64,000 nt of DNA from NCBI GenBank assembly GCA_964035545.1, contig OZ037771.1, positions 507,628 to 571,627 on the forward strand. Direction: 5' to 3'. Each line of letters starts with the position of its first letter. Position 1 is the stretch's first letter. The position numbers and the translations under genes were made by a program. This DNA comes from Bugula neritina. Lineage: Eukaryota; Animalia; Bryozoa. The notes under the pieces were generated by a model that was not told the DNA's origin, did not search any database, and worked only from the letters and a program-made list of their open reading frames with translations. Positions 1-64,000 of this stretch are shown piece after piece.

Positions 1-93
1 ACAGTATAGACAGTATAAACAATATAGACAGTATAGACAGTATACACAGTAATACAGTATATATAGATAGTATATATAATACACAGTGAATAC

Positions 94-1590
94 CTTAGGT
101 TTAGAGAGAACAGGATCGCCAACGCCGTAGGTACCACCTCTACCACGATGCTGCATCTCCTCCTCAGCCAGTCTGAGTATGGCCTGGTGGACAACCAGGT
201 CAAACCTGTCAGCCATCGTCTTGTTCGGCCACCGAATACAGAAAGACACGAGTTTTGGTTGCTGAGTGGACTGGTCGATGTTAGTCCAGCGAATCATATT
301 CCTTGAGGTATCTCTGTAAGAAAGAGTGTGATTGGCTACATTCACCAGCTAATCAGATGTCTGAATGATGAGAACGTAGAGAATGTTCTCTGCAGCTACT
401 CAGCATAAAGTCTATAATCATTCATAAGAATCTAAATGAAGAATATCCCAGAGTAGCAACTTGAGCATCACCTGGAGACCTGCAGATATCACCTGGAGAC
501 CTGCAGATATCACCTGGAGACCTGCAGATATCACTTGGAGACCTGCAGATATCACCAGGAGACCTGCAGATATCACCAGATAAAGCCGTACCTCTGAAAC
601 TCTGTTTTACGGGAAACACTCTGGTTGATGAGGAGGTCTCCGTTGGAGTTCTTCATGTACAGCCGGTAGTCCAGTGGCTTAGAGTTGAGAACAACAATGA
701 GGTCTCCAGCACCACACGACTGTAGAATATGACAGATACAATGACCTCTACAGCACCACATGACTGTAGAATATGGCAGATACAATGACCTCTACAGTAC
801 CACACGACTGTAGAATATGACAGATACAATGACCTCTACAGCACCACACGACTGTAGAACATGGCAGATACAATGACCTCTGCAGGACCCTGAAGTAACT
901 CACCTTCCAGACGTGGTTGTGCTGATAGACGAACAACTCACAGTGTCCGTTGAACACAGTAGCATTGGAGTCAAAAGGATTGTCGAACCAGTCCAACAGC
1001 CACCCGTAACCTAAGGACCTAGCTGAGAGATAAAACACAGACTACAGCTGAGTTATATATAATACGTCAACACTACACATTAATAGTTACTAGTTATATA
1101 TATAGTTACAAGTTATATATAGTTACTAGTTATATATAGTTACAAGTTATATATAGTTACTAGTTATATATAGTTACTAGTTATATATAGTTACTAGTTA
1201 TATATATAGTTACAAGTTATATATAGTTACAAGTTATATATAGTTACAAGTTATATACTGTAGACTAAGTTACTTACCCAGAGTAGCCTTGTGTCTCCAA
1301 ATACCAACCGATACTTGCACAGTGAGCACAAACACCCCAAGATACACGAAATTCACAAACAGATTCTCAACACTAAAGAGGTAGTTCAGCAGACCAACAA
1401 CTTTCAATATGAAGTGAGGACTCTCCATATTGCCTACAAGCCAGATGGCTGCATAGCCACATGGCAGTACAGCTGTGATAGGGAAGGGCGTAGCCTCTCG
1501 GTGCCCGCATATCAGGAACTTAGTGAGTAAGAACTCAGCCACTGGAATTACACTTAGTATTGTCAACAGATCCAACAGGCTAAGCTGCAT
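94..1590 (-). CDS. Multi-exon gene: 3-4 hydrophobic N-terminal segments followed by a RanBD(RanBP1)/EVH1-like PH-fold domain; 3' end lies outside the window
   Basis: Phase-compatible GT-AG exons 1590-1278, 1022-904, 719-592, 313-94. Spliced peptide ...TVFNGHCELFVYQHNHVWKSCGAGDLIVVLNSKPLDYRLYMKNSNGDLLINQSVSRKTEFQRDTSRNMIRWTNIDQSTQQPKLVSFCIRWPNKTMADRF follows the RanBD pattern (KLF..WKERG.GDL..RL.M..L..N..W..D..P..F.IRF..A..F). Domain call is by eye. Confidence 0.65.
465..579. repeat. Intronic minisatellite, 21-bp unit ATCACCTGGAGACCTGCAGAT, ~5 copies
   Basis: Direct tandem copies; source of the spurious ORF 422..619. Confidence 0.9.
707..880. repeat. 44-bp tandem repeat (~4 copies) spanning the 3' splice site at 720/719
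   Basis: Units start at 707, 751, 795 and 839. Each contains, on the minus strand, TTCTACAG|TC(G/A)TGTGGT. Confidence 0.9.
1084..1257. repeat. Intronic ~17-bp minisatellite TAGTTAC(T/A)AGTTATATA
   Basis: ~10 tandem copies. Confidence 0.9.
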
Positions 1591-1967
1591 CTTACCTTCA
1601 GCCACTTCCTTTCACTCGGAATGCAAAACAATCATCTAGCAAATTGCTGTGGCTTCTATGTTGTCATGACAACCTCAGTATCATAGCAACAGGCAAAATA
1701 ATACAAATGATTCCAGTGTTTATGAAAATAAGAATGATTATTACGTCATCAAGTTATAAAATTGTACAGCTAGACCTGTCCATGAGACTCCAACAGACCT
1801 TTAAATTGACAGAAACAACAAATCCACCTTACGTGTTGACACAGCATACTTTTACTGTAAGCTTTTGAGTGAAATAAATATTATTTAAATTTGAGTTCCA
1901 AAATATCTTTTTTAAACTTTTGTAGACAATTTGAATAACAGCACAATGTTACCTGGCAACTGTGTGC

Positions 1968-2165
1968 AAGTCTATGTGGTACACAGTCTACCTGGTACAC
2001 AGTCTACGTGGTACATAGTCTACGTAGTACACAGTCTACGTAGTACACAGTCTATGTAGTACACAGTCTATCTGGTACCCAGTCTACCTGGTACACAGTC
2101 TACGTGGTACACAGTCTACGTAGTACACAGTCTACGTGGTACCCAGTATACTTGGTACACAGTCT
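1968..2165. repeat. 17-bp minisatellite (AGTCTACGTGGTACACA-like) downstream of the CNG stop codon
   Basis: ~11 tandem copies. Confidence 0.85.
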
Positions 2166-2225
2166 ATGATAGCTCTACATAGACTGTGGTCCAACAGAGA
2201 GGCGAGTAGGTGAGAGTAAGGGTGG

Positions 2226-5200
2226 CTACGTGTCATCTTCGTCTGTCTTTACTTCCTCTATGTCTGTCAGGAGAATGGGTGCTGCCTGATGGCTGACAGC
2301 GGAGTGTGTAGACTGAAAACCAGCATGCGTAGCCTTAGGAGCCTGTGGAGAATATATGGAGGAGCTACTTGGCCCCTCCTTTAAAGATGCAAAGTCACTT
2401 TTTATTATTCTTTCCAATTTGTTCATTTTGGCGGTGAGACTGGAGATCTCAGTGAGAGTTGTGGAGATAAACTCCCCGACTTGGTTCTCCAGTCGTGTCA
2501 TGTTCTCTTCCATGGACAGAACTCTGTTGTGGACCAGACTGGACGACCCTGACACAACACAGCAATATGTATGTGAATAGTCATCAGTTTATGTGTACCT
2601 GACTCAGCTAGTACAATACAGTCATCAGTTTATGTGTACCTGACTCAGCCAATGATATGAGAGACTGACGATCAGCTGGCCTATCAAAAGCATTGAGTTC
2701 GTCTGCAATGTTCAGCATATCTCTCCCCCTTTCATACAGCCTCTGCCTTGCCTAGTGTACAAAAAGAGGAAACAACTATTAACTGTGTTTAATTTGAGCA
2801 GTTCTTACCAAACCCAATAATATTGGATTACATAAATATACTGTTAGTACTACTCACTCACACTGTTAGTACTATTCACTGATACTGTTAGTACTATTCA
2901 CTGATACTGTTAGTACTACTCACTGTTACTGTTAGTACTACTCACTCACACTGTTAGTACTATTCACTGATACTGTTAGTACTACTCACTGATACTGTTA
3001 GTACTACTCACTCACACTGTTAGTACTATTCACTGATACTGTTAGTACTATTCACTGATACTGTTAGTACTACTCACTGATACTGTTAATACTACTTACT
3101 ACAGGGTAATCCTTCAGAAGAAGCCACAGATCTGATTTACTCAGGATCAGACAGTCGGTGTAGCCCACACTGATCACGTCAGCCACTCTTCTGTTTCCAA
3201 CTCTGCTGCCAGGAATCTCCAGGATGCTCAGTTCCCCGCACACGTCCCCTTGTTTCAGCCTCGTCAGTTCAGAGCCATCGTCACTTCGAACCTGCATTAT
3301 GATGATGTTGGTTACGTATTATAATGCTGACTTTCACAATAAGCCACTGGCTCAGATTTCACTTAGTCAGTCAGTGAGTCAGTGAGTCAGTGAGTCAATC
3401 AGTCAGTGCAGACTAGAATATGACTGGCACTCACCGAAAGTATTCCTTGTTTAATGATATACATTTCTCTGCCAATATCCCCCTTCTTACACACGTAGTC
3501 ACCAGGACTAAACACCTGTAACTTTAGCTTCAGGACCAACTCGGCCAGCAGGCCTGGCTCACAGTCTTTAAATATGGAGAGTCTGTTGAGAACTTTGAGA
3601 TTGACGTGCATAACTATTTCAGCTCTGCAACAACATTATACTGTATACTATATAACACACAGTAGACTAACTGTATATTATATAACACACAGTATACTAA
3701 CTGTATACTATATAACACACAGTAGACTAACTGTATATTATATAACACACAGTAGAACTAACTGTATACTATATAACACACAGTAGACTAACTGTATATT
3801 ATATAACACACAGTAGAACTAACTGTATACTATATAACACACAGTAGAACTAACTGTATACTATATAACACAGTAGAACTAACTGTATATTATATAACAC
3901 ACAGTAGAACTAACTGTATACTATATAACACACAGTAGACTAACTGTATATTATATAACACACAGTAGAACTAACTGTATACTATATAACACACAGTAGA
4001 ACTAACTGTATACTATATAACACAGTAGAACTAACTGTATATTATATAACACACAGTAGACTAACTGTATACTATATAACACAGTAGAACTAACTGTATA
4101 TTATATAACACACAGTAGAACTAACTGTATACTATATAACACACAGTAGAACTAACTGTATATTATATAACACACAGTAGAACTAACTGTATATTATATA
4201 ACACACAGTAGAACTAACTGTATATTATATAACACAGTAGACTAACTGTATATTATATAACACACAGTAGAACTAACTGTATACTATATAACATGCTGTG
4301 TAAGGCAGCAGCTCTAATGTCAGCATGAGTAGCCCGATACAGCTAATCAAGTGGACTCTAAAGAGAGCATTTCATTGATTTAGTAGATATTAATAGAGAG
4401 ACTGACAGCAGTGGTCTGGATATACCTCAGCTTGTCCGGCAGTGACAGCATGCAGTCCTCATCGTCCACACTCTCCTTGTTTGTCCACAAATAATCAAAC
4501 CAGTTGATGACTTTCTTTTCCAGACGAGCACTTACTTTCCTTATCTTCATGTACCTGCAGTTACGTATATATTACAGTGTTACGTATATATTACAGTGTT
4601 ACATATATACTGTGTTATATATATACTGTATTACATATAGACTGTGTTATATATATACTGTGTTACATATATATACTGTGTTATATATATACTGTGTTAC
4701 ATACATACTGTGTTACATATATACTGTGTTATATATATAGACTGTGTTAAATATATACTGTATTACATATAGACTGTGTTATATATATACTGTGTTACAT
4801 ATATATACTGTGTTATATATATACTGTGTTACATACATACCGTGTTACATATATACTGTGTTATATATATACTGTGTTATATATAGACTGTGTTACATAT
4901 ATATACTGTGTTATATATAGACTGTGTTACATATATACTGTGTTATATATATACTGTGTTATATATATACTGTGTTAAATATATACTGTATTACATATAG
5001 ACTGTGTTATATATATACTGTGTTACATATATATACTGTGTTACATATATATACTGTGGTACATATATACTGTGTTACATATATACTGTGTTATATATAT
5101 ACTGTGTTATATATAGACTGTGTTACATATATATACTGTGTTATATATAGACTGTGTTACATATATATACTGTGTTACATATAGACTGTGTTACATATAT

Positions 5201-8200
5201 ACTGTGTTACATATAGACTGTGTTACATATATACTGTGTTACATATATACTGTGTTACATATATACTGTGGTACATATATAGACTGTGTTACATATATAG
5301 ACTGTGGTACATATATACTGTGGTACATATATACTGTGTTACATATATAGACTGTGTTATATATATACTGTGATACATATATACTGTGATACATATATAC
5401 TGTGTTACATATATACTGTGTTATATATTACTGTGGTACATATATACTGTGTTATATATTACTGTGGTACATATATACTGTGGTACGTATATATACTGTG
5501 TTACATATATACTGTGGTACATATATACTGTGGTACATATATACTGTGTTATATATTACTGTGGTACATATAGACTGTGGTATATATATATATACTGTGG
5601 TACATACACATGATCAGCCATAAGAATCAATGAATGACCTTAAAATAATCAACTGCATTATTTGAAAAACACGACACTTAAAGGTCATTTAACTCAATGT
5701 CCTTTTGCTGTCTATTTTTGCGTGCTGCACGTCAATCCTGTAACCTAGCAACAGGTACACAAAAAGAAGGGAGTTAGGTCACTGCATTGAAGAGCTTCCT
5801 GGGTACACACAAGGGAGATAAAACATAGAACTGATAGTCAACTAGGTTAGTAGAATATATGTATATTAATGTATCACAGAATTATACTATACCACCCATT
5901 GATATTGTGCTTACAGAAACCTTTAACTCACAGTATTACCACTGAGGTAGCCAGGAAACATGTGTATGGAAGGTCTAATAACTATTAAACTATTCACACT
6001 AGAATAGTTTGAGTGATAAACTCGACATGAGATAACGTCACCTTTTCATTCCATCGAGTTTCTGAGTGAAGACGCTACGCTCGTGATTCATGTTGGTAAT
6101 CATGGAGCCCACGTTGCCAACTATCGTAGCAAAGATGAGAACTCCGACAAGGAAGTCGCAGACGACAAATATATACTCCACATCTATCTCTGGGTGGGGG
6201 GTCTCTCCTGTAGCAGAACAACAATTTATACACACTGACACCTGTCACTGACACCTGTCACATACACTGACACCTGTCACATACACCTGTCACATATACT
6301 GACACCTGTTGGTACAGACACTGACACCTGCCACATACACCTGTCACATACACTGACACCTGCCACATACACTGACACCTGCCACATACACTGACACCTG
6401 TCACATACACCTGCCACATACACTGACACCTGCCACATACACTGACACCTGTAACATCACCGACACCTGCCACATACACCTGTCACATACACTGACACCT
6501 GTCACATACACTGACACCTGTCACATACACTGACACCTGTCACATATACTGACATATGTCACATCACTGAATTAAAAGAAAACAAGCATCTGTGACATGA
6601 CTTACCAATGGTGAGCAGTGTGAGAGTAGACCAATAGAAAGAATATATATATTTCCTGCTGAGTCTAGCAGCTGCATCAGTAGAGTTGGTAGTGTCAGGG
6701 TACACCCACCGATCTGAACCAAACCCTATCCATCGACTAAGTAGGTAGTAGAAGCATGCATTCCAGTGGACGATTATTAATATATAGAGCACCAGGTTGA
6801 GAACACGAAACGCATTCGGGTAGCTATAAATAAACATTAGTCAAGTGCATGTACATGTATATATCAAACCATCACCAATAGACTGATTGAACTCATTACT
6901 GGCAGCAATGATGTCTCACTTGGTTCTGCGGATAGTCCGGTTGAAGAACTCCCCTAGTCTGTGTAACCTCAGCAGACGGTTGATACGAACCATGGAGTTG
7001 TTAGAGAAGGCAAAGTAGAGGAAGTCGGTGGGCAGGATACTCAGTACATCAAACTTGAACTCCGTCGACGAGACGTAATTACGAGCTAGTTTCCTGCTTT
7101 CTCTTACAACCATTCCATTTTCAAGAAAACCTATAAAATATAACTAATATAATACCTCAGATAAAACTAACTGTAATAACAATAGTTGCTGTCACACTAT
7201 CACTACTGACTGTCACAATATATACTGTCACTATATATACTGTCACTACTTACTGTCACTATATATTGTCACTACTATCACTATATTGAGTCACCTGTAT
7301 TGAGTCTGACCAGCATATCAAGCAGGTAAATAGTGTCACACAGATAGTCTAGGGTGTACCAGGTTGCACTATAATCAAGAGCAAGCTGGTCAAACACGGC
7401 TCTCGCTATCACAAATATGATGTTGTATAGAATGGCTATAGAGATGACAATGAGCCAGATGTAGTAACCAGCCATGGAGGGCTCTATCACAGAGTGTCTC
7501 CATCGGTGGAAACAGCAGAACCTGCAGACAAATATGCTTATGATCATTAATAGCGTGAGTGATGTCACAGCTAGTGTTTATGATGTCACAGCTAGCGTGT
7601 GTGATGTCACAGCTAGTGTGTGTGATGTCACAGCTAGCGTGTGTGATATCACAGCTAGCGTGTGTGATGTCACAGCTAGTGTGTGTGGTGTCACAGCTAG
7701 TGTGTGTGTGTGTGATGTCACAGCTAGTGTGTATGATGTCACAGCTAGTGTGTGTGATGTCACAGTTAGTCAGTGTGATGTCATAAAGTAGCAGACTGCG
7801 CAGGGAACATATTGCGTGGTGAGAGATGCTGATTCAGGTTATACAGTAGAGAGACATACAGCTTGTGATTGCAGCAGCCGTCCTTGCGTATTCGGCAGCT
7901 TGCCGGGGATCTCTGGTCAGCAGAGGTCATCTCTATAGTAGTGGAGAATCTGTGTAACGCCCCGTATTGAGACTTTGGTCTTTTAGCAAGCAGTTGCTAC
8001 AAGTATATTGGATACAGGGCTATATTACGCTGTGCAGTAGTACCATAGCAATATGCCCTGATGCAATGATTATTTTAGGAATAAATTGATACAGCCAGAG
8101 TATTGGAAAAGATGATTGCAATATATTCAGTATATTAATACAATATATCCAGTATATTAATACAATATATCCAGTATATTAATACAATATATCCAGTATA

Positions 8201-11200
8201 TTAATACAATATATCCAGTATATTAATACAATATATCCAGTATATTAATACAATATATCCAGTATATTAATACAATATATCCAGTATATTAATACAATAT
8301 ATCCAGTATATTAATACAATATATCCAGTATACTAATACAATATATCCAGTATACTAATACAATAAGACATAATATTATTTTACACAGCTTAGTTATATA
8401 CTATATACACTGCTATAGTTATATACTATATACACTGCTATAGTTATATACTATATACACTGCTATAGTTATATACTATATACACTGCTATAGTTATATA
8501 CTATATACACTGCTATAGTTATATACTATATACACTGCTATAGTTATATACTATATACACTGCTATAGCTATATACTATATACACTGCTATAGTTATATA
8601 CTATATACACTGCTATAGCTATATACTATATACACTGCTATAGTTATATACTATATACACTGCTATAGTTATATACTATATACACTGCTATAGCTATATA
8701 CTATATACACTGCTATAGTTATATACTATATACACTGCTATAGCTATATACTATATACACTGCTATAGTTATATACTATATACACTGCTATAGTTATATA
8801 CTATATACACTGCTATAGCTATATACTATATACACTGCTATAGTTATATACTATATACACTGCTATAGTTATATACTATATACACTGCTGTTGCTGCTGG
8901 TTTAACACAGAGCCAGATATCGGCAGTTACTGCATACATAAATACATGCTAATTAGCCGAGACTAACTAAACATGGCTATAGCTACACATCCTAAGTAAA
9001 GCACTAACCAGGCAGGGTGGACAACACAGAGCCCGTAGACACAAGTTGTTCTCATCAACACAGCCTGCAGAAGAACATTGTGAAGAGGTGTTATCTGCAG
9101 CAAGAGCTGCAGTCTGTCCCTCCGCTTTGGGAATAGTTGAGTTGACTCTGTCCGTCTGCTGAAACGCATCAGTTGGTACGAGTGAGCTAGCTCTTTGAGA
9201 TATGGTGAACAGTCTGCTGTAAATAGACGCCGTATTACTACACCAGACTCTGCCTTATCACTATACCATGTCGTATTACTACACCAGACTCTGCCTTATC
9301 ACTATACCATGTCGTATTACTACACCAGACTCTGCCTTATCACTATACCATGTCGTATTACTACACCAGACTCTGCCTTATCACTATACCATGTCGTATT
9401 ACTACACCAGACTCTGCCTTATCACTATACCATGTCGTATTACTACACCAGACTCTGCCTCATTACTACACTATGTCGTATTACTACACCATATAGTCAT
9501 ATATGAGTCAAGGAAACACAACATAGTAACCAGCACTTGAAGCAATATGAAAAGCACTAGAGAGCTGGAGTTGGAAGACACTACAGCTGAGTTAATTAGC
9601 TAGTATTCTATACTGAAAGTAAACATATATTAGTGTTGAAATATCTCATCAGCACTAGGGAAACACTGTGAAATGTTGAATGCCCTTGTCTACTATCAAC
9701 TCACGCATATACTGTACTATGAACAAAGTTCAAGAAATAAATTGGTTGTAGCAGCAGAACTTGAAGATGGGTGAGAGGGGAGGTGTCAGCGTGTCAGCTG
9801 TGTACCAAACTTGTTACTTTGTGTCAGCAACCTCAGCTGACAAAACACTACTCCAACATTGACCGGTCAACTATGTCATTCCAACAAGAAATTCAATAAA
9901 CTGCTTTAACAGACTGAAAATGAAATTTTAAATGACGGGTGAATTCAAATACAATATTAATCTCACAAGTCATGTGACACAGTAGGTAAACATGAGAAGA
10001 TTGCGTGGTACTGCAGTATTACACTCACTAAATGACTGTGGTAGCATAATACCGTGGCATAATATAGTACTTACACGTCGTGGTTATTGGAAACTGCTGG
10101 ATGAAAAGCGTAGATTTCAGGATCTTCGTTTTGTGATCCTCTAGACTTGTAACTACAACAAAATGTAGTTAATACAACAGTGTGTAGTTAATACAACAGA
10201 CTGTAGTTAATACAACAGTGTGTAGTTGATACAACAGTGTGTAGTTGATACAACAGTGTGTAGTTGATACAACAGTGTGTAGTTGATACAACAGTGTGTA
10301 GTTAATACAATAGTGTGTAGTCAATACAACAGAGTGTAGTTAATACAACAGAGTGTAGTTAATACAACAGTGTGTAGTTGATACAACAGTGTGTAGTTAA
10401 TACAATAGTGTGTAGTCAATACAACAGAGTGTAGTTAATACAACAGAGTGTAGTTAATACAACAGTGTGTAGTTGATACAACAGTGTGTAGTTAATACAA
10501 TAGTGTGTAGTTAATACAACAATGTGTAGTTAATACAACAGTGTGTAGTTAATACAACAGTGTGTAGTTGATACAACAGAGTGTAGTTAATACAACAGTG
10601 TGTAGTTAATACAACAGAGTGTAGTTAATACAACTAACACACATGTAACCAAACTGTCTCATAAAACCAAAGAATAATATTCACGCAATGCAGTATTGAG
10701 TGCAGGATGACGTCCACTGAAAGACACACAACAATGCTAATGTGTAGATACAGTAACTTTTGTGAGCAGAATAGAATGTTAAAATGTTTGAACTTCTCTC
10801 CTAATACCACTTCAGGCTCCTAACAAAATTATGTCGTGTATTTTACTTTACCAATGGTGACTAATTACATGCCCATTTGTCTATATATACATATGGTAGT
10901 TGTCTACACTCTTTAATAATTATTAAAAACTGAAATACTACCCCTAAATTTATATCAATTAGGATTTTAATTCTATGTTTTTGAGTTAAAACTCTGCAGA
11001 TGAAACTAACAATGTAAACAAGCAAAACATCAGTGGTTAGACTGTACTCTACTGCACAAACACATCTTAGGATGAAGTAAACTCTCCTTACAGGAAATTG
11101 AATGCAAGTCTAGTCTTGTAATAAAGATTGTTAAACTAATTTCCATTGATGAAGTTATCCGCGGTATTCCCAGTGTGGGACGCGTGCCAGCAGCTACGAT

Positions 11201-12689
11201 GTAGCATGCGCAGGGCTAAATCGGAGCTCATGTGCACCAACAATGTCAATGCTATTAATTGAGACTTGTTAATAATATAGTGCATTACATTGATAGGTAC
11301 ATGTAGAGTAGAGTGGCACAGCAGAGCATTAGAGGTAGTAGTCCATTTAATCTATACAGATACTAATTACACCTACAGTTTTAATACGAACTAAATAGTA
11401 TGTCAACCATTTCATCTGAAGTAGTATCATGTGTTCTAGTTGTATCTCAGAGTAGGCAGCTATGTAGTCCTTAGCGGAGGAGACAACAACTGATAGTTAG
11501 AATATAGCTATCAGTAAACTACTTGAGTCACCCAACATGGCTGACAAAGTGTGAAAACAGCCGAGTTATTATTAACCAGTAATGTATGAGGTAGAGGTGA
11601 GTAGAGCATAGCCTGGGTCCAGCTAGTCTATGCTCTGCGTCATGATACACCAATATACTAACAACTGAAGTCCTTTTCTAGTTATTTCTACAAATTGACT
11701 AAATTTATTTAATCTATAAGATTACATATTTTCATCTGTTCTAAGAATGAGATTTATAATATTAAGACTTGACACTTATTTAAGTTCTTTGAGATAAAAT
11801 TTAAATATAGAACACAGAGTATATAACACAAAGATGTAGAACACAGTCTATATAACACAAAGATATAGAACACAGTCTAAATAACACAAAGATATAGAAC
11901 ACAGTCTACATAACACAAAGAGGTAGAACACAGTCTACATAACACAAAGAGGTAGAACACAGTGTAAATAACACAAAGGATATAGTGGAGAAAGTTATTG
12001 GAACTGTCAATGGTTCAACATGCAAAGTGCACTTTTTATTGAGGAGGGGGTGTAGTGATGAATTAGTGTAATGCGGGCTATTACCTAGTGCCCGTATCAT
12101 GATATAGCTAATGGTAGGTCACTCAGCAACAGAGGAATGAAGACATTCAACAGAGAATCTGACAGAGACCTGGGGAGACTCAACCACACAGGTGAATAAG
12201 ACAGAATGAGTGTAGACAGCACATTCCAGACAGATGACTAACCTGCTACTGGCTTGATACTCCCTACAGAAGGTAACTGTTAACATGTCATAACCAGTCT
12301 CTACGCAACACCTCCCAGTCACGTTTACTGACAACAGCCAGAAATGTCAGTAAACAAACAGATCATGACAAGAGATTTAGAAACCACTTGGTTGTGAAAA
12401 CAAATACTGGCTGAATAATACCTTCCCATAATACACCAGCTGCCAATTAAGAGCTCATGAAATTCAATTTAAACTCAAAACAAACTCATCACACAGCTTC
12501 AACAACTGAAAGTTACAAAAATACGCAAAAAGAAGGAATTCTATAGAAAAACAAACCAAATAACAAAACAATAAACTAAAACTGTCAAGTTTAGAATATT
12601 GAAGAAAGAAGATGCTGAACTGACAAGATTTACCTCAGAACTTGATTGTCTCTCTTAAGTGAAGACAGAGCAGCAAATTTCCCGTACAT
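2226..12689 (-). CDS. Cyclic nucleotide-gated cation channel alpha-type subunit (CNGA/tax-4-like)
   Basis: Phase-consistent exons 12689-12634, 10152-10075, ~7996-7860, 7521-7295, 7130-6920, 6823-6606, 6207-6042, 4554-4426, 3624-3435, 3291-3100, 2751-2640, 2548-2226. Motifs: S4 [11 protein letters not shown], pore [17 protein letters not shown]6 [17 protein letters not shown]-linker [33 protein letters not shown]...GELSIL...GNRR. The first three exons are less certain. Confidence 0.93.
2839..3098. repeat. Intronic 22-bp minisatellite (sense unit GTGAGTAGTACTAACAGTATCA), ~12 copies, starting at the 5' splice site
   Basis: Plus-strand CTGTTAGTACTA(C/T)TCACT(GA/CA)(T/C)A repeats at 22-bp period. 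Confidence 0.92.
3640..4292. repeat. Intronic ~30-bp minisatellite ACTGTATA(C/T)TATATAACACACAGTAGAACTA, ~21 copies
   Basis: Direct tandem copies. Confidence 0.92.
4575..5605. repeat. Intronic 16-18-bp degenerate minisatellite ACTGTG(T/G)TACATATAT
   Basis: About 1 kb of tandem copies; source of the spurious Y/I/C/T/V-rich ORFs. Confidence 0.92.
6231..6555. repeat. Intronic minisatellite (CATACACTGACACCTG(T/C)CA)
   Basis: Tandem copies. Confidence 0.88.
7553..7783. repeat. Intronic 21-bp minisatellite GTGTGTGATGTCACAGCTA..
   Basis: ~10 tandem copies. Confidence 0.88.
8118..8888. repeat. Two adjacent intronic minisatellites: 22-bp CAATATATCCAGTATATTAATA (8118-8364) and 25-bp TAGTTATATACTATATACACTGCTA (8390-8888)
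   Basis: Near-perfect tandem copies. Confidence 0.92.
9229..9490. repeat. Intronic ~41-bp minisatellite GTCGTATTACTACACCAGACTCTGCCTTATCACTATACCAT
   Basis: ~6 near-identical copies. Confidence 0.9.
10162..10634. repeat. Intronic 19-bp minisatellite GTGTAGTT(A/G)ATACAACAG(T/A)
   Basis: ~25 tandem copies. Confidence 0.9.
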
Positions 12690-13686
12690 TATCAGAGGTA
12701 CAGTGTGGTGAGAGAGAAGTCACATGAGCTACATGTTGACGCTGCCAAACAACTGGAAAACGGCAGCAGAAGATATTATAAGGCAGCAGTGAGCAGGCCA
12801 CGAGGGATAGAATTCATTATTCCTCAAATCAAATGTATAACCTAATACTGTCTATTGATTTTTTAAGGCTAATGTCATCATACTTGGCAAAAAGCAATTA
12901 ATTCTGCACAGATAGCCAGGCATTAAATCATGACAAGTGGGCATAACTCTGAGTGTATTTCTACTATTGCTATTAAATAAACACGTAGCGACATGTTGCT
13001 ATTTTGCAACACTTTCTGTAACCGACTCTGCATGCAGTGAGCAGGTTTGCACTTCAACTCACCTTGACAGAGCGAACAGATACAGGCTCCTATCTTCACC
13101 TCATACAGTCACCTTACAGCAGGTAACACAGCAAGTCTCTCACTACAAAACTGCCGGACTACACGTACAGATAAGTGTTGACAATCAACTGGTGTCACTT
13201 CAACATTATAACTTCTGTCAACATTTAGTAAAGCAAGCACACTCAGGCTATCATAGCCCTAGCCTCTCAAAGAGGAAATGGCACACAGCCAAGCTGCATG
13301 TTTAAACCGGTAAAACTTTGAATTCTACTTTAACTAAAAACTCTTGAAAATACTGAAAATCTATAGCAATCTACTTTTATTTCACATAGAATAGAATATA
13401 GATGAAAGGTCATTCGTTTCACATACTAGTCAAGTGTTTATTGAGTTTCATGTACAATAGATATACTCGTGTGCACAAGTATATTATACCTCGTATTACA
13501 TACATTATAACCTAGCATACGGGTTAAATGATAGTCGACACGTATAATTGTCATAAAACAAAAATTTCTTTTTCAATATAAAGTGGAGATTGAATCAAAT
13601 TCAAAGATCACTAAATTTAAGGTTTTGCTATTTGATGGCTAAACTAATAAGCAAGTACATGTTAACCATTAGCATAGTGATATACA

Positions 13687-14139
13687 CTAAGAGTCAACTC
13701 ACTGTATACTAAGAGTCAACTCACTGTAAACTAAGAGTCAACTCACTGTATACTAAGATTCAACTCACTGTATACTAATAGTCAACTCACTGTATACTAA
13801 GAGTCAACTCACTGTACACTAAGAGTCAACTCACTGTACACTAAGAGTCAACTCACTGTACACTAAGAGTCAACTTACTGTATACTAAGAGTCAACTCAC
13901 TGTATACTAAGAGTCAACTCACTGTATACTAAGAGTCAACTCACTGTATACTAAGAGTCAACTCACTGTATACTAAGAGTCAACTCACTGTATACTAAGA
14001 GTCAACTTACTGTATACTAAGAGTCAACTCACTGTATACTAAGAGTCAACTCACTGTATACTAAGAGTCAACTCACTGTACACTAAGAGTCAACTCACTG
14101 TATACTAAGAGTCAACTCACTGTATACTAAGAGTCAACT
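13687..14139. repeat. 22-bp minisatellite CTAAGAGTCAACTCACTGTATA (~20 copies) abutting the zinc-finger gene stop codon
   Basis: Direct tandem copies ending 1-2 nt from the TAA at 14141-14143. Confidence 0.92.
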
Positions 14140-14140
14140 A

Positions 14141-17100
14141 TTAAGCACTAAAGAGAGGCTGTATTTCAGTCAATCCTGTAGCCTCAGTGGAAAGTCTGTA
14201 AGTTTGAGTAGTGGTAGCAGAGCCACCCTTCTCTGGCAGCATACTAGACTGTGAACCTGAAAGTTTTAAAACTTGGTGATAGTTTGACAGCCACTGTTTG
14301 ACCTAAGGCTTTAAGCTAAGAGACACTACCTACACATCCTGCTTTTCAACAACTTTACAGTATGAATATAAAGTTTAAAAACTTACAGCATATAAACCCA
14401 ACATTTGAGTATGCTTTAAGAGTTATGCTCACTTGCTCATCATTTAGAATCAAGGGGCTGAAAGACTAAACATTTTACCATTTGTAAACGAGGTAAGGCT
14501 TCCACTGCAGGTAAAACTTGTCATCCCAGTTTCAATTCTAGTGTTTGCAGGTGCTTGGCAGGTGTCAGCTGCCACAAGTTTCTGGTGACAGGTGTCACCT
14601 GGTGTCTGATGAAACAGCCTGTCTTCAGCTGCAGACAGAGGAAGGGGGAACTCGGTATCAGCATGTGTCTCTGCTTCGTGAGCAGCCAGTTTGTTTACGT
14701 CTTCAAATGTCTCTCCACAAATGCACTGATATCCACTGACCTAGATACAAACAAGCTGACCTAGATACAAACAAGCTGACCTAGATACAAACAAGTTGAC
14801 TTAGATACTAACAAGCTGACCTAGATACAAACATGCTGACCTAGATACAAACATGCTGACCTAGATACAAACATGCTGACCTAGATACAAACATGCTGAC
14901 CTAGATACCAACAAGCTGACCTAGATACTAACAAGCTGACCTAGATACATATATGCTGACCTAGATACAAACATGCTGATCTAGATACAAACATGCTGAC
15001 CTAGATACAAACAAGCTGACCTAGATACTAACAAGCTGACCTAGATACTAACAAGCTGACCTAGATACTAACATATCTCAGACCAGGTAGACGACTCACC
15101 ACAGAGTCTGTGAGATCAAGGCCCGTAACTTGAGACGTGGAGGAGAGAAAAGTCTTCTCCTCAGCAGTGCCGTCATACATCTGCAGGTGCTTGTAGTGGT
15201 TGTGTCGGTTCAGGTCCGCCTCCGAGACAAACAGTAGAGAGCAAATCCTACACACAGCCTTTAGCTGGTCCTGTGAAACACACAAACAATGCTATACTGT
15301 AGTATACTATAATATACTGTGACTATGATATATAGCATAATACAATAAACAATAATATTATATAGTATAAAATAACAAACAATAGTATAATTTGATTAAC
15401 TATAACATATCACAATACAACATATAATTATGATACAACAGAATAAAAGGTAACATTATTCAACCAGGTGACTACAATAACATATTACTCTATCAGGTGA
15501 GAAGTAGTAATATGATAATATATAGCTAGAGTATCAAGAGAAGATAACACCAGCTAAGGATATCACACAACCAATAATACTATAAAAGATCCATTAGAAT
15601 AGACTTGGGCTGAAGATAAACACCTTGTGCACGACTCTACAGTGCTTGTACACTGCACCAGCCGACTTGAACGTCTTCACACAGAACTGGCACTTGATAG
15701 CTGAGAGTTTGGAGCTGTGACTTGCTAATTGGTGCTTCTTCAACCCTTGACTTTGAGCAAACCTTTTCTTACAAATCTAAAGTATATAATACACTATACA
15801 GTATATAATATCACTATACAGTATATAATAACACTATACAGTATATAATATCACTATACAGTATATAATAACACTATACAGCATATAATAACACTATACA
15901 GTATATAATATCACTATACAGTATATACATACTATCACTATAAAGTATATAATAACACTGTACAGTATATAATATCACTGTACACTGTCATACCGTACAA
16001 CTGTAGTTCTTAGTCTTAGAGTGGGTTCTCTCGTGAGCTCTCAAGTCTTTACTAGTGTAGAATGCTCTGGAAATAACAAACAATACAGGAAACATACCAA
16101 CATAGAACACACAATATTCTCTATACAATACTTGCACAGCGTATCAGAGTATCTCCATATAGCGTGTCATATACTACCAACTGTAAGCTACATGTATATT
16201 CAGCTCACTATAGCATGTGGTATGCAAGGATATGAAACACAGGTAGAGAGAGAGTATACCTGGAGCAGGTAGAGAGAGAGAATACCTGGAGCAGGTAGAG
16301 AGAGAGTATACCTGGAGCAGGAGAGGCACTGGTGATCCCGCACTCCCTTGTGAGCTCGTAAATGCTCAGTGAGTCGGACTTTCTGTAGGAACGCAGCACC
16401 ACACATGTCACAGACGTAGTCCCGCACACCACTGTGCACCTTGACGTGGTTGTCCAACCCTGACTTGGTTGTATAACACTTGTCACATGTCTGAAATAGA
16501 GAGAAGGCACAGAGGTGAAAGAGAGAGTTCCTCCACCTTTACACAGCCAAAACACAGATACTCTCTCTCAATACATCATGCAATAAAATGACGTAAACTT
16601 TATTCTGAATTTTTGATAAAACTAGAGCATTTTTCATCATACACAACTCAAAGTAAATGGAATTATCCTCTCTCTACACACAACTCAAAGTAAATGGAAT
16701 TATCCTCAAACATCTCAAAGTAAACACAGCCGATACAAGGAATAAACTTCCCACTCCAATATTCCTCACTGAGTTTATAAACAGAGAGACAATACCTGAC
16801 ACTGGAATGGTTTGTTGTTTTGGTGAACGCCACTGATATGTAAATTCAACGATCTCTTCGACTTGAAATCTTTTTCACAGAGAACACATTTGAAGGTCAA
16901 TGAAGAATTGTGAGTATTTCTCACATGACTGAGCAAAGATCTTTTAGACGTGAAGCGCTTTTGGCAGAGGTGGCATTCCACTCTGAAATAGTCAAAAAGA
17001 GAGACATAAACAATTACCTGTATACACATGTCAACTACTGACATGTACTACAATGTACTTGCATTCACGTGTCAACTACTGACATGTACTACAATGTACT

Positions 17101-20080
17101 TGTATTCACATGTCAACTACTGACATGTACTACAATGTACTTGTATTCACGTGTCAACTACTGACATGTACTACAATGTACTTGCATTCACATGTCAACT
17201 ACTGACATGTACTACAATGTACTTGTATTCACGTGTCAACTACTGACATGTAGCTTCATGTATTTGTGTTTACACTTTGACTCACAACTCATGCTGCTGA
17301 TGTGTTTTAGTAAAGTGATTTTGTAGAGTTGTCAGCTCCTGGTAAGTCTGTTCACAAAGGCGACACCGGAATATTCTGGAAGACAGGTGGAATTCCCTTG
17401 CATGAGTTAGCAGACTCTCCTCACTGGAGTAACCTTTCCCACAGAGTGAGCAGAGATAGCGTGTCCGTCTCCATTGCTCCAGGGTAACTACAAGCATGTG
17501 TTGGAGTGTGAGAGTAGACTGAGTCCCCAACAGACATCACATGATTGGTATGACCTGGTCTACAGGCTATGGTGCAGCTGAAGGTAGTGAAAGGGTCTAA
17601 AGTAAATTATATACACATTTTCACCTGTACATAATATAGATCCAACTCAAACTATACTTTAATCATATGATTATTGTGAATATTCAAGTCCAGGGCCACT
17701 AAAACACTCCGTTTGACATTTAAACAATTCTATAAATTAAAATACTCAACTATTTTATGACTCAATACTAGTCCAATCACTAGTCTCCAAACATACCATT
17801 CAAGTGTTGAGTAGAGACTACGGATTGATAGCATTCTCCCTGCTCGTGTATTCTAAGAGCTGATTGGTCAGTGTACATTTCATGACACAAGTAGCACCTG
17901 CTGTCAAAGCCTAGGCAGTCAGGTGAAGACAGGTGTCTTTTATACCCAGCAGTAGAACTACAAACCACAGAACAACATTTCAACTCCAAACAGTCCTGGC
18001 AAGTAACACACTGTGCTAGCATAAGTAGACACAAGTAGATGAGCTAACTTGAATATGACGTGGCAGTCCGTACACTCAAACATCTTCCTCGTCTCATCTG
18101 AAACAATCGACACTTCCTGTACGATCTCTACGGGTGCTGGACAGCTTTCCGACTCTACAAACACAGAGTGAGTGTCACTATACAGAGTAAGAGTACAGAG
18201 TCACTATACAGAGTAAGAGTACAGAGTCACTATACAGAGTACAGAGTCACTATACAGAGTACAGAGTCACTATACAGAGTAAGAGTACAGAGTCACTATA
18301 CAGAGTACAGAGTAAGAGTACAGAGTCACTATACAGAGAAAGCAAGCAGGAGTGGAATGTATACCTTCTTCTCCATCTGATGATGTCAGATAGACACCTT
18401 GTTGTGATGTCATCAGAGGATAACCCGATGATGTCACTGAAGAGCTCCTCAATGATGTCACAAGGGAATTCACTACAGATGTCGTGGTGTTGTCAGGAGG
18501 AGCGTTGTGGTTATTTGTCTAAAAACATTACCAACTGGTAGTTAGGCTTATATTTACCATGTATACTGTCAGGTAATATACACTACCAACTACCAGGTAA
18601 TATATACTACCAACTACCAGGTAATATACACTACCAACTACCAGGTAATATACACTACCAACTACCAGGTAATATACACTACCAACTACCAGGTAATATA
18701 TACTACTAACTACCAGGTAATATACACTACCAACTACCAGGTAATATACACTACCAACTACCAGGTAATATACACTACCAACTACCAGGTAATATATACT
18801 AACAACTACCAGGTAATATACACTACCAACTACCAGGTAATATACACTACCAACTACCAGGTAATATACACTACCAACTACCAGGTAATATACACTACCA
18901 ACTACCAGGTAATATACACTACCAACTACCAGGTAATATACACTACCAACTACCAGGTAATATACACTACCAACTACCAGGTAATATACACTACCAACTA
19001 CCAGGTAATATACACTACCAACTACCAGGTAATATACACTACCAACTACCAGGTAATATACACTACCAACTACCAGGTAATATACACTACCAACTACCAG
19101 ATAATATACACTACCAACTACCAGGTAATATACACTACCAGGTAATATACACTACCAACTACCAGGTAATATACACTACCAGGTAATATACACTACCAAC
19201 TACCAGGTAATATACACTACCAGGTAATATACACTACCAACTACCAGGTAATATACACTACTAACTACCAGGTAATACACAGTTGCTACCTGCTCACTCT
19301 GAAGCAGCTTCTTCTGATACAGTCGCAGGCTGTGCCGAGGTTCTCCCGTTAGCTCATAAACTAGAGGGCAGCTCTCACTCGTACTACTGGTAGGAACTGA
19401 GTCTATTTGTTACACAAAAAGAGCACAGATACTAATTTATGAAACACATATAGAAAGTTTCACGAGTTTTAAAATGAAGTCTCTGTTGATTATAAATAAT
19501 CCAGCTCAAAGTCAATGATATTTACACAAAAACCTAGACGACAATACTGCATTTAGCTACCTGCAGTGGAGGTGGGTGGAGATGAATTGGGGTCTTTCTG
19601 CAGAAGACGGAGAGTTTTTGTTCTAGGTCTACCTTTACCAAAGTGAACAATGGGCAACCCCCTGAAGTCTAGCCCTATGACCTTGTACCTCTGTGACTCG
19701 AGTTGGCTCGCTGATACCCAGCCTCCCCTGTCATCTCGATACATAGAAGTATTATCTGAAATATTATTCTATACAGAGTATCTCCAACTTGCATGTGATA
19801 AAAGACAGCCATATTGAAACGCACATGCCACAGAGAAAGACAGGCACAGGCTCTGCATACCTGTAAGAGTCGAATCCCAGCTTACTTCACTATCAACACC
19901 TTCTGCTGATGATTTTCTAAATTTTTTAGCCTTAAGCTTGGACTGAAGCTCAGGGCGCACATTGAGAACTTTACTGAGCAACTTTTCCAGTTGATCACTA
20001 GGAACATTCAGCAACTTTTCTTCCAAGCTAGCCTCTGATGATGGAGTGTGAAAAGGAACTTTCTCTGATTTGTCCTCCAT
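14141..20080 (-). CDS. Multi-C2H2 zinc-finger protein (N-terminal AT-hook-like KGRPR)
   Basis: Many exons with C2H2 fingers, e.g. YLCSLCGKGYSSEESLLTHAREFH, FKCVLCEKDFKSKRSLNLHISGVH, YVCDMCGAAFLQKVRLTEHLRAH, CRICSLLFVSEADLNRHNHYKH. ATG at 20080. The last exons 14740-14479 and 14256-14141 are in phase and end in TAA. Confidence 0.88.
14736..15075. repeat. 20-bp minisatellite (~17 copies) that multiplies the 3' splice site at 14741/14740
   Basis: Sense unit GTCAGC(T/A)TGTTTGTATCTAG. The last copy reads TTTGTATCTAG|GTCAGTGGA into the exon. Confidence 0.92.
17025..17251. repeat. Intronic 41-bp minisatellite CA(T/C)GTCAACTACTGACATGTACTACAATGTACTTG(C/T)ATTCA
   Basis: ~5.5 copies. Confidence 0.88.
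18569..19278. repeat. Intronic 24-bp minisatellite CAGGTAATATACACTACCAACTAC, ~30 copies
   Basis: Near-perfect tandem copies filling almost the whole intron. Confidence 0.93.
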
Positions 20081-20579
20081 AGTGGAAGTCAAGCCCTAAT
20101 CTAATACCAGCAGAGAGCAGCAGTGATATAAGTAGCCTACAATAAGATATTTGTTAGTTATCCTAATAACAAGATAAACCAGCTTGGTGCCATCAGCTAA
20201 TTTAATTACAAAGGCAGATAAATTTAATTCCATTGAGTGGTGCATAAATAACACAATATTCAGTGCACATGATAATATAACTATAAATTCCCTATAAAAT
20301 AAATATGACCTCCTATTTTATTTTAAAACTGTGTGCTCAGTTATTTATATCGAATGAAAGGCAACAATCAATTCAAATTTGCCACTGGTTAGCATTGGTT
20401 GAACCAGTATTAGACATTATAATTATGATTAGAAGTTTTCCATTCTAGTTACTAGCCCCCTAGTGTAAGCCTTGTTATTTTTGACTCAAATTAAAAATGA
20501 AATCGAAAGTTATTGCTAAGTTGCTATCAAAATCATGTTCCTATTGAAGTTATATACTTAGAATTACCTTTTACTTTTC

Positions 20580-21400
20580 CACTTAGTATCAATATTATAT
20601 AATATTAATGTTAGTAAATAACTAATCGCTAACAGTAACTCTTACTCTAAGTCTAATTTTAGGCATATAGTAATCAAGTTTGACAGCAGGTTAAACATAA
20701 AATTAAATAATAAAATTAATGTATTTAAAACTTGAACTATCCTTATTATTATGACTCAAAGATATTATTATTAAATTTATTATCATAATAATAAAATAAA
20801 TATAACTTACATTTATTTTATTATTATAAGTAATACTAATAGTAATATTAATACTAATAGTAATACTAATATCACAAGTTTCAAGTTTATCAATCAGTAG
20901 TACTAGTCTAGTAATATTACTATTAGTATTAGTATTACTATTAGTATTAGTATTACTATTAGTATTAGTTATCTGCTAACTTTAACCATTAAATTTAACA
21001 CTAATACTAATTCTGAGTAATAATCTTGAGCAATTCACTAATACTAATAGTAATACTAATAGTAATAATCATATTCGCATTTAATTTTATATCGAATTCA
21101 ATGAATAAATAATAATACAAAATAAAAATTGAATACTAAAAATAAAGTAAAAGTGAAAGTATAGTAAAACTAAAAGTAAATCACTAGATGTAATTTCGAA
21201 TGCCCATTCTGATTCTGAGTAAAAGTAAAATACTAAATACTAATACTAATACTAATAGTAATAGTAATACTAACCCTATTACTAATACTAATACTAATAC
21301 TAAGAGTAATACTAATAGTAATACTAATAGTATTACCTATTACATTTACTATTAGTATTAGTAATAGCCAATAGGTAATAGGGTTATTACATAATTATTA
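20580..21400. repeat. AT-rich hexameric low-complexity tract (TAATAC/TAATAG and its complement) upstream of the zinc-finger ATG
   Basis: Runs such as TAATACTAATAGTAATAC and ATTAGTATTACTATTAG in both orientations. Confidence 0.75.
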
Positions 21401-22193
21401 AAAAAAAATGCAATTGCTAATCATATAAACGCTTTATACAAAAATAGTTTAATATCATAACAGTTTGAGAATATTAAAAGTAGTGTTAATAAAAAAAATC
21501 AAATTAAAATTAATGTCTTGGAGTTGGTAACACAGCTCCTTACGCAAAGCTATCTGCTGCAGAGCAATTGAGTTTAACCTTGACCCGAAAGCCTAAATTC
21601 CGTCGTTAGATTGGGGAATATTCCTTTCTATGGTTAGAATTCGTTTCTTTTAAGTCATCTCCTCGTGCTGCAAAAACTCTTGCGCAATAAATTAAGCTTC
21701 GTTTAGAATTATGTACATGATCTTTTAAAATGTTTACTTTTAAAAAGTTCATACTCTACTATACGCATATAATTATCAACACTAAAAAATATGAATTGCT
21801 ATTGGATCCCCCATCATTACCTCCTTTTGGGTGATGCCCCATATTTTTCTACTTCTTATTACACTTGTTTGATGAAATGAAATAAAACAAATAAAAACAA
21901 ATTTTAACAAGATGTCATCATAAGCCTAAAAAATTGCTCCATTATACATAATTTGTATTTTAAACATAATCTAAGAGCTTAATTAACATACTTTTGAGAT
22001 AATTATATGCAAAGCAATAATAGTCACCATAAATAGTCACATATCACCATGGTAACTTCTCCCTGATTAGTTAAATAGGAAGAGGGTGTGCAGCAAGCAT
22101 GTCACTGCTGTGGAATGTTGCCTTATAATGGTAGAATCTCAACTCAGTCATCTCATAAGTTGAAAGTTGTTCTTTAGAAAGGAGTAAACAAAT

Positions 22194-25100
22194 ATGGCTA
22201 GAATTATATTCTTCATACTATTTTGCCTAGCATTCAGTTTATCATATGGACAAAGCAACTCTAATAATGGCCATAACAACAGGAATTGTGGCAAGTGTGG
22301 ACAAGCAAATGGAGGGTGAGATAGTTATGTTGTTTTACTTACTGACATTTAATATAGTCAACTGTCTAGTAGGCTTGTATATTGTAAAATACCAGTAGGC
22401 TATGATAGAATGTATATTATATAATATTCTGATATTATATAATATCCTAATATTATTTAATATTAGAATATTATATAATATTAGAATATTACTTCTGTCA
22501 CATAAGCAGCCTATAACTCACAGACAACTATCTCTGAATCTTTGCTAATCAACGTAAAACTTAATTTAAGAACTTCCATTAACCCTTTCCTTTGATTGTT
22601 TATATTCACATCAAGCCTTCTGTTAATGGTGATATTAAGTAGTATGCTATATGTGTGTGTGATGCTGCATATTAACTATAATGTACAATATATTATAATA
22701 TTATAAAACGGTGCTAGTGCATAAAGACATATATAACAACGCATATTGCAATGCAACAAAAATATAACATAATATAACATAATAAAGTATTACATTACAA
22801 CTATAGTAAGCTATGTAATACAAAGTCATAAAAATTAAAATGTAATTGCTATACAATTTAATGTAATATAATACAACTTATATAACATAATATAATATAA
22901 TTATATAATTTGGTGTATTTGCTAGGAATGCCATGAGCCCTGGAAGTCTACAAGTTTTTAATCAGCTGAAAAGACATCTGCCATTTCTAAACCGTTTGGT
23001 ACGTGTATTCAGTACATAGTATCTATGTCTATGTGTATTCAGTATATAGTATCTATGTCTATGTGTATTCAGTGTATAGTATCTATGTCTATGTATATTC
23101 AGTATATAGTATCTATGTCTATGTGTATTCAGTGTATAGTATCTATGTCTATGTGTATTCATGCAGTATATAGTATCTTTGTCTATGTATATTCAGTATA
23201 TATGACAGACAGACATGCATATAATATACATACTAGTAGAACTGGTCATCTGTTCTTGTATGATGTTTCATACTTGTTTATTAAGAAAATAAAATCTAAT
23301 CTCAATTTTCTATTTTTATATCGCAATTTATTTAACAATTTATTCATCTCCTTACACACAACCTAGCACACTGGCTATCACAATAAAGCTCAGCTGTGTG
23401 AGATACTTGTTATGTTGTTATTAGACTTGTTCTCTCTGTATTGTAGAATGGGAACCAACAGAATGTAAGTACCCCTGCCTGTATTCTGTTTGGTTTAGTC
23501 TAGTGAGTAACAACTCTAAACTGATGTCTTTTACCAATTTTATAGAAATTGCAAACATGTGTTTGCATGTAAACATATATGGTTTACACCAGTATTAGTA
23601 TACATTCAAGTTTCAGTGGTTTAAAAGAGATTTCTGAAAGTAGTAAGGCTGTATGAGTAGACTTGGCAGGAGCTGTTAGAGATACTTGTAAAGTTATTGA
23701 CTATAAGTCACTCTGCCGTTAGAGATACTTGTGATCATAAGTGTGGGAAACACTATTACCATGGAGCTTTATACCAAATGTCATGCAATACAAGTTAAAT
23801 ATAGAAACAAAGTGCCGGGGATACACTCTGATGCAGAGCTGTCAACTTGTCTGGAGATGCTACATCTGTGGGCCGGAGAATATATCTTATGAACTTCCTT
23901 AAATTGGAATAGTTGCATGAGTCAAGTCAGCCAACTTAGTGATCATACCACATGTTTATTCAAACAGACAGGGAAACAGGGCCATGTGCTTCATCAAACA
24001 CCAAACAGACAACAGTGTTTTTCAACTCTGATTAGTCCCAACATATTCAGAGCATAAAAAATAAGCAAACATAATATTATGCAATAGTTCAGTAAATAAA
24101 TTCTAATTATTTCCAGTCCATTGCTCTCTTGCATATGCAAGCTATGAATCAAGCTATATTTTTACTTGCTATAAAACACTTTCAATTGGCACTCCGTTGA
24201 TTTCACCATTTCCGCTGAATTATAATATTCTTTTCAATATTTATCTTTGTGTGAATATAATAAATAATTCATACATTGTACTAGCAGACTAGTTTCCTTG
24301 AAGGAGTGTATAATTTACTTGATTATGTAGGGTAACGACCAGATTATAGTAATAATATGGTATAGAGCCAGATAAACACACCTTGACAAATGTAGTAATT
24401 TGTCTCTATGATATTCATCTTATAATCTATCCAAATACAACATCAGTATTTTAAAGCAAATTGTAGGTTGATTAACGTTTCATCTACATATAACATTTGC
24501 TGTGAGAGTTGTCACATGTTATATCTTGTAGGCGTTGGCTTGTCCAGTGTCTCAGGTCTTCTTTCCAACTACCAGATCTGAGCCGACATGCAATTCTCAA
24601 GCTGATTGCAGACGCTCTGGTGAATTATGTTGTCCTTGGGGCAATGACAATTATTGTCTAAGAGGAATCAACACAACTCCAAAACCAGGTTCTGATCTTT
24701 ATTTTAGACCACACGTACAGTAACATTTTAACATTGTGCAATTAGCATTGAGAAGTTTTCTTCAACTGTTCATATATAAGATTTTTGTCATGTTTCTTTA
24801 ATCTTGTTAGGTGTTTGTCCGAACAACCCAAGAGTTAGCAGAAATTTGTGTAAACAAGACTTTGGGGGATGTCGTTTTGACTCAGAGTGTTCTTCGACTG
24901 ACAAGTGTTGTGAGACTGTGGGTTGTGGCTACAGTGAGTGTACTCCTTTGAGATCTGTAAGACCGGCTACAGCTAGGCCACCACCAGTTGGACCTCCTAC
25001 AGGTGGATTAGTTAGAGTAGCACCACCTACAAGTAGGCCACAGACTGTAAGACCACCCCCAATTGGACCTCCTACAGGTGGACCTGTTATTTGCACACGC

Positions 25101-28100
25101 ATTGCTTGTCCACCTGCTCCCGGCCCATCTTGTCGCCATATTGGACAAGTTTTTCCTAATGGACCTCTGTGTGGTGCCTGTCCTGTCTGTAATGATGTCA
25201 TACATCCACCAACCACTAGACCAACTCCGGTAGCTTGCACTCGAATTGGCTGCCCACCACGTCCAAGTCCTTCTTGTCGCCATATTGGACAAGTTTTCCC
25301 TAATGGACCTCAGTGTGGTGCCTGCCCTGTCTGTAATGATGTCATACATCCACCAACCACCACTCGACGTCCTCCAGTAGCTTGCACTCGGATTGGCTGT
25401 CCACCACGTCCAAGTCCTTCTTGTCGCCATATTGGACAGGTTTTTCCTAATGGACCTCAGTGTGGTGCCTGCCCTGTCTGTAATGATGTCATACATCCAC
25501 CAACCACCACTCGACGTCCTCCAGTAGCTTGCACTCGAATTGGCTGTCCACCACGTCCAAGTCCTTCTTGTCAAAATGTTGGACAAGTTTTTCCTAACGG
25601 ACCTCAGTGTGGTGCCTGCCCTGTTTGTAATGATGCGCAATCCACATCTATTGTGCCACAGGTGAATATTTCTCAATAGCTATTGATGCTCATTTTACAA
25701 TTCACACCAACGATGGAAGGTTTGCTTCTGTCCTAACCGCCTTGCCCCGCCCCTCCACTCTCTCGTTTGAGTAGCTAATAACAAAAATATATCTTATTAA
25801 AAGAGTTGCAATTATATACTAAATCAGATACAATCTAGAAGAGGAAAGTTGTTTGTGAATATAAGTAATTGTAGAGCTTCATACAGTATGTATTCATATA
25901 ATAGTGTCAGTTACCAGGGAAATCATAAAAGGAAAAGAAAGATAATATGTTGTCAGCTTAATTAAGAATATTTTATAATTAAAAAAGAACTGGCACTTGA
26001 GATTATTTAGTTTTTAAATAACTTTTTTATTTTATTGGAACTAATTAACCATATTGATTGTCAAATAAGTTATGAGCCAAAGACAATGACAGTAAATTGT
26101 TTATGTAGACTCTAGCCTGTCCGGTTTCTCCATTCTTCTTCCCGGCTACCAGATCTGAACCGACATGTAATTCTCAAGCTGATTGCAGAGGTGCAGGTGA
26201 ATTATGCTGCTTCTGGGGTGTTAACAAGCATTGCCTGCGAGGAATTGATACAACCCTAAAGCCAGGTATACCGTTTATAAACTGCCAATAAGTGAGTGTA
26301 ACATTACCAAGGTTACATCGCAATAATTACATCAATACAAATATTGCTATGAAGTAACAATTTCTAATATAATATAGGAGTGATGATTGGCACATCAACT
26401 TTACAATACAACGTATTATTTAAGCTGAAAACTTTTTAACTATATTTGACTTGCATAGAACAGATATAATATAATTAAATTAAATTATATTATATTATTG
26501 ATATATTCTGAAATTTGTTTCAATTTATATATAAAATTTAAATTCCAAAACTTTAAGACTTTATTTCCCATACTTAATTTTAGGAGTATGTCCGAACAAC
26601 CCAACAGTTAGCAGAAATTTGTGTAAACAAGACTTTGGGGGATGTCGTTTTGACTCAGAGTGTTCTTCGACTGACAAGTGTTGCGAGACTGTGGGTTGTG
26701 GCTACAGTGAGTGTACTCCTTTGAGATCTGTAAGACCAGCTACAGCTAGGCCACCACCAGTTGGACCTCCTACAGGTGGATTAGTCAGAGTAGCACCACC
26801 TACAAGTAGGCCACAGACTGTAAGACCACCCCCAGTTGGACCTCCTACCACAGGGCCTATTATTTGCACCCTCATTGCTTGTCCACCTGCTCCCGGACCA
26901 TCATGTCGCCATATTGGACAAGTTTTTCCTAATGGACCTCAGTGTGGTGCCTGCCCTGTCTGTAATGATGTCATACCTCCACCAACTACTACTCAACGAC
27001 ATCCAGTAGCTTGCACTCGGATTGGCTGTCCACCACGTCCAAGTCCTTCATGTCGACATATTGGACAAGTTTTTCCTAATGGACCTCTGTGTGGTGCCTG
27101 CCCTGTCTGTAATGATGTCATACCTCCACCAATCACCACTCAACGTCCTCCAGTAGCTTGCACTCGGATTGGCTGTCCACCACGTCCAAGTCCTTCATGT
27201 CGACATATTGGACAAGTTTTTCCTAATGGACCTCAGTGTGGTGCCTGCCCTGTCTGTAATGATGTCATACCTCCACCAATCACTACTCAACGTCCTCCAG
27301 TAGCTTGCACTCGGATTGGCTGTCCACCACGTCCAAGTCCTTCATGTCGACATATTGGACAAGTTTTCCCTAACGGACCTCTGTGTGGTGCCTGCCCTGT
27401 CTGTAATGATGTCATACCTCCACCAATCACCACTCGACGTCCTCCAGTAGCTTGCACTCGGATTGGCTGTCCACCACGTCCAAGTCCTTCATGTAGACAT
27501 ATTGGACAAATTTTTCCTAACGGACCTCTGTGTGGTGCCTGCCCTGTCTGTAATGATGTCATACCTCCACCAATCACTACTCGACGTCCTCAACTTCGAA
27601 CAACAAGGGTGAGAATAATGATATTGTTTGTCAACTGAAATACTCATTTCTAGATATTCCATAGCATGGCAGCTTGCTAATGCCACCCTGTTTTGGTGGT
27701 CAGCAAGTTTGTAGTTCTACAAAGACACCAGCAGCTGTGGTGTCGCACATTCTTAGGTTAATTGACAAATTCTCCATGAAAACATCAGAAGTTATTCATT
27801 TTATTTTATTATTTTTTCATTGCACTTATGCAAATAAGTTCATTACAAATAAAATTTGTTATCTTATATTTAACTTAATTTGTAAAAATTCAAAAGACTA
27901 TATAAAGATTGCAAGTTCAGTGCAAAGCAATATTGAAGAATATTTTCAGGTATGCATATAACCTACGTCAGTGCACGATTGTGCACTTTTCCTAGCCGGG
28001 CTTATAACTTTATACCTACTTCCTATGATGATAATTACCAAAATATTTTCTGTACTTATTATATTTCAGCAACCAGAATTCTCATTAAAAGGAACAATTA

Positions 28101-30085
28101 ATTTTTATTATAAACCAACAGTAAAACTTCCAAGCCATATATTATGGCACCAACTAGTCTAAAAATATTTTAAGCTGTAGCATGTGACCGTATTTGGGCT
28201 AGAGGTCTAGCTCATTGGAAGTTTGGGGTTAATTGTACAACAGACTTGTATTCTAAATGAGAATAACATTGGAGAAATTCTGGTCAATTTGGCATAATCC
28301 TTTATTAATACCTGAAAGCATTGATGTAAAACAATTCACTGATATTGTATAAAAATGCTGTAAGATTGCATCTGCTTTAAGCCTGCAAAAAGTTGGCAAT
28401 AATTTTAGTTTTTTTAAAATTTTCTTTTTAGCTGCACTACACTTTTACCTTTTCAAACCTGTAAAGTCCTTGACTATTAAGCTTGCTGATCTGCAAAATT
28501 CTTCATTGGTCTCCATGAAAACTGCTTCAGTACAACATCAAGGACTCAAGCCACATGTATACAAATTCTATGGTATCTATTTGCAGCGAACAGTCACCCC
28601 AGCACCATCCCCAGCAAGCCGCACCTGTAGAACTATCTATGGTAAGTGTGGCTATCAACATACATCAGTAAAATAGAATGCATGGTAAGTGGTGCTTAGG
28701 CTAAGTAGCTGTCATGGAAACAGCAAATAAACTGTGAGGAAGGGATGCAAGAGGTTGTGCTGTCATAGATTATATTGTTTGAGATATGGTAGTAGGTGTG
28801 CCTGTGAAGAAGTGGCTATGACCAAGTAGCGAGTGTCTGCAGGGTGAAACAAAAGCGGTACCGTTTTAAGGTAACTGGTGTCAACCCATAGCTTTCAATT
28901 GAGTCCATAAGCTGGATTGATTGACACAAGTTTGACATTTTAATACGGGGAAGGAAAAGAGAAAACCTGAACATATCATAATTCATAAGACAAAAGGCTC
29001 ATTAAATAGCCTATTATATTAAATCAGGAAGTGGCAGAATTGGCTTGATGATGCCGTGACATAGTATAATATTTTAGTGAAATAATGCGCAAGTAATTAT
29101 TACATACCATTCTTACTGGATGTGTTCATGGGTAAAGGTTGCTTAATTGAAATATTGATTCATGCACTTGAATAGTTGCCATGTATTTTTACACAAGCTA
29201 TTATTTATTTAGCTGGCCCTTCAAATTTGTTTACTTCAAACGGTTAATGACTACACATGAGAGACCATCAATCAGGTCTCTGTAACCTCAGAATATTATT
29301 TAATTGAAGAATGACATTAGCTATCACGGTCTGGTACAATTTGATTCTGTCTTGGCAACATGTGTCAACGTATCCTAGCAACAAAGTAGTGAAAAGCAAC
29401 TTTATTGTTATCTAAATGAGATGCTTGCATCATGATTAAGTTGCAGCAAACACATTTGACGTAATTTCATCGCTTGTTTTAACAAATAATATATAACAGT
29501 ACTATTTTAACATCTAACAAATAAGATATTTTAAAAACTTTAAAAAAGTCAGACTAGAGCTATAAAATTTTCTCATTTCTCTTATTTTAATTTTTTTCCA
29601 TTTCATATGCTAATGTCTATAAAAATTTATACTGAGCAAGTGTATGCATAAAGTATTGGGCATCAAAATCTTGAAATATTTTAGTTGAATAAATGAGATA
29701 CTTTAGATAATGGTTGTGTGTGTTGTGTGTGCCTGTGCTATGTGCTGTGCATTCGTCTTGTGCATGTTGTATTTGTATGTTTGTGTGTGTGTGTGTTTTG
29801 CATGCTTGTGTGTGTGTTTGTATGCGTGTGTGTTTGTATGTTGGTGCATGTTCACATACGCAAGCTAAAAGTCATCTTGTAATATGTTGTACTAACCATT
29901 AAAATACTCTCCATGCAGGTTACTACACTGTATACGACTACTGCCATCAGTTCTCGTACGGCACACCATCAACTCACGGCTCCAACCCACCTACCCTAGC
30001 TTGTGCTCCCGGCACTCTGTTTGACTTGACTATATGCGGATGTAACCACCAAAGCAGAGTCCACACTCTAACCTGCAGATCTTAG
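22194..30085 (+). CDS. Secreted modular Cys-rich protein: signal peptide, 2x[6-Cys WAP-like + 8-Cys WAP + Pro/Thr linker + 4-5 six-Cys repeats], C-terminal chitin-binding type-2 (peritrophin-A)-like domain
   Basis: Phase-consistent exons 22194-22315 (MARIIFFILFCLAFSLSYG signal peptide), 22926-22997, 23447-23464, 24532-24688, 24811-25661, 26109-26265, 26584-27608, 28587-28641, 29919-30085. WAP: KPGVCP...C..DSECSSTDKCC...C...C. C-terminus: C...GYY....C..F......CAPGTLFD...C.CN.......C. Confidence 0.82.
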
Positions 30086-30423
30086 AAATGTCTGATTAGA
30101 TGAAGGAAATCAAGCTATGGTGCAATGTAACGCTTATTTTCACTAATTTTCACACTTATTTATACTTTGTTAAAATGTTTTTAAGGGGAAACTTAATATC
30201 TTGTGTTGGTTATGATGAGGTCAAATTTATTCTAGCAAAAGGTAACTGCAAATAAAATCTCTGTATCACCGTCTTTATAAATATTATTTTCAGCAATTTT
30301 TATTAAGGAGTTTTTATAAATAATATTAGTTTTGCAATGTTATTGTTTACAATAAAATCTACAACCATTTAGTTATCAACTTTAAACAACTTTTCCTCTG
30401 GCAGTTTACCATAAGGAGTCCCT

Positions 30424-30805
30424 TATGTAACTGTCTGGCATGGGTGTTATGTAACTGTCTGGCATGGGTGTTATGTAACTGTCTGGCATGGGTGTTATGT
30501 AACTGTCTGGCATGGGTGTTATGTAACTGTCTGGCATGGGTGTTATGTAACTGTCTGGCATGGGTGTTATGTAACTGTCTGGCATGGGTGTTATGTAACT
30601 GTCTGGCATGAGTGTTATGTAACTGTCTGGCATGGGTGTTATGTAACTGTCTGGCATGGGTGTTATGTAACTGTCTGGCATGGGTGTTATGTAACTGTCT
30701 GGCATGGGTGTTATGTAACTGTCTGGCATGGGTGTTATGTAACTGTCTGGCATGAGTGTTATGTAACTGTCTGGCATGGGTGTTATGTAACTGTCTGGCA
30801 TGGGT
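30424..30805. repeat. 24-bp minisatellite TTATGTAACTGTCTGGCATGGGTG, ~16 copies, in the 3' flank between convergent genes
   Basis: Near-perfect copies; source of the spurious (MPDSYITP)n ORF. Confidence 0.93.
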
Positions 30806-30831
30806 GACTCCTAGAAGTCAGAGTTGAGCAG

Positions 30832-33209
30832 CTACTTTATTATTGAGTATTTCCGCTGTCGTCTTCCTAACCCCATGTCAGCAAAGTCATCAAACTCGTC
30901 TAAGATGGCCGGCTGTTGCTCAGGAAGCGGAGAAGGTGTGTCTACTGAGAGGGGAGGAGTTCTCCCTTCACTGATGTCCCCGGTTGGTGTACTTGAGGAG
31001 ATGTCTGGGGAGTGGTCTCGTGTACTTGGAGTCCATTTTACTTTCTTCTGTGGAATGTTTTCACCAGAAAAGTCGTCAGTTTCTGATCCCATTGAAGATG
31101 CTGATCTACTCGACGGAGTTTTGGAAATTTCCTTCGAGTCAAAAAGAGAAGCGTCATCAGAATAACTGTTTGAGTAATGACTGGAGACTGAACTCGGGGT
31201 CAAGGACTTCTCAGGGTCATCTAACTTCTTAGCCAAGTCTGGATGCTCTGAGTTGAACTTCTGTATGATGCTGCCAAGCCTTTCGCTCACAGGTGGAGGG
31301 TTTGACACTGGTTTCATTTTAAACCGCTTCTCCACCATTCCGGTATAGTGGGTACGTCTGCGAGACGGGGAGTAGTACTGAGGGTCACCTTTCTCTTCCA
31401 ACGCAAATGGATTTGATATTGATGGATCAATACTCAGTTTCTAAAATACATACAACTACACAATCTTATAAATACAACCTAACGGCTTATAATTTGCAAT
31501 GACTTTAGTTTTGAAGCCATGTTTGGTAGAAATCACTTCTATAAACTAAATTTTTTCAAGGCGGTTATTTGTATGTACAGTACATCTATGGAATTACTAT
31601 ACACATGGCATGTACAGTACATATGTACACTTACAGTACATCTATAGAGTTAATAAAGTTCAGAAGTAATTAAATGGGATGCACTGCTAGTAGAGGTAAC
31701 TATAATGTCATTTCTCATATAAAATAAGTATTTCTAGGACCTGGCCTCAGAGTCTGAACTAGCCGCCATATTCATACAATAATCTTATAATAATAAGTTT
31801 AATAAAGCTGCAGGGAGAAGTAAAAACAATACCTAATTGCATTTTGAATATAACTCCCCATAAGGAGTTTAATAAGAACACTAATAAAGGACAGCTATCA
31901 AAGTATTATTTGTATGCATTAGGCAACACCCTGGAACCTGTTTCACCTAATTTGTACTATTCTTGCACAGTTTTATAGTTTCGTAGATATTCCCTGTGTA
32001 TAGACTGAGGCATGGAGTCTGAGCACTAGTAAACTAACCTGGGTTCTTGACTGGCGTATGGGACGGACACTGAAGAGAGCATGAGCCACCACCAGGACTA
32101 GAGCTGACGCGAGAATGACTCCTCCAACTATTCCAGCGTATACCCAGAATCCCAGAGCCGGAACTTGTTTGGGCTGTTGATTGAAGGAGTCAAACTGAGC
32201 ATACTTCAGTCCTTCGCAGCCACTGGCTGACATAACCATACCGTAGTTGCATAGGCAGACACCTGTAGAGATACTTGTACAGTAGTGTAGAGACACTTGT
32301 ACAGTAGTGTAGAGACACTTGTACAGTAGTGTAGAGATACTTGTACAGTAGTGTAGAGATACTTGTACAGTAGTGTAGAGACACTTGTACAGTAGTGTAG
32401 AGATACTTGCACAGTAGTGTAGAGATACTTGTACAGTAGTGTAGAGATACTTGTACAGTAGTGTAGAGATACTTGTACAGTGGTGTAGAGATACTTGTAC
32501 AGTGGTGTAGAGATACTTGTACAGTGGTGTAGATATACTTGTACAGTAGTGTAGAGATACTTGTACAGTAGTGTAGAGATACTTGCACAGTAGTGTAGAG
32601 ATACTTGCACAAGAGTGTAGAGATACTTGTACAGTAGTGTAGAGATACTTGTACAGTAGTGTAGAGATACTTGTGCAGTAGTGTAGAGATACTTGTGCAG
32701 TAGTAAACACTCACCAGACACACAAGCTGCATTGGTTTGTCTACAGTCAGTGTCCATCTCACAAGGCACCAAACACCGCCCAGTAATACATCGCTCTCTG
32801 AGAGGGGTCTTTCCCGATCTGCATGTCGCTGAAGAACTGCATCTACAGTAGTCATTCTATACTTACACTATATACAATACATCTAGTATACACATATCAA
32901 CATATACTATATACAATACATCTAGTATACACATATCAACATATCATAGTACATATCAACATATAGTATATACATATAAACATATTATAGTATATACATA
33001 TTACCATCTAGTTCTACCCTCTACTCTATGACTAGGATATAAACTCACGATCTAAGAGGATGGTCAATCACCAAGTCTCCAGGGTTACACATTCGAGAAG
33101 TGTTGTACCAGAGAGAATTTTCACACAAACATAGCTGTTGGATGCATATAGCAGCCCCGCTGTCGATTGGACACGGTGAACCAGAGCATAAATTAGCCAA
33201 CGCTGCCAT
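30832..33209 (-). CDS. Single-pass membrane protein with a Cys-rich (EB/EGF-like) N-terminal region and a Ser/Pro-rich cytoplasmic tail
   Basis: Phase-consistent exons 33209-33049, 32842-32715, 32262-32039, 31440-30832. Cys-rich PCEMDTDCRQTNAACVSGVCLCNYG; TM FWVYAGIVGGVILASALVLVVAHALF. No signal peptide, and an in-frame TGA lies upstream of the ATG. Confidence 0.75.
32263..32705. repeat. Intronic 22-bp minisatellite AGTAGTGTAGAGATACTTGTAC, ~20 copies, filling the intron
   Basis: Direct tandem copies; the terminal unit supplies the 3' splice site (TATCTCTACAG). Confidence 0.93.
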
Positions 33210-34061
33210 GTTGATAGTATCTCACTTAATGTTTAATATCTAACAATGACACTAAAACATTGTGTTACAAAAATGCAACTATGAAACTGCGACAATACTA
33301 TTGTTGGCATGCGGCTTTCCCAATACATTAAAATTGAAAGATATTTCAGTATCTTGTGTTTCAGCTAAAAGGAATTGAAAGTCTATAAACTAAAATGTGC
33401 ATTCTATCACAGAGAACAGTAAATTAATAATATAATGTTTATAGTAGCTAAAGACACTATCGGCCGGTGCAGGGTTGACAACTCCTGTGTTACACAGCAA
33501 TGCAGACCTAGGAGTAGGGAAGGGAAGTCAAACCTGTCTCATAGACACACCCACAAGCTACACCCAATAAATTGTAGTGCAATTTACATAAAACTATAGC
33601 TTTAATTACAATTAGAGCTTATATAAGAAAGTGAAGATATTGTTCCCTGAATGTACGAACAATTCAATACAAGATACAGGAGTTGTTACATAACACAGAT
33701 GGTTTGGATGATTTTCTTTTATTTCTTCATTCTTTATCAGGTTAAAAGTAAAGCACTGTTTCTTTCAGCTCCAGTAGAAACATACCTTTTCATCTTATTT
33801 TTTAATTTATTCGTATTTTGAGTTTATTGAGAACATATCATATTGGACAGACAAATAGCCATGCACCAGATCATTTAAATTAACTGTCTAGCTGCATGTA
33901 GCTGTATCAGTATTGTTAAGTTAAACCCAGTGAGAATATAGTTGATGTACAATACAAGACTGTAGACTGAGCACACCTAGTCTACTTGCTAGGTTGTCTG
34001 AGGCAGTCCACAGACAAGCGATAATCTTTTCGAGCAGTCTTTGAGAGTCGTCTGATATAGA

Positions 34062-37000
34062 CTATTGCATAGCTCTTAGACATTCCCAAGTAGTGAAGTA
34101 GGGCAACTCCCCATTCTTCTATTATTCTCCTAAAAATAATAATACTCGGCAATAGCAAGGAACCCTGTGTGTACCCTGTATGTACCTGGTGTATACTCAG
34201 CTAATAGCAGATTCAGTATTAAACTACTACGATAATATCACCCTCTGGCAAATCTGTTACTGTTGTGCAGCAAATAAAACGCTAACCTAATCTTATTGGT
34301 CAGTTTCTCTCTCTCCTTTGAATAGTGCATTGTGATTGGATCATCTTGAGACCATGTCCTGGATTCTATGGTCCAGTGTCTAGAGTAGTCCTCTAACATC
34401 TTCATTAGTTTAGCTCGGTGAGCCAGTTTCCTGCAAGAGAAAGCAACTACCAGAGAAAATGCAAGAGAAAGCAACTACCAGAGATGATGCAAGAGAAGAC
34501 AACTACCAGAGATGATACAAGAGAAGACAACTACCAGAGATGATGCAAGAGAAGACAACTACTAGAGATAATGCAAACACACCGGCACATACAAGCTCTG
34601 GGTTTTCAATAAACCCTACCAGTTTTAAATAATTTTGCACTTTCTACAAAATCCTAAAACTAGAAAACTGGTTTACAGGAATACAACTCTGAATATTAAA
34701 TTCAAGGGTAAATACTTGAACAAATCAATACATTATTGTTATAATATATTATGTTTAGTGCTATATACTGTTATAGATGATACGCCATCAAGTGACTTAC
34801 TCTAACTGACTATCTCTGTTGATCACTGGGTTACTTTCATTATGTATAGCGTGGTTACTTTCAACTCGATGGGCTTGCTTAGTTACCATGGAAACAGATT
34901 GTCTGTCTTTAGAGTGTTTCTGGTTATGCTGCCGAGTGGATGAGAGGGGAGAACTTTTCCTTCTTGCTGACAGGATGACCGCTCGAGCTCCACCCTGCAG
35001 CGTGTAACATTATTATGCAATAGTATATAATATTACCTGCATACACTATACATACTATAATAATACATACACTATACATACTATAATAATACATACATAC
35101 ACTATACATACTATAATATTACCTGCATGAAATATACATACTATAATATTACATACACTATACATACTATAATATTACCTGCATACAATATACATACTAT
35201 AATATTACCTGCATGAAATATACATACTATAATATTACATACAATATACATACTATAATATTACATACATACAATATACATACATACATACATACATAAA
35301 TGCAATATACATACTATAATAATACATACAATATACATACTATAATATTACATACTATAATAGTATACAATAACAGATCTGTAAGGAATAAACAAACCTT
35401 TAGGCTGGGCTTTCTCTTTGATGCAACACTGTACCTATAAACAGAACAGGTCACTTTATTGGAAGCAGAGCTTAAAACATGTTAACAGGAAAAGGTAGAG
35501 GAAAAATAGGGAGAGTTGGTTTAGGGGATATAACTGGTTAGAGTATGTTAAATAGAGAGAGGAGTAATAGATACTAGTACAACATACAGTATAAACTAGA
35601 GAGAGGAGTATTAGATACTAGTACAATATACAGTATAAACCAGAGAGAGTATTAGATACTAGTACAACATACAGTATAAACTATAGAGAGGAGTAGATAC
35701 TAGTACAACATACAGTATAAACTAGAGAGAGGAGTAATAGATACTAGTACAACATACAGTATAAACTAGAGAGAGGAGTAGATACTAGTACAATATACAG
35801 TATGAACTAGAGAGAGGAGTAATAGACACTAGTACAACATACAGTATAAACTAGAGAGAGGAGTAGATACTAGTACAACATACAGTATAAACTAGAGAGA
35901 GGAGTAGTAGATACTAGTACAACATACAGTATAAACTAGAGAGAGTATTAGATACTAGTACAATATACAGTATAAACTAGAGAGAGGAGTAATAGATACT
36001 AGTACAACATACAGTATAAACTAGAGAGAGGAGTAATAGATACTAGTACAACATACAGTATAAACTAGAGAGAGGAGTAATAGATACTAGTACAACATAC
36101 AGTATAAACTAACAGAATAGATCAGTTAGCCAAGCAACACTACCCCAACTCCCACTCATGTGTGAATGTGACAGTTACAGAAAGTATCTATACTGTAAGT
36201 CAACTATCTCACAGGTGTTTACCTTGTAGATAGGGACGGGCTCCTTGAGCTCCTGCGAGTGTTCTAAAATTAAAAAAAGTTCTCAACCATTATCTATTTA
36301 CTTGATTCAATAGCAATACAGGCCCTTTCAATAGAGAGTTTTACTCTCCTAATAAAACATAAAAATATCTCGTCACACTCTTCACCTCTAGTCATGTCAT
36401 CTTCCAAATAATATAACAACTTCATAATGTGGAGAAAGAAAACTGTAAGCAGATTAACACACAGCATGATATGTAGCCTGTGATAGCGTGTACAGCGAAA
36501 CTACCTGACTAGTGTGGTGAAGCAATCTCGGTAATTTCTAAAATATAGCAAGAACATAAGCTATATATAGTTTTAGCTACGATGTCATGCAGGGAATAAT
36601 ATAGCTAACTTACATGCCAGCAACAACATAAAATAAATTTAACACTGGAAAGCTAATTTCCAAGGGATGTATAGTATGGACAAACAACTGGTCACTGAGG
36701 CAACAAATCCACAGTCTGAGAATATAACTACTCAGCGCAGGTAACTGTTTGATGAGCAGGTAAATTTTACCTACACGTTTGGAAGACAGGTGATCCTCGG
36801 AGTTGACACTTTCAGGTGCAGGTTTCTTTATATAGTAGTCATACATGTCATCAGTTAGTGGTGGTAGAGCTGCAGGGGGTAACCTTGACTTGAACTACAC
36901 GATACAATTTATCGTCTTTAAATACAGGAACATATGTATACACTACAGTAATAAGTGCAGAGCACACTACAGTAACATGTGCATAGCACACTACAGTAAC

Positions 37001-40000
37001 ATGTACACAACACACTACAGTAACATGTACACAACACACTACAGTAACATGTACATAACACACTACAGTAACATGTGCATAGCACACTACAGTAACATGT
37101 ACATAACACACTACAGTAATAAGTGCAGATGTTCATCCTAAGATTGTTTAGCATACGACACTGAAACTACTGCTTTAATTTTCCATCTTCTTACCTCTCA
37201 CCTTATTGGCTAGCAAATACAATCTTAAGTCTCACCTTATTGGCTAGCAGAGACATGACCTCTGACCCTTCTAGAAGCTGCTGACTCACAGGACAAGGAC
37301 CGTCTGGCAGCATCTCAGGTCTGTGATCTCTGGCAGCGAGACTCGAGTATAAACCTGGTGGCATCCGCGTCTTCTATAGAACACACAAGCAGAGTTTGGG
37401 AGACTGTGTACAGGTGGTACAGGGTATCACAAAGTATGATGTCACACATTTCCTGGTAGCGGAACGAGTGAGTTTAGTTTGTACTTTGATAGACTTAATC
37501 AGAGAGACAGCATAATATTATAGCTTTTGTCTTACACACTTCGAACGCAACTCTTCTTTGGTGTTGAAGATAAGATCTGCATGTTCCTTCTTAGTTTCAA
37601 CTACGAGAGTGACTTGGTGCTGCTCACATTTGAAGTGCAACTTCCACCTGTTTCCTGGGGAGATCTTGACGGAAATATGTTCGTTGAGCTGAAACAGCAA
37701 TCCACAGGCTATACTGAACAGTAGTCTACAGGCTATACTGAACAGTAGTCTACAGGCTATACTGAAGAGTAGTCCACAGGCTATACTGAACAGTAGTCTA
37801 CAGGCTATACTGAACAGTAGTCCACAGGCTATACTGAACAGTAGTCTACAGGCTATACTGAACAGTAGTCCACAGGCTATACTGAACAGCTGCATATATT
37901 TATAGCTAATTACTGCAATAACAATAGCAGTATATTTTATTTATAGCTAATTACTTTGAGTGTAGCAGGGGGCGGCGGGTCGCCTGGAGCCCACCCTTTC
38001 CTTATTCTTCCACCAGGATAAAACCACAGTCCACATGACTTGCTGTATTTTAAGAAAACACAACTAAAGTTTACAATGCTGAATAACAAAACTCAGAAGT
38101 GATTTTATATACACGGTTATATCATTCATATTACAGACTAATGAATGTGTATGTTACCAACTCATTGCTTACATTGTTTGTTATCCAACTTAATAGAAGT
38201 CAAAATAGACACCATATCATATCACAATATATCATATAACAAGATATCATATCACAATATATAATATTACAATATATCATATCATAATATATTATATCAC
38301 AATATATAGCACAATATATCATATCACAATATATCATATAACAAGATATCATATCACAATATATAATATTACAATATACCATATCATAATATATCATATC
38401 ACAATATATAGCACAATATATTATATCACAATATATATAACAATATATTATATCACAATACATCATATCACAATATATCATATCACAATATATAATATCA
38501 CAATATAATGCAGCACAAAGATATTAACAAGCTATACATACCTATGCATGTAACACAGCTCACCATTAGAATAATAGAAAGAGCAAGTACCACCGGGAGT
38601 TATCAGTCCTCTGAAGGGACTGTCACACTTAGCACTAGCGTCTAGTAGCAGGTAATAAAACCCACCAGTTGGGCTGCGGCTTCTGACAATGGCAGGTAGA
38701 CCAGTCGAGTAGCTAGCGACATATTACGGCAATGAGCAACAATGTAATGAAACACACTTTATGCTGAGAGTATAAACTTATACGATGAAGTTTAAAAATA
38801 GTTGGAATTAAAATAAATCTGAAAACTCAAAAATATGCAAAACCAGATTAAACTGGGTGACTCTAAACTAACTAAAATATAATGAATCAACACTATTTAA
38901 ATAACACTCAACACTGGAATACACAACCTATATTGAAATAGTGAGAATGTATTATTCATAGTGTTGCAGTTTAATCATTCATTATATATAGTCACAATAG
39001 TACCCATCTAAGAGGATCTAACAACTTATAAACTCAGCTGCATTTGGTTAAAGTCATCTCGGAGTAAGTCACCCCCCCCCCCCGCCCCCCACCACACAGT
39101 TGCACTTAGAACTCACGCCCTAAACCATCAACTAAAACACAAGGCATTATTCTGTACGTAGATAAGCTCAGTGCCAGAGCCTGACTCTGTGAGAGGAAGT
39201 TATACTTACCATATGACTTGACTGCCGTCTGCTACTGTTGACGTGAACACTGACTTCTTCGTAAGAGGAAGGGAGTTGGTTAAAGACTTCAATGCCTCTT
39301 TACTTGACTTTAGGAGAGACTTTTGGAGCTGCAGTACATCTTTTTCAGCAAGAAACGACTGAAACATACTTTTGTATTATATACAGTAAGTACATACAGT
39401 ATATACTGTAAGTACATACTGTATATACTGTAAGTACATGTATACAGTAAGTATATACTGTATATACAGTAAGTACATACAGTATATACTGTAAGTACAT
39501 ACTGTATATACTGTAAGTACATGTATACAGTAAGTATATACTGTATATACAGTAAGTACATACAGTATATACTGTAAGTACATGTATACAGTAAGTATAT
39601 ACTGTATATACAGTAAGTACATACAGTATATACTGTAAGTACATGTATACAGTAAGTACATACTGTATATACTGTAAGTACATGTATACAATGCATACAT
39701 TTATCTTAGCTTATAAAACTTGATTCACAGAACATTCCTTACTCTCACACATTTCACCTACTCTATCACCTCCAGTTCACCTACTCTACCACCTCCAGTT
39801 CACCTACTCTATCACCTCCAGTTCACCTACTCTACCACCTCCAGTTCACCTACTCTACCACCTCTAGTTCACCTACTCTACCACCTCCAGTTCACCTGCT
39901 CTACCACCTCCAGTTTACCTACCTTACGACCTCGAATGTCTAGACGTCTGAGTGGGACTGGCTGGTTCCGTTTCTCCCCGTAGTACACAATTGATGGACT

Positions 40001-43000
40001 CACCAAAGTATTTTTTGCTTTTAGCTCAGCTTGAAATGTATTTCTGAAATAATATGGAAACCAGTGTGTGAAGAACCAAATTGCATATTGTAACAGTTAC
40101 TGAAGAATCAAACAGTTTATTGGTAACTTTACCGGTGAATTATCTGTTTGCACAGCTGAAGTTGTTTTTTTAGATGAACAGAACACGAATATCATGTAGA
40201 ATGCATGCTGCTGAGAAATATCATGTAGAATACATGCTGCTGAGAAATAATAAAATCTTGTATTTTGGTTATTCAAAATAAAATGCTAGAAGAAAGATGC
40301 ATCATTATTGAAACTTACATTTTTGCTGCTTCAACCTTCAATTTGGCAGCACAAATCAGCTCTCTCTTTATACTAAAAAGCAGTAGCATCAATTTGAATT
40401 TGTTTTTGCATAGGAAAATATACGTATGAAAACATGTATATTAGCTTACTACACCTGTCTTGAATGCAATGGCCTTAAAATCCAATAGATATAGTACTCT
40501 ACACAGTACACTATAAATGCTTACCCACTACTGTTCAAGTAGTCTGGGGAAGGAGACTGGATGTCAGATGTCAGATTCTTCAACGAGGGATGAGATTCTA
40601 TGATTGACTGAAAATAGAACATCAAATGTAATAGCTGGGACTAGTAGTTAGGTATATACAGCTAGTAGTTAGGTATATACAGCTAGTAGTTAGGTATATA
40701 CAGCTAGTACAGGTATATACAGCTAGTAGTTAGGTATATACAGCTAGTAGTTAGGTGTATACAGCTAGTAGTTAGGTATATACAGCTAGTAGTTAGGTAT
40801 ATACAGCTAGTAGTTAGGTATATACAGCTAGTAGTTAGGTATATACAGCTAGTAGTTAGGTATACACAGCTAGTAGTTAGGTATACACAGCTAGTAGTTA
40901 GGTATATACAGCTAGTAGTTAGGTATATACAGCCAGTACAGGTACATACAGCTAGTAAACAAAAACAATACCTGCTTCACCAGCTGACTCCAAGCCACGC
41001 TGACTACAGAAGTGCTACTGGCTGACTCAGATGGTGTCCCAAGAGAGAGTTTTCTCAGCAAGTATTGAGCTTCAATGTCCACCTTTGGGTCTAATGGAGG
41101 TAATGTCCTGCTCGTGGGTCCTGGAAGGCAAGAAAGCACGTCGCTAGATGATGGAGTAGAACATTTCTCTCTACGAGTTGATTTTCTTCTGGAATTCTTA
41201 CTTTCTACAATATAACATAATATAATATAATATATATACTTTCTATAATATAATATAATGTATATACTTTCTACAATATAATATAATATAATATAATATA
41301 CTTTCTATAATAAAAATTTTAAAAATATAAAACTGATTGACATACTGATGCAAATAGTTTTGAATTCTTTTACAGTAAAGCTTTAGTTCCTTGAAAACAT
41401 GCAGTTGAAATAATGTGCAGAATGGAAATAGCGACTGTGGCATATGATGATGATATAAAACTAAATAGAGAGGGGTGCATCAAAATACGCTATAGACAAT
41501 ACCAGTTTACCATAATCAGGTCTATGTAATTGATTATAGTATAATAAATTAATAGTTGAGGGGTTGACTATTAATTGCAGAAAGCATATCTGAGACAGAG
41601 ACGTGCCAACCGCCTACCGTATTGAGTCGAGGCTACACTATTAGGAACACTGGCAATACTAGTTCTTTGGTCTCCACAGACTGCTTTATTAGTCTCTGTG
41701 TTCTAAAACATACCACCATCCTGGTAGACATTGTGCTGACAACTTGAGAATATGTGCTAACAATTCACTGCAAGCAGTTCACCGCAAACAGTTCACTGCC
41801 AACAGTTCACTGCAAACAGTGGATACATTTAACTGCTTAGTGAGATGAACACAATATCTCTCAACTGTAACTCTGAGCGTACTCTGTGGGCAAGCTTATT
41901 ATGTCAAGTATAGAAGCAGGGTGTTTTCTGCTATTTATATAGTTGCTATAGCAACAATCACTTACTGTCAAACCCTTCACTGGATATGACTGGACTTGTG
42001 GAGTTATCACTCCAATGTTATTCTCATAATCTATTGAACTCGCCGAGTTCCGACTGACACGAGACTGCCTACTGGTCATTTCATCATCAACAAGAGATGT
42101 TACATCTTCCGTGATTGGCTGAAATGGTAATACATCATTCATACATTATTTATGCATTAGTTGTGTATATATTAGTCATCCATATTAGCTATATCTTGGG
42201 AAAGTTTATAGTCATCATCACTGTGAGAAAACCCCTGATGGAAATACTTTTTTGTTAAATTGGGCTAAGGACTTATTCAGATGGGGCACAGGAGCAATTA
42301 TGACTGGATGCTCTTCACCAATGGCCTTTGCCTGAGTTCAAACCCATGACTTGGTATTTACTAAGCCCCTCGACCTGGCTGCTTCCTATAATATATTAGT
42401 TACACATTATGTAATACCTTCAACAGACTCTTCTCATTGTTAATGAGTAACATCAGAGCATGGTCAACATCTACATGATCGTCACCCTGAAACCACAACA
42501 TAAGGTCAAGGTCAATCGTAGCAAAACTCATTCAACAGCATGATATCTTGAATAGCTTTAGTCAACAACCCTGAAGTTAACAGATATGGTAGAATTAATA
42601 TTCCCAGGAAACAGTGCACATATCTGCTGTACTGAAACTGTCAGTGTGCAATACTGCACCATCCAGTGGCAGTGTCGTCCATAATCTAATCTAATAACAC
42701 CTGCTTGCATATACCATATAACTATAGCATGCTATAATATAGTATGACTATTGCATTATGGTACAGTATGACTATTGCATTATGGTACAGTATGACTATT
42801 GCATTATGGTACAGTATGACTGTTGCATTATGGTACAGTATGACTATTGCATTATGGTACAGTATGACTATTGTATTGTGGTACAGTATGACTATTGCAT
42901 TATGGTACAGTATGACTATTGTATTGTGGTACAGTATGACTATTGCATTATGGTACAGTATGACTATCTGTTGCATTATGGTACAGTATGACTATTGCAT

Positions 43001-43148
43001 TATGGTACAGTATGACTGTTGCATTATGGTACACTATGACTATTGCATTATCATACCACAAAGTTACTGCAGCTTTTACCTTCACAGATACTCTAAGCTG
43101 AGTCTTCATACTTCCAGGTCCAATAAACTTCCAGTTACTTCCAGGCAT
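34062..43148 (-). CDS. FAM194-domain protein (ERICH6/C3orf20-like)
   Basis: Many small phase-compatible exons. The spliced core DGSQVICYSTGLPAIV...GGTCSFYYSNGELCYMHSKSCGLWFYPGGRIRKGW...LKLNEHISVKI matches the FAM194 pattern (DG...YxSGxxAI, CYxxNG, GxxxxxW, LNxxIxVxI). The termini are less certain. Confidence 0.68.
35554..36110. repeat. Intronic ~41-bp minisatellite TAGAGAGAGGAGTAATAGATACTAGTACAACATACAGTATAAAC
   Basis: ~13 copies. Confidence 0.9.
37689..37889. repeat. Intronic 24-bp minisatellite CTGAACAGTAGTC(T/C)ACAGGCTATA abutting a 3' splice site
   Basis: ~8 copies; sense units end TGTTCAG. Confidence 0.88.
39379..39922. repeat. Two intronic minisatellites: ACAGTAAGTACAT/ACTGTATAT type (39379-39690) and 23-bp CACCTACTCTACCACCTCCAGTT (39754-39922)
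   Basis: Tandem copies. Confidence 0.85.
40640..40957. repeat. Intronic 21-bp minisatellite CTAGTAGTTAGGTATATACAG
   Basis: ~15 copies. Confidence 0.9.
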
Positions 43149-43560
43149 AGTTGACCTTCAGCAAGTCAATCTGTGAAACAGTGAACTATAGACAGTAGTA
43201 TATACACCACGAGTTTAGCACCATATACTCAGTAATATATACTAATACATCATATACTCAGTAATATATACTAATACACCATATACTCAGTAATATATAC
43301 TAATACATCATATACTCAGTAATATATACTAATACATCATATACTCAGTAATATATACTAATACATCATATACTCAGTAATATATACTATTACATCATAT
43401 ACTCAGTAATATATACTAATACATCATATACTCAGTAATATATACTAATACATCATATACTCAGTAATATATACTATTACATCATATACTCAGTAATATA
43501 TACTAATACATCATATACTCAGTAATATATACTAATACACCATATACTCAGTAATATATA
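42743..43560. repeat. Two minisatellites flanking the first coding exon of the FAM194-like gene: 24-bp TATGACTATTGCATTATGGTACAG (42743-43050) and 28-bp CATCATATACTCAGTAATATATACTAATA-like (43219-43560)
   Basis: Tandem copies. Confidence 0.88.
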
Positions 43561-43992
43561 TACCACGAGTTTAGCATCATATATTTACTATCTATTCTTA
43601 ATTATTGTTTTAGAATCTCTAAGACTGTAGCTTGTACACTCAGAAATAAACTTGTAGTATGTTATACATTAATACAATATACTGTAATACAACATATTAC
43701 AATAATATAATGTACAATAATAATGCCATGTACTATAATAATACAATGCACTACAATACAATGTGAAATAATAATACCATAGAAAATAACTTACAATGTA
43801 AAAGATAACAGATGTTTTGCCATTCTACATTATTGTTAGCAGAATGCATTACTTCAAGTAATTTCTTGTGTTTATGTTGAGCAGCAACCACTACAAACAT
43901 CTTTAATTGACTAATCTAATGAAGCATTATGTTGTATTACAGCAATTATATATTTTTTATTTTGAGAGACTTTAATGAACAACTAAACAACT

Positions 43993-44404
43993 AAACATGT
44001 ATGCACTTCCTTACAGTAAACATGTATGCACTTCCTTACAGTAAACATGTATGCACTACCTTACAGTAAACATGTATGCACTACCTTACAGTAAACATGT
44101 ATGCACTAGCTTACAGTAAACATGTATGCACTACCTTACAGTAAACATGTATGCACTACCTTACAGTAAAAATGTATGCACTTCCTTACAGTTAACATGT
44201 ATGCACTACCTTACAGTAAACATGTATGCACTACCTTACAGTAAACATGTATGCACTACCTTACAGTAAACATGTATGCACTACCTTACAGTAAACATGT
44301 ATGCACTACCTTACAGTAAACATGTATGCACTACCTTACAGTAAACATGTATGCACTACCTTACAGTAAACATGTATGCAGTACCTTACAGTAAACATGT
44401 ATGC
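43993..44404. repeat. 25-bp minisatellite AAACATGTATGCACTACCTTACAGT, ~16 copies, downstream of the TIR-STING stop
   Basis: Near-perfect tandem copies. Confidence 0.92.
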
Positions 44405-44582
44405 AATTTTTGTTTGTTATGATAAATGGAAATTTTCAGTAATTTAGATACAGTCACACAATCAAACCTGATAATAACTAAAAGTAAGAATAAAAGTGTT
44501 AAACTACTCAAACTTGTTAGGATCATATTAAAAAGACGTAGCACACAATATTGATACTCCAGGGAACTTCAGGTGGTGGTTA

Positions 44583-47500
44583 CTAAGTGCAGTGAATTAT
44601 TTGTAGGGAGAGCTGTCACTGTATATCTTCAGTGAAACTGGAAACGCTAGAAAAGCATATACTGTAATTATAATGAATATAATAACTAGTATAAGCCTGG
44701 TTTCACCACACAGAACACAGTTTATGGGTTAATAAGTTCATCATAGTGTTTATAACATGTATTACGGAGGAGTTACCTTGCAGTCTCAAGGCAATTATAT
44801 TCTCACCTATCTCCGCTTTGTCCTGTATGGTAAGTAAGTCAGTAAGTAAGGTTTAAGTTTGATTGTTAAGTATATTGAGGTGTAAATCCAATTGCAGCCC
44901 AACATTGCCAGTATTGAAGAGCAAAACCAATACTTATTTCCCCTGTACCCAAATATATGGCCATGGTTTCTGCAACCCATTCATTCCAGCCACATGATAT
45001 GATATGCCAGAGGATGTACCCTCCAAGTACAATAGTAAGTGTATGTTTAGGTACATGCGAAACTACAGGTGTAAGTGGTGCTTAAAGCAGAGGGCATTGA
45101 GAGTAGAGAAAGAGCATGCTGGAGGTTATATATTATATATTTGAAAAAGAGACCAGAATAAATATATATATATAACAGGTGAGTATTTATCACTATATAG
45201 TGATAGGTAATAGTGGAGAGGTGTAACTGAAAATAGAAAAGGGCACAGGCACGATCAATATTACATTTTATTACTGTAAAAAATTACAAAGAAATGATAA
45301 CTTTATAGAAATTGAAGCAACATAATGTAAATACTAGTAAAAAATCATTTGCATAGAAAATATGGCTTAATATCAACAAAATCCTTCAAAAGTTTGATTG
45401 TTTCAAAAATGGACTTCTTAACCACCAAGTCTGTGTAAAGAACTAACAAAGAATAGTTGTGATAATAATTTCTTTTTTTTATAAGTTATGCCCGACTAGC
45501 ATTAGTTAATATGTATACTGATGACTTAACTGCTAGAGTGAAGATACAGCGGCACGGTAGACACTCCAGCCTACCAGCTTGGCAAATTAGCTTCAAAACG
45601 TAACAAGTGTTTCAAAAGTCAGTAAAAAATAAAAATTTAAAACCTTTCACCAAAAATAGAAGAGATAAGAGAATGGAAAAAAGATATAGAACTGCATGCA
45701 TATAATAACTAGTAAACTAACTCCACTGTCATAACCTCGTCATACCAAACCACGACTTGATGAGAGACGTCAGTTTTCCTTTATTTCTACAACAGGGCAA
45801 GCAGCTGCAAGGAACTGTATTCGTATTGATATGAACTCATTATATCATGTCTACACAACTCCTTAGGCATATAATAGAAACTACACCATTGCACAGTTGA
45901 AAGAAATATAAAATACATTATATTTAAATGGCCCACAGCTTTAAATTCCACCAACTTCTGGACCTCTATTGATGTACAAGTAATGCAATACATGTGAAGT
46001 GAAGTGTAGCCCTTACCTCTCACCTGCAGAGTCTGAAGTTGCTGTAACGACTGCTCCTTGGCTGAAATATAAAACACAGTTTTGAAGGCAATGACTGTAG
46101 TAAAAACGCATAACGCTATCACAGAGTAGCGTAGGACTGAAGGCAATGACTGTAATACAGACACGTAGAGCTATCATAGAGTAGCACAGGACTGGCGTAC
46201 ATACATGACACTCACCTTGTTGCTTCTCTTTCAGGATCACTTCTATCTGGTTAATTATTGTTGAGGATAAATCAGCTCTCCCGTCAGCATCAGCTGAGAA
46301 ACAGGACAAAGAGTATAACTAACATGTGACTAACAGATGATACAAAGAGTATAACTAACACGTGACTAACAGATGATACAAAGAGTATAACTAACATGTG
46401 ACTAACAGATGATACAAAGAGTATAACTAACACGTGACTAACAGATGATACAAAGAGTATAACTAACATGTGACTAACAGATGATACAAAGAGTATAACT
46501 AACACGTGACTAACAGATGATACAAAGAGTATAACTAACATGTGACTAACAGATGATACAAAGAGTATAACTAACATGTGACTAACAGATGATACAAAGA
46601 GTATAACTAACATGTGACTAACAGATGATACAAAGAGTATAACTAACACGTGACTAACATGTGACTGTCATGACAGTTCCACAACAACACGAATGTCCTA
46701 TTCAGTGGCCTAGTATTGCAGATTATTAAATGCAGTGAAATGAACAGGGAATCGTTGAAGTGAAAACTGACTGCCTACTTGTAAAGAAGACGAGTCTAAA
46801 CATATAGAGGGAGCGGGAAAGCGGGCTATGGGAGAGAACTTGGTCTAGAAGGTCTTTGAAGTTCCTGACTTGGTGCATCATCTCGTCCTTTGACAGTCCA
46901 GCCAATCCCTCGCGACTCATTTCATACATGGATACCACAGGAGTTGCGTACTCTAACAATGCGTAATACTCCTGGGAAAACCCTACATGTGTGTACTATA
47001 TGCTTCAAGCACATTTGAAAACATTGAAATAGTTTCACAAAATAAAATATGATCTAAAAACAAAAAATAGTAAATTATTTAATTAATAAAGATTAGAATT
47101 CTTGTTGACTTTATTTAAATCACATACAATACTCAAACTAAAAACCAACATTTTATATTAAATTATGCTAACTTTGAAAAAATGAATAATTTTAGAGGTT
47201 CAACTTTTAGGAACTGCATTTTCATATTACATATATGAGAGAAAACCAGTTTGAAAACCCAACACGAATATGCAGCAAATAAACAAGTGTGTTCATAAGT
47301 TACATTCTTATAACAAACCTTGCCTTCGTTGTCCTTCACGCTGTAGATGTAGTTGTTGTAGTTGCGAGCAATGACACCAGCACGGTTGACCTTAGCGGCA
47401 GCGAGGGGCGCCAGTTTCTGGATGCGAGGGTCACAGTTGGAGATGTCGCTATGACAGTTCCCGCTGGCAGGCACGAGAATGAACAGGGTGGGCAGGAACG

Positions 47501-50010
47501 GCTTACCCTCCTGGTTGTAGTACTCGGAGCTCTCACATCTGTCTTCAAGGGCTGGAAATAATGATGAAGATGATTGTTATAGTAGTAGGGTAATGTCATG
47601 CTGCATGCTTCAATCTCTATGTAGTATATATGTTTGAGCAACTTTAACAACACACAGTTAATGAATATAATAGATGAGTTATTGTCAAGGGAGATAATAG
47701 TCTTGAGGTGACAGGTCTGTTTGGGAAGAGGATGGACACAGTAACACAACTCCACTCAGTTCTGAAATGAAGAGTGAAGCAGTACCTGATTGCTACAAAT
47801 AAACACATCCTGTAACAGTTAGACAGGTGTGATTCACCAGGAATTTAGACAGTTGTCAGGTTTCTCCTGTCCAAATCTTTGTTTGACAACCAGTTACTGC
47901 TAGCAGATTTACCACAATTGGCAGTGAAACAAGCATGACTCATTTGCTTACGTCTAAATAATAGAAATTCTCTGTGCAACTAGACACATTGATAGCCTAT
48001 GCAGTGCATTCATGGAAATTATTGATAAAAACAAATTCATGAGAAAGTATTTGGAAATTGAGGCCACTAACACATAACTCTCCAGTTTTACAGTTATAAT
48101 TTAGTGGGTGAGGCAATGCAATATACATGGTTAGACAGTGGTGTGTGCAGACATGTGCATAGGAAAGCTTAGATAAAAGACGGGCAAGTCTAGAGCTCAA
48201 AGAGTTCACAGGGAATACTCACAGGGAATACTTACAGGGAATACTTACAGGGAATACTTACAGGGAATACTTACAGGAAATACTTACAGGAAATACTTAC
48301 AGGGAATACTTACAGGGAAATATGAGTTTCAGATAGCCGTAGTAGTAACTCCACACCAAACCCTGAGCCACATTGCCACATGGTAACGACACTTTCAGCG
48401 GAATATCAGGACCTACAGTCACATGACCAGTAGTGTCACCTGACTAGAGATGTCACATGACCAGTAGTGTCACCTGTCTAGAGATGTCACATGACTAGCA
48501 GTGTCAGCTGACTAGAGATGTCACATGACTAGCAGTGTCAGCTGGCTAGTAAGAACTCACCTAAGCTGTCTAGAAAACTTTGAAAATTTCATTAAAACCT
48601 AAAGTTTGCGTTTTAATAAGTTGCGCAGACTATCCACTGTTAATGAGTTGGCATGAATCCATCATAACAAAGTAAATAATGACATATTTTTGCTAGTAGA
48701 TTTAATTAGCATAACATTTACCTGCCACAGCCTGACTTATTCTCAGCAGATCAATGTCGGTACCTTTGTACTCAAGATAGGAGTATGAGTAGACACCCAA
48801 CCTGGTTGTCTTGGCCTCTTCCTCAGACAAGTCCAAGCAGACTGGCACCAGCAGCTGACGTTTGTGTGTGTTATTGTTGTGGATGAATAGGAGAGTCTCG
48901 TGGTCAAAGTAGTTGCTAGAAGATGATGATAAAGATGATGGGAGCTCTTAGCCTTACCAGTATGTGGGGTTTTGGACAATAAGTTGATTAAGAGGTAAGA
49001 TTCAGGACTGAGCCAGTAACTAATAGGTGAAGTGTAAACCAAGGGATGCATACGAGCAAAACTCAACCAAAGAAGCCGTTCTTAACTGTTGTTTAGAAAG
49101 TTTATTCAAAGAAACTTTAATTTAATTTGTTGAAATTTGTTTGGCTAATTTTCAAAAAGAAAATCTACTGCTCTGAAGAAGTCACAAGGAAAAACAGTCG
49201 AGAGTTGTCTGACCAGCTATAATTGATACCTTTTCAGGTAGCTCTTGCTACCAGCTATAATTGATACCTTTTCAGGTAGTTCTTGCTAAGGAGGACTACC
49301 ACTCTTCGTGACTTCTGCACACATCTCTCTATGTTATCAGCTAGAGGTACGCCCAGTTTAAACTCCAGGCATATTGCTACTTTGAAGGAGTTTGACTTCA
49401 GGTAACTAGCAATCCGTTCAGCTAGTAGTCAGTAGGAGATAAATAGTAACAATCACATCAATGAAATAACACTACTAGAAACTGAAACCAGCTGCAAAGT
49501 TCAAATATGTTTATACAGCTTTAAGAAATAAGAACAATACATTTTAAAAAACAAACATTCAATTGAACCCTCAAATTACCTGATGGATTTAAAGATGGTA
49601 TACTTTTAACAATAAAACATTAAATTTTTTGCAGTAGTGTATTTTGATTAATACATTATTGAAATTTTACCCGTTTTGCAGTAATTAAAAATTATTTATA
49701 CTTTATTTTCAGACATCAGCTATAGTTTTATGCAAACAAAACTATTTATAGACAATAATTTATTTTGTGTCAACGCAAACATTTCTGAGCTGAGAAAAGA
49801 CTGAAAAATAAAAATTACATTTATAGCTAGTAATTATACTACATAAGTTCTTGTGCAGTATCAACAAAACATATTACAAATGAGCTTCTACTAACACTTA
49901 ATATACTCTAGCTTACCAACGTCTTTATCTTCATAAGAGAATGCTATAAAACAATGGTACTCTAAGCTCCCATCTAAACTGGGTACCTCGCAGTCTCTTT
50001 CAGCATCCAT
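44583..50010 (-). CDS. TIR-STING fusion: N-terminal TIR domain + STING cyclic-dinucleotide-binding domain, no transmembrane segments
   Basis: Phase-consistent exons 50010-49917, 49421-49268, 48915-48722, 48412-48314, 47551-47319, 46971-46779, 46293-46216, 46061-46024, 44822-(44807 or 44777), 44646-44583. TIR: YHCFIAFSYEDKD...FKLGVPLADNIERCVQKSRRVVVLLSKNYLKSNYFDHE...LLVPVCLD. STING: NVAQGLVWSYYYGYLKLIFP, LFILVP, NRAGVIARNYNNYIY, LEYATPVVSMYEMS. Confidence 0.93.
46307..46665. repeat. Intronic 39-bp minisatellite ACAAAGAGTATAACTAACA(T/C)GTGACTAACAGATGAT, ~9 copies
   Basis: Near-perfect copies. Confidence 0.9.
48208..48318. repeat. 13-bp tandem repeat (9 copies) multiplying the 5' splice site of the STING dimerisation-helix exon
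   Basis: Sense unit CCCT|GTAAGTATT; plus-strand units start at 48208, 48221 ... 48312. Confidence 0.92.
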
Positions 50011-50244
50011 AGATCTAAAGTTTCAAAACTTTCATCATCAGAAAACTAATAAGCAACCGCTAATAGTACGTTCACTTATGTTTGGCTCATCCTATATCAT
50101 ATAAATATATGTTTGTTATTTCAACTCTTCATATACCATAAAAGGAAAACTATTTTATCACTTGCAAGTTCCATGAGTTACAAAATGTTAATGAATGCAA
50201 CATTCACTTTGGCAATGCTTTGGTTGGCTACTCTAATTTTAAAG

Positions 50245-50900
50245 ACTTGCTAGAAATATTTTTTAAAATTTTATTGCTGAAATAGTTAATAAAAATCACA
50301 TTATATTTATATTATAATAAATAATATATACTATACAGTATGCTAATACTTAATCTTATAGTTATACTATAAATTTTATGGTAATAACTATAACTATAAG
50401 TTAATTTACTATAAGTATAATAATTATAAGAAGTTTTAGTATAAATATTTTATTTGCAAGAAAATTATTAAACTAGGTCTGACTATACAGTATACTTTTG
50501 AGTATAATTGATAGCAAAAAATGACTTGCTAGAAAATTTTTTTAAATTTCATTGCTGAAATAGTCAATAAAAATTATATTATATTTACATTATAATAAAT
50601 AACATTTACTATACAGTATACTAATACTTAATCTTATAGTTATACTATAAATTTTATAGTAATAACTATAAGTTAATTTACTATAACTACTATAACTATA
50701 AGTATAAGTATAAGACTAAGTAAAATTTAGTAATACCAATACTCAATAGTAATACTAATACTAATAGTATAATAATAATTTCACTATAATAATTATAATT
50801 TCAATTTCTAAGAATTTTTAGTATAAATATTTTATTTGCAAGAAAATTATTAAACTAGGTCTGACTACACTTTTGAGTATAATTGATAGCAAAAATGACT
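50245..50900. repeat. Imperfect ~280-bp AT-rich tandem duplication in the TIR-STING/PPAT divergent region
   Basis: GACTTGCTAGAAA...ATTGCTGAAATAGT...AAACTAGGTCTGACTA...TTTTGAGTATAATTGATAGCAAAAATGACTT occurs twice, from ~50245 and from ~50523. Confidence 0.8.
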
Positions 50901-50939
50901 TTTAATCATTATGATTATCATGATAGTATTTAATTTTCT

Positions 50940-51390
50940 AGATAGCGTAAAACTAAACTAGCAACACTAAATTAGAAACTTGCAGCAGATTTCTAGTGAG
51001 TCCTTGGGTAATAACCTAGATGCATATTTTAACGCGCAGCGAAAAGTTTCCGGGGTCGCCTTAAAAAGCCATCCAAATACTGATCGGGTTTGCTGATTTC
51101 AGCTAAATTCGCGCTAATAAACTAAATGCCAAGGCAAAACCAATTGCTAATAGGAAATCGAAAGACCATTGGGTATTCACTGTAAACAAAGAAAGAACTT
51201 TAACCCACGTGGACTATTTTCGGAGACCAAGCTCTCTATTGCCGCATGCCTGGTTAGCCAGTTGAACCATCAAGTATAGCTGCAAGTTGATGTAGTTGAG
51301 TTTTGGCGGACACACTCATTAATAATCAAAGTGATCGCAGTTAAATCTTTGATTGAACCACAAACTTTTTTCCAGCTTTAATTTGAATTT
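50940..51390. promoter_or_regulatory. Probable bidirectional promoter between TIR-STING and PPAT
   Basis: Locally CpG-richer core between two divergent ATGs 1.4 kb apart; CACGTG E-box at ~51207; flanked by AT-rich tracts. Confidence 0.45.
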
Positions 51391-51394
51391 AAAA

Positions 51395-54300
51395 ATGGAG
51401 CATTACTGTGGCGTGTTCGGCTGTATCACAGCCGGGCCGTGGCCAAACGAGTCCAACTTAAATGTTGCTCAACTCATACGGAGGGCTCTAATTGGTCTCC
51501 AACATAGGTAAGCATTGACTTTAGTTAAAGTTTGTAATTTACTTTTAGTTTTAGCATTGACAACGATTTTGATGTGCAATTACCAGAGGTTTAATCGAAA
51601 ATAACTGTATAAATAATAATTGATTAATATCAATATCAATATGACTATGTTAATCATAATGATAATGTATAACTATAAGTACGAATTATTGAATACCAAG
51701 TCCAATATGATAATAATTATAATATGAATGTAATAATATCAATATTATTATATATTACTAATTATAATATATTTATAATTTAAATTATAAACGCTGATGT
51801 AAGGTAATATCGATGTGCCTATGATAATCATAATGATGGGGATATACGGATAGCATCTTGAAGTGATCTTGATATTCATGTAGACTTGAAGCTTTAAAGC
51901 TAAAAAAACATTAGATTATCAAATTTAATCTCTAATACTCGAATACAGTTTTGTGAAAATGCATGTAGCACTATTACTATTAGTATTAATAATAATTTAT
52001 TTTAAACATCCAAGTCTTTTTTAATATTATAATTAAATTTCAGTTTAGCCAGACAGTATTCATATTCATATTGAAACACCACCTTTGACAGATAGGCCTC
52101 TTGACAGAAATATGTATTTAATTTTATTTGTCTAGAAGTAGATGCCACTTAGTTTTAGTAAAGACTTGCAACTACTGCAAACTTTTATCTAATTCACTTC
52201 TGCTGGGTGGTTTCCTTATCCTAGCCCTAATCAAATGGTTGTAATTCTAGAGGCCAAGAGAGTGCTGGCATTGTGACTAGCTACGGAGGGGTCAATGCGA
52301 AGGACATGTTTTCATGGAAAGGTCACGGACTAGTTAATCAGGTAAGGCTACCATATGTAATAACATGCTGTCGCTATATGTATGCACTGTGTTACCAAAG
52401 TATACATAACTCAAGCATGTTTAGAATGTTTTGCATGTGTTCTAAGCTTCACAAAATTACAGGACCCAATTGAAACTAATAATCCCTGTTGCTAAGTCCC
52501 TATTGGTTGATCGCTTGTAGCACAAGAAAAAAACCTTTATATGTAAATTTTTTGATAAGTTATTGAGTACTAAAGTTACAGTTCACTTTTAGATTTTCAC
52601 AGATGACGTGTTGTCCAAGTTGAAAGGTAACCTTGGGGTTGGTCACACCAGGTACTCCACGTATGGTGGCAGCTCTGATAATAACACTATTAGTGTGCAG
52701 CCGTTTGTGGTAGACACTGTCTATGGACTGCTGGCTGTTGGTCACAATGGAGAGTTGGTGAACGCTAAGCAGCTTCGACAGGATGTGAGTTCGTGTTATG
52801 TTTTCCTTTGGGTTTCAGTTCTGATCTATTAGTGGAAACAGGAGGGGATCGTGTGTTAAGGGCGGAGTGAACAGGCAGGGAAAGATAACTACTAGTATGA
52901 CTTGTAATTGTACTGGGAAAATATATTTGATTTGGTGGAATCAGCTCCTAGCCTCCAAAATATGAGTACATAGTATTTTCTACTAGAAAATGGAGCGTTT
53001 AGTTTAATAAATATTGGTGTTGGATAAAACAGCTTGCCATTAGCTAGATGGCTTAGGATGTAATAAGGATATGATTTCTATGACATGACATGAACGCCAT
53101 CTTACACTGTCTTGCTCCTGTATGTAGAATTAGCTACATTATATAGAGAATTGAACTGCAGGTACTGAAAAGGGGCGTCGGCCTGTCCTCCTACACCGAC
53201 AGCGAACTCATCACCCAGATGCTGACTTTGTCTCCCCCTGAGGACCCTGATGACTGGCCAAGTCGTATTCGCCAGTTTATGGAGTCATCTCCCCTGGCCT
53301 ACTCTCTGGTCATCATGCACGCAGACAAGCTGTACGCAGTGCGAGACCCGTACGGCAACAGACCTCTCTGTATTGGTAGACTGAATCGCCTTGTCAACTG
53401 TGAGTGTGAATATGAGCTTGACATGCTCCTGCATTCACTCTGAGTCAGTGGGCAGCAGTAGTAGGGTTGCGGGTGGGGCACTGGGCACCCTCAACTTGAG
53501 TGTCTGATGAATAATATCTGTTGTATCTTATTTCACTTTGAATATTCCTGATGCTTAGGGAATGCTAATATTCTCAGTCTTTCAAGAGACAAATTCTCCA
53601 AACCAGAACGGGGAGGGAATTTACCAACCTACTTCTCTGCATTCTGTGTTGAGTATTAGTAGTTGAAGTGTTTGTGACTGACTGACGGTCAATGTTTATA
53701 TTATAAGGTAGTTATAACGGTGCACGTAAGTTACTTACTCAGTAGTCTGGAAACTGGTGTAAGTGAAACAGTGTAACACCGCTAAACGGCTAACACTCGT
53801 TCTTGGGTTTCTTTCTGCACTTTGATCTGTACTCTCTATTCTATTTGTGTTTCAACTTGTCCACCATCTCCACCTGTTACTTTCTCTTTTACTCTCACTC
53901 AATTGCTATCTCTTGCTCTCTCTCTTAGTCTATATTTGTATGCTCTGTATATATTATTTAGGTGTGGCTGATAATACCCAGGATGCTATAGGATGGGTTG
54001 TGTCCTCTGAAACATGCCCCTTCTACAGTATTGGAGCTGAGATTATAAGAGAGGTGCTTCCAGGTGTGTGAAACCAAAGCATGTTAACTGTAGAGTATGA
54101 CAATAACTAGTCATGATTGGAACGCTGTGATCAATGCTAGGAATTACAGTCTAGTTATTTCCATAGCTGCAATTTAGTTTCTAGTGGTTTTCTTGCATGC
54201 ATATATGACAAATGTATGCGTATGATGTGTATTTAACTATGTAGAGGTCATGTATATGATATGTGTGTATATATATGTAGAGAGTATGTTTAAATGTAGA

Positions 54301-56122
54301 GGTCATGTATGCACGATGTCTTGTAGGCGAGATAGTAGAGATCAGTAACCAGGGTGTCAAGTCACTAGAGGTCGTTGCTAGACCTCCTTCCCGCCCTCCC
54401 GCCTTCTGCATCTTTGAATACGTCTACTTCTCTCGACCGGACAGCTATCTTGAAGGTAGGATATGATGCCATTGCGTTAATTTCCTGTAGCTCTGTAATT
54501 CGACTGCACATTTCATGTCTGGCCTCGTTTCCATCTAGGTCAAATGGTGTACACTGTACGCAAGAAGTGCGGGAAGATGCTCGCTATAGAGTCGTACGTA
54601 GAGGCTGACGTTGTGTCAACAATACCAGAATCAGCGACTCCGGCAGCTATGGGTTACTCTGAGCACACTGGAATACCCTATGTAGAGGTAGGACAACTTC
54701 TATATTACTGCTGTATGTTGGTATTGTAATATCTACTATAATATTCATTTGTAACAGTTGAAGCTCTTTTAATGTGTAATGCAGTGCCATTGAGTGGCAC
54801 CCAATAGATATGATACTTCTATGATGTTATGCAACTTCTGCCAGGATATTAATCAGACTATTACATAACATGTTGTCACCTGTTCTAGGTCTATTGGCTT
54901 AGCCATTTTTTGTAGGTGCTGTTAACTGTGTATTTACAAGCTTACCAGCCTGCTCCTTTTTATCAACCTGTAAATTATATCAATTACCCTCAACCTGTGA
55001 TTTTTGTGAACAGTTTCAGCAAAACCTTTCCCAATCTACATTATCTTACTAATATTCACTTAACTGGACATGTTATGGTGCTCTGTAAGAACAAGTATGT
55101 TGTGTTGCTGTCACACAGGTGCTCTGTAAGAACAGGTGTGTTGTGTTGCTGTCACACAGGTGCTCTGTAAGAACAGGTGTGTTGTGTTGCTGTCACACAG
55201 GTGCTCTGTAAGAACAGGTATGTTGTGTTGCTGTCACACAGGTGCTCTGTAAGAACAGGTATGTCGGGAGATCTTTCATTCAACCCACCACCAGACTCAG
55301 ACAGCTGGCTGTGGCAAGCAAGTTCGGTCCTTATGAAGATAACATCAAAGGGAAGAGAATTGTGTTGGTAGACGACTCCATAGTCAGGGGGAATACTATG
55401 CAGCCAATAGTAGCCCTGTTGAGGTCATCTGGTGCTCTAGAGGTGCAGTGTTTACCTCCTCTTCTACTCTACTATCTGTTTCTATCTCATGAATTTACTA
55501 TTTAATTTGTTGCTAAATCTGGTTAAATTCTTTACGCAAAATGCACTATATACTTATCTTAGCTGCTTTATTCACCCAGGTACATGTGAGAATTGCCTCC
55601 CCTCCCATCAAGCACCCTTGCTATATGGGAATCAATATCCCAACAAAGGCTGAGCTCATAGCCAACAGAGTGGAGCTGGACAAACTCGCCGAGTATTTTG
55701 GTAATATAACCTTGACCCCGTGTTGACCTTGTCATTACCAGTTTTACGAATAGCTTGTCTAGTTAACTAATGTTTAGTTCCTCTCTCAATACTAACTGAT
55801 ACTTACTCTCTCTCACTATTAACTGACACTTCCTCTCACTACTAACTGACACTTCCTCTCACTACTAACTGATACTTACTCTCAATACTAAATGATACTT
55901 ACTCTTACTACTGACCCTTACTCTCACTACTAACTGATACTTACTTTCTCACTACTAACTGACACTTACCTCATGTTGATGTTACCAGGTGCCGACAGTG
56001 TACGATACCTCACTGTGGAGGGGCTGAAGAAAGCTGTTATGGAAGGTGCACAAGTGAACAGAGAGATAGGGCAGTGCACTGCTTGTTTAACTGGTGAATA
56101 CCCTGTAGATATCACCTGGTAG
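51395..56122 (+). CDS. PPAT: Amidophosphoribosyltransferase (glutamine PRPP amidotransferase)
   Basis: Ten in-phase exons. N-terminal nucleophile [56 protein letters not shown] motif [23 protein letters not shown], and [10 protein letters not shown] (Fe-S ligands). TAG at 56120-56122. Confidence 0.97.
55078..55264. repeat. 41-bp tandem repeat (4.5 copies) spanning the PPAT 3' splice site at 55241/55242
   Basis: Unit GTGCTCTGTAAGAACAGGT(A/G)TGTTGTGTTGCTGTCACACAG starting at 55078, 55119, 55160, 55201 and 55242. Confidence 0.93.
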
Positions 56123-56840
56123 TTTTCTGTAGATTCACAGGGCAACTTGCTGTATATTTCATCTGATAATTTAGTGTAGATTTTATGTGGCAGCTTGATG
56201 TGAATTTTTTAAAGAAAATTTTATAGGTTTTGCTGAAAATCTCAACAGTCATGTTTTTATTACATATATCGCAGTATTTTATGTGGTATACAGTTTATTA
56301 TATACGAAACATCATGTCAAATGGTATACAGTGTTTCATCATGATTACCGCAATCTCTATTTTATGTATTTTGCTCAATTGGAAGCTTTAATCTACATTA
56401 TACATGTGCTCAGCCATATCATGAAATCTCAATTCGTGTGCTAAAATTTCACTGAATTATATCACTTTTACTATACATTGTATTATACCTCCATGGTTAT
56501 TTCAACTACTTATTTACAATACAGTCTTTTTATAAAGCATGTAAAATATATAAAATTATGAACACAATATTATAAAACAATGCATTTCCTGTTCGCACAA
56601 GTAACCTTGTATGTGCTGCTGTGTATTGCACAATAAAACATCGTGTGTAGTGTAGTATATTGCTTGCATTGTATGGTGTGTCGCGTACATTGTACAGCAT
56701 GTGGTGTACATTGTTTAGTCCGTAATGTGTCTTGCATAGCTACAGTGAATATTGCGTGACCCCAGATGGACTGATTTGCAGTTTTACTCACACGGCAGCA
56801 AGTGAACTGTAGGTCAGATGTGGTAGCAGTGGCTGTTATA

Positions 56841-59800
56841 TCAATTAGATTTCGGTTTAACAGAAAAGAAACTTGTAAGACTCTTCATTCCTGTCTTATC
56901 AATCTTAGCCAGTTTCTTCTGTGTTGTTGACAGTTTCTGTAAACAGGAAGCCTCTGATAGACAGGAAGTTCTCTGATGAAAAGTAAAATTTGAAACAACA
57001 CAACCAAGAGATGCTAAACCACATAATACCAATGAGAGTATATCACTATAGTCAGTGAATGTAGATTTTGCTAGTTTTAATTGGGAATGCAGCTTTATTC
57101 AAGATGAAACAACTCCGTGTTGCTATATTTTACTGTAAGTTTGTCACACTGCTGGAGTTATATTCTCACTGCATAACAACTTAAAATTATTTTACACATG
57201 TGAAATACTTTATTAGGCAAGGTGAAGATAACTACCATAATTCTACTTATTGAAATCAAGTCATGGATACCTTGTTTAGTTGAGACTGCTTCTCAGCTAA
57301 TACTCCTTTGGAGTTATCTTCTACTGGCCCACAATGTGCTGATCCAGTCTTTCCTTTCTGTTGACATAAATAAATCATTACATATACTAACATGAGAAAC
57401 AGTTCAGCACATACATTATTTCCCTAACACTCTGCAGCTATGATTGCTATCTGATGTCTATAGCTTCATATAATGAGAGCATATCAAAGTGTGCTTAACA
57501 AATGCTACTTCTAGCAAAAACTAACTGACCTTTGGGGCAGGTTCCTCAGCTGCTGGCTTTACTTCCTCTGGTAACCTAGGAGACAGAAATAACAACTGTG
57601 AGAATACCTATCCAATCAGCATTAGAGAATTTAGATTGCAAGTTGTATTACAATCTAATAGATGCATAGCAAAGATATAACAACCATAGAGTGCTATAAC
57701 GTATGCATATATTACATATATAATACGTTATACGTAACATGATATACTTATATAATGTTACATATAATATGGGAATGTAGTATATGGCACTATTCTATAT
57801 GCCGAGATAAAAACTCACTTAAGGTGCTGCCGTAGTAAACTCGACAGCTCAGGGTTGAGGTAGTCAGATATGATGCCAAAAGCATACAACTTATAAGCTG
57901 CTGTAAAATAGAGATGAACATGCATGGTATGAGAAAACAGTTGAAAGATGCTAACGTGTTGTAACAACATGTTTCCAAACATTATAGCTAAGCAATAGAG
58001 AAATAAAATATTGTAAGGAAAGATAACTGCAGACCAATATAGCAGAGAGTATTGAGGAAACTAGTTCGGAATAGCATGTGACCTGAAGCAAGATCTGCAT
58101 AGGTTCACTGCAAGCTTATCTCAATCATCTTTAAATGTTTTTTCAATCAAAATTTTGAAGAAAATCTTCAATATTAAACTTGTCTGGTTTAGAGAAAGCA
58201 TTACCAGTTTGAAACTCTGAGTTGTTACTCCTTACAAAGTTAGAAGACTGGGCTCCCGAAGATACATATGTTTTAGATGTTTGGAGAAAACAGGCTAACT
58301 TTTCAACCTGTAACAGACAAGTGAACATTAAATTGTAATTGAAGTGAAAAACAGATTTACACAAAATCAACAAAGCAGAACTTTTAGTACTAAATTACCA
58401 AAATATTATATATATTTTTAAACAGATGCATAAAACAAATAATCATAAAACTAAAAGAAAATAGAAATATAGTATAATGACATAACCTAGTAGACATAAG
58501 GAGTTACCTTCTTCTCTAGCCAGTTTAACACTTTCTGTTCACTGTACTTATATGCCTTGAAGTCGTCAGCTCCTGATAAAATATAATCAATAACTAGTGG
58601 AATTCAGGAGCTGTTGTTGACAATATATTAATCCATTAATTTGTAAAAGAATTAGAGCACAGCTATTGTGAAGTATAGATTAATATTTGGGTAAAATGCT
58701 AAATAACAGCATAACAGCAATACCTTTGAAGTCAGAGTAGAGATGCAGGTTAGAGAGTTCCTTAAAACGACACAGTTTACGGGTGTGTGGATAGTCCTCA
58801 TCATCTAGTATCTGCTCCAGAGGGCTGTATCTCTCAGGCTACACAAATTCACACTTATAATCTAGTCATATTCATATTCAAATAAATTAGGAAACAAATT
58901 TTTAGGCTTGAAAATTTTCAACAGTTGGAACAGTTGGAAAACATAGTTTTCCCTAATAAGAAATCAAGCTATACCATTTAGATCTTAGAGAAATAAAGAC
59001 GAATGCTAAAAGTATTCGGGTTTGATCACCAACTTGCCAAGGGATTAGAAAGAATGCCATGCCATGACTTACATTAGTCTTGTACTGCTTATAAAGATAG
59101 TCAACAACAAGGAATAGTGGGTCACACTTGGTGAGGTATGTCAAGGAACCATTAGAACACACCTCTGAATCTATGAACCAACAGCTCAACTCTGGTTTAT
59201 GATGGACTACCTGTTTCAGAAAGTTAGAGTCTGCTTACAAAACTAGATTATGAAAAGAAATGCAATAAGTAACCAACTAAACTAGCACTAAGAAACGTCC
59301 TCTTCACTTCACATAAATGTATAAACAGCAGATAAACTTGTGAATATTTTACCTCAAATAAAGTTGAGTAGTCTTGAGCAAAGGCAAATTGAACAGCTTT
59401 TTCAGTCTTTGGTTGTTTGAGAATCACGATATGAAACTCGTGTCCTTGTAACAATTCATCTGATGTACAAAAATAGCTGCAAGTCATACATCACCATTTC
59501 TACTATTAGTATTATATCAAGTCAAGTATTGAGATATACATATACTATCACTAGAGCAGGTAACCAGAGTATAAATTATCAAGTTATTGATATGAGGATA
59601 AACATGAATTGATGTCAACACAAATATTCATTTTGATATTTACATTAATTTTTATCTATTACTATGACTATCAGTACTGCTATTTATAATTTATTATTTA
59701 TTACTTTACAATTATAATAATAGTACTATCAATAACATTATAATCATTATTATAATTTTAACTTGAAAAAGTAAAAACTTATAATAATAATAAAAATAAT

Positions 59801-60410
59801 ATATTATTGTTATAATAGTAGAACTAATACTCACTAAATCTAATAGTAAATCAAAATGTAATATTAATTGTAATACTATTAGTATTAGTACTACCTTTAC
59901 TGTATTACTATTACTAATACAAATAGTATTAATAAATCTAAATCACAATGTAACAACAACACTAAAACTACTACTATTACTAGCAACATTAACAGTATGA
60001 GTCATGCTTATACTTACAGACTATAGGTATAGCAATACTGATAATTATAGAATATAATGTAAGTTATACTTATATTTACTTATAAGTTATAGTAATACTA
60101 ATACTCTTAGTCTTAGTAAGCCTTAGCCTTACACTTACAATTACAGTTACGTTAGCGTTACTCAATTTGATTTTGAGTTTGAGCTTTATACTGAAACTGA
60201 TATCAATACTACAATACGAATAGTTATAGAACAAGAGTAAAACTAAATACAGCTACAATATTAGGTATAAGATGAACTTTAACTTCAAAAGTTTACTGAT
60301 ACTCATAGCCATACTGATACTCATTGATTAAATTATTGAAAATGAAAATCAAATTGAAATCAATTTGAATTTGAATTTTGATTACCTGAAGATATAGCTA
60401 ATTGGTACAT
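56841..60410 (-). CDS. RNASEH2B: Ribonuclease H2 subunit B
   Basis: In-phase exons from the ATG at 60410 (MYQLAISS|DELLQ...). Motifs: SCWFIDSEVCSNGSLTYLTKCDPLFLVV, YKYSEQKVLNWLEKKVEKL, and the C-terminal KKLAKIDKTGMKSLTSFF PIP box. TGA at 56841-56843. Confidence 0.9.
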
Positions 60411-60419
60411 TTCGCAAGG

Positions 60420-60790
60420 CCGAACAGATCAAGCTTCAATTTATCATTGCAGTAAACGCTTTTTGTTCAAGTGCTTTTGGAAACATGCACTTGCACTTAC
60501 ACTGGTGCTATAATTTCAATTTTAAAAATTAAATGAATGGATATGACCATTTGAAGTGGATTCGGACAAGTGAAAAATCTTGGAATTCCCGCTGTTGTAT
60601 CTCATTTTACTGCCATCAGCATCAAAGAAAAAAACTTATTTAACCAATGGTGGTCGTTACTTATGAATAGTAAATCTCTAACGGGTGTTATGATATTACG
60701 CCTAAAATTTACCTAAGAGCCAAAGAAACCAGGTTATAAAAATCAACTTCCAACACGTGAGTTAGCGCTATTATCATGTTGATGTGAATA
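60420..60790. promoter_or_regulatory. Probable bidirectional promoter between RNASEH2B and the RBFA-like gene
   Basis: CpG-containing core between divergent genes; CCAAT at ~60643 and CACGTG at ~60754; hexameric AT-rich tracts on both sides. Confidence 0.45.
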
Positions 60791-61271
60791 AATGATAGTA
60801 ATACTAATACTAATAGTAATAATATTAATATTTAATAATACTAATAGTAATAGTTAATTTTAGTAAATAGTAATATGAACTTGACGGTCAAGTGTTTGAT
60901 ACGCCTGCATCTTTAGTTATACTTATAATTATATGATATATCAATAATTTCAATTATAGTTAAAAGTTACGCTTACTGTTAGTGTTAGTGTTCGTGTTAC
61001 TAACCGTTAGTGTTACTGTTAGTGTAACTGTAAGTGTTACACTTAGTCTAACTGTTATACTTAGTCTTACGTCTTAGTCTTACAGTTAGTGTTACACTGT
61101 GAGTTACAGTAATACTAATAATTATACTTATACTAGTTATACTTATAGTTATATCAACTTTAAGAGTTAGAGTAAGAGTAAGTCTAATTTATAATTGTTA
61201 AAATAATATAGTTCTACTCAATACTTGTAGTACTCTACTAATACTGAAAGCAAACGCAATCAACTATTACT

Positions 61272-63158
61272 ATGTCTATTCTCAGCCTCAAACATAGACA
61301 AGTCTTGAAAACTACATGCACTTTTGTAAACTGTTCAATGCTACAAGTAACGCTAACAGTCAACAATAATTTTGTGTCTAAGACTAGTGCCATTCCAATA
61401 TCAACTTTTGGTCTTGATAAAAGTATTTTTAAAATTAAAAACCAATGCGGAAACTTGTCTTTAATTTCTAAACGAGAAAAGAAGCAGTCAGCTTATGGAA
61501 GGCATAAGCTAGTTAAAAAGTTGGCCAACATAAATTCGAATCCTAAAGCTATAAATCCTCCAAAGCGCATGTGAGTTAAATCTATTTTTGGAACTAATTT
61601 ATTTATAAAAAGTTCATTGTTGAATGGTATAGCTGATATATGGTGTTTGACTGGGTAATAATTGAGCCCTTACATTGAATCATTCAATGACTTATCAGAT
61701 TCTGATTTCTTAAATTATTTTTATTTAAACTCTTAAATTTATAATAGAAATATTTCTGTAGAAAGAAGCAAGAAGATGTGTTTAGCATGCCAGTTGAAAA
61801 TGCTCGCAATCACAATCAGCGACACCCAGCAGTTTTAAAACAGATAATGACTGTGGCAAGGGATTACAAATCTGAACTAAATAGTATTGTTCACTCCGGA
61901 AAATATGGAAATGAAGTGACTGGAATGAAAATATCTAAGGTAGTTTGCATTTGTTATTTAGTTTAACTTTTACGCTGGTTTTCTTGAGTTTTGCGAGCAT
62001 TTTATACTTTAAATTTGAGTTGGATTTAAGTAATTTAATGCATGTTATATTCCTTTACCTACTAGTGGAACTGTGGAAAGTGTTAAAACTTGATGCCCAA
62101 AATAAAATTCAAATGCTGATTGACAAACTGTTGGGTAACTCCTCATTTGGTTAACACATTATAACAGTGTACTGTTTCTACAATTAGTTTGTATTTGTAT
62201 TTAGCTATTGACTGATATGCTGATGTACAGGTTGGAATCTCTCCTGGAGGAACGGAGATGGTGGTGCTTTGGGAACCATCTGGCAGTGAAGTACTAGACA
62301 GTCAGTTGGACAGCAAGCTGGCGGATATTACCTCTGATATACAGTGAGTTGCTGCTAGTATTGTGTTGTTTCAAACACCCTGCAGCTGGATGTAGTCCAA
62401 GTTCATTGATTTGCTTGTTATTTTAGGGAGGAGTTGAGTGCACGCTATCGTTCTGCCAGCGTCCCAAATATACAGTTCCAAATAGAGGCCTCTATAAATT
62501 CCAATATATACAATTTGCTAGAAAAGTTGGATGTTGGTAGAGAAGAAGAACTTGAGGAAGATGATGGTGTGTACTCTACTTTATAAATATATATATATAT
62601 AGACTTATCAAAATACAGTTTAGGACTCACAATCAATAAACAGTTTAGTTTTGGCTAGCTGGTAATTTACAAACAGCGTTTCTCGTAATTTGATAATACT
62701 TTTGTCTGTAATATTGTTTTGTAGAATAGTAAAATAGTTGTACATTGGTAAAGTTGGTATCATTAAATAGCCTTAGGTTTTACTTTATCCACCAGGCATA
62801 AGGATGTGTGCACCAGAAATATCACTTTTAGCATACAAGAAGGCATTAGTGTGTCCCACGAATGCGTTATGTTACCTCTTTTTGAAAAGTAGTTTGCAAT
62901 CTAGTTGATACACAAAAGATAGTATGCAACTTTTAAGATCACATCACACTTATGAACCCATTTTATATGTATTCAGGTGAACTGCTTGCCCGACATTCAC
63001 GGAAAATCACCATTACTCAGGGCGTGTACGACCTTGACAGGACTTCCATGATTCACAAAATCATTAGTTCTAAGAATATGACAAAGTTTGGGGCGCACGA
63101 GAGGTCTACTACAAGTACCCTAACTGTAAAAGAGATTGATTCTGAGAGTAAAAACTGA
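61272..63158 (+). CDS. RBFA: Probable mitochondrial ribosome-binding factor A
   Basis: In-phase exons ~61272-61570, 61762-61939, 62231-62343, 62426-62566, 62977-63158. ISKVGISP...VVLW...VPNIQF...LLEKLDVG and VYDLDRTSMIHKI resemble metazoan mtRBFA. Basic N-terminus; the true start is uncertain. Confidence 0.65.
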
Positions 63159-63711
63159 GCAAAACTATTCAGCTATAAGCAGCTGCTGCAGTTTTGCATC
63201 TTGTCTTCAATGTTTACCACACAAACCTTCTTTTTCTGTGTTTTGAGTTGGTTGCTAATAGTATTACTGTTTTATGTGATGAGAAGTTTATTCTTATGAA
63301 AATAAAACATTTCAATGATTATCTTATGCAAAGAACTTTGCCTGGTGGCCCTTATTAATTACACAGTTACGTACTCAGTCACATAGTTAGTCATTTAGTC
63401 ACACAGTGAGTCACTCAGTCCTTCACTCAGTTGCATAGTTAGTCAGTCACTCACTCAATCGTGAAATTTGTCTGTTACTGCTAGACGTCACACCAGACTT
63501 AAACCAATGAGCTTAGATTTTTTCCCTGCTTCTCCATCTTACAATCATGTAGCTTCTTAGCAGTCTGTCATTGCCTCAACGAACAATATTTTGTTGCACG
63601 CAATGCTATACAGACATTGTTGGTTTTAATAATGGAGTCTATCATGAAACTAACATTCAAGGACTTGTTTGTTTGTCGTGTCTGCAATGTTAGCCAGGAA
63701 ACGCCCATTTT

Positions 63712-64000
63712 CTTACCATGTTACCATGTTATCTGTCAGGTAATATCTGCATCTCCTTACCATGTTATCTGTCAGGTAATGTCTGCATCTCCTTACCATG
63801 TTATCTGTCAGGTAATATCTGCATCTCCTTACCATGTTATCTGTCAGGTAATGTCTGCATCTCCTTACCATGTTATCTGTCAGGTAATATCTGCATCTCC
63901 TTACCATGTTATCTGTCAGGTAATATCTGCATCTCCTTACCATGTTATCTGTCAGGTAATATCTGCATCTCCTTACCATGCTATCTGTCAAGTAATATCT
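63712..64000. repeat. ~42-bp minisatellite CTTACCATGTTATCTGTCAGGTAAT(A/G)TCTGCATCTC running off the window edge
   Basis: ~7 copies; source of the spurious ORF 63713..63991. Confidence 0.9.

What the first reader, a model, noticed from the sequence alone, without database searches (positions are those of the whole stretch)
44583..50010. Soluble animal TIR-STING with intact ligand-binding and TIR catalytic residues
Seen: an intron-containing gene fusing TIR directly to STING, with no TM helices. Residues equivalent to human STING S162/Y163/G166/Y167, R232, R238, Y240, E260 and T263 are present. The TIR keeps a Glu in the SxWCxxE position (SNYFDHE), though WC is replaced by YF. Known: TIR-STING is the architecture of bacterial CBASS NADase effectors and occurs in a few invertebrates such as oyster, where the output is poorly understood. 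Inference: a cyclic-dinucleotide-gated TIR enzyme or adaptor, i.e. a membrane-independent innate immune pathway.
Basis: partly seen in the sequence, partly recalled or inferred. Interest (0 to 1): 0.8.

Follow-up and report, generated by a model that had tools for sequence, protein, structure and literature searches.

The report
Soluble TIR-STING gene of a bryozoan
This is a real, intact animal gene that joins a TIR signalling domain directly to the cyclic-dinucleotide sensor STING with no membrane anchor. The type is already known from oysters, and here it is the only STING gene found in a bryozoan-like genome.

Summary
On the minus strand, seven GT-AG exons (50010-46216) encode 348 residues: a TIR domain, then a STING ligand-binding domain.

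- **Gene model.** It aligns end to end with the RefSeq TIR-STING of the bryozoan Watersipora subatra (44% identity, E 4e-112). Every resolved intron has the same position and phase. All six listed exonic polymorphisms are synonymous.
- **No membrane anchor.** No segment reaches transmembrane hydrophobicity. A divergent PPAT gene 1.4 kb upstream bounds the start.
- **STING pocket.** Ser162 plus Thr263 is the 2'3'-linked type.
- **TIR.** Glu89 aligns with the catalytic Glu of plant and bacterial NADase TIRs. Tyr85 replaces the usual Trp, and the BB-loop proline is lost.
- **Genome context.** This is the only STING locus found in the 216-Mb assembly. Mab-21/cGLR-like loci exist.

Animal TIR-STING is already known (oyster, PDB 6WT6/6WT7). 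I also find it in Solemya, Lingula and Watersipora, and shared fusion-specific introns suggest one old lophotrochozoan fusion. It is a new member of a known kind. Ligand gating and TIR output remain inferred, and no RNA evidence was available.

The parts
49917..50010 (-). Exon 1. The ATG is at 50010, and the exon holds residues 1-31 and the first base of codon 32. It starts the TIR domain (beta-A motif Y-H-C-F-I-A-F-S).
   Evidence: An in-frame stop lies 4 codons upstream and the donor is G|GTAAGC. The N-terminus is collinear with the start of Watersipora P0007.
49268..49421 (-). Exon 2: the TIR core with the BB-loop (E-F-K-L-G-V, no proline), up to ...N-Y-L-K. It ends in phase 2 inside the Ser codon of the S-x-aromatic-x-x-x-E motif.
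   Evidence: Pfam TIR_2 E 4.2e-8 and TIR E 3.1e-7. The same intron position and phase occur in Watersipora and in both Lingula modules.
48722..48915 (-). Exon 3: the rest of the TIR, with Tyr85 and Glu89 (the catalytic-equivalent Glu). It ends in phase 1 at the TIR|STING junction.
   Evidence: Splice sites are. The Glu aligns with the Glu of the SNC1, AtTIR and AbTir motifs.
48314..48412 (-). Exon 4: the linker and first STING helix (G-N-V-A-Q-G-L-V-W-S-Y-Y-Y-G-Y). It holds the equivalents of S162, Y163, G166 and Y167.
   Evidence: Pfam STING_LBD positions 1-20. PDB: oyster TIR-STING 6wt6 E 2.3e-6, and human chains 153-173.
47319..47551 (-). Exon 5: the STING core and lid, with the equivalents of R232, R238 and Y240 (R237, R243 and Y245 in this protein).
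   Evidence: Pfam STING_LBD E 8e-15. Query residues 18-74 match human residues 194-250 without gaps.
46779..46971 (-). Exon 6: the STING E-Y-A-T-P segment (equivalents of E260 and T263) and the following helices.
   Evidence: Pfam STING_LBD E 4.5e-10. Query residues 5-54 match human residues 258-307.
46216..46293 (-). Exon 7: the end of the ligand-binding domain and the start of a charged helical tail (to residue 348). It is followed by a strong donor, AAG|GTGAGT.
   Evidence: The acceptor and phase match the Watersipora last-exon boundary.
46024..46061 (-). Putative exon 8 (13 residues, Gln/Leu-rich). The continuation and the stop codon are unresolved.
   Evidence: It has a good acceptor, in-phase donors and exon-like GC of 0.53. 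There is no homologue or RNA support. Read-through would reach a TAG at 45790, with AATAAA at 45785.
50011..51394 (.). A 1.4-kb AT-rich, repeat-rich intergenic region shared head to head with the PPAT gene. It is the probable bidirectional promoter region and leaves no room for upstream membrane-helix exons.
   Evidence: PPAT exons lie on the + strand from about 51395 to 56119. GC is 0.27.
49212..49288 (.). A 38-bp x 2 tandem duplication that copies the exon-2 donor. It is polymorphic.
   Evidence: Tandem Repeats Finder. A contig of run X1 skips 38 bases, from 49211 to 49250.
48208..48319 (.). A 13-bp x 8.6 array that starts at the exon-4 donor. Each unit carries GTAAGT, and only the first donor keeps the reading frame open.

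Best explanation
This is the functional, single-copy STING gene of a bryozoan-like animal. It encodes a cytosolic TIR-STING receptor of about 350-360 residues.

**Shown here.** An N-terminal TIR domain is joined through a short linker, across a phase-1 intron, to an animal-type STING cyclic-dinucleotide-binding domain. There is no transmembrane region. The coding sequence is under purifying selection.

**Inferred.**
1. The STING domain dimerises and binds a 2'3'-linked cyclic dinucleotide made by the genome's own cGAS-like (Mab-21 family) enzymes.
2. Lid closure and side-by-side oligomerisation then bring the TIR domains together.
3. The clustered TIR domains act on NAD+, by hydrolysis or cyclisation to a cADPR-type product, using Glu89.

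On this view the output is metabolic or second-messenger based and independent of membrane trafficking. It would work like the bacterial CBASS TIR-STING effector and the NADase activity cited for oyster TIR-STING, while being a member of the animal lineage.
For: **Gene reality.**
- Seven in-phase GT-AG exons.
- 44% identity, E 4e-112, end to end with Watersipora TIR-STING.
- Identical intron positions and phases.
- All six exonic differences listed in an independent DNA run are synonymous. Intron 7 shows 3 of 4 non-synonymous in its read-through frame.

**Ligand site.**
- The equivalents of S162, Y163, G166, Y167, R232, R238, Y240, E260 and T263 are all present.
- Ser at position 162 plus Thr at position 263 is the 2'3'-type combination described for human STING and Sp-STING1 (PMC9980059).

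**TIR.**
- Glu89 aligns with the Glu of the catalytic motif in the plant SNC1/AtTIR and bacterial AbTir alignments. These are the best PDB matches of the orthologue's TIR.
- An aromatic residue (Tyr85) sits at the AbTir W204 position. Tyr occurs there in 2 of 12 cyclase TIRs (bioRxiv 10.1101/2022.05.07.491051).
- That preprint lists oyster TIR-STING among TIRs with NADase activity.
- Hurieva et al. 2026 report glutamate-dependent cADPR synthesis by many animal TIRs.
- The BB-loop lacks the R-D-x-x-P-G proline typical of TLR/MyD88 adaptor TIRs. It looks like the D/E-F-x-L-x-x-G loops of AbTir and plant TIRs.

**Pathway context.**
- Only one STING locus turns up in the 216-Mb assembly with three different queries.
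- Mab-21_C loci score above the Pfam cut-off.
- Two cGLR-like loci with the G-S...D-F-D motif lie on the same contig.
Against: - There is no transcript evidence for this locus. The only run holding it is DNA.
- A Glu at this position also occurs in TIRs such as TLR2 and IL-1R9/10, where no NADase activity was found.
- The conserved Trp is replaced by Tyr in this species only.
- Nothing here measures ligand binding, oligomerisation or NAD+ turnover.
- The C-terminus is unresolved.
- The cGLR candidates have only weak profile support exon by exon (E 0.004-0.07; E 0.94).
- I could not read the primary oyster biochemistry, because Morehouse 2020 is not held.
Confidence: 0.5

Rival explanations
1. 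The gene and ligand sensing are the same, but the TIR is a non-catalytic scaffold. On this view, ligand-induced clustering of the TIR domains recruits other TIR adaptors (MyD88-, SARM- or TICAM-like) and drives NF-kB or IRF-type transcription, as in Toll-like receptor signalling.
For: - Culbertson and Levin place the oyster TIR-STING TIR among animal TIRs near TICAM1/2 (PMC10732462).
- MyD88 TIR structures are among the PDB matches, at E about 1e-4, only slightly weaker than the enzyme TIRs.
- Oyster work links CgSTING to a TBK1-IRF axis (PMC8218723).
- A Glu alone does not prove catalysis.
Against: - The bryozoan BB-loop has lost the Arg-Asp-x-x-Pro-Gly motif. Oyster, Solemya, Lingula module 1 and the unidentified relative P0018 keep it, and adaptor TIRs depend on it (the functional role of the proline is from general knowledge of TLR4 and MyD88 mutants).
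- The catalytic-position Glu and an aromatic four residues before it are kept.
- The best PDB matches are NAD+-cleaving TIRs.
Confidence: 0.3
2. The gene is a decaying or non-signalling copy. It could be a cyclic-dinucleotide sponge or decoy, or an unexpressed pseudogene, and its domain residues would be conserved only by recent descent.
For: - No RNA run was found to hold the locus.
- Tandem arrays duplicate several splice sites and could disturb splicing.
- The Trp-to-Tyr change and the BB-loop changes are derived.
Against: - All seven exons are open, with canonical splice sites.
- All six listed exonic polymorphisms are synonymous.
- Every key ligand residue is kept over a divergence of 56% from Watersipora.
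- It is the only STING locus found in the genome.
Confidence: 0.08
3. The fusion is a gene-model artefact. On this view a TIR-only gene and a STING-only gene lie next to each other and are transcribed separately.
For: The joint rests on prediction, because no cDNA was available.
Against: - Exon 4 has no start codon. The first Met of the STING part lies deep in exon 6.
- The phase-1 junction intron is at the same column and phase in Watersipora, an oyster and both Lingula modules.
- P0018, the next closest relative, is an uninterrupted TIR-STING ORF on an 1813-nt contig.
- Only 309 nt separate exon 3 from exon 4.
Confidence: 0.04
4. A membrane-attached isoform exists. Retention of intron 7 would add a C-terminal tail with one strongly hydrophobic stretch, giving a tail-anchored TIR-STING rather than a soluble one.
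For: The read-through frame after exon 7 stays open for 68 codons. It contains a 19-residue window with a Kyte-Doolittle mean of 2.05, comparable with the helices of TM-STING controls.
Against: - That DNA is a 55-bp tandem duplication.
- It follows a consensus donor.
- 3 of 4 polymorphisms there are non-synonymous in that frame.
- The Watersipora protein ends with a short charged tail.
Confidence: 0.05

Closest known systems
Watersipora subatra 'stimulator of interferon genes protein-like' XP_067948818.1 (P0007, 359 aa)
   Same: - It has the same architecture, length and N-terminus.
- It is 44% identical over 341 residues.
- All resolved introns share position and phase.
- It lacks the BB-loop proline in the same way.
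- It has the same S162/T263-type pocket.
   Different: - Watersipora keeps Trp at the position four residues before the catalytic-position Glu. This gene has Tyr there.
- Watersipora ends in a short charged tail encoded by the last LBD exon. This gene has a donor after exon 7 and at least one more candidate exon.
- The Watersipora gene spans 39 kb, against about 4 kb here.
- No PPAT neighbour lies within 10 kb of the Watersipora gene.
Oyster TIR-STING (Crassostrea gigas, PDB 6WT6 apo and 6WT7; 'Metazoan TIR-STING fusion')
   Same: - It is a soluble TIR plus animal-type STING LBD.
- PDB sequence matches to exon 4 (E 2.3e-6) and exon 5 (E 8e-5).
- Related oyster proteins align end to end at 28-31% identity.
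- The junction intron and three LBD introns share position and phase with the oyster S. echinata gene, the only oyster gene mapped.
- The TIR Glu is conserved.
   Different: - Oysters keep the R-D-F-x-P-G BB-loop and the Trp.
- Oysters have Gly at the S162 position (and Gly at T263 in C. virginica), a long C-terminal extension, several paralogues, and a TIR intron at a different place.
- This gene is single-copy, with the canonical Ser/Thr pocket.
Bacterial CBASS TIR-STING effector (e.g. Sphingobacterium faecium SfSTING, c-di-GMP-activated NADase filament; PMC9402430)
   Same: It has the same domain order (TIR then STING), no membrane anchor and a catalytic-position Glu. It is the expected working model: ligand-induced oligomerisation activating the TIR.
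   Different: - Different lineage. This gene has introns and an animal-type LBD that passes Pfam PF15009.
- PADLOC defence models match only the TIR, not the LBD.
- The LBD clusters with lophotrochozoan animal STINGs.
- There is no adjacent CD-NTase operon, and the pocket is of the 2'3' type.
- The literature treats the two fusions as convergent (PMC10732462).
Canonical transmembrane STING (human TMEM173; insect and coral STINGs)
   Same: The ligand-binding domain is homologous, with all main cyclic-dinucleotide contact residues identical to human.
   Different: - This gene has no four-helix membrane domain. A TIR takes its place.
- No C-terminal TBK1/IRF3 tail is seen in the resolved sequence.
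- Outputs that depend on ER-to-Golgi trafficking, such as autophagy and TBK1 recruitment, are therefore not expected to work in the same way.
Lingula anatina LOC106169291 (P0005, 704 aa): tandem TIR-STING-TIR-STING
   Same: Each module is 31% identical to this protein over about 300 residues. The phase-2 intron in the Ser codon of the S-x-W motif and the phase-1 junction intron are shared.
   Different: - The module is duplicated within one protein.
- The second TIR lacks the Glu and the Trp.
- The first TIR keeps the BB-loop proline.

Membership tests
Metazoan TIR-STING fusion (oyster type) | N-terminal TIR domain | tested here: met
   Pfam TIR_2 E 4.2e-8 and TIR E 3.1e-7 on exon 2 alone. Residues 6-147 align without large gaps to the TIR of P0007, which passes both Pfam TIR models.
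Metazoan TIR-STING fusion (oyster type) | C-terminal animal-type STING ligand-binding domain (PF15009) | tested here: met
   Exons 4, 5 and 6 hit STING_LBD collinearly, and the exon 5 and 6 matches are well over the cut-off. PDB STING chains match.
Metazoan TIR-STING fusion (oyster type) | Both domains in one transcript and one polypeptide | tested here: inconclusive
   The GT-AG joint is in phase, with the same intron position and phase in three other TIR-STING genes. The STING part has no start codon of its own. No RNA run was available for this locus.
Metazoan TIR-STING fusion (oyster type) | No transmembrane domain | tested here: met
   The maximum 19-residue hydropathy is 1.06 in the resolved 361 residues, against 2.0-2.4 in TM-STING controls. 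The start is bounded by PPAT 1.4 kb upstream. Caveat: the C-terminus is unresolved.
Metazoan TIR-STING fusion (oyster type) | Conserved cyclic-dinucleotide contact residues (stacking Tyr, lid Arg, pocket-floor Ser/Glu/Thr) | tested here: met
   S169, Y170, G173, Y174, R237, R243, Y245, E265 and T268 correspond to human S162, Y163, G166, Y167, R232, R238, Y240, E260 and T263, by ungapped offsets to full-length human chains.
Metazoan TIR-STING fusion (oyster type) | Binds a cyclic dinucleotide, with ligand-dependent activity | not testable with these tools
   This needs recombinant protein.
NAD+-cleaving (enzymatic) TIR domains | Catalytic Glu at the start of helix alpha-C | tested here: met
   Glu89 aligns through the orthologue with the Glu of the SNC1, AtTIR and AbTir (E208) motifs.
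NAD+-cleaving (enzymatic) TIR domains | Large aromatic residue four positions before the Glu (AbTir W204 position) | tested here: met
   This gene has Tyr85. All other TIR-STINGs examined have Trp, except Lingula module 2. Tyr is seen in 2 of 12 cyclase TIRs.
NAD+-cleaving (enzymatic) TIR domains | Measured NAD+ hydrolase or cyclase activity | not testable with these tools
   A Glu is also present in TIRs without detectable activity.
Bacterial CBASS TIR-STING effector | Bacterial-type compact STING domain | tested here: not met
   PADLOC defence models match only the TIR (PDC-S66 E 3.9e-13 for P0007, E 0.0031 for exon 2). They match neither the LBD of P0007 nor exons 5 and 6. The LBD lies inside a lophotrochozoan animal clade with support 91/88.
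Bacterial CBASS TIR-STING effector | Encoded in an operon next to a CD-NTase | tested here: not met
   This is an intron-containing eukaryotic gene. Its neighbours are PPAT and another spliced gene. The nearest cGLR-like locus is 160 kb away.
Canonical transmembrane STING | N-terminal four-helix membrane domain (PF23417) | tested here: not met
   The N-terminus is a TIR domain and has no hydrophobic helices. A TM-STING query (P0023) matches only the LBD exons in this genome.
Canonical transmembrane STING | C-terminal tail with TBK1/IRF3 docking motifs | tested here: inconclusive
   The resolved tail is a short Lys/Glu/Gln-rich helix with no L-x-I-S-type motif, but the real C-terminus is not established.

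The most novel reading that the evidence does not exclude
A whole animal lineage (bryozoans) may run cGLR-STING immunity with no membrane STING at all. Its only STING would be a cytosolic TIR-STING whose TIR has shifted from an adaptor-type to an enzyme-type BB-loop. It would act as a cyclic-dinucleotide-gated NAD+ hydrolase or cADPR synthase, so it would work like a bacterial CBASS effector. The fusion would be one ancient event in the lophotrochozoan ancestor, because introns specific to the fused gene are shared by bryozoans, a brachiopod and bivalves. It would not be a recent oyster oddity.
Probability: 0.3. Interest if true: 0.7.

Novelty: new member of a known kind. Interest (0 to 1): 0.45.

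Why it matters
Animal TIR-STING is known structurally from oyster, but its output is still debated, and reviews call it rare. This gene adds three things.

1. It places the architecture in a third lophotrochozoan phylum. Fusion-specific introns are shared across phyla, which argues for an old, maintained invention rather than a recent accident.
2. It is a case where TIR-STING appears to be the only STING in the genome. The animal's cyclic-dinucleotide response must therefore pass through a TIR and cannot use ER-Golgi trafficking.
3. It is a natural variant pair. Bryozoans have lost the BB-loop proline, while oysters keep it. That pair could separate the adaptor hypothesis from the enzyme hypothesis.

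It offers a compact, single-copy system for asking what a eukaryotic TIR does when STING binds ligand. It is not a new kind of system.

Tried and rejected
**RNA evidence.** Laying it gave only genomic contigs. Expression and splicing remain unshown.

**Downstream exons.** I dropped them for two reasons:
- 44764-44944 is a high-copy repeat, with depth about 4560 against about 90.
- Many loose contig ends fall at 44793-44830.

**Whole-protein steps.** So I did not run whole-protein database searches, structure prediction or complex prediction on this protein. I used exon pieces and the orthologue P0007 instead.

**Searches that led nowhere.**
- The big representative search with exon 5 found only 18 proteins, the best at 45% identity. 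The organism's own protein is not in the library.
- The top PDB hits for exon 5 were designed Kelch-repeat proteins (SAKe). They are sums of many weak repeats and are spurious.
- A whole-genome Pfam Mab-21 (PF03281) search gave nothing at E <= 0.001. Mab-21_C (PF20266) did give hits.
- There is no PPAT within 10 kb of the Watersipora gene.

**LBD tree.** It places this protein with Watersipora (90/89) and P0018 (92/97). It does not resolve whether all TIR-STING LBDs form one clade.

**Papers not held.** Morehouse 2020 (PMC7572726) and the final Li 2023 paper (PMC10527820) were not held. Statements on oyster NADase activity are second-hand.

**Organism name.** I did not test it. Other agents' notes say Bugula neritina.

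Full report
**1. What is in the sequence**

The gene lies on the minus strand. Stop-to-stop translation and direct reading give seven exons with canonical GT-AG borders and consistent phases:

| Exon | Window coordinates |
|---|---|
| 1 (ATG at 50010) | 50010-49917 |
| 2 | 49421-49268 |
| 3 | 48915-48722 |
| 4 | 48412-48314 |
| 5 | 47551-47319 |
| 6 | 46971-46779 |
| 7 | 46293-46216 |

- Exon GC is 0.40-0.56, against 0.25-0.42 in the introns.
- Pfam on single exons gives TIR_2 (E 4.2e-8) and TIR (E 3.1e-7) for exon 2.
- Pfam gives STING_LBD for exon 4 (profile positions 1-20), exon 5 (19-103, E 8e-15) and exon 6 (97-162, E 4.5e-10), in collinear order.
- A 38-nt exon 8 (46061-46024) is plausible from its splice sites and composition.
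- After exon 8 the reading frame either uses one of two donors or runs on to a TAG at 45790, next to an AATAAA at 45785. I could not decide which.
Candidate exons there fall in a high-copy repeat, with depth about 4560 against about 90 and many loose contig ends.

**2. Is the fusion real?**

No RNA run holds the locus. The one run that holds it is genomic. The joins therefore rest on comparative evidence, and that evidence is strong.

- A HMMER scan of 1.84 billion representatives with exon 5 found only 18 proteins. One is XP_067948818.1 of the bryozoan Watersipora subatra (P0007, 359 aa). It passes Pfam TIR, TIR_2 and STING_LBD.
- My spliced model aligns with P0007 from residue 6 to 340 at 44% identity, E 4e-112, and no gap falls at an exon joint.
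- Exact exon mapping of P0007 on its own locus shows every resolved intron at the same residue and in the same phase as here:
  - phase 2 in the Ser codon of the S-x-aromatic-x-x-x-E motif;
  - phase 1 at the TIR|STING junction;
  - phase 1 after L-P;
  - phase 0 before E-Y-Y;
  - phase 1 after the last LBD strand.
- The next nearest relative, P0018, is an uninterrupted 368-residue TIR-STING ORF with flanks on an 1813-nt Logan contig. That is what a transcript would look like.
- The genomic run differs from the assembly at six listed exonic sites, and all six are synonymous third-position changes. In the frame that would read through intron 7, three of four differences are non-synonymous. The exons are therefore coding and under purifying selection.

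**3. No membrane anchor**

- The highest 19-residue Kyte-Doolittle mean in the 361-residue model is 1.06. Other TIR-STINGs stay below 1.6, and transmembrane STINGs used as controls reach 2.0-2.4.
- The start codon is preceded by an in-frame stop, and the first residues match the Watersipora start.
- Upstream, 1.4 kb away and on the other strand, is a complete amidophosphoribosyltransferase (PPAT) gene. Hidden upstream helix exons are therefore unlikely.
- One caveat remains. If intron 7 were retained, the tail would contain one hydrophobic stretch (mean 2.05). That DNA is a 55-bp tandem duplication behind a consensus donor, and its polymorphism looks unconstrained.

**4. Ligand-binding residues**

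Ungapped offsets to full-length human STING chains in the PDB give this mapping:

| Exon | Query residues | Human residues |
|---|---|---|
| 4 | 12-32 | 153-173 |
| 5 | 18-74 | 194-250 |
| 6 | 5-54 | 258-307 |

- S169, Y170, G173, Y174, R237, R243, Y245, E265 and T268 of this protein therefore correspond to human S162, Y163, G166, Y167, R232, R238, Y240, E260 and T263.
- In the preprint of Li et al. (PMC9980059, section 9), Ser at the 162 position and Thr at the 263 position go with 2'3'-linked ligands (human STING, Sp-STING1). Asn and Ser at these positions go with 3'3'- or 3'2'-linked ligands.
- From this I infer a preference for a 2'3'-linked dinucleotide.
- The oyster proteins have Gly at the 162 position, and C. 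virginica also has Gly at the 263 position. The bryozoan pocket is therefore the more canonical one.

**5. The TIR domain**

The motif spans the exon 2/3 joint, so I used the orthologue's contiguous TIR against the PDB. The matches were:

| Structure | E-value |
|---|---|
| Plant SNC1 TIR | 6e-6 |
| AtTIR | 2e-5 |
| Acinetobacter AbTir | 8e-5 |
| MyD88 | 1.4e-4 |
| Oyster TIR-STING | 1.7e-4 |

- In those alignments the Glu of D-H-E pairs with the Glu of the plant W-C-L-x-E and the AbTir W-T-N-Y-E motifs. AbTir E208 is the catalytic residue.
- In this gene that residue is Glu89. Four residues before it, Tyr85 replaces the Trp found in every other TIR-STING examined except the second Lingula module.
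- Manik et al. (bioRxiv 10.1101/2022.05.07.491051) find an aromatic residue at that position in all cyclase TIRs: W 9/12, Y 2/12, F 1/12. They also list oyster TIR-STING among TIRs with NADase activity.
- Hurieva et al. 2026 (bioRxiv 10.64898/2026.04.20.719644) report Glu-dependent cADPR synthesis by many animal TIRs. They also name Glu-bearing TIRs with no detected activity.
- The two bryozoan proteins have lost the R-D-F-x-P-G BB-loop that oysters, Solemya, Lingula module 1 and P0018 keep. Their loop resembles the D/E-F-x-L-x-x-G loops aligned from AbTir and plant TIRs.
- Taken together, this tilts me towards an enzymatic output, but it does not prove one.

**6. Genome context**

- The window is C7:507628-571627 of a 216-Mb, 321-contig assembly.
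- Three whole-genome searches hit only this locus, apart from one weak (E 0.07) probable chance match elsewhere: Pfam STING_LBD, a Lingula LBD protein, and a TM-STING protein. This is exon-wise six-frame searching, so a very divergent copy could be missed.
- Mab-21_C scores above the Pfam cut-off at three loci.
- Two loci flagged by other first-stage notes lie on the same contig, 160 kb and 1.09 Mb away. They carry the G-S...D-F-D-V and P-A-V-T...D motifs of cGAS-like enzymes. Their Pfam hits are collinear but weak, and pig cGAS is the only PDB match (E 0.94).
- Candidate synthases therefore exist, but my check of them is only partial.

**7. Relation to known systems**

- PDB 6WT6/6WT7 ('Metazoan TIR-STING fusion', oyster) matches exons 4 and 5 directly.
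- A profile search with bryozoan, oyster and brachiopod sequences recovered TIR-STINGs from Saccostrea, Crassostrea, Ostrea, Solemya and Watersipora; the earlier representative search had found the Lingula one.
- This protein aligns end to end with them at 28-34% identity.
- In an LBD tree it pairs with Watersipora (90/89), then with P0018 (92/97), inside a lophotrochozoan clade (91/88). The interior of that clade is unresolved, so the tree neither shows nor excludes one origin of the fusion.
- Gene structure is more informative:
  - The phase-1 intron at the TIR|STING junction sits at the same alignment column in this gene, Watersipora, Saccostrea echinata and both Lingula modules.
  - The phase-2 intron inside the Ser codon of the TIR motif is shared with Watersipora and both Lingula modules.
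  - Three LBD introns are shared by all four genes.
- I read this as one fusion event before these phyla diverged. I did not check whether unfused TIR or STING genes carry the same introns.
- PADLOC models of bacterial defence proteins match only the TIR, not the LBD. The gene is therefore not a member of the bacterial CBASS TIR-STING family, though it may work like one.
- Culbertson and Levin (PMC10732462) call eukaryotic TIR-STINGs rare and convergent with the bacterial ones. That agrees with my result, except that the architecture is wider in Lophotrochozoa than their text suggests.
- I found no paper in the held library on STING in bryozoans.

**8. Mechanism and verdict**

- **Shown:** an intact, constrained, single-copy gene for a TM-less TIR-STING with a canonical 2'3'-type pocket and a TIR that retains the catalytic-position Glu.
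- **Inferred:** dimeric ligand binding, then oligomerisation, then TIR clustering, then NAD+ hydrolysis or cyclisation (confidence about 0.5).
- **Main rival:** a scaffold TIR recruiting adaptors (about 0.3).
- **Lesser rivals:** a decoy or pseudogene, a mis-joined gene model, and a tail-anchored isoform.
- **Novelty:** a new member of a known kind. The main added value is the phylum, the apparent absence of any other STING, the derived BB-loop, and the shared fusion-specific introns.
- **Organism:** other agents' notes call it Bugula neritina. I did not test that. My own evidence is only that the closest protein is bryozoan.

Noticed in passing
window 51353-56119, + strand: A complete multi-exon amidophosphoribosyltransferase (PPAT, purine synthesis) gene lies head to head with TIR-STING, with its start about 1.4 kb from the TIR-STING ATG. 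The arrangement is not seen within 10 kb of the Watersipora orthologue.
   Followed up: partly
window 49212-49288, 48208-48319, 48418-48549, 46306-46659: Minisatellites sit exactly on splice sites of this gene.
- A 38-bp x 2 copy of the exon-2 donor is polymorphic: a contig with one copy exists.
- A 13-bp x 8.6 array has a GTAAGT in each unit and starts at the exon-4 donor.
- A 34-bp x 3.9 array lies just upstream of the exon-4 acceptor.
- A 36-bp x 9.8 array ends at the exon-7 acceptor.

For the two donor arrays, only the first site keeps the frame open. Other first-stage notes report the same kind of donor and acceptor ladders elsewhere in this genome.
   Followed up: partly
window 44764-44944: A short element of roughly 30-35 bases is present at very high copy number in the genomic run (summed depth about 4560 against about 90). 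Many contigs end at 44793-44830. It is probably a dispersed repeat.
   Followed up: no
window 42741-43051, 43222-43560, 43992-44405: Three long, clean minisatellite arrays lie between TIR-STING and the next minus-strand gene: 24 bp x 12.8, 29 bp x 11.7 and 25 bp x 16.6, at 92-97% identity.
   Followed up: no
L004 (G000:C7:731500-737500, minus strand) and L005 (G000:C7:1658500-1662500, plus strand): Two divergent cGAS-like (cGLR) candidates carry the G-S...D-F-D-V and P-A-V-T...D active-site motifs. L004 also has a Thr-Pro-Val repeat ORF and a Lys-rich exon. Exon-wise Pfam support is weak (E 0.004-0.07).
   Followed up: partly
G000:C7:5182419-5182906, C3:2587167-2587604, C1:26553459-26553686: Three further loci score above the Pfam cut-off for the Mab-21 C-terminal domain. 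Whether they are cGLRs or developmental Mab21L genes was not examined.
   Followed up: no
L009 (Lingula anatina LOC106169291, P0005): One brachiopod protein carries two complete TIR-STING modules in tandem. The second TIR lacks both the catalytic-position Glu and the Trp, which suggests an active/inactive pair within one chain.
   Followed up: partly
P0008, P0009, P0004 (metagenome and Logan proteins): These proteins carry two STING ligand-binding domains and no recognisable TIR. Their domains fall in or beside the same lophotrochozoan LBD clade. Their source organisms are unknown.
   Followed up: no
P0021, P0028, P0030, P0031 (oyster TIR-STINGs): Oyster TIR-STING pockets have Gly where human STING has Ser162. 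C. virginica P0031 and the oyster-like Logan protein P0030 also have Gly at the Thr263 position. The bryozoan proteins keep Ser and Thr. This may relate to the 2'3'-cUA signalling reported in oysters.
   Followed up: no
window about 33000-42145, minus strand: Another spliced gene of unknown identity starts downstream of TIR-STING. Its open exon-like pieces include one at 42145-41864. It bounds the TIR-STING 3' end to above about 42200.
   Followed up: no
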